Shown here: one piece after another, positions 1-64,000 of the stretch
How the letters are laid out: the number at the start of each line of letters is the position of its first letter
Position numbering within the stretch: position 1 is the first letter of the stretch
Assembly: GCA_049999805.1 (NCBI GenBank)
Contig: JBNGIO010006265.1
Span: 115,161-179,160, forward strand
DNA: 64,000 nt
Source of the DNA: Folioceros fuciformis
Taxonomy: Eukaryota
Direction of reading: 5' to 3'
The notes under the pieces: generated by a model
What the model saw: the letters and a program-made list of their open reading frames with translations, nothing else
The model's database searches: none
What the model was told of the DNA's origin: nothing
Made by a program: the position numbers and the translations under genes

Positions 1-1098
1 CGAAAACAGCTTTCCAAGAGCAGCATGCTATTAGGGACACTCTGCGGAAAAATTTTACTCGTATTGAGTTGAAAAATGGTGCTGCCAGATTCTAAGTTTA
101 TGAATCAACTCGCTACACCAAGAGGGCAGAACCTTGCAAGGAGGCCAAACGCTACTAACCGTCAAGAAGCCGTGTTCCATCAAACACTGGCACACTCCAA
201 GGTGATAGGGAAACAACAACCCAGCAGCAGAGAAACTGAAACCTGGGCTCGTCAGTGCAGGCCTTTCCTGCTCAGCGATAACATCTTTCTTCCTCTGCTC
301 CCACTGAACAAGAGGATCCAAATCGTCTCTCGTGACCGAATCAATACCATCGTCTCCCTCTCTCCTCCCCTGCGTGCTGGAAAGGCCTTCAGATGGTTCT
401 TGAAAGGCCTTTGCCACACTTCTCAAGAGGTTCTTAAAGGCAAACCACTCTTGAATGCTAGACCGCCATTTGATAAAAATTTGCACGGCTCCGTCTCCTC
501 CTGCTTGACCTACAACTACATCTGCAACTGCAGCTCCGTCAGCACCAGAAGCAGCCAAGGGACGGCTGTCTCCAGATTGGCTAACTTGAATCCCATCCAT
601 CACAGACGCAGGAACCGAGCACGGCGCATCTTTGCACTCTCGGCCGGCATGTTCCGATTCAACGCCCTGGGGGCTCATTGCACCATCAACAGCAGCCTCA
701 TTCTGCTCCTCCGAAAAGACTCTGGCAACCAGTTCCGGCCCCGCAGGACGGTGACCGAAAACGCTCCTTCCCCCAGGCAGCACATTCCAAGAAGAGCCCG
801 ATCTTAAATGCTTCGCAGCACCCGACCTGCTGCCCGGAATCGTAGCCATCCGAGCACCGTTACAACTGCGCACGGAGTTACATGCCTGGGACGCAACCTG
901 AGCATGACAGACATCTCCCGCCCCCCGAATCTGCCATGCGTGATAGCACATGAAAGCACCAATTCCCAAGGCCCGCTCCATGGCTCCGTCACCAAGCACG
1001 CCAGGCACAGAAAGCTGGATCATACCGCCTCCCGCAGTCCGCACGGAACTTCCACCATCCTGCACACAGAATTCAAAAACCATGAGCGCGCAATCCAT
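1..1098 (-). CDS. Patatin-like phospholipase (PNPLA family), 5' part; gene continues beyond the window start
   Basis: GFSFSAAGLLFPYHLGVCQCL matches the glycine-rich first motif of plant patatin-like lipases. GT donor after HGFLT (exon ends ~160), the same position as in the paralog at 8884. True start codon uncertain. Confidence 0.8.
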
Positions 1099-1172
1099 CC
1101 ATCCACCTCTCCCGCCAGCCTGAGCCGCGACACGATCGCACCAGCATTACCTCACACCAATTCTCCCACTGC

Positions 1173-1203
1173 GATTCGGATTCGAATTCGGATTCGGATT
1201 CGG
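1173..1203. repeat. (GATTCG)n hexamer microsatellite, about 5 copies
   Basis: gattcggattcgaattcggattcggattcgg read directly. Confidence 0.85.
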
Positions 1204-2375
1204 ACACAACAACATAGGCAGGAACCTGAGACGAGCCTACGCCTACCAAATTGCTTTTGAAGCCATGGAGAATTGCACTGTCCAGTCAGTGAACGGAAGT
1301 CCCAGCCTCGGTACAGATCGCACGCGGAAGTTGCCTCCGCATTCGGCCTGGAGCCAGAGAAGCTGCTGATGGAGCGGAGCCTCCAGGAAAGGTCTCACGC
1401 CAAGGAGCGCATGCGTCCACAACCGACCAATCCTGAGTTGGAGCGGAGAATCGGGAGTCAGGAGGAGCCGCAAGCCTTCCGCTCCTCCCAAGTCGCAGTG
1501 TCACACGAAACAGTTACGGGACGTATAGCCATGCTGGGATCCTTGGAGCATGCCAGCCGTGTTCTCAAACAAGTCCGATGCGTCTTTTCAGTAAGACAAA
1601 CATCAGACAACAAACGTTTAGAACAAGGCACTTGTGGCTCCTTGGCTTTGGGCTTTGCAGCAGGCGGCCCGCGCAGGGCTGTACGGATGGAGGGAGGGGG
1701 ACAATCGTTTGGAGTGTTCAATTAACTACAACTATGCGATTAATTCATCGAAAATTCACGTTGTCAAGTCATTTTGCACAAGGCCTCGGTGGCAAGATCC
1801 ACATCGAAGATGAGTGGTCATACCGGTGGATGCCTTTCCTAAATTGCGATAGTCCGAGGACGGCAAAGGAGGCGACGACGTGGTTGAAGTTAGATCGGTG
1901 GTCGGGTTTGATTCCGATCATTATTTGAGGGACCAGATGGAGCAAAGCTTCGTTCGTCATGAATGACAAGATCGGACTTCTGCAGCCGTTTCCTGGGCCC
2001 AGGGCGTGACTAGATGGCGGCTGTGGCGCGTCAGAAGTGAGGGAAGGGACGAGTTGCCTGTGCAGTCATCAGTGGCTGTTCACTCCGTTGCAGCACATCT
2101 GTAGGGTTGCTGGTCTATGTTCACTGGTCTCGCCCTTTTTGTGGTATGAATCCGGAATGTGTGATTTCTTGTGCCACTCGAGTTAATGATGCTATGACCG
2201 TGAACTTGAACTGGTAGATCTCATTGTGCCGCTGCTAGAGGCTCTAAGGCTGCTTCTTGAGGATCTGTGGATCAGGGAGTTGCTTTATCAAAGAAGGATC
2301 AGTAGGATCTCGGAATTGGAGTTCAATTGTCGCTTCATTCACGTTGGACTCGCGTTAGGGTGAGGGTGAAGGTGG

Positions 2376-3988
2376 TTACCTAGGTGATCCGTTGTTGAAG
2401 ACTGAGCTGTAGGTCGCAACCTGCACGAGAACAGAGAGCCATAACATAATGGTACGCATACAGAGATTACCAAAAAGGATGCCGTCCGAAGTTGGACACA
2501 GTGAGGTAGGCACCTTCGACTTGATTATGGAATAAGCTTGAGGTCCTGCCTTCTGCTCCAGCCAGTCACGTTAAGCTCTGAATTTGACACACTTGTGCGC
2601 ACCAATGCCATGGACAAAAAGCACATTTTAATCCCGATTCCTAACAACCTACCTCGAGAGTCTGCAAAGTCTCCTGAATCTGCTTGCAACCAGCAAACAA
2701 GTCACAAACTTCACTCTAGCAGCAACGCACAGCCAGAGCACACGGACTTAGTCCACACACAATGTGAAAGAACCAACCTCCTCGTTCTGGCTTTTGTCGA
2801 AAATCTTCTTGTTAATCTGAAATACCAGAACACCGACCGTGTGACAAACTGATAAGAGAGCAAAGCCACGACCTGCTGAACAGCTTAAGTGCATACCTGG
2901 ACGAGAAGAACATCAATGTAAGGATTGAGCACAGCTCCAACCGCAGCTGACAGGTCCCTGCAATGGACACAAACTCATGAATCCACCCTAGAAAGATCCC
3001 GTCACGTTGATGCAGCCACAAGCGGCATCGGCAAGAGCAAAACCTGAGGGCTTTAAGACCCACTCTAAACACGTTCTTGTCTGGATGGCCAAGACATGCC
3101 CTTAGAGGGGGAACCAGCCTGCTGAGGAGGGGCACGGTCTTGGCGGCTGCACCCTGCCATCACCATCCACTCCGTCAACCCTGCGACAGACTCACGTTCT
3201 GTGCCACAAACACGAGCCCCGGCACCTGTGCTTGCAGCAGGTTCTCAAATGCGGTCCGAGCAACAAACGTATACGGATGCTCTGTCTCCAGCAGGCCCTC
3301 GGCCACCGTTACCAGGATGGGATCGTAATTCAGGGCTGCATTACCACCGGCCCCTGTTCAGCAAGGCTGGCACCCTCCCCGTACCCCTTTGAGGCATGCA
3401 TGGACTAGCAGAAACGCACAGCTTGGGGGCCGGTCCCATTGCAGCCTCGATACCACAGATCCGTGGTTTATCCGGCACGGAATGGATCCCGCCACATACG
3501 CCCTTCCGAACACCCTGCGAGCCACGCCTCCCTCAGTCAGACACACACACCCTAGACCTAGCGCACGCCACGCCATGCCATGCCCTGCCCTGCTCCTTCA
3601 CATCCTCCACAGCTCTCCCGCACATCAAGCCCAGACCAGCGCCAGGCCCCAGCGCAAAAGATCGCAGTGCGTACGAGAGGGGCCGGCGCACAAACGGGTG
3701 CGTAGCCCGCACCGCGTGCTTGCGCGACGGAAGCAGGTTCTTGTTCAATTTAGAACTGAGCGCGACCGCCATGGACCAGGGCGCTGGTTCCGCCGGCTTC
3801 CGATTCTTCTTCTTGCAAGCTTCGAGCTGCGAAGGGAGCCGTAACCGCGACTAACCCCCTCCTCCACTTCCATTTTTAGTTTCCCAGCACACACCGCCCA
3901 TATCTACATCTCTGGGGACACAAATTACACCGTAACCAGACTGCCTTCCGTAAGGCCTATGGATCTCGCCCTTCGTTAAGGAAGCCAT
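2376..3988 (-). CDS. PACRG-like (Parkin co-regulated gene-like) protein, multi-exon, flagellar/axonemal family
   Basis: Exons spell YVAGSIPCRINHGSVVSRLQWD, YDPILVTVAEGLLETEHPYTFVARTAF, PLLSRLVPPLRACL, LSAAVGAVLNPYIDVLLVQ and IIKSK|VATYSSVF*, colinear with the ParcG family. GT-AG junctions visible. Start ATG at 3988 is tentative. Confidence 0.8.
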
Positions 3989-4301
3989 ATTCAAAAAGAG
4001 CTTGGAACCGGTGAGGTACAGCAGGAGCTTACGGGAGTTTGCAGGGCCTGAATCAGGCACATTTATCTCGTCTCCCTCACTGAGGCTCCATCATCAGTAA
4101 CATGTATGAGTGACGCGTATAATACATACATACATACTGGCTAGTGCGTGGCATTTTGAGGAGCATGCAGGTACGTAGGAGGAACACTGTGCGGCGTTCC
4201 TGGAGGAGCCGGCACTGGCCGGTGTACGAATGAGGGGTTGGGAAGCTCGCAAATAGCTGGGGCCTGTGGACTGCCTGCGGTGAGATCGGCGGTGGGGCCC
4301 C

Positions 4302-7150
4302 ATGTCCGTGCTGCGCTGTTTGTGTGGAGCTTGGAGATCCTCTGACGCTGAGCAGGTGAATCGCGGCGGCGGCTGCAGGCTAGAATTCACCGAGGCCGGT
4401 GCTGGGAGCCGGGGCGGCGCAGGCAGGGCCTCCTGCCGGGGAAGCTGGCGCTGCGGTGAGGGGATGGTCGGAGGAGGCGGCGGCTGCTCTGTCTGCTGAT
4501 ATCCGCGTTCGGGTTGGAAATGAGGTTGCTGCGCAACCTGCAGCGAGTGCGTGGCACTGTCCTCCTGGCTTACTTTTGCTTTGATTCCGTGTAATTTGGG
4601 GCTTGGATGGCTGTCTGGATGCTGTGGTGGCGAGGATTTGGTGCAGCTCGTTTTCTGCATTGTTTTGACCTAGTTTAGGGAGGGGTTTTGTGGTGGATCG
4701 GCGACTGGTGAATGCGCTGGTGGAGGATTGGTGAGAATTGATGCCATTGGTTGGAATGGAAATTCTGCGGGTTTGAGCTCGCTTTGTTTCTGGCAGGTTC
4801 GACTACAGCTGGCGGTCGCTGCTCGGGGGCAGCGGTGCCTCCCCTTTGATGGAACAGGATCTGCTAGAGGTTTAGTGTCGTCCGACTCGGCGGAGCTGTT
4901 GTCATGTTTGCCCCGAGTCGTGCAGAGGAAATTCGCCGGTTTCCAGCCTGTGCTAGATCCTGGTCTTCGGGAGTCCTCGTCGGGCAGCTATGCCAAGCAC
5001 CAGGTGATTCGCAGCTGGTCGGTCTACGTTATCGCTTTCCGGTGGACCTTATGTTCAGAAGGAGATTCACTCCGGTTGGTGAGGCCTTGTGTAATTTTAG
5101 GATGTGGATGTGTGCAGGATAAGGTGGACCCCTTTTCTTTAGTGGCAGATGAGCTCGCTTTGCTGGCGCACAGATTGCGTGATATGGTTTCTGTTGAGGT
5201 TCGTGCATGCAAGGTGGACGTAATTTGCTGCAGCGACACTTGTATGTAAGGTCAGCAGCTTCTTGTGCGTCTCTTTTCATTGACGAACCTGGTGGTGCAG
5301 GTTCCTAGGTTAGCATCAGCTGCTGAGTATTTCTTCAAGCTTGGGGTTGAAGGCAAACGTTTTCGGCCTATGGTACGGTATCTATCCCTCATGGCTGTTT
5401 TGGCATGGACTTCCTTGTCGCTACTTGTGAGAACTCTCTGTAAACCCAGATAACCTGTACAGCAGTGAGTCGATTCACAAATATCATTTTTCTACGTTCC
5501 TGTCAGGTGTTATTGCTGATGGCATCATCAATGACTGTAGTGCTACCAGATATGGCCTCAACTTTTGTGAACGATCATATGGCAAAGGAGCGGAGGTTGA
5601 GGCAGCAGCGCATTGCAGAAATCACGGAAATGATCCATGTATGCGCTTGTTCCTGTGCAACATACATTGCCTGACAGTTGTTCCGATAGCAGCTTGGCTA
5701 ATATGCTATGGTTCCTTGTAGGTTGCAAGCCTTCTCCATGACGACGTCTTGGACCTTGCAGAAACTCGCAGAGGCGTGGGTTCTCTGAACTTCGTAATGG
5801 GCAACAAGGCAAGTTGCTGACTTTGCCGACTTCCGGTACTGCATTATGAATGACACAGGCAGTGATAAGTGATACCCACTGTCCACTGCGAGAGAATGTT
5901 GTAGTCTAGTTGAAGCAGGGATTTGTTGTCAGCAGTTCAAATCTTTTAAGAATGTTCTGGACTGCTGTTATCTTTAAAGTTCTGAACTTCTGTAAACTAA
6001 CAGCGTGGCTAAACCTGATTGTGCAGTTGGCTGTCCTGGCTGGGGACTTTCTTCTAGCACGGGCTTCTGTTGCACTGGCATCCTTAAAAAATACCGAGGT
6101 ACAGCGATGCTGTTGCTTGGCAATTGCAGAACTTATGGCATCTGTATGATCGATTTGCTCCAGATTTTACATTTTGTCCTCAGCATTTCTTCAATGCGCA
6201 GGTTGTGGAGTTGCTGTCAAAAGTATTGGAACATTTGGTCACTGGTGAAATCATGCAGCTGACCAGCGAAAAGGAAGATAATTTCAGGTGGGCCTGTATT
6301 TGTGTTGTCTTGTGCTTACCAAAAAGTCCCTTGCTCGAAAATAAAATCCGGCCTATACTGCAGTATGGATTATTATATGAAGAAAACGTTCTACAAGACC
6401 GCTTCTTTGATGGCCAATAGTTGCAAGTCAATAGCAATCCTGGCCGATCAGCCAGCTGAGGTTGCCACACTCGCATTTGAGTATGGACGCCACCTGGTAC
6501 GTCTAGGGATGAGGGTTTGGGCTTTCGTTATTTTAACTTGAGGCATGCACGGAGCTGAATCAAATGTCGCGTCTTCACTCTATGCATTTGGAACACCGCC
6601 AGGGTCTTGCTTATCAGCTAGTTGATGATGCGTTGGATTTTACTGGAACACAAGCGACTCTGGGAAAGCCAGCTCTCTCTGACTTGCGCCAGGTATGTCC
6701 CTGGAGTTAATTCTTAACCATGCGTACTGCAATGAGCAAGAGAGAGTTCTGCAGCCTTGTTCTGTGCCCCAACAGGGTCTGGTAACTGCTCCAGTTCTTT
6801 TTGCATTGGAGGAGCAGCCACAAATGTACGAGTTGATCAGCCGGGGATTCAAAGCCCCTGAAGATGTCAATCTGGTAGTCTTCGGCACTCCTGTTCTTGT
6901 TAGACACATCTGCCTGCCTTTTACACAACCGTTCTATGAATCAACGGGGTAAATTGGCTGTTCCTTTCAGGCCTTGAAATTGGTGAATAGCAGCAATGGC
7001 ATCAAGAGGACCCGAGATCTAGCAGCCCAGCACGCCGCGCAGGCCGCTGAAGCCATTGCTTCTCTACCTGACTCCGATTCTGAGAGGGTGCAGCAATGCC
7101 GGCGGGCTCTGAGCGAGTTGGCGGAGCACGTGGTGACGAGAACCAAGTAA
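4302..7150 (+). CDS. Trans-polyprenyl (geranyl/solanesyl) diphosphate synthase, GPS1-like, multi-exon
   Basis: [29 protein letters not shown] (first Asp-rich motif), [32 protein letters not shown] (second Asp-rich motif), ending VVTRTK* at 7150. 5' end unresolved. Confidence 0.9.
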
Positions 7151-8412
7151 TGAGTGAGCAGCATACTCCGCTTTTTGCCTCGCTACCAAGTCAATCGAGT
7201 TGATCATCTCCGATGTACTTGTAGATAATAATCAGTGACAGGAAGCAGTCAGAACTGGGACAGCGAGAATTTTGACAAGAGTCTGGCCGAGCTAGTAGGT
7301 AGAAGGTACTATGCATCCGTACTTCCTGTCTGTTGCCATTGTTTTCCTATTGACAGGCCCTTACAGTAAAGAGGCTTTGATTGGTAGAGTAACTGGTATC
7401 CGCACTGGTTGTGTGAGGATGAACTCACATGCCACCTCTGTAACCTGCTCTCCTTAAAGCACCAGTACCTAGTCGTTTGACTCCATGCAGGGGTGGCCCC
7501 AGTTTCTCCTCAGGCCATAACGAACTTGTCCCCTGTCCAGCAAGCAGGACAGGAGCTGAGTGACGGGAGGCGAGGAGTGGTTGGGGCCTGTCATCGTGTC
7601 CATCGAAGGAGGCCGCGGCCCCGCGTCCAAGACCCTGGAGCTGAGAGTTCCACCTCGAGCTCATCGCGATGGGAGTTGCGGGTACGTCCCAGCCCTAATT
7701 CCCTGTTCATCAATTCCCGCACGGCTGAGCATGTGTGGAGACTACGAAGTTGACCATAGTAAAAGCCAGTGAACGGATAGCCATAAAGACCTGACTTACA
7801 TTGGACTGGAGTTCCGGCTTTGTCGCTGTTGCAAAGTACTGTACATACAGAGAAGTGCGCGACGCCCGCCTTTTTCTTCGGCGGCGCCGGGCCAGCGTGT
7901 CGGTTGTGAGTAAGTTTGAATCGTGAATCTCCGCGCTGGCTTGGCCGTAGCTGGTGCGAGTGTGGAGCGATGGTAGGCAACACATGGGTGGTCTCTGGTT
8001 CAGCCATGGATCCTCCGGCTCCACCACCAGATTGCGCCTGTAGCTACCTGTCATCCCAAGCTACCCACCCGGATCTGTCCTCCACCGGTCGCTCCTTCCG
8101 CTGGCTCCCGGCCCCGAGGAAGGAGAGCAGTCCCAGCCCACGAGCCAGCCCCTCACTCCTCAACGTGCTGCTTATAACATCCTCTTCCGCATTCGTCTCT
8201 TCGGTGAGCCTTTCGAACACCCAACCACCCGCGCACCTGCCTTCTCCCCACTCCACCCCCCCGCCCCCCCGAACCTTCCTCCGCCCTGGCGTGGTGCACA
8301 GCTCGCTTCTCGCACTTCCGGCAGGTGAGCAGGTGCGCCAGGAACGGATTGAGTAGCGTTTCTGTTTCTCTTTGTGGTTTGGTTTCCTGTGAGGTTGGTG
8401 GGCGATTGTGGA

Positions 8413-8512
8413 NNNNNNNNNNNNNNNNNNNNNNNNNNNNNNNNNNNNNNNNNNNNNNNNNNNNNNNNNNNNNNNNNNNNNNNNNNNNNNNNNNNNNNNN
8501 NNNNNNNNNNNN
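8413..8512. other. Assembly gap (100 N)
   Basis: Run of N. Confidence 1.
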
Positions 8513-8883
8513 GTTTGGGACTCTTGTGATGCGTGGAGTGGGGGAGGATTTGGGTTTGTAAGAGGGAGGGATGACAGAATGCTTTGAGTGAGTGAGGGAG
8601 TGAATGAATAAATGACTGAATGAATGAGCGAGAAGCTCTGCGTTGGTCGGGCAAGGCTCTAGGATTAGGGTGTGAATCACTTCGTCGTTGTAATGCATCT
8701 GCTGCTGCTGACCAGAGCGTTTGTGACAGGTCTTTAGGCTTTTAGTAGGCATTTGGTGACTGTTTCGGTCACGCAATCGATATTCGACAGTTAGCATGCT
8801 TTGTTTGCTATTCTCCTCTGCCTTTGCGTCTGTTTCTGGGAGGCGTGACTGAATAAAGAGGTCCCATTTGAGGGAAGTGGAAG

Positions 8884-11126
8884 ATGCATATGGCTTTCCG
8901 AGCTCCAGGATTCTTTGCGGATTTCAACTTCCCGGAGAAGTTGGTTCCCAGTTATGAGCGGACTCTGCTGGTGACGTCACTCATGGGCCTGTGGCAGGCA
9001 TTCTCCATTTTGATCTTGGTGGCGGTTGTCGGCGGCTTGCTGCTGGCTCAGCTGCAGAGATGGTTGCAGAGGTACCTGACGCAGGAAAGCGATCCTGGCG
9101 CCAGTCTGGAATGTGCATCGGAAAGCGCTGCCGCTGGTGGTGCTGGTGGCGAGACTGAGGGTGTGGTTTCGGCCCGCGCATTCTCGGCTGGAGCTGGAGC
9201 TGGAGTGGTGCCGGCTGCAAGGGAGGATGACGCTGCTTTTTCCAACGATGGGGTGTATGACGAAGACGGGCTGCTAGGAGGGCTCTGGAATTTGAATTCG
9301 GCGTTGCACTTTGGGCAAGACTATGAGTGGATCTACAAACTTTCAGAGGCGAATCTTGAACTGGGGGATGCGAGTCTGGCATCTCTGTACGCGCAGGCTA
9401 GCAGTCTTTTAGCCGAGCTTTACGCGCGTCTTCTGTTGAAGTATTCGCAGTTCACTGCTGCGGATGAATGTGAGGCTGGAGGGTCTGTAGGGAGCGGTGA
9501 GGACGATGAAGAGGAAAGCTTTCGCAATCCTCGCTGTTGCGGATCGGCCACCTGCGTTTGCTTCAGCGCGGATTCCTGCGATGGAATGCGCGGTAACTTG
9601 CCGACAAGGAGGAGGAAAGCAATGCAGCAGCTGCAAACTGGTGAGAGGATGGAGGACGAGGGCGAGGAAATCGCGTCCATCGAGGCAGATGAAGTGAGCC
9701 CTAATGTTGAATGGGGCCTCCGGAAGAAGGATTTGATTGCTGAGGAGAATAGGCGGCTGGACCTGAGCCGTGGATTCTCCTTCTCAGCTGCAGGTCTACT
9801 GTTCCCCTACTATCTAGGGGTGGCGCATTGCCTGAAAGAGCATGACTTCCTGAAGGTTAGGCACCTTGCCTTCCTGCTGAATTTGGTCCTGTCTGTGAGT
9901 CAATTGGAGTGTCGAAGGGTTTGTTTTGGAGCATGCAGCATGACCGGGATGAGCGACAAGGTATCATTCGTGTTGTTGTTTGTCGTAGGAAGATACTCCG
10001 CTTGCGGGTTCATCAGCCGGCGCCCTTGTGTGTGCTGTTGTTGCGGGGGGTGTGAATATGCGGGATTCGTTGGAGGCCACGAAGGAACTGGGGAGAGAGT
10101 GTCGGGAAGGTGGAACAGCCTTCAAACTCGGGGTATAGATCATCACCTTCTTGTGCAATAAGCTGGTAGTATAAAAATTGCATCTGCTCTTACTCATATG
10201 TCTACCTCATTCTGTTCCATGCAGGCAGTTTTGAGGCGCTTCTTGGATAGGTTCCTACCAGTGGATGCCCATCTGAGAGCGAATGGTCGAATTAGAGGCA
10301 CGTTCACACATCCATAGAGCCACGATTGATCTAGGAGTTCTTGTGTGAAAGGTTCCTTGAAGGGCACTAAGTGGATGATCTCAGCATTACAGTCTGTTAG
10401 GCTGATGGGAATCTTTTGCTGGTTGGGTTTTGCAGTGTCCATCACACAGGTCTTTGGATCACCGAAAGGCCTACTCGTGGATCAGTTTGATTCCAAGGAA
10501 GATCTTTTGGACGCTCTGCTGGCTTCCTGTCACATTCCGTTGTATGTTGCCGCAGGCTCAAACTTCGATTGGATTCCAAACCTTTTCGTTTCCTGTATTC
10601 TGACCCACGATCCGGTGTTTCAGATATTTTGCATCTTGGCCTGTTACACTCTTTAGAAATCGCATCTGTTTGGATGGAGGATTAGCATTTTTCGCGCCAC
10701 CGACAGCAGCCAATCATACAGTAAGCGCTTGCTCATGGAAGTAACAACCAAGTGAAACTGCGCCCTCTCCCGGCTTATGTGCTGCTTGCTGCAATCGTCT
10801 GCAGGTCAGAGTGTGTCCCTTCCCAGGACTAAGATTTGGGAGTTTTGGCATCAGCCCTGATTGTAATCCTTCATTGAAGAGGCCCAACCTGTTCCAGGTA
10901 CACTCGAAAACACACAAAGTTTGAAGCGGAATCGTGCTTGTAGCTGTCCTAAAACGCCTTGTGTTTTTTTTCCGGACAGCTTGTGAGGTGGATGTTGGTA
11001 CCCGCAGAAGACCACCATATGGAGGAGCTTTTTGACCTAGGCTTCCAGGATGCTTTAGGTTGGTGCCGTAAGCATTCACGGTGCAGAACGGATGGTACCC
11101 AACGGAAAAAGAAGAAGCAGCTATAA
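8884..11126 (+). CDS. Patatin-like phospholipase, about 7 exons, with a hydrophobic N-terminal segment
   Basis: GFSFSAAGLLFPYYLGV, lipase motif GSSAG (DTPLAGSSAGAL), DALLASCHIP, catalytic DGG (RICLDGGLA). Last exon ends KKKKQL* at 11126. Confidence 0.88.
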
Positions 11127-11434
11127 CATCAACTAGTGTAGATAATCAATTCATCTGCTGCCGAAGTCCAGCCAGGATCTGGCTGGGTGGCACATTGATT
11201 CCCTGCCATGGTCTAAAATCGCCACGTCTCTGTACAATAAACGCTGGAAGCAGAAGTGTTTGAAAAGGTGTATCCTAGTAACGAGGTTCGGAACTACAGA
11301 CATACTGTACTTGGTTTCTGTATACCAAATCAGATCATATTCTCTCCACTCGGTTTCTCACCTCCACCCTGATTGTGTGCGTTGATGCTGGCTGTCAAGT
11401 ATTGCCTCCTGTGTGGAACATGTCGTAGGAAGTT

Positions 11435-14400
11435 ATGGCCGTGCGCTTGGTGAATTCCGTTCACCCGCTTACAGACTTGGGTACTTCGACCAAGGATTCG
11501 AAATCAAAGACTGAGCAGCGACCGTGGATCCGTGTCGACTCCACAGGCCCCCTACTCGCAGCTTCGTCTGTAGGGATCGGCATCAGCCAGGAAGCTTTGG
11601 AGAGAGCGAGGCTGGAGCTGTTATGGCAGGACCTGTTTTCTGATCCTCGACACTGGTGGGACAATAGGCAGGGCAAGAGAAGCGTCCGCGACCCTGACTT
11701 CCGGCACAAGAGGTCCAAGGAGGGCCTGTTTGTGGACAACAAATGCAAGCCTGCGTGGGTGGAGTCGCAGCTAGCGGCGTGGGATGCTCAGCTGGACTGC
11801 ATTTCAGGAAATGGCGGCAATGCACAAGCTGGATGCTGGAGCAACGTGTGGGAGCCAGCACAGCTCAGTGAAACAGTTCACTCCCTGGATGTCTTGGTGG
11901 AAGGAGGGTGCCATGTTGACACCTCTTGCGTCTACCGCGTGCTTAGAAGGTGCATGGCCGAGAAGAACTTAGCCTTGGGCATGCGTGTGCATGACATAAT
12001 TCGCAAGAGTGGGTATGAGTCGGATACGTTTTTGGCCAACCATGTCATCCGTATGTATGCTTCTCACAAGAGGTTGCAGGAGGCACTGCAAGTGTTTGAG
12101 AACGTGCCCACTCCGGACGCCTTTATGTGGTGTGCCATCATCAAGGCCCATGTAGAGAGTGCGCGGCCTACGCAGGCTATGGAGTTCTATAGGCAGATGC
12201 GTGAGTCGACTGTCAAGCCGGATGTATACATCGTCCCAGCTGTTCTCACAGCTTGTGCCAGTGCAGGAGATTTGGCTTTCGGGAGGGGAGTGCATGCCGA
12301 TGTTGTGGGGACTGCGGTTGAACAGAATGTGGTTGTGGGCAACTGCTTGGTAGACATGTATGCCAAATGTGGGAGCTTGGCAGATGCTCGGAAAGTTTTT
12401 GACAGATTGCGAGCAAAAGATGTCGTGACATGGACGGTCATGATCAGAGGATATGTACAGCATAGCCGAGGTGGCGAAGCTATTTCTCTGTATAGAAGTA
12501 TGGAGAAGGAGGGCATCGCTGTGGCAGACCATGTTACGTTTGTATGCCTCCTGAAAGCGTGTACAGACATTGGAGCTTTCCATGAGGGGAAGAATCTGCA
12601 TTCTGAGATTCGAAAAAGGGGACTTGAAGCTGATGTGGTCCTTGGGAACTGCTTGGTGGATATGTATGCGAAATGTGGGAGTTTGGGGGATGCTCGCAGG
12701 GTATTTGACACGTTGCCCAAAAGAGACGTGGTCTCATGGACTGCCATGATTGCTGGATACGCTCAGCATGGTCTCGGTCAAGAAGCTCTCACTTTGTATG
12801 CAAGTATGCAGCGTGAGGGCTTGACTGCTGCAAATCATGTCACATTCGTGTGCCTCCTGAAAGCCTGTATGAGCATTCGGGATGTAGAGGAAGGGAAGGA
12901 GATCCACAGACACATACAGCGGCGAGGGCTGGAAGCTGATGTGGTTATTGGCAGCTGCCTGGTGGACATGTATGCCAAATGTGGGAGCTTGGAGGATGCA
13001 CGCAGGTTATTTGATAGCTTGTCCACCAAGAACGTGGTCACTTGGAATGCTATGCTCTCAGGATATGTGGAGCATGGGCTCGGTCAAGAAGCCCTTTCTC
13101 TTTACTCGATTATGCAGCAGAGTGGCCTGACACCTGACTACGTCACCTTTGTTTCCCTCCTGCAAGCATGCGCCAGCATTGGAGCATTGGATCAGGGGAA
13201 GCAGTTTCACTCTGAAATCCTAGATTTAGGGCTACAAGATGACGTGGTTGTGGGCAATTGCCTGGTGGCTATGTACTCCAATTGTGGGAGCTTGGAGGAT
13301 GCAAGGGGAGTGTTTGACACGTTGGCAGCAAAAGATGTGATCACATGGACATCCATAATCGCTGGATACGCAAAATATGGGAATCTAATGGAAGCCCGCA
13401 GAATGTTCGACAGCTTGGAGACAAAAAATGTCGTGACATGGAATGCGATGATATCAGGATATGTCCAGCATGATCTTGCTCTAGACGCTCTGGCTCTTTT
13501 TGCAACTATGCAACAGGAAGGCATTACTCCAGCTAGTCATGTTACTTTTGTATGCCTCCTTCAGGCCTGTGCCAGTGTCGGAGCTTTGCATCAGGGCAAG
13601 CAGTTGCATACTCAGATTCGAGAACAAGGACTGGAAGCTGATTTGGTTCTTAGTAACTGCTTGGTGGACATGTACTCTAAATGTGCTAGCATAGACGATG
13701 CTCGAGGAGTGTTTGACACATTGCCCGTTAAAGATGTGGTGACCTGGACTGCGATGCTCAATGGGTATGCCAGACATGGTGATGGCCGCATGGCAATCAA
13801 ATGTTTTAAGGAGATGCAGCAGGAAGGTATCGAGCCTGATGGGGATACTTTTAGTTGTCTTCTCGTTGCCTGCTGTCACAACGGCCTTGTGAATGAGGGC
13901 CAGCAGTATTTGAAAACAATGGTGGACGACCATGGCATTACTCCCTGTGATTATCACTACACCTCCATGGTTGATCTTCTTGGGCGGTCTGGCCGTCTAG
14001 ATGAGGCAGAAGATATCTTGCTAACAAAACCATTCAAGAACGATGTTGTAGCGTGGACTTCTTTGCTGAGTGCGTGCAAAAGCCATGGGGATGTTGAGCG
14101 AGGGCAGAGATGTTTTGACCGTCTTACTACAGTGGACCCTCAAAACGCATCTGCGTACGTTCTCCTGAGCAGCATCTTCGCAAATGCTGGAAGCTGGGGG
14201 AAAGTAGACGAGATAGAGGAGATGAGACGTTCTGCAGGAGCTTGGAAGAAGCCTGCAAAGGCCTGTATTGAAGTGAAGAACCAGGTGCGTGAGTTCATCG
14301 TGGGAGAAAGTGAGGACGACCTTTCGTTGAAGTCGAGAAAGCTCACCTCGATAGTGAAAAACGAAGGAGGCCACATTCCACACACGGATTTGATACATAG

Positions 14401-14650
14401 GGCAATGTCTCTCAGTGAGAAGGAGGATGCTTTGTGTGGCCATGCTGAGAAACTGGCTTTGGCTTATGGGCTTCTCAACACTGCCGACGGCACAACTCTG
14501 CTTGTAACGAAGAATCTGCGGATGTGCGAAGACTGTCACAGTAGCACTAAGATTCTTTCACGCCTTGAGAAGCGAGAGATAGTAGTTAGAGATGCACACC
14601 GTGTACACCGTTTTCAAGATGGGTTGTGTTCTTGCGGGGATCGGCATTGA
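11435..14650 (+). CDS. PLS-class PPR protein with E1/E2 and DYW:KP (KPAxA, DRH-ending) domain; candidate organellar RNA-editing factor; N-terminal PDF motif
   Basis: Intronless 1071 aa ORF with about 21 P/L/S/SS motifs, WKKPAKA, HAEKLA, NLRMCEDCH and C-terminal CSCGDRH. Confidence 0.95.
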   Translation: MAVRLVNSVHPLTDLGTSTKDSKSKTEQRPWIRVDSTGPLLAASSVGIGISQEALERARLELLWQDLFSDPRHWWDNRQGKRSVRDPDFRHKRSKEGLFVDNKCKPAWVESQLAAWDAQLDCISGNGGNAQAGCWSNVWEPAQLSETVHSLDVLVEGGCHVDTSCVYRVLRRCMAEKNLALGMRVHDIIRKSGYESDTFLANHVIRMYASHKRLQEALQVFENVPTPDAFMWCAIIKAHVESARPTQAMEFYRQMRESTVKPDVYIVPAVLTACASAGDLAFGRGVHADVVGTAVEQNVVVGNCLVDMYAKCGSLADARKVFDRLRAKDVVTWTVMIRGYVQHSRGGEAISLYRSMEKEGIAVADHVTFVCLLKACTDIGAFHEGKNLHSEIRKRGLEADVVLGNCLVDMYAKCGSLGDARRVFDTLPKRDVVSWTAMIAGYAQHGLGQEALTLYASMQREGLTAANHVTFVCLLKACMSIRDVEEGKEIHRHIQRRGLEADVVIGSCLVDMYAKCGSLEDARRLFDSLSTKNVVTWNAMLSGYVEHGLGQEALSLYSIMQQSGLTPDYVTFVSLLQACASIGALDQGKQFHSEILDLGLQDDVVVGNCLVAMYSNCGSLEDARGVFDTLAAKDVITWTSIIAGYAKYGNLMEARRMFDSLETKNVVTWNAMISGYVQHDLALDALALFATMQQEGITPASHVTFVCLLQACASVGALHQGKQLHTQIREQGLEADLVLSNCLVDMYSKCASIDDARGVFDTLPVKDVVTWTAMLNGYARHGDGRMAIKCFKEMQQEGIEPDGDTFSCLLVACCHNGLVNEGQQYLKTMVDDHGITPCDYHYTSMVDLLGRSGRLDEAEDILLTKPFKNDVVAWTSLLSACKSHGDVERGQRCFDRLTTVDPQNASAYVLLSSIFANAGSWGKVDEIEEMRRSAGAWKKPAKACIEVKNQVREFIVGESEDDLSLKSRKLTSIVKNEGGHIPHTDLIHRAMSLSEKEDALCGHAEKLALAYGLLNTADGTTLLVTKNLRMCEDCHSSTKILSRLEKREIVVRDAHRVHRFQDGLCSCGDRH

Positions 14651-14820
14651 TGAAAAACCTTCTCGAAACCCAGAGTGCACCCTAACGTAATTAGTTCACC
14701 CCTATCAACCAGATTCTAGCAGAGGTCCTTGTACCTTCTAGTCTTTCCTGAAAAGGTAACCCCTTACAATTCCTTCATGGAAAGGCGCACATCCTAGCTC
14801 AACAAATGCACTATCTGTGC

Positions 14821-15407
14821 TCATCTGAACGACTTTGAAACAGGGCCACGAGACAATCCCAGCCGCACTTCCATCCCGTGATGCAAATCAGCCGACACGA
14901 ACGATTCGGAGTCTCGCGGATCTGCAGACACGAGGAGGAGCTCATCAGACAACATACCCTAATCAAGTGTTAAAACTTCAGGTGTGCTCCGGCACACTGT
15001 GCTGACCATTCAGATAGTCTTCAAAACCGAAGCTCTCCAAGGTCCTGTTGTAGGAGTCCAAGCCAAGCATGGAGGAAGGCACCAAACCCGGTGGTCGCTG
15101 CACGCTGCACACCCCAACACTCTATCAGTCTCCGCAACACAAAGAGCAAAGTCCTAGCTGACGGGGGAGCTCGTTACCGAGACAGAATTTGCTGCTCAAT
15201 GTCCATCTTTGTGACAAAAGCCGACCCCTGCAGGTGTCTTAACATGTTTTTCCTAGTGTCCTCCTGCAACTTCTGATGCGTGCGCTGCACGGTCTCGGCA
15301 GCATGCCTCGGCAATGCATCTTGTTTCAGAGCAGGCAAACCAAATCGGAGAGAGTCGTGCGCCCCAAGCACATCATGCGGCAAAGATGTTCCCTCCTCCA
15401 TGTCCAT
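14821..15407 (-). CDS. UMP1: Proteasome maturation factor UMP1/POMP homolog, 3 exons
   Basis: HDSLRFGL...LRHLQGSAFVTKMDIEQQILSR | QRPPGLVPSSMLGLDS...FGFEDYLN | DPRDSESF...HHGMEVRLGL, with stop at 14821. Confidence 0.88.
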
Positions 15408-15571
15408 GACGAAACCGCTTAGAGGGTGGAGCAGAACCCTCGGCCAGTCAAGCAAACCTCACTCCGCAGAGTGTGAGCAAGTTCTATAGCATTTGAGGTG
15501 GAACTTGTGTCGAGTTCATCGTTATCCACTTTTACATTTATATATTTCAATATAAATGAAGACTTGCATAC

Positions 15572-15644
15572 TCCGTTGTAGTCTAGACGGTTAGGATACT
15601 CGGCTCTCACCCGAGCGACCCGGGTTCGAGTCCCGGCAACGGAA
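15572..15644 (+). tRNA. tRNA-Glu (CTC)
   Basis: Acceptor stem TCCGTTG/CAACGGA, anticodon arm CTCGG-CT CTC AC-CCGAG, GGTTCGAGTCC T-arm, TATAAAT about 20 nt upstream. Confidence 0.95.
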
Positions 15645-16947
15645 TACAATGCGATTGTTAGCTCCATGAAAACTTTGCTTTTAACAGTCTTTTGCAGTTT
15701 GTAAGGATATGAAACATACCAATGTAGCCTAGATATGATTAGTGTAGCCTGCCTAGCATGAGATAGCTTATCTCACTAAACCATGCAAAGCTATATAAAC
15801 TATGAGAAGGTGGATGACTTGTGTAAAGCTGGAATATGACTTGTCCTAGTTCATGGATGACATGTCCTAACAAACTTGTGAACTAACCCTCTAGGTGAAG
15901 CTATAGAACAATTCTAGCTCACCATATTATGCAAGCCTCAAAAATTGTTTACAATAAATGTCAAAACAACATGAACTATCATGTAGTGTTCACAATGTGT
16001 GCTAGCTATGTATGACCTATCATTAGTAGCTCACCCATTATAAAGTCATATGAGGTATCTTAGCTTAAATCTGTATGAACTAACGTAGCTTAATAAATGA
16101 TTATTTTAACTATTTTTGTTAATCAGCTAACCCCTTGTGGGCATTGGCTAAAGCTGTAGGCATTTAAATGTATAAGACAGCACTAATGAATACAAATACG
16201 AACTTTTGATATCTTCATAGTTACAACAACATAGTAAACAAGGGAGGTCAATCTGTGCTAGGTATTCCCTCTCTCTCTTTGGGGTAGATGAGTGATCATT
16301 TATATATATATAATTTTATTTATTAAATATAATATAATTAATATAAAATACTTTTATAATAAAACCCCTTTAATTAGAAGCAAGTAGCAAGACCAAACAC
16401 ATCATTAGGCTTACATATTCCTTGCCTTCCATGCATGTCTCTAATTTATTTATTGATGATATACTTTGACCCGATAAGACTCATAATTTTAGGCAGGTCG
16501 TCTTCCGAAGAGCAGCGCGCTGCTAGGTACTGTACCCAAGGCTTCAAGTTGCTCACAATTTCACGTTCAGTACGAATTGGGACACGATAATGGCCTTATT
16601 CTCAACCGTCACGGACAATTCGATGTCAGCACTGTGAGTCGTCGACAAAATCCTTACACCATTCGTGCAGGGTCAGAATCGCTGAGCCTGAGACAGACCA
16701 GTTACCTCCAGCAGAGGCTGCTGGTGATGAGGAGGGCTCGCGGAAGGGCAAGCAAATCTTGTTCTCTGTTCGATCGTGCAATCTAGTCTACCTGTGCGTC
16801 GTTGGAGGTGACGGCCTCTTCAGGTATTTGGAGCTGAAATTTGAGGTGTCTTGCTCCTTCGCTGACTGGTAGATCATGGTACGTATCGGGCTGTTATTTA
16901 CGAGTCTGATGAGAAGTATTCGCAGAGCATCGAGAGTAGGAGCCGGC

Positions 16948-19944
16948 ATGAACCATTTTGATCTACCCTTGCAGCCATGCCTGGCTGCCAAGTCGCTTGC
17001 TGTCGTTTTCTCAGAGGAGAAAGGCCGCTGTCTGATAGCCTCCCGTCATTTCTCGAGAGGTTAGTTGCCCGTTTGCTTGCGAGGGAACGAGATTTGACTA
17101 CATACGATCTTTGCACTGCGATTCCTGTCTACCGCTCTCTGTCGGAGACTGAAGTGAAGGTCTTGCGGAGTGGGGGTTTACAGGCTGAAATGCCCGGGAT
17201 TTTGTTAACAAGCCTTGACTGTACAGGAGAAGTGATTCTGGATCAAGAACCATACGTATCGGTACTTGATGCTGAGTCGAAGGAGAAGAGGTGTGACAGC
17301 TGCTTTGCAGAGTCGAGTATATTAATGAGGTGTTCTGCGTGTAAGAACGTGTGGTACTGCTCTAGCACTTGCCAGGTATGCATAGGTCCTTTTCAGCGGT
17401 ATTGGTATTGCAGCCCTGTGGGAGTTCTGGTACCTCTATGTGGGGACAGTCCCGTTCGGTTGTTAAATCGTGCCCAATCTGGTGTTCCCGCATTGCCAGA
17501 AGAAGGCGTGGAAGTTGCACCAGGCTGAATGCGCAGCAATTGCCAAGCTCTGGAAGGAGAAGCAACATAGGCCTACGCCGTCGCTGACCTTAATGGTTCG
17601 ATTGTTTCTGAGACGGAAATTGCAAGAAGAGGAGGTACTTTGATGATGTTGGCCGTTATTCCTCTGTCAACAAGTGTCGCTGGATTAGGGTTCCTGTTCT
17701 GCAGTCAACCGGAGTGGCTTTTAAGGTTCTAGAGGTTGTATGTGGGATGACTGCCTGGCAGTTGACATTGTTGCGTAGAGGAGTTGAGTATTGACGTGCA
17801 GATTGCTATTTGACATCGTTCCGTTTCACAAAACTAGGATTTCCTTGTAGGTGATACCTCGGACAGCAATGGACCACTACGGGCTCGTGGAGGCTTTACC
17901 TAGCCGTATCCTAATCATGCGTCCGGAATTCAAGTCCTTGGCAAATAGCTGAGCAAGTGAAGGGAATCATGGACTGTTTATGCATGCCTTTGACTTCGTT
18001 TCAGATATGTCCAAGACTGGGGAGGAGAGACTAGTTTTGTATGCACAGATGGCAAACCTGGTGAAACTATTGGGTGTGCCCGAAGACATTACCTTGAAAT
18101 CCATCACCGAGAACTTTTGCCGAGTAACATCTTCAGCTTCTGCTCTTTCTTGGAAGACTGAATGGGTCTTATGTTTTTTCTCATTTTTCCTGTTTGGATC
18201 GTAGTTTGCCTGCAATGCCCATACAATATGTGATGAAGAATTGAGGCCCTTGGGGACTGGGCTGTATCCTCTCATATCTATTGTCAATCACAGGTGATGC
18301 TCGTAGTAGTATTTCCAAAACTTGGTTAACGAGATGGAACGTTTGAGCTTCTGAAGAAAACTGACTTGGGTAACTCACACAGTTGCTCCCCGAATCTTGT
18401 ATTGTTATTTGAGGGCAAGCGGGCAGTGTTACGTGCAGTAGAGAACATCGAGGAGGGCTCTGAGGTAAGACATGGTCTTCTGGTGTATTGATGCTTGTAG
18501 TCAGTGCAGGAACATTTGTGAACAACGCTTCCCACAAAGGTTTGGCGCATATAGCTATAGTTTTTCTCTTTGTTTGAATCCCTGTCCTGCTGGTTGCATA
18601 GCTTACAGTGAGTTATGTGGAGCTTGGTGCTAGCACATCCTCTCGCAGAGCAACTTTGAGGACTCAGTACTTTTTCCACTGCAACTGTTTACGGTGCAGT
18701 CGTGGGGTAAGGTTCGATTATCCTCCCTCCCTCATCGCATGCTATGGCCATGCATTAGCCCAGTGATCGACAAATTTGCCTTTATTTTTCTTGAGGTCTG
18801 CTTCCTTTACTTTTCCATGTCAACATGGATGATATGTCCTTTTGGTTGTCAGGATTGTGAAGAAGATGCTATGCTCGAAGGATTTAGATGCTCAGATCTG
18901 AACTGTGCAGGCACTTTACATCCGTCCGCTGGTATATGTCTGTATTGCCTTCAGTGGTCTGGACCAGGATCAGTGGACACCTTTCTGGAAGTGACAATGT
19001 GGGACTTGCTTGTTGCCATTTATTTGATGTGATTTCGCATTGTTCACATGTAGCTGGCAATTATGCATGCCACTTTTGTGGCAATGAGCGGTCAGAGCCT
19101 GATCTCCGGAAGGTAGCCAGTAAATCTGAACAGCTTTTGCAAATAGCAGCAGGTCTCAGTTCTTCTGGAAGTATCCTTCTCACTGTCCACTCTGTGGTAC
19201 TGATCTTTACATGCCACCCTCAAAGCGATGTAAGTGTAAACATGTAGCATTTCTTTTACCAGCCTTCTCAGAAACCCGCGAAGCGAGGAAAGCCTATGAA
19301 CGAGCAGAAGAGGAGCAGCTCAAAGTCTGGCACCCTTACTCAGTTTTCCTGATGAGAACTAGGGATAGTCTGATGAAGGTACATGTTTTATCCGTCCACC
19401 TCAAACACTGAGAGCGTGTGGGCCCCGTGGAAGGGTGCTGATCTAGTGTGTGTCAAAAATTGCAGCTGTGTATGGAGACGCAGGACTGGCAGAGTGCTCT
19501 ACATTATGCCAAGCTGACGCTTCCTGTCTATGAGAGTAAGTTAGAAAGCTTCCCACTCGTAATACTTCTTTCCGGCCTCGTTAAAAAATTGTTGGTTGCA
19601 AAATTGCAGGGATATATCCACCTTACTTCCCCCTTTTGGGTCTGGAGTTGTATTTTCTGGCAAAGCTCGAGTGGTGAGTTGCCCTTGTTACTGACTTGCA
19701 TCCACAGCTACCTAGTGTTTGATAAGTTGGACCAACTGTACTTTGACTAGTCCGAACTCACGAGGACTATGGCAGGTTTGTGGGCCACACGGCCGAGGCT
19801 GTGACTACCCTGACTCGAGCACATGAGATTTTAGGCTTCACGCATGGAGCACACTCGCGTTTGTTTCAAGGCCTTGCGCAGCTTCTAGGAGAAGCACGTG
19901 CCGAGGCAGCTCATGTATACCTGAGCGTATTTGGGACTGACTGA
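16948..19944 (+). CDS. ASHR1: SET and MYND domain lysine methyltransferase (ASHR1/SDG37, SMYD-like), multi-exon
   Basis: EKGRCLIASRHF, MYND finger CDSC..CSACK.VWYCS..CQ, CNAHTICDEELRPLGTGLYP, SET motif NHSC.PN, post-SET YFFHCNC.RC, ending AAHVYLSVFGTD*. Alternative upstream ATG at 16876. Confidence 0.9.
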
Positions 19945-20603
19945 CAGCGTGCACCTCGAGGAACAGTTGTGACGCAGTCTGCCTTGACTGGCAAATCAAC
20001 GTCATTGGCACCAGACGACAACGGTTCTTCGGTCATGTGGTTGTCAGGTTGTAGGTACGTTTTGAACCGCAACTCGCCACCTTCTGTGTAGCAAAGTGGT
20101 AACCCTGTCCAGTCGGAATGTCCAGCCTGGTAACTCAAGCTGGAGAGTTGTGTAAGAGGGATTCTGGCTTCTTCAGCATTTCTCTTGCATGTCTGTCCGG
20201 CATTAGAAGAGATCATGGAAGACACCTTCGTCTGGACGGAGGTGCCAGCTTCAACATAGATGGGAAGGATCTGCTTCTAGACTAGCCTTCCTCGCCGTTA
20301 TCATGTCCTCTTACAAGAACCCTCTTGTGACGAAGATTAAATGGGTTTTCTTAATGATTTATTAAGGCTAATTGTGTATGGAAAAATGATAGCGTTCAAA
20401 GCCTTTAAATCTTGAGCCACACAAGAGATATTCAGATGAAGTTCATCTCGCATCTACAAGCGGAAGGTACGCACAAAAGATATAGCTAGAAACAGAACAT
20501 CATGTGTAAAACCCTGCGGAAAGCTCTATAGCCAAAGCTTTGCAGCCAAAATTGCATAGCCCCTATTATCCAGCAAGTAGGAGCTTGTCTCCACAAGATG
20601 CAT

Positions 20604-21104
20604 CTAGCTAAGACCTGAGACAGCTGATTTGGAAGGGCCATGTACAAGAGTTGAATTGGAAGACTTCATACGCTTCCCACTAGTACCAGTAGACCAAAGT
20701 TGCACACCACTACCATTGTACATTACCACATTACCATCGTCCTGCAAGATGATGTAGTGAGCACCATCTTGGCCACAACAAGTTCCAGTGCTGAAAATCG
20801 AAACATTAGCATCCGTAAAGAGCTCCGCATTGCCATTGGTTTCCATCTTGAAGTAGCATCCTAGGCCTTTATTCGCTGTGTTGGTGGACCATATTGCTGT
20901 ATTTGTCTTCTGGTTGTAGAGTACCAAGTTGCAGTCATATTGCATAGTGAATAAGTGAGGCCATAGTATCAAACCGTCACCTGGAGACAATTGATAGCCC
21001 TCTATCAACACTTGGCTGTTACAATGAGCAACCTGGATAGAGGAAGCAAACACGTACAATAAAACTATCATCTGCAAAAAGATCATGGCCTTCAAGATTG
21101 CCAT
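20604..21104 (-). CDS. Bulb-type (GNA-related) mannose-binding lectin, secreted, copy 1
   Basis: Hydrophobic signal peptide; QxDxNxVxY motifs QYDCNLVLY and QDDGNVVMY; W-S-T-N-T segments; intronless. Confidence 0.9.
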   Translation of the reverse strand: MAILKAMIFLQMIVLLYVFASSIQVAHCNSQVLIEGYQLSPGDGLILWPHLFTMQYDCNLVLYNQKTNTAIWSTNTANKGLGCYFKMETNGNAELFTDANVSIFSTGTCCGQDGAHYIILQDDGNVVMYNGSGVQLWSTGTSGKRMKSSNSTLVHGPSKSAVSGLS

Positions 21105-21915
21105 TTCTGACTATGCTTAGCAATAAGAAACAAGCTGGTTGCCCCTCAGAAGGTTCACCACAAAGATAGCACAATCAATGACATACGTTGAAAGGAATTG
21201 GGCCTAGACTCCAATATATAGACGTGTGAGAGCATTTTACATCGATAGAGTTGTATCTTACCTCGATTGTTTGTAATTTATCTTGATTCATTCTTTGAAA
21301 TGAATAAAAAAAAAAAAGGTTTCATTTCTTCTACAAAATATGGCTTATTAATGATGTAGACATGATTCGGGTGTGAGGACCTATTGTATCGCTAGCTTTT
21401 TATTTTACCTCCATCAAAAAAATATTTTTTCTTTCTTTGAAATGTATAAAAAAGGTTACATTTCTTCTATAATTTCTTTTGTATGGTTTATTTATTCACT
21501 GAAATTATTTTAAAAAATCTTAATATTCTTTTCGAAAGTACTTAGAGGGGCCTTAGGTTGGTTCAATGCTTGAGATGCATAACCTCTTGAGAAGTCCTAG
21601 TGTAGCACTCTTTACAAGCATTGTTGGGTGACTTCCAATGAGGTCTCGTCTCAATGCATCCTTCATAGGTGTATTGATCGAAGCGCTTTTCTGTGCCCTC
21701 TTATGGGTTGTTTTTTCAAGTCTTAGGGTAAACCTTAGTGCTCCTTCTTTGCTCTTTGGTGGATGTTTCCCTCCCTTCACACTAGATGCAATTTCTCATC
21801 TCTTCTTTTTGTAAAATTTCTATAATGCTTATAGCCTACGTATTGTTCCAACTAACAACAAAGGTGTAAGATCCTTCCATTATGTAAGTATTGTTCCAAC
21901 AATCGCAAAAGGTGT

Positions 21916-22011
21916 AAGCTCTTTGCAACTTAGTGCAAGGTCTGTATGCTTCTGCAAGCTCTTTCCAACTTAGTGCAAGGTCTATATGCGTCTACAAGCT
22001 CTTTCCAACTT
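21916..22011. repeat. 40-bp tandem repeat, about 2.4 copies
   Basis: aagctcttt(g/c)caacttagtgcaaggtct(g/a)tatgc... recurs at 21916, 21956 and 21996. Confidence 0.8.
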
Positions 22012-22876
22012 GGCCTAGGCCTCTCTCTCTCTATGCCCGCAATTGGCCTAGAATTGAGAAAGAGTTGTCCCAAAGATGAATTCAGGAACCAGGCTATAGA
22101 TGTTAGTAGTTTGCTATATATAATCTCCTCTACAAGCCAAGGTTGTCTTAATCTAGTTTTTTCCACTTAAAAAATAATAATTAGGAACTAGAATCCCTCG
22201 AATGCACTTAAGATGACTACTTAACATGTTATCCATGCTCAAAGGGTTAGCGGTTCATAAAAGATTTTGACCTCTAGATGAATGCGTCATATTGATGTAA
22301 AGGGTAGGGAGTAGTCCTTTGTCATTAGTAAGAAGATATCCATTTGTATGAGCAACTTATTATTACAAATCACATGCACATATTGGTGAGTAATGTGGGG
22401 TACATGAAAGTCAATATGATAGTGCACATGCCCAAAGGTGAATCATGCCAAGATAGCTAGTGAATGTAAGAAGAACAAAGGGAGTAGAACAACGATCATT
22501 AAATTGCTAACCCACCTAGACAAACATGGTCAGTTAAGTTAGGAAGATTGCTTCATAGGGATTGACTCTTCTTAAGCATTTCTCTTCCATGTATGATATA
22601 ATAAGATGGTTGTTTCCAAGGGGTTCATTCTTCCTACTCCCATGTCCAAGATAAGAAACTGATTGTTCCAAACGGGTTCATTCTTCCCAAGCATTTCTCT
22701 TACATGTCCCAAATAAGAAGACGTCATGGAATATAACATATCTACATCCAAACAAAGGTTTATATGGTGCACAAATGCACATGACATAAGCTTCAAACAA
22801 ACATGATGTGTAGAAAACTACAGAATGTTCTATATCCTTTGTGAGCTACCGCAACAAGGTTGATCAAGCTTGAGCC

Positions 22877-23407
22877 TCAAGCGGTTGATTTAGAAGGACC
22901 ATGTACAAGAGTTGAATTGGAAGCATCCACTTTAAAAGGATCATGCTCAATACTTGAACTAGAAGCATTCACCTTCTTGCCACTCGTAGCTGTAGACCAA
23001 AGTTGCACACCATTACCATTGTACATCACCACATTACCGTCATCCTGCAAGATGATGTAATGAGCACCATCTTGGCCACAACAAGTTCCAGTGCTAAAAA
23101 TCGAAACATTAGCATCCGTGAAAAGATCGGCATTGCCATTCGTTCCCATCTTGAAGTAGCATCCTACGCCCTTGTTCGGAGTGTTGGTAGACCATATCGG
23201 TGTGTTTGTCTGTTGGTTGTAGAGTACCAAGTTGCAATCCGATTGCATGGTAAGTAAGTGAGGCCATAGTATCAAACCATCACTTGGAGACAATTGATAG
23301 CCCTCTATCAACACTTGACTGTTACAATGGGCAACCTGCACAAAGGAACCCAAAACGAGCAGCAATGTTGCAATATGCAACAAGATCATGACATTTAAGA
23401 CTGCCAT
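22877..23407 (-). CDS. Bulb-type (GNA-related) mannose-binding lectin, secreted, copy 2
   Basis: ATG at 23407 (MAVLNVMILL...); QSDCNLVLY and QDDGNVVMY; near-identical to copy 1 in the mature domain. Confidence 0.9.
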   Translation of the reverse strand: MAVLNVMILLHIATLLLVLGSFVQVAHCNSQVLIEGYQLSPSDGLILWPHLLTMQSDCNLVLYNQQTNTPIWSTNTPNKGVGCYFKMGTNGNADLFTDANVSIFSTGTCCGQDGAHYIILQDDGNVVMYNGNGVQLWSTATSGKKVNASSSSIEHDPFKVDASNSTLVHGPSKSTA

Positions 23408-24196
23408 TTCTAACAAGGGTAGATCGTGAATAAAAAGTAGTTGGTCACACGTGAGAACTTGAGAAGGTTCTCTACAAAGACACAACAATCAATGACATAA
23501 ATTGAGAGGAACTAGGACTCACATATGTAAAGGTTTGAGAACATATGACATCGCTAGATTTGTATTTTATCTCGATGAAACGATTTTTTTTATTTTTTTA
23601 AATAAAAAAATATTTCTTTTATAAATTATTTTTATGATGTATGTATTAACCAAAAATGATTCGCAACAAAATCCTATTTTTGTTTCAAGAATTTCTCTTA
23701 CTAGGCATAGCGAGTGGCATACCCTAAAAGGGTTATGTAAGAGAGTTAAACCCTTGACACAGAACTTTAGTACAATTAGTAAGACATGGGCCAAAGATGT
23801 CATTTACTATGGTATCATTAATACTACCTAATTTACAGATGTCTCTGCATCCTTCCATGTTCCTCATATCGGCATTAGAGATGTTTCTAGAAACAAACCT
23901 TAATAACTCCACCCCCTCATTATAATCATATTTTACACATGAACATGAATAAAATATAAGCATTTTCTTTCAACTAGATGTGAACACTCATTCTTTTTGT
24001 TGCTTATTAAGTTAATAAGATTTTTTGATCATAGAATAAGTTATATTTTCAATATTTAATAAATATCCCTATGCATCCCTATTCATCTTATGCATGATTT
24101 AATACAACTTTCTATACCAAGATTTGTGTTACAAAGAAAAGTCCATAACACCGATGAGATTTAGAAACCTAAGAACCTAAAAAAAATCACAGAGAA

Positions 24197-26229
24197 TCAA
24201 AACCTCTTGCGAGGATCATGAATTAAGTTACTTTCATCTCTCGATCTCTTATTACGTTTATGATACTTTCGTGCTTCTTTCCTTTCTTTCTTTTTCTGTT
24301 TCCTAGTTCTTTGGTTGTCTTCTATAGACCGCCTAGCAAGACTAGAGAATTTTGTTTCACACATAGTCGATGTAGTTTGGCTTGGACAACATGTGTCCCT
24401 CATATTATTGTAAACTGTAGGAGTACAAAGATCTGAAGATGTTGGTACAGGTGCAGGAGATTCACCGCCCACACCAATCCCATGTGTCATCCAAGCAGGT
24501 GTCACCATGGCTCTGCCTCTTCCAATACTTGTGGGCATACTCCAACCTGGAATTCCAATAGCTTGGGATTTACCTATTTCAAAATAAATAAATAAAAAGA
24601 TTTATTATGCTTCCCACATCTTGTGCATAATGTTATGCCCATAGTTGTGAAAGAATCATACTTGGACACAAGAACTATAAAACAAACAATGTGTATTCAC
24701 CCTTTTCAATAGAAGTTGCACAAAATGGTGGAAATCTTGGTTGCACCATTTGATTGCTTTCATATTCAGAACTAGTGCATTCTTCACGCATTTCGTGGTT
24801 ATGAGAAAATTTTGTGTGGCTTTCGAGTTTGTCATTCTCATGGTTGTCTAACCGAGCATATCCAACATTGTTTTTTTGCTGCATCATCATATCAAAAAAA
24901 TGATGTTGTTGTAATATACATCGTGCCAGAAACTTCAAGATTTGCGAACATCCCATGGTCTTATCATTGTAACTACTATCTTAAAGATCTCTACAAAAGA
25001 AAAAAGAACAAGAGTTTTTTGCACAGTGTTATCTCATCAAACTATTTCGATTATGATAAACTGGATTGTTGGATATTAGTACCTTTGAAGGTGCTTGCCA
25101 TGTAGTAGGCTTCATGGAGCTTCTTTCAAAGAAAACATTGTTTGGATCCAAATCCCTACCATCATCTTGGGATACAGACTTTATAGAGCAAAACAACTCG
25201 ACATCTTCCTTCTCTTGTTTTCGAGAAATTATTTTCACCCAAACCTCATCACCTTCATGTAAAATAGTAGAAATAGCACGGATCTTTTCACTGTCTTGGG
25301 CATCTCTTCTTACAATCTGTATCAATGTTCTAGAAGAATTTAGCTTTATTTACCATCAAGCTTCACAACTGTGCACAACAAGAAGAACAAAACTAAGCAA
25401 ATGAAGATTAGCAACAAGATAAAGTGCTTACCTCGTGATGGGTTATTTGAGTGTAGTGCACAAAACCTTGACATTTGAAACCACATATATCAACATAGAT
25501 ACCAAAAGGTTTGATGGAGAATACATTTGCTTTGTGAATGCTGTGAAGACGAGGTTCCATTACACAACCACCCCTTAAGCTTTCTTGCTTGTCAAATGAC
25601 TCCCATCTTTCCAATTCTGTTACACAACCACCCCTTGAGCTTCCTTGTTTGTCAATTGACTCCAATCTCCCTGTCTGCCCATCTTCATTATTCCATCGGT
25701 TGGAGATCAAATCGGGTATGATATATTGGTCATCATCTATGTTATTGCATTTCTTAACTCTTAGTTTATGTTCCCTTGTAGATGGTTGTGCACACTTCAA
25801 TTCCACAGCTTCGTTAGGGAAAGCTAAAGGTATATCTTCTGCTACCTTTCTTGAAGACAACTCATTGTGATATTTGTCTTGCGACTTATCAACATCTTCA
25901 TCCCTTCCCAATCGGAGTTGCAAACTAGTATCTTCTAGTTCATCTATTTTACAAACATTTTGTGTACCCTCATAAGCTTGATCCCAATTTTCTAGCAATC
26001 TAGCTTCTGTGGGATACTTTGTTTTCTTAATCCAATTTGTAGCATCTTCATCTATCATAAAATCCTTCATGTTGGCATCCTTTTGCTTTGGAGAGTTTAG
26101 TAAAACCTTTTTGTCGCTCAAGGTTCTTACACATGTATCATCAATCACATCTTCAAGATTTTCAGAGCAAGTTGGAGAACAACAAATTGTAGATCGCAAT
26201 GCACCCATTGAAATCTTCTCTAGTTTCAT
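24197..26229 (-). CDS. S1 RNA-binding domain protein (ZCCHC17/pNO40-like), multi-exon, divergent
   Basis: LHSIHKANVFSIKPFGIYVDI..FKCQGFVHYTQIT | ...EGDEVWVKIIS...SIKSVSQDDGRDLDPNN; basic C-terminus with GRGRAMVTPAWMT. Middle exon structure unclear. Confidence 0.7.
25560..25668. repeat. 60-bp coding tandem duplication (ES.DKQ.S.RGGCV.E x2)
   Basis: ttacacaaccacccctt... at 25560 and 25620. Confidence 0.85.
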
Positions 26230-27517
26230 GATTTACACTCCAATAAGCTCATATGACACACATGATTATGTGTCTTGTTCAATACTCAAGATGACGAAAA
26301 TCAAGAAGATAAGAAGCATGTGATATTGCTAATCCTTGTGGACATGATATACTACTGTTCTACATAAGTATGAGCTACAGTGATGAATGATCTTAACAAG
26401 TAGGTCCAACTCCTGTGAAGCAATTAATTCAAGTCTACTAACACCTGCTCACTTCTCTAGTCAAGAAAGAATACAAATTCTTGACCTAAACATATTATTA
26501 CATTTTTTGGCTAGAGTAGCATATTATTGTTATTTTTAAATAAGAGGGTTAAGAATTTGTAGATATGTAGACATGAGAAATCTTATCTACTAGAAAGATG
26601 AGGATCAAGACTTTAGGGGAACTTACACTAAAGGGACTAGGGTTGAGTTCCAATGCTGGCATAAACCCCCTCGAAAATTGCAATATCATAAAAAAAGGAC
26701 TATGGGCATCAATTGCCACTCTTCTCAAAGTATATTGAACATGGAGGTAGGGCTGCATTGTGTGTTGGGAGATTAGACATGGTGTGGTGTTGACACCTCT
26801 TGCCGCTTTGACAAGCTAATCCCTTGCAAGCTCTGGAAAGTATGTCATTAAACCCCACTAGAGTGAAGCCTGCACTTTTTGAACTCACTTTGGTTGTAGT
26901 CTTTGGCAAAACCTTCAGGCCCTCCCCCTCTTTCTCCCATGTGATTATTTAAACCAGATAACAAGAGGATTCCCACCAATTTATGTATACATGAAAGCTT
27001 TGGTAGGCCTACATGGAGTGTAAAACTTAATAGTATGTTGGTAGGTGTTGTGGGAATTTTTGTGACTATACTATTTTTCAGCTTGCACAATGAGAATTGA
27101 ACATGAAGGCTCCGAGCATGCTTGATGGGGCCTCACAAAGTTTTGTGGGCTAGGAATTTCAAAGCATGCTTTATGTCAAAAGATGCACAAATATCTTTGC
27201 TAGAGATGTTGTGGGCATCACTGGATATAGCTTAATCTAATGGAAGGAACCAAGTGAGGGAAAAAAAGTGTGCAACCAATGAAAGCAGAAAGACAATGTC
27301 CCATTGGGAAAAACGACTTTAAAACCTAAATCAAATTGGTGTAAAGGAGCAACACTCTCGCCTCATGTTCTACACAAAATTTTGATAAGAATCAATGCAA
27401 ATTGAAGATAATAAATCTATACTGTCTTCTGCAGTTGTCTAGTTGACTTGTTTCCAACTCGCAATTTTGTTCACTACCCACATTGTACTCGCAATTGCAC
27501 TATATTTTGTGCAATTG

Positions 27518-27540
27518 CCCTAAACCCTAAACCCTAAACC
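27518..27540 (+). repeat. Plant telomere-type repeat (CCCTAAA)3 / telo-box cluster
   Basis: ccctaaaccctaaaccctaaacc read directly. Confidence 0.85.
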
Positions 27541-27885
27541 TTGTAGACTACAATGTATTATTATGTGCCCATTAACACATTCAAGCACCTAATCTACAAT
27601 GTCGACTACTTATGTTCATCCAAAAGAGTGCTAAATGTAAACCATAGTCTTTGCTACTCTTACATTTATCCCAAGCACTGTTATCAACATATTGTAATCT
27701 CTCATATCAACATAGGTAAGATGAGCAACATAACTTTTGTTAGGATATGTAGACTCACACTCTCATCCACACTACTTGTACATGGCAAAGCCTTTAGTGC
27801 GGACCAAAAGTTGTCCTCATATTACAAGGCTCTATTGATTATCAGTTGAGCACAATGAAAGATGAGATGATTGTCAAGGATTAAG

Positions 27886-28284
27886 TCATGGTCGTGGTTG
27901 AAGCCATGTATGAAGAATGGACAACATATAACCTTGAATGAAAAATCTATCATCATTAAGGATAACATCGTCATCGTCATTACCATCTCGAGCGATATAA
28001 ACACGATCCACTTGGATAATTAATCCTCTGCAATATGGACATCGTTTTAACCGATAATTATCCAACCTATTCAGCCATGTATCAAGACAATGCTCATGGA
28101 AGGAGTGCCGACAGGAGTCTACTTGCATGATCTTGTCATGTTTGTTTATGTCTTCCAAACAAATAGTGCACTCCATCACTTCATCACCACTATAAATCCT
28201 TCTTGTCACATTTCCATTTCCACGCTTAACGACATTCCTATTATGCCTCACATTTCCATAGTTAATGTCATTGTCATTATCCAT
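27886..28284 (-). CDS. Small RING-H2 finger protein (putative E3 ligase)
   Basis: CTICLED...CRHSFHEHCLDTWL...CPYCR, a C3H2C3 pattern. Confidence 0.8.
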   Translation of the reverse strand: MDNDNDINYGNVRHNRNVVKRGNGNVTRRIYSGDEVMECTICLEDINKHDKIMQVDSCRHSFHEHCLDTWLNRLDNYRLKRCPYCRGLIIQVDRVYIARDGNDDDDVILNDDRFFIQGYMLSILHTWLQPRP

Positions 28285-29664
28285 CGTTAGCTAGCTAGAA
28301 CTCTTGTTGCTAGATTCTCTTAAGATAGTTAACCTTACGATTTTCTTCACACTTTGATGTATAAAATGTCTAGAATGACTTGCATATATAGCTATAAACA
28401 TGCTAAGTCTTTTTTTTTCCTCAGCACAATATTTGACTACCGAGAGAAAATGTTCTTTTCTTTAGACAAGAAGGTCCACCCAAGTTTGGTCCTGCTCTTT
28501 AACCTACATCTTTTTTTGTAAGTACATTCTTTTCCACTCTCCTGTGGGGTAATGCTTGTTGTACAATAAAGTTGTACAATAATCCACAATCCATCTTTCA
28601 TATATGACAAAATGAATGATATTTTTGATTATCCATTTTTTGACCGTTATTCATGGAATATCTATTTTTATCATATTTTTATATAACTAAAATACCTCAC
28701 AAAAACCCAAGACCACAACCTAGTTTACCTTGCGATATGTCTTGTCAACCAAAAAGACTCATCCTTTGCTACATCGAGAAAAACAGTAACCTGGTTCGAA
28801 TCCCAAAAACATTTACAGTATAAATATATATAAAATAAATGATCTTCTCCCAGGGGCCTTGCGTGTAGTTAAACGATGGCGCTAATGAGGTCAGGTACAT
28901 TGTAAGTTCATGCAATCTTACCATGTAGTCAAGCACGTAAATTGATGGAATGGCGTGTTGGAGTGGATAAGGTACAAACAGAAACTTGCAGAAACGCAAG
29001 ATTTCGCAGGTCGTCGTTGTACCGGTTAGCCGCAGCCATTGTTGTAGCCCTGTTCTCACAGACATTGACGGGCTAAACTGAAGCCCGTTATCTACCACAC
29101 ATTGCGCATGCAGGAAGACGGGACGGTGTGTAGAGTACGTATGTCTCTACAGGAATGAATAAGATCCCGTTCCAACGATGTGGGAAGAGTCTGCCCCGGG
29201 TTTGGTGGAGGATAATATTTTTGCATATTTTTATAGACCCGCCTGTGTGTCGGCCGAGTTGAAGTGGGGTGTACATGTTTAGATTAGGTTTTGGCGCGAG
29301 GTGATGAGAGACAGGGAGCGGAACGCGGATATATATAGCAAAAGAAGCTGACAGCTTTGTCCGGGGCAGCGGAAGGAGGAAGCAGGACTCGAGACTTGTG
29401 TCGAGTCTGGGCCTCGACTGCTCCGTCTCTCTTGCGTCGGCTTTCGGTAGCACAGGCTGGTCTCGCAGCCGAGTCGAGGTGGAGGCACGGGTGGTTCAGC
29501 GTGGCGCGGTTCCCGGCACCCTGCCCTTGAGGCTCGCACCGGAGGATGCTCGCAGGGAGGCGAAGCCGGCGCTGAGGGAGGGGGAATGTGGGTGAGGGTG
29601 CGGTGAGAGGGAGCCGGGCTGTGGGAGTTGATTTGGCGGGGGTGCGGGAGGAGGAGAGGTTGCG

Positions 29665-32600
29665 ATGGCGACGGGAGAGGCTGTCGACCCGGCGGAGAAG
29701 GCATTGGAGGAGAATGGAGAGCGTGAGGGGCTGGAGCAGGTGCGGGTGCGTCGTGGGTCTGGGGAGGGAGGATGTTTAGGCGTGGTGGGCGGGAGGGAGG
29801 AGGCGCTAATGATTGTTGGGTTGTTGGGTGTGGTAGGAGGATGACGTTTCGGCCATCGAGGAGGTTAATCTGACGGTCTCCACCAAGGATGATACCAGCT
29901 TGAAGGCGCTCACATTCCGCACCTGGGTTATCGGCGTGGTGATATGTGCCCTCTTGTCGTTCGTGAACCAGTTTTTCTGGTTCCGCTCCTCCCCGTTCGT
30001 CATCTCGGCGTTGGCCGGCCAGATTTTGTCCCTCTATCTGGGGCGAGCCATGGCCCGGCTGGTGCCCAACTGGAGGATTTTAGGGGTTGATTTGAATCCC
30101 GGGCCTTTCAACATCAAGGTGTTGCGTTGTTGTTGGGTCATTTTGGTGCTGGTGCGAGCTGATTGGGGAGGTCGGTTTCTTAAGGCTGGTCGGTTGTTGT
30201 TGCAGGAGCACGTGCTGATCACCATCTTCGCAAATTGTGGATATGCGTTTGGGAATGGCAACGCATATGCGATTGACATTGTCTCGCTCATCAAGTTGCC
30301 CGCCTTCTACGGGAAGGTGTGTGAGGCTTGGGAGTAGGTCGGCTGGTGCTGGTGGTTAGTCTCCTCGGAGTCTTTGTTTCATACTGTTTGTTGCATGTGG
30401 TGGATTGGAGACAGGACATCAATTTCTTCGCAGCTTTTCTGCTGGTGACTACGACTCAGGTGCTGGGATATGGATGGGCCGGCCTGCTGAGAAAGTATCT
30501 TGTGGTAAGGCGTTCGGTATCCGGTTGTGAGAAGCAGGAAGGTTGAGATTTTTGGGCAACCGTGTAACAGTGATGTCATTCGCAGGATCCAGCTCACATG
30601 TGGTGGCCGCAGAATCTGGTGAACGTGTCCTTGTTCAGGTGAGTTTGCTGACCTCACAACAGGCTGAAGGAGGAGCCGATCTGCAGTTGTTATTTCCCGT
30701 GCGATCTCATGAAACGTCGCCTTTTTCCTCTCCAGGACTTTGCATGAAGTGGAACCGAAGAAGGGGCTCACTCGCTTGCAGTTCTTTGCAATTGCTACGA
30801 TTTGTAGCTTTGCATGGTATCTGTTTCCCACTTATCTATTTGCTACAGTGACAAGCTTGTCATGGGTCTGCTGGGCATGGAAAGACTCTGTTACCGCTCA
30901 CCAGATTGGTTCAGGTCAGAGTCACCTGTTTCTTGGTTACACACTGCAAGCAGCGACACACGCCTGAGGCGAGGCGAGCCCAGCCGAGGCTTGTGGGCTC
31001 TTCTTTCCCGAGTAATTATACATGCTTCCAATGTGGCAGGTATCCGTGGGCTGGGAGCCGGGGCGATCGCCATCGACTGGGCCACCATCAGCTCTTTCCT
31101 CTTGTCCCCACTGGCATCCCCTTGCTTCGCAATCGTGAACATCGCAGTGGGGTTTGTGATTATGACGTACGTCATTGCCCCAGCGGCGTATTGGGGGAAC
31201 CTGTATGACGCCAAGACTTATCCCATCCTCTCGAGTTCTCTCTTTCAGAAGAACGGATCCCGCTACCCAATCAGAGAGGTAAGCTGTCATGGATTTTGCA
31301 CAAAAGTCTCGTTGCTTGCCAGGCTTTGCTTGCAGTGCACTGCTAACAACGCGTGCACCGAGATGTTCCCAGGTGGTCACATCTACCGGCCTCGACTTGG
31401 ACCTGGCAAAGTTCAAAGTCTTCGGCCCCCCTCGGCTGTCTGTCTTCTTTGCTGTATCATACGGCTTTGGCTTTGCTACACTGACTGCAACCCTGTCTCA
31501 TGTGTTCCTTTGGTACGGAAAGGAGATCAAGGACCGCTTCCTTGCCTCGAGTAAGATCCATGTCCGTATTGGCTTGGCATTTCGGAGGATGCTTTGTTCT
31601 CTTGTCACTAAATAACAGCAGCGTGGTCCAAATGCTCTTGGCAGGAGGGAAGGACATGCGGGAGGACGTCCACGTACGGCTGATGAAGAAGTACCCGGAC
31701 ATTCCTTCATGGTGGTTCTGGTCACTGTTAGCTATCAACATCGGCGTCGCCATTGCAGCGCTGGAAGGCTGGAATAGCGTGTTTCAGCTGAAATGGTGGG
31801 GACTTCTCATGGCTGTCGTCCTTTCCTTTGGTTTCACACTTCCCATCGGTGTCATCGCAGCTACAACCAACCAGGTCTTTTCCTTGCTGTCCGGCCCGTG
31901 TGCTTGCATTATAAGCACTGTCGTGCTGCCTGTACCTGCTGATGACTCCCTTGTTTCGATCATTGCATGCAGGTGCCTGGCTTGAACATCATCACCGAGA
32001 TGATCATCGGTTACTTGAAACCTGGCCATCCTATAGGCAACGCCTGTTTCAAAACGTATGGATACATCAGTATGACCCAAGCAGTCTCCTTCCTACAGGA
32101 CTTCAAACTCGGTCTCTACATGAAAATCCCACCTCGCCCAATGTTCTTAGTTCAGGTGCGCCTCTCTCGCCTCGTCGTAAAGCTGTCCCGACGGAGCTGT
32201 GCTCTGAAGTACCGTCGTTTGCAGGTGGTGGGAACAATCCTTGCAGGCTTGGTGAACTTAGGAGTAGCTTACTGGCTTTATGGCACCAAGGATAATCTCT
32301 GCGATCCAAGCAGTGGCACCTGGAGTTGCCCAAGTGCCAACACTTTCTTCTCGGCTACTATCATCTGGGGTCTTGTAGGTCCGAAGCGCATGTTTGGTTC
32401 CGAAGGGCAATACAAACAGTTGAACTGGTTCTTCCTCCTTGGAGCTTTGGCCCCTGTACCCGTCTGGCTCCTGGCGAAGGCATTCCCAAAGCACGAGGTA
32501 CGTTTGCTGAATTTGATGATGGAAGCCCCGTGGATTGAATCCCATGACACCTTCTGATAATGTTCGTTGTTTGCCACAGAATTCGCTGAGGAAGGTAAAC

Positions 32601-32921
32601 TTGCCCCTTGTACTTGGCGCAACAGCACTCCTGCCTCCAGCATCACCCATCAACTACACTTCGTGGATCGTGATGGGCCTCATTTTCAACTACTTCGTAT
32701 TCACCTACCGGAAGAGATGGTGGCAGCGATACAACTACGTGCTGTCAGCTGCTCTAGATACAGGGGTTGCTTTCGCTGGACCTTTGATTTATCTTGCTCT
32801 CCAGTATGAGGGCAAGCAAATATATTGGTGGGGCTATCCCACAGGAGCCACAGATCACTGTGACCTTGCCCAGTGCCCGACGGCTCGAGGAGTCTCAATC
32901 CCCGGCTGTCCCGTCTTCTGA
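29665..32921 (+). CDS. OPT: Oligopeptide transporter (OPT family), multi-exon
   Basis: [16 protein letters not shown], signature motifs [10 protein letters not shown] and [27 protein letters not shown], ending [15 protein letters not shown]. Confidence 0.95.
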
Positions 32922-33315
32922 TCCTACTGGATACCAAGTAGCGTCCCGCCTTTCCTTTGATTAGATTGTCAAATTATTGGAGGAGTTACTTAGCGTTCGT
33001 CACCAAAGTTCCCATCCGTGAATTTGTAGATAATCTTCTTGCTGCTACTGGATTACCGGTGGACGAGACGTTCGAGTTTTCTCCTGTAATGTAATGCTAG
33101 CTCTCTGTCATTCTTGTAGCTCATCTGTCTTTTGGCTTTGCTTCCAATGTCATACAATCCGAAGGTGGATCCTCCAATTCAACGATCTTCCTCCGCTGCT
33201 TGCAACCAATACCAGCAAAATGCTTGATATGTTCAAATGCGTTGGGCTCCATTCACCGACGTAAAACATCGTTGTCAAGACAGAGCACTGAAGGAGACTC
33301 CAAAGACTTTTAACG

Positions 33316-35036
33316 TCACATAGTCCGAATTGCAGGGCCCTCTTCTTCCAAGCCATCAACTTGATGAGTTTCATGGTTGTCACTATCGTCACCACTATCA
33401 CCGCTCTCGTCCTTGCCGTCTGGCTTTTGTCGCGACTTTCTAGAAGTCACCGAAAGAGGACGCAGTAGCACCCAGGCACGAGTGGGATCCAATCTTGGAC
33501 CCATCTCAATCTTGGACACATCCTTGAGCTGTGGTGCACCAACACAGGCACGAGTCACGCAGCCGGACCTTGACTTCGATCCACTTTTCGGGGTGCCATG
33601 GTTACTTACCAGATCAATCATTTTCTGCAGCTGCTGTAGAGGAACACCATCCGAAGGCTGGCCCTGGGTCAGAATCGTCACCTAGCAACAACAGGGCAGC
33701 CACCACCGTTCATTCCAGAGACATGTCCACAAGGCACCGGAAATGGTCTCCATGACCGTCAGGGGTTCACTGGGGTACAGTCACCTTGACTCTATGTCCC
33801 CGTTGTAAAGACCTTGTCGCCATCTCTGCCTTCATTTCCAAATCCTTCTGCTCCTGATAATTCAGAGCGAACTGTTTCAACCACTGCGCAAGAAAGGGCT
33901 AATTCCTCTTTGAACAAGAACAGGCAGACGTCAAAGGCTTGCTCACTGTTTTGAAGCCATATCGGATCTCCTTCATATCATCCAGTCGACGCTTCTCCAC
34001 CTGGCATGACATATCCTTGGTGAGAGCTGTCACCCATACATTCCACACTTCAATGATCACGGTCCATTCGAACATCCTACTATGCCCTATTGAACCCCGA
34101 ACCTGAGATCTTAGCAAGCCTAGTGACTGCATCACTGAATGCCAAGCACCTTCAAATCACTGTGTGGGAAGAATTTCCACGGACGTGCTGCTGTCCCAGC
34201 TTACAGAGGAATCACCAACAAGGTGCCGCAAACCTGCTTTTTACGAAGTTCCTTCTCACGTCGCTTCTCCTTAAACTTCTCTTTCTTGTAGTCCATGAGC
34301 TTGCAGACAACAGGATCAACCTTGCCATCAACCTGAAAGAATTGACAAGCTTTTACACATTAAAAAAAACCTCCTTCTAAGTGGGCAGGGTAGGAGCATT
34401 CCGAAGTCGGCTAGCATCAAACTGTCAATGCTTGTCGTTTCCACTTAGACCTCAGATGAGTACCTCAACAAGATCCAAACCCGCACGAGAGGCACGTTGA
34501 AGAGCCTCTGCCCTAGTCATAACCTCATGACTTTTCCCTGCCACAAACAGCACCATGCCGGCAAGCATTCTTCAGCGGGTCCACCAGAACCAGACAGCCA
34601 ACGCCACACCTTCCCAGGCACTCACTTACCGTCCTCGCCAACAAGACGGATGTTCCTGGCCACCACTGCTCTGTTAACGCGCCGTGGATCCTTCTCAGGT
34701 CCACTATTATCAGAAGGGATGGGTTTTTGCTTCCCGCCTTTCACCTACACGCAACAGACTGACTCTAATACCTGCTGAAAGGCAAGAATGGGAGGTAGCA
34801 ATGGACGTGAAGGCACCAAAACACCGCAATCCACTCACAATCGGAGCTGCATAGTTTCTGACTCCAATGAAGGAAGAATTCCGGTCAGGACCCAACGACA
34901 ATCCCCAGGCCAGTCCATCCTGAATCCTGCACGGGTGCCCGTTACCCACAAGCTCCTGCTTCCTCCCAGCCGCCGAGGCGGCGGCGCCGGCATCCACCAC
35001 GCGCACCAGCAGGCGCCAGTATGTCCTCTGCCTCAT
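33316..35036 (-). CDS. Organellar (probably mitochondrial) translation initiation factor IF-3, multi-exon
   Basis: Exons NRAVVARNIRLVGEDG | HEVMTRAEALQRASRAGLDLVE | VDGKVDPVVCKLMDYKKEKF | MKEIRYGFKT | EQKDLEMKAEMATRSLQRGHRVK; Arg/Ser-rich presequence. Confidence 0.85.
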
Positions 35037-35201
35037 CCTCTGCCCGTCACCATCACTAAACCTTTCCACATTCAGACACTCTCTCCCAGGAAAGGTTTTA
35101 GGGTCTTGGAACTGGAATGCTCCTCTCAAACCCTTGAGGTCGACGAGACAAGCTAGAAGCTTGTCAGTTTTAGAATAATCTGGGCGGTGGCAGCATCCGC
35201 C

Positions 35202-36308
35202 ATGGCCACCGAGGTTGTGAACGTGAGCGAGTACCAAGTGCTGGCTAAGCACAGACTGCCGAAGATGGCGTACGACTTCTACGCCTCGGGAGCGGAGGAC
35301 GAATGGTCTCTGAAGGAGAATCGCGAAGCCTTCGAGAGGCTGAGGATCAGACCACGAATCCTAATAGACGTGAGCCGGGTTGATCTGTCCACAACCGTTC
35401 TGGGGCATGCGGTGAGCATGCCCATCATGGTCGCACCCACGGCCTTGCACAGGATGGCTCATCCGGAGGGAGAATTGGCGGTGGCCCGGGCGGCAGCAGC
35501 AGCAGGGACAATCATGACCTTGTCGTCCAACGCAACCAGCAGCATCGAGGAAGTGGCATCGGGGCCCGGGCTCCGCTTCTTCCAGCTCTACGTCATGAAG
35601 GACAGGGAGATAGCGGTCAACCTCGTGCGCAGGGCAGAGCGTGAAGGGTACCAGGCGATTGTGCTCACAGTGGACGTGCCCCGAGTGGGACGCAGGGAGA
35701 ATGACATCAGGAATAAGTTTCAGATCCCCGCTCACCTGAGCTTGAAGAACTTAGAGGGAGTGAATCTGAACAGGATCCAGGACGCCGTCTCAGCAGACAT
35801 CCCGAAATACACTGTCGGGGAGCTGGACATGTCTCTCAGCTGGAAGGACGTTAAGTGGCTGCGATCCATCACCAGGCTGCCGGTGGTAGTGAAGGGGATT
35901 CTCACGGCGGAGGATGCCAAACTGGCTTACGCAGCGGGAGCAGCCGGTGTGGTTGTGTCAAACCACGGTGCCCGGCAACTTGATCACGTGCCAGCCACCA
36001 TCTCCGCCCTCGAGGAGGTGGTGCATGCTGTGAAGGAGGAGATGCCGGTGTTCATGGACGGTGGAATCCGGCGGGGTACAGACGTTTTCAAAGCCTTGGC
36101 CTTGGGCGCTGCCGGCGTATTCGTGGGAAGGCCCGTGATCTTCGGCCTCACCGTGGACGGGGAAGCTGGTGTTCGGAAGGTGCTGCGGATGCTGAGGGAT
36201 GAGTTGGAGCTAGCCATGTCTTTAACAGGATGTTGCTCCTTACAAGACATCACCCGAGCTCACGTTCAATGGGAGCTGGAGGCCATGCTGAAACGAGCCA
36301 AGCTGTAG
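35202..36308 (+). CDS. Peroxisomal FMN-dependent (S)-2-hydroxy-acid oxidase (GOX/HAOX family), intronless
   Basis: [59 protein letters not shown]-terminal PTS1 AKL. Confidence 0.95.
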
Positions 36309-36428
36309 TAGACACTTGGCCACCTCCTGTTGCTCTCTCTGCAGTCTCATGACTGGTACACACAAAAAATGGAGAGAAACGGCCATGCTCCTCAGGACAG
36401 CCCATCCTCGCAAGGAGACTTCCTACCT

Positions 36429-37205
36429 TCAAATTTTTTGCAATCTGATAGTCCAGGTCCGAAGAGCCTCGACCAGCTGCTTGAGCCGATCTCTGGTGAC
36501 GGGGTCCACCAAGTTGCCGTTCTCGTCGAACTTCTGTGGGAGCTCATATCCCTTCACGAACAGCTCGGGCTTGTTGAGAAAGTGAATGTCGATGTAGAGC
36601 CCAAGCTGGCGGAGCTGGGTCTGGCCCCTCGCACCGCCAAAGGAGCCACCGGCGCTCACAATAGCGGCGGGTTTGTCCCCCCAGACGTTCGAGGGGTACG
36701 AGCCCCAGTCGATGGCGTTCTTGAGCACTCCGGGGACGCCGTAGTTGTACTCGGGAGAGGCGAAGAGGACGGCGTTCGCCTGCAGAACCCTGGCCCGGAA
36801 CAGCCTCACCGCTTCCGGGAGCGCATCCTTGGGTAGGTCCGTGTTGACGAACGGGAGCTTGCTAATGTCCAGGATCTCCAGCTCCAGATCCGGGAACGAT
36901 TCAGCCGCCACCTCCTGCGCCGCAAGCAGCAGGCCTCTGTTCCAGGACGCTTTGCGCAAGGATCCGGCAATGCCCGCAACCTTGATCACGTTCGGCGTGG
37001 GCCCGGCTTCAGCTCTCACCGACGCCCTCCTCCTCGGCACGGCACGGAAGATGACGCTGCCGCCGTAGCCCAATGGAGCCGAATGGCTGCGCCAGGAAAT
37101 CGTCACCGAGGAGGATCTCGTCCCAGCGAGCCTGTTTGCTGTGGGGATCCCGGCCACATAGGCAGAAGCCGAAGCCAAAGCCGGTGCCCGAGCAGCGGAC
37201 ACCAT
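36429..37205 (-). CDS. NQR: NAD(P)H:quinone oxidoreductase / FMN reductase (flavodoxin-like), intronless, with a transit-peptide-like N-terminus
   Basis: GSLRKASWN, FASPEYNYGVPGVLKNAIDW, GGSFGGARGQ; Ser/Ala/Arg-rich leader ending ..VRA. Confidence 0.9.
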   Translation of the reverse strand: MVSAARAPALASASAYVAGIPTANRLAGTRSSSVTISWRSHSAPLGYGGSVIFRAVPRRRASVRAEAGPTPNVIKVAGIAGSLRKASWNRGLLLAAQEVAAESFPDLELEILDISKLPFVNTDLPKDALPEAVRLFRARVLQANAVLFASPEYNYGVPGVLKNAIDWGSYPSNVWGDKPAAIVSAGGSFGGARGQTQLRQLGLYIDIHFLNKPELFVKGYELPQKFDENGNLVDPVTRDRLKQLVEALRTWTIRLQKI

Positions 37206-37516
37206 GTTACCAGCTCGGCAAGTCCCTTCTTCACGCACGACTCAGCATGAACATCTCATCTGTCCCTCTTTAGGTTTACAGCCAACAGAGAAGGAACCCC
37301 CGCACGAAGCTTCTGATTTCGAGAACGCAAGTGTCAGGAGTCAGTTCATCTGAATCCCCACTCTACACTCACCTCACCTAGGAGCCACACAAATTTCGTC
37401 CCTTGAGCTGCTGCTGCTTCAGTTTGTCCTGAAAAGACTTCCAACTGACTTCAGCTCGCTCACACAGGGTGAGGCGTCCAGAATTGTTGGCATGAGATAA
37501 CGAACTCTCCATCGAT

Positions 37517-39772
37517 TTAAAGCACTGCGACTTGCTCTCGTTGTTTTACGGGCTGGTTCTGCTGCTCCGAGCCATCTTTGCCATTCTTGACCGGCTTGGG
37601 CTTGGGCTTGGCTTTGTCGGGCTTGGGAGCAGCCACCGGGACTGTGAAACCGGCTCTCTCGAAATCAAGAGCCTTATCGAATATGAGCGATTCTCTCGTA
37701 GTGATGGCCACCCCCTCGAACGTCCACACCTTGATGACAGCATCGCCCTTGATCCCGAAACTGATCCACCCCAGGCCGGCCACAGCGATGTCCACACTGT
37801 TGTGATCCCACTGATCTCCAGCGACCTTCACGCTCCGCGCAACCCAGTGCCCTATCTCGGCAAGGCGCTCCCCATCCATGGGCGGCTGCCGCACAACGTG
37901 TGAACAACGAGCATCAGTGAACACAGTCTCGCGGGCAGGGTATGGGCCCACGTTGGCATGAACAGGAGAGCTTACCGTGAGACGGCCACCGACATGTTTC
38001 TCCAGTAGCTCCTCCGCCGACTCCGTCTTCCCCATATGCAGCGGGATGTAGGCCGACGCAAACACGGAGAGGTAGAAGCTATCGGCGCTGGACTCCATCA
38101 CGTCCAGCCGCACCAGGGCTCCGATGTGGACGCTGCTTCCTACCTGCATTCCCAGCACAACAGTGCCCCCATCACACCAATTGCATTGCCTGTAATCAAA
38201 TTGAAGGAGGAGGATTCGGCAGGTTACCTTCACCCTGTACGTCCGAGGGCGGAGCTCCTTGCGCACCTGTACCACCTTGAGCTCGTCCCTGTTCAACCTA
38301 GTGGTGAGCTGATGCGGGTGGATTAGGCCGGGGGTGTCATAGAGGTGCGCCTTGGCGGGAAGGATCCCGTCCAACTTCAGCACGCCCACCGTGGTGCCCA
38401 GCACGGGGGCCTCAGTGAGCTGGGGGGCGCGCTTCCCGCCGGAGAGCTTCCCGAAAGCGTTGATGAGCGAGCTCTTGCCGGCGTTCTGCGACCCGATCAC
38501 CCACACGTCCCCCCTCGATCCCGCCAGGTCTTTCACATGCAGAGCCAGCTGTGGAATGCCCCATCCCTTGTACGCGCTCACCAGGTGCACCCCGCTCACT
38601 CTCGGCGCGCCCCCCGCTCGGGCCCTGCGCCGCACCCACTGCTCCACCCTGTTAGGCGAGACCTGCTTCGGCAACAAGTCGATTTTGGTGAGCACCAAGA
38701 TCAGCCTTGGCGTGTTTCCGGGCATGCCGTCCTTCCAGGCGTCCCCGCTTTCGCGCTCCACCTCCGCCAGCAACGACGCCGCGGTGCGCGGGAAGGAGCC
38801 GTCGAAGTCCGCCGCATCCACCACCATGAGCACAACGGCGCGGCGCCCGTATGCCTTCTTCAGCCGCGCCCCGATCAGCCTATCGAAATCGAAGTCGGGG
38901 AGAAGATTCTCCACCTCCTCGTCCTTCACCTGCGCATAGTGGCGCAGCGAATGGCATCGCGCGCACACCACCACAACCTGTTCCCGATCCCTCTCCTGAC
39001 CCTGCTCACTGAAGAGCTTGGTCCACGCGTCCTTCGCCGCCTGCGTGTTGCTCCCGACCTCGTTCCACTCCATGTCCCCGAACGGCCGCACCATCCGGTC
39101 CGCCATCTCCTGCTCCTTCTCCTGCACGGCCCAGTCCTCCCAGTTGATCCCACTCCATGTCATGCGCTGCTCCGGACTCTTCCTTAAACCCTTCCCCAAA
39201 CCCTCGTCATCGTCGATCACAAACTCCTCCTCTTCTCCTTCCTCCTCCGCCGCCACCGCATTCTCAACAAGCATTTGCGCATCGTCTCCATCATCATCCT
39301 CTTCCGCCGCCCTGTCCAGCGCCGCCGGACGCTGGAAGTAGCCCGGCGCCTTGGGATCCTTGTCCTGCATGTACACTCCGCACCCGGGGCATGCCAAACC
39401 CCCATCCCTGGCGGCCGCCGCTCTGGTAGCCAGACACCTGCTCGCCCCCGCCGTTGTGGTCCACAGCTTGGAATCCGGCCACCGTGTCGCCGGCGCCCTG
39501 ACAGCGGCAGGGCGCGCTGTGAATGACCATCTCCGGGGACTACGCCTGTCCGGGCCTGAGGAGCAGGAGGCCGCCCCGGACAGCGCCTCCTTTTGCCTGC
39601 TGGATACGCATTGCTCCAAGTCCGCGCCCGGCGCGCATACACACACACCAGCCCTGGACGCTACTACCGGATGCATGTCTAGCTTCCCAGCTCGCAGCAA
39701 GCCAGAGGAGAACGCCACGCAAGAGAGCAGGCCACGGGACTTGCTCGCCGCTGCCAACCCCGGCTGCTGCAT
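37517..39772 (-). CDS. BPG2: YqeH-type circularly permuted GTPase, BPG2-like, plastid; introns at 38144-38227 and 37886-37975
   Basis: CPGCG and CARC zinc motifs, TKID (G4), VSA (G5), GSQNAGKS (G1), GTT (G2), DTPG (G3), DIAVAGLGW. Confidence 0.88.
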   Translation of the reverse strand: MQQPGLAAASKSRGLLSCVAFSSGLLRAGKLDMHPVVASRAGVCVCAPGADLEQCVSSRQKEALSGAASCSSGPDRRSPRRWSFTARPAAVRAPATRWPDSKLWTTTAGASRCLATRAAAARDGGLACPGCGVYMQDKDPKAPGYFQRPAALDRAAEEDDDGDDAQMLVENAVAAEEEGEEEEFVIDDDEGLGKGLRKSPEQRMTWSGINWEDWAVQEKEQEMADRMVRPFGDMEWNEVGSNTQAAKDAWTKLFSEQGQERDREQVVVVCARCHSLRHYAQVKDEEVENLLPDFDFDRLIGARLKKAYGRRAVVLMVVDAADFDGSFPRTAASLLAEVERESGDAWKDGMPGNTPRLILVLTKIDLLPKQVSPNRVEQWVRRRARAGGAPRVSGVHLVSAYKGWGIPQLALHVKDLAGSRGDVWVIGSQNAGKSSLINAFGKLSGGKRAPQLTEAPVLGTTVGVLKLDGILPAKAHLYDTPGLIHPHQLTTRLNRDELKVVQVRKELRPRTYRVKVTCRILLLQFDYRQCNWCDGGTVVLGMQVGSSVHIGALVRLDVMESSADSFYLSVFASAYIPLHMGKTESAEELLEKHVGGRLTVSSPVHANVGPYPARETVFTDARCSHVVRQPPMDGERLAEIGHWVARSVKVAGDQWDHNSVDIAVAGLGWISFGIKGDAVIKVWTFEGVAITTRESLIFDKALDFERAGFTVPVAAPKPDKAKPKPKPVKNGKDGSEQQNQPVKQREQVAVL

Positions 39773-39904
39773 CTCGTCCGGCGCCTCTGATGGCCTCTCG
39801 GTTAGTTTCCTTTGCGCATGGATACCATCTGTACTTATCCACCGAAATTGAGTTTTGCAACCACAAAAGACAACATCAAAGACGAGAGAAAAAAAAGGAG
39901 GCGT

Positions 39905-39977
39905 CGATCACGGCGGGACTCGAACCCGCAATCTCCCGCTCCGGAGGCGAGCGCCTTATCCATTAGGCCACGCGACC
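39905..39977 (-). tRNA. tRNA-Arg (CCG)
   Basis: Reverse complement GGTCGCGTGGCCTAATGGATAAGGCGCTCGCCT-CCG-GAGCGGGAGATTGCGGGTTCGAGTCCCGCCGTGATCG, followed by a T-run Pol III terminator. Confidence 0.95.
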
Positions 39978-40086
39978 TCTACTACAAATCCGTGGAGAAA
40001 AATAAATTTTTTACATAAAATTTGTTGGAAACCATGGTCAAGATGGGTTCTGTGATGATGACTCTGTGGGTCTGGAGACTGGGGAG

Positions 40087-43000
40087 ATGGATGAGCCGGC
40101 GCAGAATCGGAAAGCTGGGTGTGGAGGGCATTGCGTCGCCGGGCAGGGAGATGGTGGACGCACAACTGCTTCGTCTGCAGGAGGCTGCCGGGATGGAGAG
40201 AAGACTTCCTGGGATTCGTACGACACCGTTTTTCTCAACTCCAAAGCAGGTGCTTGTTGGGATCAGACGGGGTGGTCGCGGAAATGTGGGATGGCGTTCG
40301 AGTGAACTACTGATGAGTGCTTGAGGCAGGTATGGACGGCGTGGACAAGAAGAAGGTGCGGAGGGTGGTATACGAGATGAGCAAAGGGTCTCGTTACTTC
40401 GATAACGAACAGAGGAAGGAAGCAGCTGTGCAGCAGAGGGTGCATGCTATGACGGAGCAGGCTGCTGGCCTTACACCAAACCAGCTGGCTGTGCATGAGA
40501 AGGTGGGTGGGGTGCGGTGATGGACATGGCTGTGCACACAACGCGCATGTGTTTGGTGTGATTTGGATGATTGTCGGTGATAATTGGATGTGGGTGTGCA
40601 GGCTGCTGATTCGAAAATTGTGGAGCTGGAAGCCACTCGTGACCTTTCTCGGATCTGGCTGCATGTGGATATGGATGCCTTCTATGCTGCGGTGGAAACT
40701 CTCGAGAATCCTGGTTTGGCAGGAAAGTCCATGGCTGTGGGAGGCATGTCTATGATTTGTACCGCTAACTACGAGGTTCGTAATATGCAGGGTCTGGTTG
40801 TTTATCAGCTGGGCTGTTCAGACGTCAAGATGTTTGTTTGCAGTGTTGCGTATCTTGAAGGGGTTGGTTTCTGGAATGTGTGTGCTGGCAGGCCCGGAAA
40901 TTTGGAGTACGTGCTGCCATGCCTGGGTTTATTGCTCGGAAACTCTGTTCCGATCTTATTTTTGTGCGTCCTGATTTTGAGAAGTATACCCGCTACAGCG
41001 AGCTCAGCCGAAAAGGTTGGGGACTTGCCTTTATAGTTCATCTATCTTCATGGCGAGAGGTCTGAAACAGACAGTTCTGGGAAACCCTTGGTGCAGTCTT
41101 CCAGGAGTATGATCCCAACTTTGTTGCGAGAAGCTTGGATGAAGCATATCTGGACATCACGGATGCTTGCAGGTCACAGAAGATGAGTGCAGCAGAGGTA
41201 AGGATGGTCCTGTGTCTGACTGTATGCGAGATTAGCTGGATCCTCTCAGTCCTTGGCATTGATGGACATCTGGGTGGTGCCTTACATTACCCTCTCCCAG
41301 GTTGCAGAGGAGCTGCGCAACAGGGTGCACGCAGCGACTGGGCTCACGTGCAGTGCTGGAGTTGGGCCAAATCGGTTGCTGGCGAAGGTTCTTCCCATAG
41401 CCTGTCAATGAGGATTGCCTCGGCGAATGATTTGCTTGGCATTGTCGGATTGTGAAGGATGGTGGTCTGACGCAGCGCACTGTTGTAGGTATGTTCAGAC
41501 ATCAAGAAGCCGAATGGACAGTTTGTTCTAAGCAATGACAGGACGTCAGTCATGGCCTTCATTTCTGCATTGCCTATTCGCAAGGTCTCATATTCCCCGC
41601 ACCATCTAGAGTACGTACTAGTTATTGGCTTCCTTTTATGGGTAGACGTGATACAGCATTGAGTCACTTCCTGCTAATTTGAGGTAAACTGGTTTCTGTT
41701 TCCGTGGACAGGTATCTGGCATTGGCAAGGTGACGGAGAGACTGCTGAAGGAAGTTCTTGGGATTACCTATTGCGCAGACTTGTTGACTAAACGTGCGTT
41801 GATTTCGGCTCTCTTTTCAGAAATTTCCACAGGTGATCGCACATGGCTGTGCATGGTCATTTGTTTGCTTGCTTCATTCCAACAATGAGTTGAATTGTCA
41901 AGTATACTGCATACTCAAGGCAAATGGCCAGATTCTTGGCTGACCAATCTCAGTTGCGAGGTTCAGGTTTTTTTCTTGCTGTCGCATTGGGCATTGGAGG
42001 TTCGGATGCACCTCAAGAAGAACATCGCAAGAGCTTGAGTAACGAACGTACTTTTGCTGCAATATCAAAGGAGAGTGACCTATTGAACAAGCTCGGTAAT
42101 CATGTGAACCTTGAGTGGGGTGCTTGTTTCGGGATATGGTTTTCCTCCAAGACATGGTCTCTTGTCTCGGCTTATTTCTGAGTAGGTGACTTGTTTGGTC
42201 ATTAGAGGAATTATCTCTCGCATTGGCAGAAGATCTGCAGAAAGAGAACTTGCAGGGCCGCACTTTAACGCTCAAGTTGAAAACCACTGGATTTGAGGTA
42301 TCTGCGTTACACTTTTTCTGGTTAAGGCCACCACCATACCATTATCTCACGTCCTTGCGTGGTCTTCTGCAACGGCAATCGTAGGTGCGGACAAGAGCAA
42401 TGACTCTGCCCACGTTCATATACAAGGTGGAGGACATTCTGCTGCATGCCACCAAGTTGCTCAGAGGAGAGCTTCCCATATCAATACGGCTTATGGGTAT
42501 GATTTCGGACACTTCCCCCTTCTAGCCTCAAATGAAGTAAACTCACCTCTCGCTGGTACAATAGGTCTTCGGATGTCACACTTCAAAGGGGAGAAGCTGG
42601 ACCTTGCTGACAGATCGCAAAGAACTCTCACGAGTTTTCTGCCTCAGTTGAACTCTTCAGGACTTCCAGCTGAGCCACTTGACACAGAAGACAGACGGCA
42701 TACTTGTAATAGTCGTGCACCATCACCAGATGTGCGTACTGATGAACTACGCTCAGGTGTGGAAGGCACTGGCGCACACCCATATATCCCTCATCATGGT
42801 GATGCTCATTTAGGGGAGCTATTCTCAGGTGGAAATGACGACAAAGGAAAGTCGAGATCTGCTCAACTAGTGTGTGATGATTCTCAAAGCAAAAGTCCTT
42901 TGAAAGGTGCAAGGGCACAACAACGGACTTTGGACACTTTCGTCGTACTCCCTGGACATGGAATTCCATGTCCTGTAGCAGATCCATCAGAAAGGTCGCG

Positions 43001-43537
43001 GATGCCATGCCTTCCATCGAACTCTGAAGCTCATGCAGATGCATTCCATGTGAATGGCAGTGCGAGGGTGCCTGCGGATGACAAGGGAGGCTCTGGGGCA
43101 CCCGTCTCCACTCCGGAAGCACCAGGTTGGACAGGAGCGGAAGGTCATCATCCTCCCCTACAAATCTGGGATGATGACAGCTGCTGTTCCATCTGCGGGC
43201 TGGATGTGAATGACTGCATGCCCTCGGCTCGGCAAGAGCATGAAGACTACCATCTTGCAGTTGCTTTGGAGCGAGAGGATGCAGCGGTGCCAATCCAGCG
43301 AACCAGGTGGTTTTCTTAACCGTTGCTCCCATTTCCTGACACACAAGAAAAACAAGGATGGTGTTGGACATTCACTGACCCGTGTGGCTTCAATTTCTTC
43401 CTTCATGCAGACGCCCAGAATTTGTCGCTATCAGCAAAAGAAAGGCATCTGGCACGGGTCCTGTGCAACAACAGCAAACTCCCAAGAGAAACTGGCATCT
43501 TCCAATTGAAACGTTTTTCAAAAAACCATATCTCTGA
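40087..43537 (+). CDS. POLK: DNA polymerase kappa (Y-family, DinB-like), multi-exon
   Basis: WDSYDTVFLNSKAG|MDGVDKKKVRRVVYEMSKGS, HVDMDAFYAAVE, TANYE|ARKFGVRAAMPGF, SLDEAYLDIT, RKSLSNERTF, UBZ-like CSIC..HEDYH, C-terminal IETFFKK. Confidence 0.93.
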
Positions 43538-43649
43538 CACAAGTAATGAATTGTGATGAAGGAATGTCTGCGCGAGGTTGGCGGATCTAGTGTCAGCAAA
43601 CGGCGTGGAGGTGTTGGGGGTGGAGGTTGATATCTCGGTCATTGGTAGC

Positions 43650-46033
43650 AGCCTTGGCGGAGGCCCGTATAATTTCGCGTTGTGCCCTTCGAATGGAACT
43701 TACTTCGCCTTGGTGTGAAATGCGGGCTCCGAAAGGCGGTCATGCAAGGGTTTCTCAAATCGAGCCACCAACACTATCAGTAACGATTCCAGCCTCACAG
43801 ATCCTGCGACATTCCAGAACAATCTTGTCTTATGTGATCCAGGACCTTGTCATCCTAGATGTCCTCAGCTTTCTGTGGCTTTTGCGCTCCTGGAAACTCT
43901 GTATTCACTGTTCTAGTAGATGGAACGAGAGTGGTGGTAATGCTGTACCATCGATCCACAGATTAGACTGAAGTTTTGCTAACCAGAAATTTGTCAGAAG
44001 CGTCACTCTCCTCGTAGCTGCTTCCGGGTTCCCCTGCACAGCCTTGTCCCTTGGCGATCTCAACATTGTCTGCAGACAAAATGAAATGGGCACAAAATTA
44101 TCCGATCAAGCGGCACAACATCCCTGTTAAGAATCTCTGAGATACGCAAAGCCCGCGAGCAGCACTGCAGCGGGCTGTCCCTGGATGAGCTCCAAACATT
44201 TTTTTGACTACTCGGGAGTCAGGAGCAGCGTTCGTGGCGGTGACGGAGAGGGAGAGGTGGAGCTCGCAGGCCTCGTTCACAGAGCAATGACTACTCGACA
44301 CAGTGATCAAGTACTCAAAGCAGATAAAGACAACGAGACATTTGCTAGATGGGGCCGGTTCCTTGCCACTAGAGACATATCAAGGCCGGTCGTCATGTTC
44401 TACCGTGGTGGTGCCCTGGCTGACTGGTTCAACCTAAGGCAGGTCTGAGAACTGTACTTTATCGAGGAAGAACTCGAGGGAGGAGGGGAGAGCCCATCAA
44501 GCAGTGGCAAACGTCGCAGTAAAATATGATGTAGAGATGTGATCCCCGTGAGGTGATCCAACGACACTGGTCCCGGACAGATGTTGCACAATCAGACCCC
44601 ATCTGGAAGTGATCAGATGTTGTTTCATCAATAACTGATCTGGTTCCGATCATATGTTGCCTATTCATAGATACTCGAGATCGAAGATATACCTTACGTC
44701 CTTTCCCACTCCGGAACAGAAATCGATCCAACTACTTGGAGAAATCTAGGAGCAGAAGGTTTTGGGATTCGAAATGCCTTTAAGATCAGAGATCTCGTTT
44801 TTGTTAGACCCAAAGGAAACCACAACCGATCACCAAACCTCGAGAACAAGAACTGGGATGGTAACTCCTGATGTCACTCCCTTTCCCTCCAGGGGTGCGA
44901 GTGAGGTGGCAACTCAGGCTACAATGCTACTCCTCGATGGAGGCAAAGGACGGATCAAAATTCGCTCGATCTTGAATGGGTTGATGTTTCTAATGGGTGG
45001 ATCAAAGTGGTGGAGGTGTTATTGGAATTACAGGTTTAGAAGGAGGTACTCCAGTTGGCTGTGTGGCTCGCACGATTACGGACTCTCCCGCCGCTTTAAA
45101 GTGCCTCGGTGTGAAACACGGACTCTGATAGCCGTCCATGAAAGGGTTCTGAAAACGAACCGCTTTCACTGTCAGCAGATTTGCCCACTTCAAAGAATCC
45201 CTGACGGTCTGGAACAGCCGTGTTCGCAGTTGATCTAGGGTCTTGTAAGACACGATGCCCACAGCTTCCTGTGTCTCTCGTGCACCCGGAAACTCTGAAT
45301 CCACAGGCCCAGAAGTTAAACGAGGGTGATGCAATTGCCCATAATACAACGTCCAACCACAGACCAGACTGATGTACTACCCACCACAATCTGTCAGAAG
45401 CTTCACTATCTCCTCGGCTGCCTCGGGATTCTCGTGTACAGCCTTCTCGCTCGGCGAAATCAGCATGCTCTGCAGCAGCTGAAATGGGCACAACATCAAT
45501 ATGAGCTCACACATCTCAGCTTCAGGCAACCAACACCACGTGACGTGCAATCGACTGCTCTCCTCACCTGGCATGCTTTGTTCTCCTGTGACACAAGCAG
45601 CAGCTGAAGGTTCGACCGGGCTGTAGCCTTCAGTTCTTCCGAAACAGTGGCCTTGACGGCAGCCTGCCAGTGTCCGAGGGGAGAAAGAAATTTGAGAAAT
45701 TTGTCACTGTTCGACACCATTTGTGGGCTGTTTGCAAATATAAGTTGCATCACGAGAACACCACGGGCTCCAACCAACAAACGCCAGACTGAGGCACATT
45801 CAAGGAGGAAGACATCAGCAGGCCACCGGCTTCACCTCAAATTTCCTGACGAATTCGTCATCAGCCTGCTCCGGCCCCTGCGGAGTTTCCACTCTCGCAG
45901 CTGCCTGCTCTCGTACCCGAGCCAAATCCTGAAGCTGCTCAGGAGCCTTTCCATCAGGCGCCTTCACATCTAGGCTCACCGTCTCCATACGCGTAGTGAC
46001 ATGGTTTGCCAGAAGAGTGTCCGCGGTAGCCAT
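43650..46033 (-). CDS. Probable multi-exon gene of unknown function; exon structure not resolved
   Basis: Protein-like segments bounded by AG/GT (MATADTLL...FVRKFE; AAVKATVSEELK...KACQ; LLQSMLISP...). No family recognised. Confidence 0.35.
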
Positions 46034-46728
46034 AGGAAGCGATCAGCTATGACCGAGGACCACAATGTGTTGATGGCTCGCCGCTCCTGGTTGATAGCCC
46101 GATACTGGTTGATGACTGATACTGACTGGTAGATGTCTCGATAGTGGAGCAGTTTTCGCGGCCAGTGAAGGTGGAGTCGACCTCCTGAAGGGGCAGACTT
46201 TATAGCTGGCGAATTCCAAGATAGAAAATTCTTCTTCTTGTACGCATTGGGCGGGCCATTCACTACGGGGGCCACGCAGGGCCAGTCAAGAGGTCAATGC
46301 ACGTGGCTTCGCCTTTTACTTCCGACTTCCTCCACCACATCACGACTTCCACTGTTCGTGGACCCAGGGAATCCTGTAATCCAGTCCCAGCAGGACCCGA
46401 ATACATTCACGCGTGGTCTAGGCCACACACTCTAACCAATTCAGCTACTCCGGAACAACTTCCTATGTGCATAAACGTAGCTAACGCGTTACCAGGTTGC
46501 ATGCTTTTTGACCAGCACTAACAAATTCATTCATGTCGAGCAAGCAAGTCAGAACCATCGTGCAGGAATCGATCAAGTCGTTGGCCTCGCAAAGGATGTT
46601 TATTTATTTATCATTATGCAGCCGTCAAGCTATGACGCTGGAAACGTGAATCAAAAACATGATTAAATGAACACTTTGGGAAAGCGCAAAAGAAAGAAGA
46701 TTAGAGCAAACTAGATAGCTATGTCAAT

Positions 46729-46809
46729 AAGCCTAAGTTAAATAATCGCCAATCGAAGCCTAAGTTAAGTAATCGCCAATCGAAGCCTAAGTTAAGTAAT
46801 CGCCAATCG
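46729..46809. repeat. 27-bp tandem repeat, 3 copies
   Basis: aagcctaagttaa(a/g)taatcgccaatcg at 46729, 46756 and 46783. Confidence 0.92.
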
Positions 46810-46839
46810 CCTTGAAGTAAGAGAGAAATTTTTTCCTCA

Positions 46840-46951
46840 GTTTTGGAACACTAAGAAGTTGGCGGATATCGTAGTGCGTTTTGGAACACTAAGAAGTTGG
46901 CGGATATCGTAGTGCGTTTTGGAACACTAAGAAGTTGGCGGATATCGTAGT
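46840..46951. repeat. 38-bp perfect tandem repeat, about 3 copies
   Basis: gttttggaacactaagaagttggcggatatcgtagtgc at 46840, 46878 and 46916. Confidence 0.92.
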
Positions 46952-47772
46952 AAGAGCCTTGAAACATCTGGATCCAAGTGTTGCGAGTGGCCATACACTG
47001 GCCAAGGATGTGGTGACGAGCTTCTTCTTAAGACCTGCATTTCCGACAAAATGGATCCTCTTCAATGCCCGAATAGCCATAAGCCCAGCCCAAAGTTGGG
47101 TGAGAAATGATGAGAGCTTATGGTCATGGAGACCAAGGCGTTGTAGCACCTAGGTGGAAGGGCCACTCTCCTAAGCACCACCCTCTTAAGGCCAGAAGCC
47201 TTAAGGCCAGAAGCCTTAGTTGAGGAAATCACGCAAAGGATGTAAGGACCATGAGGTACTGGTAATCTTGTAGAAGTTGACTTCTGCGCGGACCATCAGG
47301 TACAGGTAATCTTGCAGAAGTTGACTTCTGCGCGAAGGATGCAAGGACCGGAAGTTGATAGTCTGCACAAAGGATGTAAGAACCGTCATGTTTTTATGTT
47401 GCAGAAGTTGATAAAGGTAACATCCATAGTAGGGAGAAAAGTTATCTTGAACTTTCAGACAGCCCCCAAGAGCTCTCTTGCTTCGGGATGCATTGAGGTG
47501 TTTTGAACTGCAACAACATCTTTTGCCACTGCAGTAAGATTGCGCTGGGCCTTGGCTCATCCTTTGCTTTTTCATACAGAATTAATGAATTTTTGTTAGA
47601 ATGGATGCAGTACCAAGTAGTGCAAATGTAAACCCTAAGCCCTTGGTGGAAGAACGAAGTCCCTCGAGCAGCATTTCTGTTTAGTGTCTAGAGGCGTGAC
47701 TTGTGCTCCGGTCGCCGGTGAATCAACTGAAGGATTGCTTGTAGAAGGAGCGGATTCCCGATTTCGTGGAGA

Positions 47773-48788
47773 ATGGCAGGAAGACCTGGGATGCGGTTAC
47801 TGCACCTCCGAGGCTTCTCTATTCTCCAACAGCTGCATTTGGAGGAGCTGTTGCTTCGAACTACGCACCACAACTGGTGCATCCTCAACGATGGGACGCT
47901 GCCTCCGTCCATTGTAATGGGAATCTCAGGGTACTGCGCCCTAGCTGAAGATGATGCTTGAGTCTGGTTTCAGGCTTGCTGTATCTGGGAGCTGAGAGTG
48001 CAACCTTTCCCTGCAGGCGTCCAGATCTGCTGCTCGATGTGAAGGCTGTCATGCGTGACCAGATCCCCGTTATCAAACGCTTTAGTGGAGGTGGAACTGT
48101 TGTGGTGGATGAGGGGACAGTTTTTGCCACCTTCATCTGCTCGCGAGATGCGGAGCCAGGGTTGCAGCTGTATCCTCGTCCCATAATGAAGTGGACTGAG
48201 GGCATGTACTCGTCTGTGTTCCGGGACGTTCCCGGGTTTCGGCTCCTAGAGCACGGTAAGCCACAGCTGGGGAACAGTAGTCTTGGTGTGGCTGTGTTTA
48301 GGTATGTGTGTGTGTGTGTGTTTGCAGACTATGTCATCGGTCAGATGAAGTTTGGAGGTAATGCACAGTCAATCATCAAAGATAGATGGCTTCATCACAC
48401 ATCCTTCTTGTGGGACTACGAGGCCACTCGAATGAGTTACCTGAAGTTTCCTGACCGGACTCCCCAATATCGCCAGGCAAGTCCCCTATTGTTTGGTTTT
48501 TTGTCTGCTATGCGATGCCTATGTGATGCTCGTCAGTATACCCACGAAACTGAATACCACAAGATCTCACAGGCTCGGCAGCATTCTGACTTCATTTGCC
48601 GGCTAAAAGATCATCTACCATCTCGAGATCTTTTTCTTGAATCTGTCATGCAAGCATTACATCAGAAATTTGAAGTGCAACACTGTGACCTGGCTGATAT
48701 TGACCAAAGCACAGCCAAGGAGTATATACACAGCACAAAGCAGCTCTCCTTGGATGAATTAGATGACACGCAAGCCGCCGTCGTTTGA
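47773..48788 (+). CDS. Lipoate-protein ligase A-like (biotin/lipoate ligase family), 4 exons
   Basis: ILQQLHLEELLLR, IVMGISG, KRFSGGGTVVVD, KFGGNAQS, HHTSFLWDY, PQYRQ|ARQHSDF; telo-box AAACCCTA near 47629. Confidence 0.88.
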
Positions 48789-50001
48789 AGTCCTTATTTT
48801 TTCATCTGATTGGAGCCATTGTATCCTGTCTTCAAACCCCATCCATTTCATCACTCCTTCTGTTCTTTTGTCAAGTTAACCCTTTTGACCTGCTCCTGCA
48901 TGAAATGTCCATTTCTGGCAGTTGTCACCAGGTTCTCTCCAATGATCCGTACCACTTACAGTAAGCTTCGTGGTAGTTTGTCCGTCATTTTTCCCGTTTC
49001 CCCGGTCACCCTTGCAACAGTTCAACCTCCAACGCCTATCCACTTTGGATTGGGTCCACTTTGGACGTAGTGCCACTGTAACTTCTGACATGGGGGGCTG
49101 TCGCGTAGGACTGGTAAAGAAACAGGCCAAAAGGCAGAGACGGATCCTGTTGGCAAGAATGGTGAAAGAAACAGGGCCCTGATGATCTCTAAAGCGGGCA
49201 TGGCATAAATGAGCCCTGGCAGCACCGACGTAAGGACACCTGGAGACAGATAATCTGCCCTCGTCTAGCTGAAAACCTTATGCGATGTTCTGCGTACCTA
49301 GCCACTAGTGACGATTCGGGAGAAGTAACAGCTTACCAAGTGAGCATAGGAAGGTCTCCTACCGCATCTCATTACCAGCTTCCACGCCATTGCCTAAAGC
49401 TTTCATCTGGTTGTGTGCATTGAGTTGCTCCCTGAAACCTTCGTTCTCTCACGATCCAGACCCACCGTCCAATTATCCATCTTGTCGCACCAATGTTTCA
49501 GCCTACACTAGTTTCCAACGAAGAAAGCTCGTGCTGCGTCCTTATTCCCGGCTGACTCTCCGTCGACCTTCTTCTTGTTCAAAAACTAGACTGGCGGATT
49601 TCACTAGAGTGTTCACCCTTTGGCGGCCTGCGCACACTAAAATTAGCGCGTCTGCACGACGATGTCGCATCTCACAGCAGCTGTCAAATTTCACGGGCTA
49701 TTCCTGAGCATAATGTAGAGGAACGAAGTAGAATAGAGAAATTAGGCAGGATCTATGTCCAGGAATTCAGTCGAAAGGAAAGGAGCATTTGCAGTATGAC
49801 TGAGTGGAGACCATATCAACATCCCCTTCGATAGCTATGCGATTTCGATATGTGACCAAGGCTCTGTCAAGCCATGCATAGCCAGCACATACCAAATCTA
49901 CATGAACTACATGACATCCAAGTCGCTGTGATGTGCTGTCGGCTCATTTTTTTTTCGATTTGATAATATCCAGTTCCCTCAATTTTCAGAGACCATCGAC
50001 T

Positions 50002-53000
50002 TCAAGACTCTAGTTCCAGTTCCAACAATCCCATGTCCAGTTCCCCTTCGGACCAGCTTCTGTCTGAACTTTTATCCAAAAGGTCTGATTGAATTGCTGG
50101 TGGCTGCTGCAAAGTAATCTCACCAGGTTCTCGTTCACGATCTGTGCCAGCAGCCAACTGAGTTTGACCAGGCTCGTCAATGTCCAGCAGTGCTCCAATG
50201 TCCGTCTCACCTGTCAACATGGCACCAGTTAACAGCCCTTTTCTTAGAACCTTGAGTGGCGTGTGCTTCTCTACTCTTTACGACACTGGATGTGACTGCT
50301 GGATCATGTACCTTCTGACATTTGGGATGTGGGATGGTCTTGCAGTTGGACTTCCTTTGCAGCCAGTGACGAGTACCTTCTCAGCTTGAAGAATCTTGTG
50401 CTAAGGTCTTCCTCCAGGCTTGGACGTCTATAAATTGTGCCTGGGTTCATGCTTACGGCACCTACTCAAGCCCACGAGCGAATCAAAAGCTTTTAGTACC
50501 ATAGCACGCCTTTAGTACTCAAACAAGAGGACGCTAGTGAATCTTCAAAAGATTACCTGCCACTTCACCCGGAGATAAGGGGGGACTTGGCTGTGCGGGT
50601 GGTTGGGTAATCATGAAAGATGCGCCAGAGGATTCAGAGGATGATGCGGGTGAGTCGCTCCGCAAAGCTTTCGAAATCATAGACAGAGCAACCGATTCTG
50701 TCGCCTCTACCCTTCTCAAATGCCGCCGACTGCAAAACCAAGTCTTCCAATTACGTGAAGTATTCAACACCCAACATGAGAAGTTACATTTCAAATGCCA
50801 CTGCTTGCTTACCTTAGTAGCACGTTCCTGATGTCTTCTTCCAGTGCAGCTTGTACACCAGTGTCGGTCTTTGTATCTGGTTGGCCTCTTATAAATGATC
50901 GGCCTTTTAGTTCTGGTTGGCCTTGTGAGGATGATTGGCCTCTTACTTCTGATTGGCGACGACTATGTGGCTGGTCAAATTCATCTTTGTCCACTGCAAC
51001 CGGCCACTCAGCTTTGGTTGGCTCCTCTGCACCTCTTGCCGCTTTACTGGGCCCTGCACCGGGCACTTCAGCCCCATATCTTGCGGCCAACTCTCTACCA
51101 AGTACATGGGCTTCTTCATCTGTAGTGGACAGTTCAGGGAATGGAGCCAAAGCGGCTGCCAGCATTGCCTCATGCAGAGGATCAGACGAGGGTGTGCTGG
51201 GAGTGGAAGGCGATGGTGGAGAGCTCGGTCTTTTCAGACTTCTCTCTTGCTTTACACTGGGTAGCATCTTGGCACCTTGAGGGTCAGAGCGATCATGCTG
51301 TGGTTCGCTCGTGTAATGCCATTCTTCCATTTTGCCATATTCCGGAGCGTGGTGAGCATAACCAGATTCGCGTTCAATTCTGCCTTCCTGAATGATCTTC
51401 TGGCCATCGGAAGGCTCAGAGTACCCTGATGGGCTACTGCTTGGAAACGCGGATGAAGATTTCTTGGGAGCAGACTCTTCTTCACGTGTTCTCCCCAAGC
51501 CAAGTTCGCCTTCCTGAGCTTCCATATACGTGGGCTGGGAGTACCCAGCTTTACCACTTCCTGGAGCAGATTTTCCTTCACGTGATGTATCCCAGCCAGG
51601 TTCGCCCTCCGCAGTTGTCATCTGGCCGTATACAGGCTCATAGTAGCCAAATTTGCTTCTGCTTGGAACCGACTGAAGTGCAGATACTACCTTCTTGGAA
51701 GGAGGAGCTCCTTCACCGTCCCTTCCAAGCAACATATGAACATACTTTATTGGATCCTCATCATCCATAGTTGTTTGCACGCTCCTTGTCATCTCTGCGT
51801 CGGTTTGAATGCTAGCATACTTTCTTTCTGCGAGAATGGTCTGCACACTAGCATATTTCCTTTCCGAGGCAGTTGTCTGCGATTCACCGTAATTCTCAAA
51901 CTTGCTAGTCTGCACACCAGCATATTTTCCTTCAGAAGAGATGGTTTGGATACCGGCATATCTCCTCTCGTTGGTCTGAGATTCAGCATATCTCCTGTCG
52001 TAGTCAGAAGTTTGCACTGCTGCATACTTCAAGTCATAGTCAGTAGTTTGTACTCCCGCGTATTTTTGCTCATATCCCGTTGTCTGAACGCCCACAATGG
52101 ACACACGGTTGACCGGGGTCTGCACACCAATATCTCTCTCCTGATATCTATCAGATTCCTGTGACAAAGGAAAATCGCCCCCAATGACCCTTGATGGTTC
52201 TGCCTGGTATTCCCTAGCGGATACAGGGTAGTCATCACCATCAGGCTCCACACTCTCCTGATGTTGCATTCGCTCATAATTCCTGCACATTGCAAAAGAC
52301 TCAACTGAATCAGAACTCCATACACACAAGAATTCCCAGTTTGGTGAGTATTAATAGATTTTGGGTTACTTTGTCTGACAAATGCCTACCTTTCCTGGTC
52401 GCTGAAGACGTTCTTCAACATAATTTCCTTCAGAGCATGTCCCAATACCTCGTCTTCCAGGTCTCTTCTCTCTTTTGTTAAGTCTTCCTCCAACGATTTG
52501 AGTGTCGTTGGTTGATATTTTGGATCAAAAGCTGGATCAGTATCCGAGTGGAATTCGTCGGACTCATACCGTTCGTCAGAAGATTCTGCTGTTGTTTCCT
52601 TTCCACCAGTTTGGCTCAACTGTTCCCTGTTGAGGCGTAGGTTTAAGGTATCTTCTTGCACCTCTGCTGTGAGAGTTTCGTTGCCTGCACGATCCTTGCT
52701 GAGGCGTAGTTTTAAGATCTCTTCTTGCACTTCTGCTGTGAGTGTCTCGATGAACCCATCAAAGTCAGCGTCTTTTAGTGCACTTGTAAGAGGAGATGGT
52801 CCTGATGATTCGACATGCTCATCTTCAGCACCATTGGGTCCACTCTCAAGGTGTTTCACAGGAATGTTGGGGTCAGGATCAGAAAGGAGGGGCCTGACTG
52901 GATGAGAAAGGCCACTCAAGTGATGTAACAGTCCTCCTCCGGGCACACCGAATGGAGGGCCACCTTTTCTGTTCTGGCGATGGGTTGGAGGGTATTTCAT

Positions 53001-56000
53001 CTCTTTCTCACGACGCATATCAAGGGCCCAGTCCTCTTCCTGTTCGGCAGGCGGGGTTCTAGATCTGGATCCGGGAGAACTGATAGGCCTCTTTTTCTTG
53101 AAGTGATCAAAATGCCCTCCTCTGGGAACGGCGTATGAATCGCCTCTAATTCTGCTCTCGGGATGAGTGACTGGGTACATCATTTTCTTCTCATTGTTTA
53201 GAACCCTGTCAGGAACCTCATCGTCTGCCTGTTCAGAAAAAGGACTTCTGGATCTAGATCTGGATCGTGGAGTACTGGTAGGCCCCTTCCTATTCAAGTG
53301 ATCAAAATGTCCTCCTATTGGTGCAGTGTATGGACGGCCACCAATTCCTCTTTGAGGATGGGTGATTGGATACTTCATCCTTTTCTCATTGTCAAGACCC
53401 CTGTCAATGACCCAATCGTCTACCTGTTCAGAAAGTGGGCTTCTAGATCTGGATCGTGGAGACCTGTTACGCCCCTTCCTTTTATGATGGGAAACAGCCA
53501 GACCCTTATGACTAAGAGTGGAACTGGAGTCAACAGTGTCTTGTCGACTTCCACCTGCCTTCAGATACAGGTGACCTACATTCTGTGGATGAGAGTACGT
53601 TGTAGGGATGTGAGCTTTATGTTGAAACTTTTTCCTTGGAAGTGATACCCCATAAATTTCAACCAGTCTCTTGTCTTTCACCAAACGCTTCCATTCAGAC
53701 TCAAGCTGGTTCCTACGTTTTTCAGCTTTCTGCCCCAATCGTACGAGAGGCTGGAGGCTCGTCTCATCTTCAAACTGCTTGCCGAAATCAATAACTGGTT
53801 TCCTGTTACTGTGGCCTATATCATGCTTCTTTGCCTTGGGTTTGTCAGCGGTGTTTCTGCTCCCCTTGGACTTGGGGACGGGATATAGATCCCTCTCTGG
53901 TTCATATGGGTTATCGAAATCAATTACAGGACCAGTGATCTGCCACTTCTCAACCTTCCTCTTCGCTTTGTCTGACCCTTGCTTCATCTTTGCCTTGCTC
54001 TCAGCAGCTGTGACTACCCGCCTTAATTGCTTAGGCCCCACTGCTACTTTCCTGGACTTTTTCGTAGAGGGAGATGCTGGTTGCTTTACGGGATGTACAT
54101 CACCTGCCAGTCCCCTCCTTGAGATCGGTGTCTGTCGTACACCAGGTCCCATCCACTTCGTTGGGGCACCAGCTTTAAACAGTGACTCAGGAGGCCGCAC
54201 TTCCTTTCTCCGGAGCGCTGCACTAACAAAGTGATTCCTTCCCGGTCTAGTCCCCTCTGGACCCTCCACAGAGTGATGAGGCTTGGTTTTCGCAGCCAAC
54301 CTCTCAAACCTCGGCGCAACGACATCCACTCGTTTGGAGGAATGTTGACCTGTGCCTGTTGCCACTTCTGTGGCTTTTTTGAGCATTGCCTGAACCTCCT
54401 TCACAAGCTTTTCAAGCTGTGAGTTTCTACAAACTGGTGGTGCTACAACAGGCCTCTTAAGCAATAGCTCACGAACATTTCCTTCCGAGGCAATGATATC
54501 TGGATATCGGTGTTTGACTGCGCCAGTAGATGCGTGGGAAATATTCCGAGAGCTGGGCTGACTTATCCTTTTGTTCCCCTGAAGACTTGTTGAGGGCCCA
54601 ACCTTCCTTCTCTTAGTACGTGCGCCGGTATCCACGCGCGCAATCCTTGACTCCACCTCTTGGCGAAGGCTGTTGAGGAACATCTCATCCTGGGTTTCTC
54701 CCTGGAATAGCGTAAGGCAACCGAGTTCATTCCAGTTGAAACAGGAACAATCTTCTGTTGAGAGTGACGTTTAGCAGGAGTTACATTTACCTGATACCCT
54801 GGCGCAAGGCAAGGCTCTTGCCAGCACTTCAGCAGCTGCTTGTCCGTGGAAAGGGGTTGCTTGAAGCGGTGATATACTTCCTCGAGCTGCTTGATCCTGT
54901 CTCTTTCCCTCCTAATGTCATTCAACTCCTTCGGCCAGCAAAGAACACCACCGTCAGTGGCCTATTTGGTCACATCTAAGCAGAGAACTCACAAGGTAGG
55001 CTGGTGAATGGAATTGAAAAGCATGTGAGACAGGTCTGCAAAAACTCTAGGCATGGACCATGGACTAGAATATCGATCAAGTGGAACCTACATGATACTT
55101 GACAAATGTTCCAGTCAGAGAGCAATTTGGCCTCTACGTCGAGAGTGTGTGCGCGACGGCGAGGACTAACCTGGTGGAATTGATCGAAGTCTATGCCTCC
55201 CCCTATCATGTTTTTGACAGCCTCTTGTGCATAGACAGTCCGCCCAATCTGTGTCGCCAAGAACTGTCGCCATCTAGACTGGACCACTTCTTCAGGAACT
55301 GCATCCTGTGTGAGCCTAGTTACTGCCTGTGCAGCAGCTTCAACTGGTACATCTAGTCTTGTGTATCTACACGGTACGTGTTCATGCATCCATTTGCTTG
55401 ATTCACAATTTCCCACCAGCGCTTCGATGTCATCGGCCAGACCTGCAGCTGCGACAGCTATGCGCTTGTCCACATTAAAATGTGGCTCTTCTTTAGTTTT
55501 GCTTCGCTCGTGTTGACCCTGTGAAGTTCAAACGACTTCAGAAGACGAAACCATAAAGTCATGGCACTTTCTGCAAGCCACTGGATGATAGGCAGAACAC
55601 TGCTTTGCAAGACCCCACCAACTCGTCAACTCATGTCAAATAGCTGATTCTTTGGAAACTTTGAAAGTTGTGATCAGTCTCACCTTATGGGCCTGGCCCC
55701 GTTTTGATTGTTGCTTGCTCTTTGATAGGGGCTGAGATGCCTTCTTTTGAATTGGAAGCTTTGGACGTCCATACATGTTCCCACGATTCCAATGACAATC
55801 CCGAGAGAAAGCACATTCACCGCCGCTTCTTCCATTCTTGGAATCCAGATTGTACAGAAGTCTGGTCGCAGCTTCGAATCTTTTCTCTGTAGGATCTTTT
55901 GCCATCATCGCTTCTTTACTATCGCAATGTGGCACCAGCATGCACTGCGAAGGGTTACATTCAGGAGCTGGGTGCTGTTGCACAGCATCTAGCGATGGGC

Positions 56001-58470
56001 ATTCTGTATATTCTTCATGTATGTACGGGGCCTGGACGCTCACTTGTTCCTGCTTGTCCGATTGTACCTGGCAGGACTGGGGTGCGTAGGTAATGCTGAT
56101 TGGAGACCCCGGTGGAACTTCAAGCACCGTGTCGAAACGCTTAGACGCCGTATCCTGGGTGGTGGTAACCCAGGCAGTAAATGGTCCAGGACCTTTGTCC
56201 TCCGTTGGCTCGTTAGGACACATGCATGTTCCTCTGTCGCAAGTTCCCTCGTCCTCACTTGGAGATGATGACATATTGTCTGGAGGTCTCTTCGGACTCA
56301 CAGCACCTTCTGTATAAGAACCCTTCTGAACTGCTTCCTGGGGCATCTGTTTCTGTGAGGTTAAAGCAGCCATGATTGCTTGCAAGTAGGAGTGAGCATC
56401 GATCCCGCGTTCGCTGTTGTCCACGTCTTTAGGAGCTGCAGATAGCGGCCCTGTCAAAGCAGAAGCTTTCAGCTTCTCATCATATGTCTTCTGGAGCCTG
56501 CTCGATACGCCTCCTTGTAAGATGCCACGATATCCAAATGCATGCTTAGGTTCACCCTCCGTGCCCTGCATCTGTATTCACGATACAACAGGGGAGAGAA
56601 GCTCAAAACGTAGACCTGCGCGAATAATGCGAGCAGAACGAAAGGTGAAAAATATGTCATTCGGACCTGCAGGGCCTGCTTGATCATACGGGCCATCTTT
56701 GCCGAATTGATATCTTCCTTCGTACCTGCATTTCGGCCCTTCTTCCAACGAGACTCGACATTAGATATACTTTCAATCCTGTTTTTTTCTGAGAGCTCCG
56801 GAGCCTGTGTTTGCTTCTCCAAGCTTTTGCCATCAGGCTGTTTGGGCGTTCCGGCAATTTGGAATGTACTGAGCTGAGGAAGGACAGCAGCTTTGGTAGT
56901 TGCCAAGACCCGTGTCCCACCAGACCCATTAGTCGCAAGATTGACTATTAGAGATCCGCTTGCATATACGGGCCCAGTTCTATCGATAGATGGAGTGGTT
57001 GCTTGACCAACTACCTGCTGAGTGCCTTCCAGTAGCGTTTGTATACCATCTCTGCAATGATATGCAATTTGGTGAGAAGCAGATATATTTACAGCTTCTG
57101 ACGTAGTAAGAGACCTGGTATCCTCTGCTACGTCTGACCTTGTACCTGTTGTTCTATGAACAGTGATATCATCGGAAACAGCTCGTCTCTGAGAAGGAGT
57201 AGAACCTGGTAGAAGTTCCTGAACCTCAACATCGTAGAAGTCAGGTCCTGACTGATTAGTGCCTCCCTTCTCTGCATACAGAACATGGCCAACATTGGAT
57301 GTGAACAAAGAGGTCGCTGATACGCGAAGAACTTGGTCGATGTGACATTCACATTGACTTTGTCCATTCCAGATAGCAGCTTTGCAACTTAGCTCACCAC
57401 AACCTTCACTACTACCGAGCGGCCCTTTTTCTGGAGATGTGCCATGATCCTTGTCTCCAGGAAGCCCCGCTATTGGAAGAATTCCCACCTCTGGCCTTGA
57501 TTGATCCCCTGCAACTGTGTACAACTCCTCGAAACCAGAATCCTTCGATGACGACACCTCAGCAGGTCGGGCAGCTTGACGATTATCCTCCTGGCTGGCC
57601 CTCATGTCTTTCCGCTGCTCAGCCTCATTCGGGACAGAATGGCTTGGTCCTGCACTGTTAATACTGTCCCAAACTGCATCGTCATCCTGGCTGCCAGAAT
57701 CCTCACTGCCTTCATCAGATACTTCTCGTGCATCAGTATGTTCGCCGTCATGAAATGGAACGGAGTTGATTCTAGAGAGTTCGTCATGAAATCGTCGCAG
57801 TTCAGCGCGGAGCTTCCGCAACCCTTTTATTCTTGCCATAGCCCTCAGGTTTCTGTAACAGTTGCTAGTCAAACGGGACTTGCAGCCGAAGCCATGAAGC
57901 CGAATTCAAAGTTCAGTAAACTGCCTGCTATTTGCCCAATTATATCTGCCTCTGCAACGAGATGAGCTTGAGGTGCCAATTTTGCGCAGTCCTTGCAATG
58001 CCTCTCGTTGGCAAACTTGCCATAATGATTCTCCTACCAAGTGAATGTTCCAAAACTGCAAAAGACAAGCTGTACCGTGGTTTGCTGCGTGGTGGGATTG
58101 TTCACGCACATGGAGGCAATTTGAGGCTCTGAAGTTTTATCAAAGAACTAAGCTCAGCTCCTTTAAACTGGTCACCTGACGGAATTGCCCGTCGGCAACC
58201 ACAGCAGCGCTGTACCGGAACGATTAGGGTCCAACGCGAGAGCAGAAATTCACGGTGGCCCTGATGCATCTCCTCTTCCTTGCAGCTGGACTACCCCTGG
58301 TAAGCAAATGGCAGAAGCTTCCAGTCTGAAACCGCGGATGAACATGAGCTAGGCGAGCCTGCAAGCCTCCAGCAGGTTGGAAGCGGGCACCCTGGCGACC
58401 ACTACATCAGCCTGCCCGAGAATTGTCCGAAAGCCAGTGATGGCACCTGCATTTTCCATTGTGCACCGCT
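50002..58470 (-). CDS. Very large multi-exon protein of unknown function, mostly low-complexity, with helical/coiled-coil patches and internal repeats
   Basis: Co-oriented long ORFs (467, 311, 165, 120, 765, 506 aa) separated by short intron-like gaps with GT/AG ends. Termini approximate; could be more than one gene. Confidence 0.65.
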
Positions 58471-59010
58471 GCATTGCTAAGCCTGGGAGAGTTGGCCGTG
58501 CGACAAAAAGACGGTGCTCAACAGATCCCAGCCTCATACAGCTACACCGGCCAATCAAGACAATCTTTGCACCTTACCGGCAGCTGACAAGATTGGCAAG
58601 AGGGAAACCCAGCAATTGTTCAGAAGGTGCCTGCACAACGATCACCATTTTTGTTACCATTCTACCGAAACGCCTTCACAGTACGCGGACTTCAGCCGAG
58701 TGTAAAGAAAGGTACCGTTGGATAACTTACGGTTGCAGCCACGGTAGCTTAGTACGTGTTATTTGAATTTATGCGTGCCCTAATTGGTGTTCTCCCTACT
58801 CCATATGTAGAGAGAGCAAAGAAAGGCGGCTGGCTAGAGGTACCAGCTGGAAGAGTACAGGAGGGAGCTGGAGGGGAAGAAGTAAAGAACAGTACAGATA
58901 GGGAGGGAGGTGTAGTAGGAGGAGCAATGTGTGCAGTGCAAATGCTGAAGTGTGAATGGTAGTGCATTTGTGAAGAGAGGGCAAGGGGGGAAAGATAGTG
59001 TGTTTGGACA

Positions 59011-60551
59011 ATGGGTTGTGAGGAGAAATGGTCTCCAGTAGTTCCCTCTCTTCTTCAAAGGTTTCCAAGACATCTTTACTCCTCTCCAAGTGTGTCTATT
59101 GTGGGTTATGAGCATTTCGGTCCCTCCAAGAAGATTATGGAGATGTCTACACCTCATTCTCCAATAGGTCATGTGTCTAAGGCGGGGACCCAATGCATTG
59201 GTGCTTATGCTCGTAGTTGTTTCTTTGGTGGCTCCAACTATAGGGTTATAGCAACTCCAAGTTGTACCTCAAGATTGTTCTCTAGTCCGCATATATTTGT
59301 TGCATCTGTGTCTGAGGGGAAGGCTAGTAAGCCTAAAGAAGGTAAAAGTGTGAATGATTTTCTAATTGATTTTCTCATGGGAGGTGTTTCGGCAGCAGTG
59401 TCAAAGACAGCTGCTGCTCCCATTGAGCGGATCAAGCTTCTCATTCAAAATCAAGATGAGATGTTGAAGACAGGTCGGCTTGCTAAGCCATACAAAGGTA
59501 TTGCAGATTGTTTTCAACGCACTATGTCAGAAGAGGGAACCATGGCTCTATGGCGTGGAAACTTGGCCAATGTGATCCGCTACTTTCCTACACAAGTACA
59601 TACTCACCTTGTCATCTTTCTTTTCATTTGTATTAGAATGATGTGCTAATTTATTGATAGTGAAAATAGTTTTTAAGTATATGTAAAGATTCTCTCTTCT
59701 TTCTGGTTCATAGCTTTGATAGTTTTTGAAGACTAAAAGAGGTCTATCTATTTCTTCTAACACGTTGCCCATCTCAAAATGTAGGCATTGAATTTTGCTT
59801 TCAAAGACTACTTCAAAGCTTTATTTGGGTATAAGAAAGAGAAAGATGGATATTGGAAATGGTTTGCTGGAAATCTAGCTTCCGGAGGTTTGGCGGGTGC
59901 AGTTTCTCTGTCATTTGTGTACTCCCTTGACTATGCAAGGACACGATTGGCAAGTGATTCGAAGTCCTCAAAAAAGGGAGGAGGAGAGCGTCAATTCAAT
60001 GGTCTTTTGGATGTCTACAGAAAGACCTTGAAAACAGATGGTATTGCTGGTCTATACCGTGGATTCAACATTTCTTGCGTGGGAATTGTGGTGTATCGTG
60101 GCCTATATTTCGGGATGTATGATTCACTGAAACCAGTTCTTCTGACGGGTAGTCTGGAGGTAAGTAAGCAAGTGCACTGCTATTTGATGATCGTTTGATC
60201 GAGGAGTTTGCTGCTGCGGGCTCAGCAGGTGATGCAAATTTGTGTCGTGAACAGGGTAGCTTTCTCGGAAGTTTCCTACTAGGATGGGCGATCACTATTG
60301 CGGCAGGGCTGGCATCCTATCCCTTGGATACGGTTCGTCGTCGTATGATGATGACGTCAGGAGAAGCTGTGAAATACAAGAGCTCGTATGATGCTTACAA
60401 ACAGATTGTTGCGAAGGAGGGCCACAAATCTCTCTTCAAGGGTGCTGGAGCCAACATCTTACGGGCAGTCGCGGGTGCCGGAGTGCTCTCCATCAATGAT
60501 CAGCTTCAGATGATGCTACTGGGGAAGTCGTACGGCAGTGGTGGTGGCTAG
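59011..60551 (+). CDS. AAC: Mitochondrial ADP/ATP carrier, 3 exons
   Basis: [49 protein letters not shown], signature RRRMMM, plant-type N-terminal extension. Confidence 0.96.
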
Positions 60552-61081
60552 AGCTGACGAGCCAGGTACCCACTTCCTCCTCGTTTATAATGCTACCAGA
60601 CACCTGAATGACGTTCTTTTCTAAGCTGCTTCTTTCCCTAGAACAACTGCGAATCATTGCTTCACTGCTGATTGAATTGGCATGTGCAACAGGAAGGTTG
60701 GCTCCGTTCGTTGATTCGATGTCGGCATCTTCGTTCTCTGCCCTGTTGTCTTACAAGGTAAATTTGTCGGAGGACGATTCACAGGCAGGCAGTAGGTTAG
60801 GAGAACTAGGTCCCTAGCGTGTTAGGGGGGATTCACAAGAACCATTTGGGGAGAGGACGCAGCTCTTCCGTGTTTTGATATTTTCAGTACGTTGTCCAGA
60901 ACGGTTGAGAAATGCCATGGTCGCCGAAGGAAGCGTTATGATCAATGTCGAACATAGGAGAACAGTCATGTGTCGTATCATCACTGTGACCGCAGACTGA
61001 GCCGATTTCCAATTCGTGATCTCACTCGAAAAGTTTGAGGTGGGGTTGTTCGCAAAAGGAAGATGAGAAGATTGGGTCTAA

Positions 61082-63669
61082 CTAGAAGGGCTCTATAGCC
61101 TTCACTAGCTCTACCATAGTCCTTGTCTCCTCCCATGGAATGAATGCCTTTTCGTTCATGCCGGTGGCATACTCCAGCATGCTCATCAGATCCTCCAAGG
61201 CCTTAACGAAAAACAGACGCGAAGTAGCCTCGATCTGGACTCCGACAGTACGGGAAGTAGACATGTAGGTGACGAATGTCCTCTCAGAGGGGAAATCTAT
61301 CCTTAGAGCTGCCCTACCTATCATGTCTTTGGGGATGCACTTGGCCCCCTCCAAGAGCTTGATGGGATGGCCGGTGAGAGTGATGTTGTTACCGTAGTTG
61401 AATCCTCCAATGAAGTATCCAGAGCCTCTGCGCTGCACCACGTCCAGACCTGTGCCCAGAGCTGTGTTAGGGTCCATTGATCGTAATGCTGAGCATTCTC
61501 AACCTTCTGCCCGATTTAACTATGATTCCATGCAACGCGATGGGCACGTGCAATGGCATCTCACACAGATGCATCCTTCTGTTTGCCGTGATGGAGTGCA
61601 CAAGCCTGCCGTGCATGTCTGGCCCGGCTGTGCTGTGCTTAGGGCAGGATGCCTGCACAGATCGAGGCTGGGAAGACACCTTCAGGAACAGCTTTCTTCA
61701 AAATTTCAACAAGGATGTCTCCGACAATCAAGCCTGATACCATCCTCAAGCTGAAGGATTCTGGGGACACGGGTCTGTGGGTGACACCGCAAGCGTATCT
61801 GAAAAACCTGTAGCACGCCCTGGCAATCTCTTGCCCGAACAGGTACACTCTCCACACCTTGTCCTTGTTCTTCTTCTCGGCTGGGGATGTGCACCATTCG
61901 TCCATGTTGGGTTGCTTCTTGCTCTCCCCGAACCCCTGCGGTTGCCTGGAAATGACGATGTACTCCAGGTCCTTGGCATCTCGCTCAGACTTGCTCCCAG
62001 GTGGGCCGACAACTCTGCCATAGGTGTTGAGCAGAGAGCGTCGGCTTCTCGTCCACTGTGGGTTCTTGAAACACTCTTCTGGGTAGCCATGCTCGTAGAG
62101 CCGAGGCAGGTCCTTGAGGATGCAGAACTTGGAGCCGCAGTAGTTATGGAAACCCTGAGTGAACACATCCGCGTGCCGGCCTAGTCTCTTGGCACTGTGG
62201 AAGACGAGGATGTGCACGTTCCTACTGGTGTTTCCTCGTTCGTACGCAAATGCTTCGCACAGTTGTTGGACGCTTTCGAGCTCGGGGCACCTTGCAAGCT
62301 GGCAGAGCTTCAGAATGGCCCTTCTATTGTCCTCGTTCTCCATGGCAAACCGGACATATGGCACAGGATCCCGGTATCTCACTGCTTGCGTGAAGGATGT
62401 GAGCATCATTTTGTCAGCAGCGGCGTATACAAGAGGTAGGTCTTGTATCGTGAGATGACATCTGTCTGTGTAGATGTACTCCATGAGACCGTGCAGCATG
62501 GCCTCTGTCCACGACAGCATCTTGAGCTTCACGTAGTACTTGCCCACAGGAATACCCTTGTGATGGAACTTCACCAGGGTCTCCCTCTCATGAACTGTCT
62601 CCCTTCTGGCCGCTTCAAATGCCATTAGCTGGACCAGGAAATCATTCCGAATGGAGCAAGGTTCATCAGCCATGTCTCCGCCCTCCACACTGGGAGGCCT
62701 ATCTTCCTCCTCCAGGTCTGTCTTTACATGATCTGCAGGGTCTGAGACCGCCTGTCCTCTCCCTGCGATGTTCCCAAGTTTTGCTCGAAGCTCTCCCGCT
62801 AGGTCACCCCCAGGAGCACCTCCTCCTTGAAGGTTCTCAGATTTCACACCACCTTGCTGGCTCTCCTTTCCAACTGCTGTGTTCTGCTGTGCATCCTTAG
62901 GATCAACTATGGTCACCCTCCTCGTAGCAGCAGGAGCAGGAACAGAAGCAGGAGAAGGATCAGAATCAGAATCAGGAAGCACACTACCATCCTTTCCCCC
63001 AACCATCTTGACGCCATCCTTGGCTTCTCCACCAGCAACAATGCTGTTCGGCGACGAGGTGGCCTTCACAACCCCATCCTCTGTCGTACTTCCACCTTGC
63101 TCTCCACTAGCCTGCAGGCTCCTCCCCCGGTTAAAACAGGCCTTGGAATCCAAAACAGGACCACTGGCAACCATGCTGGCTCTCTGGGCAAGCACGATAC
63201 TCTGCCTCTCAAGCTGCGCCTCCTCCTCAGGCTGGGCCACGACGCTCTGTCTCTTCAACCCCGTCACGCTCCCTCTCTTCACATTCTCGTAGATGGTCCT
63301 CGCTGCCGGGCCCAAGAACCCCCCTTCCCCATCAGGCTCCATGAAGAAGCTGTTCCTGTCCAGCACAAAACTGGGAGGCCTGATGGTAGGCCGTCTGCTC
63401 ACAATCCTCGTGTACTCCAGGATCTCCCTGAAGAAGTCACAGGGCCTCTTGAGCATGCACGAGTGGCATAGCAACCGCACCACCTCCGTGCTGTCTGCCC
63501 TCTTGGACACATAGATGATCACATCGGCGGGGCCAGGCACGTCCATGGGTGGAGCCACGGTAAGGAACAACATGGAAAGGCGCTCCTTCAACACATCCGT
63601 AACCAACCGTATGTCCTCCCTCTCGCACCTCTTGCATTGCCCCAGCTTGCACTTGTCACAATGCGCCAT
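61082..63669 (-). CDS. BTB/POZ (plus BACK-like) domain protein with a long internal insertion and an unrecognised C-terminal domain
   Basis: ADVIIYV...LLCHSCMLKRPCDFFREIL (BTB N-half); LMEYIYTDRCHLTIQDLPLVYAAADKMML (BTB C-half); LCQLARCPELESVQQLCEAF. Linkage of the 3' exons is inferred. Confidence 0.6.
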
Positions 63670-64000
63670 CTCGCAACCTCGATCCTGACAGCTTCACCCG
63701 CTTGCCGACGCATGAGTCGTCTACCACATCATTGGAAATAGAATCCCAGCAGCCTCCAACTTCTGGCTTTGTAGGACACCTTGAGGAACTCCACAGTGAA
63801 CCCGCAGCCGGACCAGGACAGAACAACCCAACACATTCCCCAAGCCGAGCCAGCCATGATCATCACCGCGTCTTCACGCAAGAACAGAATTCTACGAACA
63901 AGAGAAGAAGAAGAACACCCGGGCGCAGGCAAATCGAAGTTTGCAACGTGCAGGCTCTGCACACGAGGTGGCACGGCGGACAGGATCAAGAGGTGTCGCG

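What the first reader, a model, noticed from the sequence alone, without database searches (positions are those of the whole stretch)
14243..14650. DYW:KP (KPAxA...DRH) domain: candidate reverse U-to-C RNA editing enzyme
Seen: WKKPAKA replaces the PG box, HAEKLA replaces HSEKLA, the Zn ligands (HxE, CEDC) are intact and the protein ends DRH, not DYW. Established: KP-type DYW domains are restricted to hornworts, lycophytes and ferns, which perform U-to-C editing. Inference: this gene is an intact U-to-C organellar editing factor.
Basis: partly seen in the sequence, partly recalled or inferred. Interest (0 to 1): 0.8.

Follow-up and report, generated by a model that had tools for sequence, protein, structure and literature searches.

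The report
Hornwort-type PPR protein with KP-variant deaminase
This is an intact, transcribed plant nuclear gene for an RNA-binding repeat protein whose end domain belongs to the known variant class linked to "reverse" U-to-C RNA editing in organelles; it is one ordinary member of a very large, already described gene family, and its own activity remains untested.

Summary
Window 11435-14650 (+) is one uninterrupted 1071-aa ORF. It encodes an N-terminal extension, 21 PLS-type PPR motifs, E1, E2 and a 133-aa DYW-family domain. That domain has the KP box (WKKPAKA), HAE in place of HSE, CxxC, CSC and a ...DRH end.

Classification as DYW:KP is well supported:
- A KP-type HMM built without the query scores it 219.2 bits, against 135.0 for a PG-type HMM.
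- In a tree of 86 domains, all 37 KP-box rows sit on one side of a branch with SH-aLRT 97, and the query falls among DRH rows.

The gene is transcribed. Contigs of a run that splices out the neighbour's introns cover it with no differences.

U-to-C activity is inferred only. No natural KP protein had been assayed as of 2025. The consensus designer built from DRH proteins was not among the three active designs. The domain also carries residue states that push designer KP6 in both directions. The target could not be searched, because no organelle sequence was available.

One extra finding: the N-terminus carries an OSB-type "PDF"-like motif.

Verdict: a new member of a known kind, of modest interest.

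The parts
11337..11434 (+). 5' untranslated region (minimum extent)
   Evidence: An RNA-run contig (X1 record 3) begins at 11337 and matches with 0 differences. The upstream gene's contig ends at 11319. An in-frame stop lies at 11426-11428.
11435..14650 (+). Intronless CDS of a 1071-aa PLS-class PPR-E1-E2-DYW:KP protein (stop codon included)
   Evidence: Single ORF. Pfam gives PPR_2 3.9e-108, PPR 3.7e-103, E_motif 1.1e-11 and DYW_deaminase 8e-33. X1 contigs tile 11337-14921 with 0 differences and no joint in the exact-match contigs listed.
11600..11797 (+). N-terminal PDF-like motif (residues about 56-121; contains WWDNR...PDFRHK)
   Evidence: phmmer of residues 46-125 against 1.84 billion representatives gave 596 hits at E<=1e-3 and 137 at E<=1e-10. 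In relatives the motif follows an SSB/OB domain, which is the OSB architecture; P0121 and P0147 are above the Pfam cutoff. In other relatives it precedes PPR tracts: 15 of the 150 top hits. No Pfam model matches it.
11921..14044 (+). PPR tract: 21 motifs (L-S-P-L-S-P-L-S-P-L-S-P-L-S-SS-P-L-S-P2-L2-S2), residues 163-870
   Evidence: Segmentation by hand, with lengths and positions 5/last printed by script. Pfam PPR families.
14045..14245 (+). E1 (residues 871-904) and E2 (905-937) motifs
   Evidence: Pfam E_motif covers residues 884-945. Segmentation. The AlphaFold2 model shows helix pairs here with pLDDT 85-97.
14249..14647 (+). DYW:KP domain, 133 aa (K1 P2 ... D131 R132 H133)
   Evidence: Fold matches to 9kfx (E 5.1e-18), 7o4f, 7o4e and 7w86.
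14441..14449 (+). H65-A66-E67: zinc-binding His, KP-typical Ala, catalytic Glu
   Evidence: Sequence and numbering. H, E and the preceding C-G are invariant in 28 KP-type sequences. HAE occurs in 32 of 36 KP rows and 0 of 48 PG rows.
14510..14512 (+). Lys88 equivalent (K of KNLRMC)
   Evidence: Numbering. Invariant. Lys88 is essential for U-to-C activity in designers KP2, KP3 and KP6 (PMC11845758).
14525..14539 (+). C93-E-D-C96-H97: CxxC zinc ligands, and the His assigned to the second zinc site
   Evidence: Sequence. C, C and H are invariant in 28 KP-type sequences. The assignment to the second zinc site is recalled from the OTP86 structure literature and was not tested here.
14627..14647 (+). 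C-terminal CSCGDRH (DRH in place of DYW)
   Evidence: DRH is named as one of two hornwort KP subgroups in PMC9478123.
14651..14921 (+). 3' untranslated region, overlapping the end of a convergent minus-strand transcript
   Evidence: X1 record 6 runs 12962-14921 with 0 differences, then joins across CT..AC (minus-strand GT..AG) introns at 14921/15007 and 15104/15178. One contig across two genes does not show one transcript.

Best explanation
A nuclear, intronless, transcribed gene of a seedless land plant, most likely a hornwort. It encodes a PLS-class pentatricopeptide-repeat RNA editing factor of the DYW:KP class, DRH subgroup. Inferred mechanism: the protein is imported into plastids or mitochondria. 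Its 21 PPR motifs plus E1/E2 bind about 24 nt of one organellar transcript just 5' of the target. The PPR code predicts, for positions -24 to -3, 5'-nU?nUGnUAnAUnUACnUGnGA, where n marks an L motif and ? marks a position with no clear code. The target pyrimidine sits at 0. The C-terminal zinc-dependent deaminase-like domain then converts that uridine to cytidine. [quoted passage not shown] What is shown here: gene structure, transcription, domain architecture, KP/DRH class, and presence of all catalytic and zinc residues and of Lys88. What is inferred: organelle import, the target, and the direction of the reaction.
For: ORF and motifs. Pfam PPR, E and DYW domains.

KP class:
- A KP HMM built from 36 relatives without the query scores 219.2 bits, against 135.0 for a PG HMM built from 48.
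- IQ-TREE on 86 domains places all 37 KP-box rows, query included, on one side of a branch with SH-aLRT 97. The query is next to DRH rows.
- Of the 36 KP rows, 32 have HAE, 36 have CGHxE and 0 end in W. Of the 48 PG rows, 47 have HSE and 46 end in W.
- The domain is 133 aa and lacks xHP.
- K88, M92 and A66 fall at the numbering used in the papers.
- Zinc and catalytic residues are invariant among 28 KP sequences.

Fold: AlphaFold2 mean pLDDT 82.4. Foldseek best hits are the DYW structures 9kfx, 7o4f, 7o4e and 7w86.

Transcription: run X1 skips six GT..AG introns of the upstream gene, which DNA run X2 does not. X1's contigs cover 11337-14921 with 0 differences.

Positional counterparts at about 88-93% nucleotide identity appear in the transcript contigs of organism B (X4), joined to the same neighbouring genes on both sides, and of organism D (X9), joined to the downstream neighbour only.

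Literature (passages only): DYW:KP is restricted to the U-to-C-editing clades and matches U-to-C sites by PPR code. Designers KP2, KP3 and KP6 perform U-to-C editing (PMC9478123). Lys88 is essential (PMC11845758; PMC11332814).
Against: - No natural KP protein had a demonstrated activity as of 2025 (PMC11845758).
- The designer KP1, built mainly from DRH proteins, is not among the three designs reported active in E. coli.
- In KP6 numbering this domain carries C6, A116 and V119. That is 3 of the 5 single substitutions that favoured U-to-C. It also carries G64, V113 and H133, all 3 substitutions that made KP6 a C-to-U-only enzyme. H133 is the H of DRH. The direction therefore cannot be read from the sequence.
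- The target site could not be sought, because no organelle genome or editome of this organism was reachable.
- Organelle targeting rests only on an N-terminus rich in Ser and Thr: 12 of 45 residues, with 4 acidic and 6 basic.
- The organism is coded, so 'hornwort' is inferred from DRH/GRP relatives and from the lack of any close named relative.
Confidence: 0.68

Rival explanations
1. The protein is an organellar editing factor, but it works as a C-to-U deaminase or in both directions, despite its KP-type sequence.
For: Designer KP6 edits in both directions in human cells. Three substitutions (E64G, L113V, F133H) make it C-to-U only (PMC11845758), and this domain has G64, V113 and H133 natively. 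The HxE/CxxC deaminase centre is intact. The DRH-based designer KP1 showed no reported U-to-C activity.
Against: G64 (CGHxE) is present in all 36 KP-type relatives examined. These include the 4 GRP rows, the type on which the U-to-C-active designers KP2 and KP3 were based, so G64 cannot be a C-to-U marker outside the KP6 background. The domain also has C6, A116 and V119, the KP6u states. Lys88 is present. KP2, KP3 and KP6 showed no C-to-U activity in bacteria.
Confidence: 0.14
2. The protein binds RNA but does not catalyse editing on its own. It could act as a specificity or stabilising factor, or it could need a hornwort-specific partner.
For: KP1 (DRH consensus) is absent from the active designs. 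U-to-C does not complete in vitro or in bacteria without crosslink resolution (PMC11332814). The additional N-terminal PDF-like nucleic-acid-binding motif hints at functions beyond editing.
Against: Every catalytic and zinc residue, and Lys88, is conserved and invariant across 28 KP relatives. That is not expected for a domain without catalysis. The full-length ORF is kept and transcribed.
Confidence: 0.13
3. It is a recently duplicated, functionally redundant or decaying paralogue of a huge family, with no target of its own.
For: The family is very large. PPR-motif stretches of the gene attract hundreds of paralogous contigs (depth peaks of up to 5338 in X1 and 30788 in X9 at 12614-13014). 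Two atypical code pairs occur at N-terminal motifs (C/D and Y/D).
Against: The 3213 nt of coding sequence are open, with no frameshift. The exact sequence is transcribed. Counterparts are kept in the same gene neighbourhood at about 88-93% identity in two other coded organisms. The nearest paralogue-like relatives in the database are only 67-70% identical over the C-terminal 192 aa, so this is not a recent copy.
Confidence: 0.05

Closest known systems
Hornwort DRH-subgroup DYW:KP proteins (described by Gerke et al. 2020 as cited in PMC9478123; designer KP1 is their consensus)
   Same: KP box, HAE, a 133-aa domain lacking xHP, and a C-terminal DRH. 8 of the 36 KP-type relatives found here also end in DRH, and the query groups with them.
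   Different: This is a natural protein with its own 21-motif PLS tract and an N-terminal PDF-like motif. KP1 is a consensus domain on a designer tract and was not among the active designs. Gerke et al. 2020 is not held in the library. Whether this exact gene is already in their candidate list, or in its supplements, could not be checked.
Designer U-to-C editors KP2/KP3 (hornwort GRP type) and KP6 (fern type)
   Same: Same domain class, Lys88, A66, M92 and zinc centre. The 4 GRP rows form a clade (SH-aLRT 97) among the query's DRH-like neighbours; the enclosing forks are weakly supported or unresolved.
   Different: The end is DRH, not GRP. According to PMC9478123, GRP proteins replace the conserved Asp and a conserved Lys (PG K103) with Glu. 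The query's DRH end keeps the Asp; the K103-equivalent position was not checked here. Activity is shown for the designers and not for this protein.
DYW:PG C-to-U editing factors (OTP86 PDB 7o4e/7o4f, DYW1 7w86, synthetic PPR-DYW 9kfx, moss PPR56)
   Same: PLS-E1-E2-DYW architecture, HxE...CxxC...CSC zinc signature, the same fold, and the conserved active-site Lys.
   Different: KP box instead of PG box, HAE instead of HSE, no xHP, no DYW tail, 28-42% identity over the C-terminal 192 aa, and 84 bits lower on the PG HMM than on the KP HMM.
[quoted passage not shown]
   Same: Residues about 56-121 are homologous to the motif that follows the SSB/OB domain in proteins with the OSB architecture. 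The motif is described as about 50 aa with conserved P, D and F, and as sufficient for ssDNA binding in AtOSB1 (PMC6963530).
   Different: Here a single copy sits at the N-terminus of a PPR editing factor, with no OB fold. The equation with the published PDF motif rests on architecture and on the P-D-F signature, not on a curated model (no Pfam match).

Membership tests
PLS-class PPR-E-DYW RNA editing factors | Tandem P/L/S pentatricopeptide motifs | tested here: met
   Pfam PPR_2 3.9e-108, PPR 3.7e-103, PPR_1 2.1e-50. 21 motifs of 31/35/36 aa were segmented.
PLS-class PPR-E-DYW RNA editing factors | E1/E2 motifs between the PPR tract and the DYW domain | tested here: met
   Pfam E_motif 1.1e-11, residues 884-945. 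Segmentation.
PLS-class PPR-E-DYW RNA editing factors | C-terminal DYW-family deaminase domain with HxE...CxxC and C-terminal H/CxC zinc ligands | tested here: met
   PF14432 8e-33. PDB matches. Ligands are present and invariant among 28 relatives. The fold matches 9kfx, 7o4f, 7o4e and 7w86.
DYW:KP subclass | Lys-Pro (KPAxA) in place of the PG box | tested here: met
   WKKPAKA at 14243-14263. Definition from PMC11845758 and PMC11332814.
DYW:KP subclass | Ala (or Cys) instead of Ser after the zinc-binding His (HAE) | tested here: met
   HAE at 14441-14449. 32 of 36 KP rows against 0 of 48 PG rows. Definition.
DYW:KP subclass | C-terminus not DYW; 132/133-aa domain lacking the xHP triplet | tested here: met
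   Ends in DRH. 133 aa from K1-P2. No xHP.
DYW:KP subclass | Groups with KP rather than PG domains by profile and by tree | tested here: met
   +84.2 bits for the KP HMM with the query held out. KP rows lie on one side of a branch with SH-aLRT 97. Caveats: both reference sets were drawn from this query's own search hits, and the tree used a quick search on 138 columns.
DYW:KP subclass | Occurs in a hornwort, lycophyte or fern | tested here: inconclusive
   The organism is coded. The closest relatives are unnamed. The first named ones are Diphasiastrum (53%) and Ceratopteris (50%). A neighbouring glycolate oxidase ORF is 64-71% identical to same-length named land-plant homologues, best Sphagnum, and has no close named relative. 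This is consistent with a hornwort but is not proof.
DYW:KP subclass | Catalyses U-to-C conversion at a PPR-specified organellar site | not testable with these tools
   Needs an assay or an editome. Literature evidence exists for designer proteins only.
Hornwort DRH subgroup | Last three residues are D-R-H, and the domain clusters with other DRH proteins | tested here: met
   Ends in DRH. The nearest rows P0004, P0002, P0007, P0006 and P0003 all end in DRH. The inner forks have only 82-87 SH-aLRT, so the subgroup is not resolved as a clade here.
OSB-type PDF motif | About 50-aa motif with conserved P-D-F, found after an OB/SSB fold in organellar ssDNA-binding proteins | tested here: inconclusive
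   Homology to motifs C-terminal of SSB domains was found. 4 of the 10 hits scanned have an SSB match, 2 of them above the Pfam cutoff. The consensus of the published motif is recalled, not seen. No OB fold is present in this protein.

The most novel reading that the evidence does not exclude
The N-terminal OSB-type PDF-like motif is a working second nucleic-acid-binding module. It defines a small sub-architecture of editing factors (PDF-PLS-E-DYW:KP), seen in the query and in 3 of 98 DYW relatives, all KP type. It might tether the editor to nucleoids or nascent transcripts, or supply the function whose absence left the DRH-consensus designer inactive in bacteria. If so, this native gene would be a better starting point than consensus designs for reconstituting natural DRH-type U-to-C editing.
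Probability: 0.12. Interest if true: 0.55.

Novelty: new member of a known kind. Interest (0 to 1): 0.3.

Why it matters
U-to-C editing is the only transition-type RNA base change without a well-understood natural enzyme, and designer KP domains are being developed as programmable editors. Passages read here state that no natural KP protein has a demonstrated activity. Any intact, expressed native DRH-type gene is therefore a usable test object, especially because the DRH consensus design was not among the active ones. This gene is nonetheless one of very many similar genes in such genomes, and nothing in its catalytic domain departs from the described subgroup. Its value is as a well-annotated example with a predicted binding sequence, not as a discovery. 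The N-terminal PDF-like motif is the only feature not mentioned in the editing literature I could search.

Tried and rejected
- **Whole-genome search.** No genome is held for this window. The number of KP/DRH paralogues could not be counted and no organelle contigs were available.
- **Target search.** No plant organelle sequence is reachable with these tools. The low-GC stretch at 20-28 kb was checked as a possible organelle insert. It holds lectin-like ORFs instead.
- **RNA holders.** One search listed no holder on record as RNA. X1's RNA nature was inferred from spliced joints.
- **Orthologue proteins for a dN/dS test.** Neither the 'near' search nor the 'shorter' search (13 hits at E<=1e-40 among 765 candidates) returned anything above 70% identity. 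The counterparts in organisms B and D are known only as difference counts, and its difference table was truncated, so no dN/dS was possible.
- **ESM Atlas search of the N-terminal motif.** No usable hit. Pfam on the N-terminal 162 aa gave 0 families at E<=10.
- **Gerke et al. 2020 (New Phytol).** Not held. Gutmann et al. 2020 was not sought. Supplements are closed. Whether this gene already appears in published candidate lists is therefore unknown.
- **Earlier findings of this scan.** Nothing by place, sequence or words.
- **Pseudogene reading.** Rejected because the ORF is intact and the exact sequence is transcribed.
- **PG-type reading.** Rejected.
Full report
**Observation**

Window 11435-14650 (+) is one uninterrupted ORF of 1071 codons, with an in-frame stop immediately upstream. 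The finding's coordinates, 14243-14650, are exactly the last 136 codons including the stop.
- The W of WKKPAKA starts at 14243.
- HAE lies at 14441-14449.
- The Lys of KNLRMC lies at 14510-14512.
- CEDC lies at 14525-14536.
- The protein ends CSCGDRH, followed by TGA.

Pfam finds PPR families (E down to 3.9e-108), the E motif (1.1e-11, residues 884-945) and DYW_deaminase PF14432 (8e-33, residues 979-1069). phmmer against PDB sequences finds three distinct chains: a synthetic PPR-DYW (9kfx, 4.7e-46), DYW1 (7w86, 3.2e-29) and OTP86 (7o4e, 2e-28).

**Anatomy**

Hand segmentation, checked by script, gives these parts:
- an N-terminal extension of 162 aa;
- 21 PLS-type motifs (residues 163-870) ending in P2-L2-S2;
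- E1 (871-904) and E2 (905-937);
- a domain that is 133 aa long when counted from K-P.

With that start, the residues named in the literature fall at their published numbers: A66, K88 and M92. The 133-aa length and the missing xHP triplet match the description of most DYW:KP domains (PMC9478123).

An AlphaFold2 model of E1-E2-DYW, built from an alignment of 28 sequences, has mean pLDDT 82.4. Only the variable stretch before the HAE helix is poorly predicted. Foldseek ranks the DYW structures first: 9kfx at 5.1e-18, then 7o4f, 7o4e and 7w86.

**KP or PG?**

A search with residues 880-1071 returned 85 proteins at E<=0.001 among 920 candidates. Their C-termini split cleanly.
- In the 36 best hits (P0002-P0037): HAE 32, HSE 0, CGHxE 36, ending in W 0. 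Eight end in DRH and four in GRP.
- In the 48 lower hits (P0039-P0086; every named one is a seed plant except one Selaginella protein (P0045) and one unnamed EukProt transcript (P0073)): HSE 47, HAE 0, ending in W 46.
- P0038 is intermediate and was left out of both sets.

HMMs built from the two sets, with the query held out, score the query 219.2 bits (KP) against 135.0 bits (PG). A maximum-likelihood tree of all 86 domains puts the 37 KP-box rows, query included, on one side of a branch with SH-aLRT 97. The tree used an IQ-TREE quick search on 138 columns. The query's nearest rows all end in DRH, and the four GRP rows form a clade of their own (SH-aLRT 97) among them.

Two caveats apply. 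Both reference sets come from the query's own hit list, and the inner forks are weakly supported.

**Expression and conservation**

Of the 24 runs listed for the gene, three hold half or more of its sampled words, and all three are from coded organism A.

Laid on 7000-19000, run X1 skips six GT..AG introns of the upstream gene (for example 9853/9987), whereas DNA run X2 does not. X1 is therefore RNA. Its contigs tile 11337-14921 with 0 differences, and no joint appears in those exact-match contigs. The gene is therefore transcribed and intronless.

Transcript contigs of two other coded organisms (X4, X9) cover the gene at about 88-93% identity. X4 gave 73/915, 92/1288 and 44/417 differences; X9 gave 110/1294 and 50/420. 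In X4 they are joined to the same upstream and downstream neighbours. In X9 only the join to the downstream neighbour was seen. This indicates positional orthologues.

Their sequences were not obtainable, so selection could not be measured. Database relatives reach only 70% identity over the C-terminal 192 aa.

**Organism**

The organism is coded.
- The literature restricts DYW:KP to hornworts, lycophytes and ferns, and names DRH and GRP as the two hornwort subgroups (PMC9478123; PMC13386178).
- The best named relatives of the domain are a lycophyte (53%) and a fern (50%). More than 20 unnamed proteins are closer, at 59-70%.
- A neighbouring intronless glycolate-oxidase ORF is 64-71% identical to same-length named land-plant homologues, best Sphagnum, and has no close named relative.

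A hornwort is the most economical reading, but it is an inference.

**Function**

What follows from established knowledge is that PLS-E-DYW proteins are site-specific organellar RNA editing factors.

For the KP class, passages I read state four things:
- KP proteins match U-to-C sites by PPR code, and three of seven consensus designers (KP2, KP3, KP6) convert U to C in E. coli.
- Lys88 is essential, and its substitution switches the enzyme to C-to-U.
- A Schiff-base crosslink mechanism is proposed.

Two points weigh against simply reading function from class. First, KP1, the design based mainly on DRH proteins, is not among the active ones. Second, in KP6 numbering this domain has C6, A116 and V119, which are U-to-C-favouring states. 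It also has G64, V113 and H133, the three states that together made KP6 C-to-U only.

G64 is universal among the KP relatives here, GRP rows included. These states are therefore background-dependent and do not decide the direction.

I put U-to-C editing at about two in three. C-to-U or bidirectional activity and non-catalytic roles share most of the remainder.

The PPR code (positions 5 and last; assignments recalled from the published code) predicts U, U, G, U, A, A, U, U, A, C, U, G, G, A. These fall at positions -23, -20, -19, -17, -16, -14, -13, -11, -10, -9, -7, -6, -4 and -3. This could not be tested, because no genome or organelle sequence is held.

**An extra feature**

Residues about 56-121 (WWDNR...PDFRHK...) match no Pfam model. 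phmmer against 1.84 billion representatives found 596 proteins at E<=1e-3 and 137 at E<=1e-10, many with 2-12 copies of the motif.

Of ten hits scanned with Pfam:
- four have an SSB/OB match N-terminal of the motif, which is the OSB architecture; P0121 and P0147 are above the Pfam cutoff, P0100 and P0130 below;
- four are PPR proteins with the motif at the N-terminus;
- one is a kinesin;
- one has no domain.

By BLAST, 15 of the 150 top representatives combine the motif with a PPR tract. Among the 98 DYW relatives, 3 carry it (P0005 DRH; P0015 and P0021 GRP), and all three are KP type.

The OSB 'PDF motif' is described as about 50 aa and sufficient for ssDNA binding in AtOSB1 (PMC6963530). A full-text search for 'PDF motif' together with 'pentatricopeptide' found only that review, so I saw no description of the fusion. 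The library does not hold the main PPR surveys.

**Verdict**

The functional claim is a reasonable but untested inference, with specific caveats for the DRH subgroup. The gene is a new member of a known and very large family. Interest is modest. The PDF-like N-terminus and the availability of an intact, expressed native DRH gene are the only points worth following.

Noticed in passing
window 11600-11797 (+), residues about 56-121 of the PPR protein: OSB-type PDF-like motif (WWDNR...PDFRHK) at the N-terminus of the editing factor. It is homologous to repeats found after SSB/OB domains and at the N-terminus of other PPR proteins (15 of the 150 top representatives). 3 of 98 DYW relatives carry it, all KP type.
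   Followed up: partly
window 8634-11319 (+): Upstream spliced gene with at least six short introns of 82-138 nt. Five of the six joints were reported with GT..AG ends; the sixth, 10295/10434, was reported as AG..GC. Its translated first exon looks patatin-like (GFSFSAAG...; recalled resemblance, and Pfam found nothing in the long ORF). Its transcript contig ends only about 18 nt before the PPR gene's contig starts. In organism B one transcript contig runs through both genes.
   Followed up: partly
window 14921-15412 (-): Convergent minus-strand gene with CT..AC (that is, GT..AG) introns at 14921/15007 and 15104/15178. Its transcript end overlaps the PPR gene's 3' UTR in the RNA contigs.
   Followed up: no
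window 15572-15644 (+) and 39905-39977 (-): Two nuclear-type tRNA genes: tRNA-Glu(CTC) and tRNA-Arg(CCG) (Rfam 63.9 and 61.5 bits; ARAGORN).
   Followed up: no
window 20604-21110 (-) and 22877-23488 (-): Two tandem paralogous ORFs with signal-peptide-like starts and bulb-type (mannose-binding) lectin-like sequence (...QDDGNVVMYN...; recalled resemblance). They lie in a low-GC stretch (36-40% GC, 20-28 kb) that differs from the ~50% GC of the rest of the window.
   Followed up: no
window 35157-36308 (+): Intronless ORF for a glycolate oxidase / (S)-2-hydroxy-acid oxidase (Pfam FMN_dh 2e-139). It is 64-71% identical to same-length named land-plant homologues, best Sphagnum. It lies in a GC-rich stretch (55-63%).
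   Followed up: partly
window 37517-39907 (-): Long single ORF (796 aa from stop to stop) with a YqeH-like C-terminal domain and an MMR_HSR1 GTPase domain. It is possibly an organellar ribosome-assembly GTPase. It abuts the tRNA-Arg gene.
   Followed up: no
window 50809-57905 (-) and 61639-63693 (-): Several long ORFs (478-794 aa) without any Pfam match at E<=1e-4. They were not examined further.
   Followed up: no

Follow-up and report, generated by a model that had tools for sequence, protein, structure and literature searches.

In the window, by which we mean the whole stretch of 64,000 nucleotides of Folioceros fuciformis DNA analysed here, we find a gene that places the PDF motif of organellar, single-stranded DNA (ssDNA)-binding OSB proteins at the N-terminus of a protein with the domains of an RNA-editing factor. 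The similarity of the segment to OSB proteins is far beyond chance, and its identity as a genuine PDF motif is confirmed at the level of sequence. The remainder of the gene is shown by its predicted domains to encode a PLS-E-DYW factor of the hornwort DYW:KP 'DRH' type, and the protein is a candidate U-to-C editor. Judging from the related proteins collected, the PDF-PPR fusion is old and common to liverworts, mosses, lycophytes and ferns, and in the literature that we searched it is apparently undescribed.

Gene, transcript and domain architecture

The gene is a single, uninterrupted and intronless open reading frame (ORF; 11435..14650, +) of 1071 aa that spans both the PDF motif and the PPR tract, with an in-frame stop two codons 5' of the ATG at 11435. 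Sequencing run X3 shows GT..AG joints in the upstream neighbour gene that are absent from DNA run X1, and X3 is therefore RNA. One X3 contig is colinear with 11337-12365 with no gap or joint and extends from the leader through the ATG and the PDF domain into the first PPRs, and one DNA contig is likewise colinear over this interval; no intron or upstream coding exon was seen in the RNA contig between these positions. Since a gapless RNA contig crosses the PDF/PPR junction, the PDF motif is part of the PPR mRNA, and the original observation that the PDF peptide and the PPR tract lie in one uninterrupted ORF is upheld by the ORF and the colinear RNA alike. Farther along, the X3 contigs break within the PPR repeats. 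The X3 contig of the upstream gene stops at 11319 and a separate contig of lower depth starts at 11337, the 3' end of the upstream transcript thus lying close to the start of the transcript of the window gene. The 5' leader in the X3 contig (11337..11434, +; 98 nt) holds two upstream ATGs according to a scan for such codons, one at 11385 (+), whose out-of-frame ORF of 22 codons runs past the main ATG to 11453, and a second, with 2 codons, at 11420 (+).

The encoded protein begins with residues 1-50 (11435..11584, +), which have a pLDDT of <50 in the full-length structural model and are presumed to be an organelle-targeting presequence. The PDF domain follows (residues 51-120; 11585..11794, +), and its core, LWQDLFSD...KPAWV (residues 63-109; 11621-11761, +), is the peptide to which attention had first been drawn; the span then given, 11621-11762, is correct at its start and one base too long at its end, as the last codon closes at 11761. 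After a flexible linker (residues 121-141; 11795..11857, +; pLDDT <50) comes a PLS-type PPR array (residues 144-883; 11864..14083, +), which is matched by Pfam PPR_2 (E 3.9e-108) and PPR (E 3.7e-103, 13 stretches) and modelled as a helix-pair solenoid from H144 onwards. The E motif (residues 884-945; 14084..14269, +; PF20431, E 1.1e-11) and a DYW deaminase-like domain of KP type (14243..14647, +; PF14432, DYW_deaminase, E 8e-33 over residues 979-1069) complete the protein, and the stop codon (14648-14650, +) comes after a C-terminal GDRH. With PLS array, E motif and DYW domain all recognised by Pfam, the motif is indeed fused in frame to an editing PPR, as had been proposed.

The HxE and CxxC zinc ligands of PPR-DYW factors are present as HAE (residues 1003-1005; 14441-14449, +) and CEDCH (residues 1031-1035; 14525-14539, +). 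The first DYW box, KKPAKACIEV (residues 938-947; 14246-14275, +), has KP where canonical domains have PG, the zinc site reads HAEKLA with HAE replacing HSE, and the C-terminus is ...CSCGDRH. According to the available text of PMC9478123, KP for PG and HAE for HSE are the marks of DYW:KP proteins, which occur only in hornworts, lycophytes and ferns and have been associated with U-to-C editing, and two KP variants occur in hornworts, DRH and GRP, named by their last three residues. The KP box, the HAE and the DRH tail of the window protein match this description, which places it among the hornwort-type DRH DYW:KP factors. The same text reports U-to-C activity as demonstrated solely for synthetic consensus KP proteins (PMC9478123). 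Among the homologues found, the highest identity to the window protein is 56%.

That the N-terminal segment fits the PDF motif of organellar ssDNA-binding OSB proteins, as was claimed from the DNA letters, is borne out by homology searches. With residues 51-120 (70 aa) as query against 1.84e9 representative proteins, phmmer gave 591 matches at E<=1e-3, 138 at <=1e-10 and 16 at <=1e-30. Many of these matches have lengths of 330-500 residues and align with the query in 2-12 stretches each, and one is an Amborella trichopoda protein that bears the NCBI name 'protein OSB3, chloroplastic/mitochondrial' (P0008; E 4.9e-38, 4 stretches). A search with a profile of 17 motif copies yielded 1005 proteins at E<=1e-3, and many angiosperms are represented among the matches listed (the best 120 of the 1005) by proteins that bear the name OSB1, OSB2, OSB3 or OSB4. 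Scored with an HMM built from the phmmer matches, the PDF motif of the window reached 82.3 bits (E 7.7e-28). The Pfam SSB threshold was passed upstream of the PDF copies in 4 of 10 scanned matches lacking PPRs, with two more just below it, and this order of an SSB domain and then PDF copies is the OSB architecture as described in PMC4166229 and PMC6963530.

The PDF motif is described as ~50 residues long with a conserved Pro-Asp-Phe signature (PMC6963530, PMC4166229), here P87-D88-F89. In a comparison of 52 PPR-linked PDF copies with 384 other copies, the window copy has the majority residue at all columns in which one residue reaches >=80% in both groups, except column 49, where it has F in place of a W that is ~90% conserved. 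The 47-residue core, with 11 K+R and 9 W/F/Y/H, is basic and aromatic. Within the 64-kb window the motif occurs only once, the next tblastn match having an E of 0.11. A Pfam scan at E<=1 gave no family in residues 1-182; the PDF motif is without a Pfam model, and standard domain annotation is therefore blind to the PDF-PPR architecture. A word-index search with the 70-aa motif returned 64 candidates, none of which scored, a result that we ascribe to limited sensitivity because the phmmer and profile searches did find relatives, and a search of the ESM Atlas gave no usable match.

OSB proteins and the window protein have in common the PDF pattern W..(F)..P..WWDNR..K.....PDF(K/R)HK.....LW......P.WV, and they differ in what surrounds it. 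In OSB proteins as described, an SSB-like OB-fold domain precedes C-terminal PDF copies, whereas Pfam finds no SSB domain in the window protein, which has a single, N-terminal PDF followed by a PPR-E-DYW editing factor. By its domain content, the protein has the PDF motif of OSB proteins yet is not an OSB protein.

Distribution, conservation and descent of the fusion

The idea that the fusion is a peculiarity of this gene had to be given up. Among 371 fetched proteins, a biased sample in which 271 have a PDF motif and 178 have PPRs, the two occur together in 80, and the fusion is widespread in non-seed land plants. A single PDF copy is present in 40 of these 80 proteins, two copies in 33 and three in 7; all copies lie N-terminal of the PPRs in 79 of the 80, and the stretch before the first copy has a median length of 46 residues. 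A PPR-tract match was also found in 16 of the best 150 phmmer matches, and PPRs were confirmed by Pfam in all eight that were scanned. The lycophyte Diphasiastrum complanatum has at least 32 locus tags among the best 120 profile matches listed, and PDF-PPR fusions were found in the ferns Adiantum capillus-veneris and Pteridium aquilinum, the mosses Sphagnum compactum, S. fallax and S. balticum and the liverwort Calypogeia fissa. Precomputed GSHPx (PF00255) matches in several of the Diphasiastrum PDF-PPRs are regarded as spurious, as they fall inside the PPR tract; the one in P0260 covers residues 386-456 with 28.5 bits, and no stretch of it passes alone.

All 35 seed-plant PPRs that were fetched as relatives (18 from Cryptomeria, 15 labelled Gb_, 1 from Typha and 1 from Reevesia) lack the motif, and the 33 PPR-type entries among the best 120 profile matches listed include none from seed plants. 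These counts agree with the original statement that canonical angiosperm editing PPRs lack the motif, and they are suggestive, though not proof, of an absence of PDF-PPR from seed plants.

A DYW domain is retained in 20 of the PDF+PPR proteins. The zinc site is HSE in 17 of them (16 end in DYW and 1 in DSW), and HAE is combined with a DRH or GRP tail in the other three, namely, the window protein, P0338 and P0362. Conversely, 3 of the 13 HAE (KP-like) relatives have a PDF and 10 are without it, some of these lying on short contigs and perhaps being incomplete. A specificity of the fusion for KP proteins is rejected on these numbers, and an enrichment of the PDF in KP over PG types, which had been raised as a possibility, runs counter to the canonical HSE of 17 of the 20 proteins.

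An alignment of 24 full-length PDF-PPR proteins, which come from mosses, one liverwort, one lycophyte, one fern and further sources, has 23 invariant columns, of which 10 lie inside the PDF motif: W64, W74, D76, R78, K81, P87, D88, F89, K92 and P106, all present in the window copy. On this sequence comparison, the PDF motif is the best-conserved part of the aligned proteins. The per-column information of the 52 PPR-linked copies correlates with that of the 384 others (r=0.87), and in both groups conservation falls on the same W, D, R, K, P-D-F, L-W, P and W positions; the correlation argues that the same surface is constrained in the OSB and PPR settings. In a tree of all 436 motif copies, which rests on 63 columns and is informative about clustering only and not about a resolved history, the PPR-linked label changes 11 times compared to a mean of 49.8 after shuffling, and in 500 shuffles the count never fell this low. 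The window copy belongs to a supported group that comprises ten PPR copies and one fragment. Such clustering of the PPR-linked copies points to few origins of the fusion, followed by inheritance.

Predicted structure and possible function of the PDF domain

When the 70-residue segment was modelled by AlphaFold2 together with 17 aligned copies, the prediction had a pLDDT of 87.9 and a pTM of 0.72 and consisted of a helix (2-19), three short strands and a second helix (57-69). The same elements recur in the full-length model (24 sequences; pLDDT 82.2), where the PDF domain has a pLDDT of 70-89 per 10-residue block, residues 1-50 and 121-141 are predicted to be disordered and the PPR solenoid starts at 144. 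A confident fold between disordered stretches suggests an independent module with a flexible tether and a leader of presequence length, and the PDF domain is predicted to be an independent helix-sheet-helix unit on a linker of ~20 residues. For the motif model, Foldseek found no convincing solved relative (best E 5.7) and VIA-align no convincing match (best Z 4.3), and since no solved structure resembles the model, the fold gives no hint to function, which is not to say that the fold is new. A dsRBD-like fold, considered from the helix-sheet-helix order, was dropped, there being no dsRBD entry among the matches listed.

On balance, and with modest confidence, we infer that the mature protein retains its PDF domain, which would bind single-stranded nucleic acid irrespective of sequence and help the sequence-specific PPR array. 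The first ~50 residues would be the targeting presequence; a point against this is that residues 1-50 are not obviously presequence-like. The N-terminal repeats of PPR arrays bind the 5' side of the RNA, so that an N-terminal PDF would adjoin the RNA 5' of the editing cis-element. Contact at this place could raise the local concentration or the affinity, or it could keep the target unfolded, and the ligand might alternatively be nearby single-stranded DNA of the nucleoid. Tethering of the editor to nucleoid ssDNA or R-loops, or a part as built-in cofactor, had been put forward from the DNA letters and is hypothetical.

Binding of ssDNA by PDF proteins is known solely for AtOSB1 and AtOSB2. In AtOSB1 the PDF motif is reported to be sufficient or responsible for ssDNA binding (PMC6963530, PMC4166229, PMC6451138) and the OB-fold to be dispensable for it (PMC6963530, PMC6451138). 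Both OSB1 and OSB2 are described as preferring ssDNA over dsDNA or RNA (PMC4166229), so that an RNA ligand is not the default for a PDF, and it is hard to see what an ssDNA ligand would do in RNA editing, which counts against a binder that acts in editing. The PDF is, moreover, absent from 98 of the 178 fetched PPRs and from 10 of the 13 HAE-type ones, and with so many relatives lacking it, it is not generally needed for editing. Physcomitrium PPR56 is reported to edit in Escherichia coli with just 14 residues before its first PPR (PMC10482289). The F at column 49 of the window copy is a further point against the inferred role.

A reading that gives DNA the leading part is that PDF-PPR proteins represent an ancestral land-plant tether of editors to nucleoid ssDNA, which would allow co-transcriptional editing and would have been lost in seed plants. 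The site of tethering would be the transcribing or replicating nucleoid, the home of the PDF-bearing OSB2, which is described as identical to the nucleoid component pTAC9 (PMC10493611). Hornworts, liverworts, mosses, lycophytes and ferns would accordingly edit co-transcriptionally, and the loss in seed plants would have occurred as trans helpers of the MORF type took over. We regard this scenario as rather unlikely. As a variant reading, the PDF may have switched to RNA in the PPR context, in which case editing factors would have in it their first helper domain acting in cis.

The motif could instead be a protein-protein module that docks the editor on OSB/PDF proteins of the nucleoid or oligomerises PPRs, any contact with nucleic acid being indirect. 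AtOSB2 is reported to be a tetramer (PMC6963530), PDFs form tandem arrays of 2-13 copies where PPRs are absent and number 1-3 where they are present, as would be expected of an interaction or avidity module, and the conserved PDF surface is tryptophan-rich. However, the activity credited to the PDF in the sources cited for AtOSB1 is ssDNA binding and not oligomerisation (PMC6963530, PMC4166229, PMC6451138), and identical conserved positions in the OSB and PPR contexts fit one shared activity, which has been measured as ssDNA binding. We therefore consider docking an improbable explanation. A prediction of a two-copy complex of the PDF motif gave no model (score 0.00) and speaks neither for nor against self-association.

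It is very unlikely, in our judgement, that the mature protein has no use for the segment, whether because it is cleaved off with the presequence or because it is the decaying relic of an old fusion. The position near the N-terminus, the many close relatives without a PDF and the one non-consensus aromatic residue of the window copy (W->F) could be taken in this way, but the PDF is the most conserved stretch of the 24 aligned PDF-PPR proteins, with 10 of the 23 invariant columns, and its fold is confidently predicted. The median of 46 residues ahead of it leaves room for a presequence of its own, bryophyte examples have R/S-rich leaders ahead of the motif, and up to three tandem copies amount to ~250 residues, more than a presequence would have. 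An artefact, through an assembly error or the joining of two adjacent genes in one apparent ORF, has next to no probability, given one ORF with no stop between the PDF motif and the PPRs, an RNA and a DNA contig both colinear across 11337-12365 and the recurrence of this architecture in a further 79 of the fetched proteins, with five or more named species among their sources.

Related systems and significance

Hornwort DYW:KP proteins, including the DRH variant, are reportedly treated as candidate U-to-C factors by Gerke 2020 and Gutmann 2020, both as cited in PMC9478123. The window protein resembles the hornwort DYW:KP DRH proteins in its PLS array, E motif, KP for PG, HAE for HSE and C-terminal DRH, and it differs from them in the N-terminal PDF, which does not figure in the descriptions within the available text of PMC9478123 and is here present in 3 of the 13 HAE-type relatives. 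Another likeness is to PPR4, in which a general RNA-binding module, an RRM, is fused N-terminally to a PPR array (PMC9459714), although PPR4 is a P-type splicing factor and not an editing factor. The ORRM and MORF proteins of seed plants are also accessory modules that aid a PPR array, but they do so in trans, and MORFs are described as restricted to seed plants (PMC13386178). The PDF is unrelated to the RRM and MORF domains, and its characterised ligand is ssDNA.

In the full-text literature we found no report that links PDF or OSB with PPR or DYW; a mention in Zaegel 2006, Gerke 2020, Gutmann 2020 or supplements is possible. The sole full-text match for 'PDF motif' together with 'pentatricopeptide' uses the latter word for mitochondrial RNA polymerase, and a search for lycophyte PLS/DYW proteins with extended N-termini or novel domains gave nothing relevant among the papers listed. 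The extra domains given in the available part of a review of Physcomitrium PPRs are RRM, LAGLIDADG, SMR, NYN, CBS and SAP, with the PDF not among them (PMC9459714), and in a 2026 kingdom-wide survey of domain fusions in editing factors the terms 'OSB' and 'single-stranded' are absent from the main text as available (PMC13386178).

Few plant organelle proteins have been studied as intensively as PPR-DYW factors, which are under development as programmable C-to-U and U-to-C editors. The N-terminal regions of editing factors are routinely discarded as 'transit peptide', for example, in the PPR56 assays as described in PMC10482289. Our findings indicate that such a discarded region can hold a conserved, predicted-folded module that is homologous to an ssDNA-binding motif, and they place the PDF in dozens of editing-factor-like proteins, in every non-seed land-plant lineage sampled. 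An accessory function that has gone unnoticed is thereby suggested for plants without MORF helpers, and the PDF domain might serve in designer editors.

Closest PDF copies and PDF copies in other architectures

The PDF copies closest to that of the window protein (residues 51-120) were found in two of the fetched proteins, P0338 and P0070, and a C-terminal helix of the form ...(A/L)AMWD... is common to all three copies. P0338 is an 828-aa PPR protein of the HAE type that ends in SDRH, and P0070 is a fragment of 162 aa. Both are probably orthologues or paralogues from related hornworts.

Angiosperm gene models carry PDF copies in further architectures too. In P0040 from Coptis chinensis (1526 aa), PDF matches were obtained in three stretches of a kinesin motor protein, and residues 188-243 gave the strongest of them. 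P0041 from Striga hermonthica (1063 aa), which bears the name 'Interactor of constitutive active ROPs 2', has an SSB-like region together with PDF copies. In P0002 from Kingdonia uniflora (1160 aa), 12 stretches were matched by the 70-aa PDF query in phmmer. Some of these three may be fused gene models. Among the 80 fetched proteins that have both a PDF copy and PPRs, a single one, P0183 from Diphasiastrum complanatum (1362 aa), has an extra internal PDF copy, which lies past the first PPRs at residues 675-738; this protein may be the product of a tandem gene fusion or of a mis-joined gene model.

Genes on either side of the PPR gene

An assembly gap of 100 consecutive N occupies window positions 8413-8512. 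The upstream neighbour of the PPR gene is a spliced plus-strand gene at 8884-11319, whose RNA contig has five GT..AG joints (9853/9987, 10131/10224, 10541/10624, 10720/10805, and 10894/10977) and one AG..GC joint (10295/10434). A Pfam scan of its unspliced first ORF gave no match. The RNA contig of this gene ends at 11319, and the PPR transcript contig starts only 18 nt further on.

Downstream, the RNA contig that covers the PPR gene towards its 3' end runs on into CT..AC joints at 14921/15007 and 15104/15178. These joints, in the region 14921-15422, are introns of a minus-strand gene, and the 3' ends of the PPR gene and this convergent gene therefore adjoin or overlap.

Translation start of the PPR ORF

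The PPR mRNA has a leader of 98 nt (11337-11434) with two upstream ATGs on the plus strand. The first, at 11385, starts a short ORF of 22 codons that is out of frame with the main ORF; this short ORF runs to 11453 and thus overlaps the main ATG at 11435. The second, at 11420, begins a minimal ORF of the ATG, one codon, and a stop. The next in-frame Met of the PPR ORF that was noticed in a simple read-through of the translation is at about residue 174, within the first PPR region. Initiation at the main ATG might be lowered or regulated by the two upstream ATGs.
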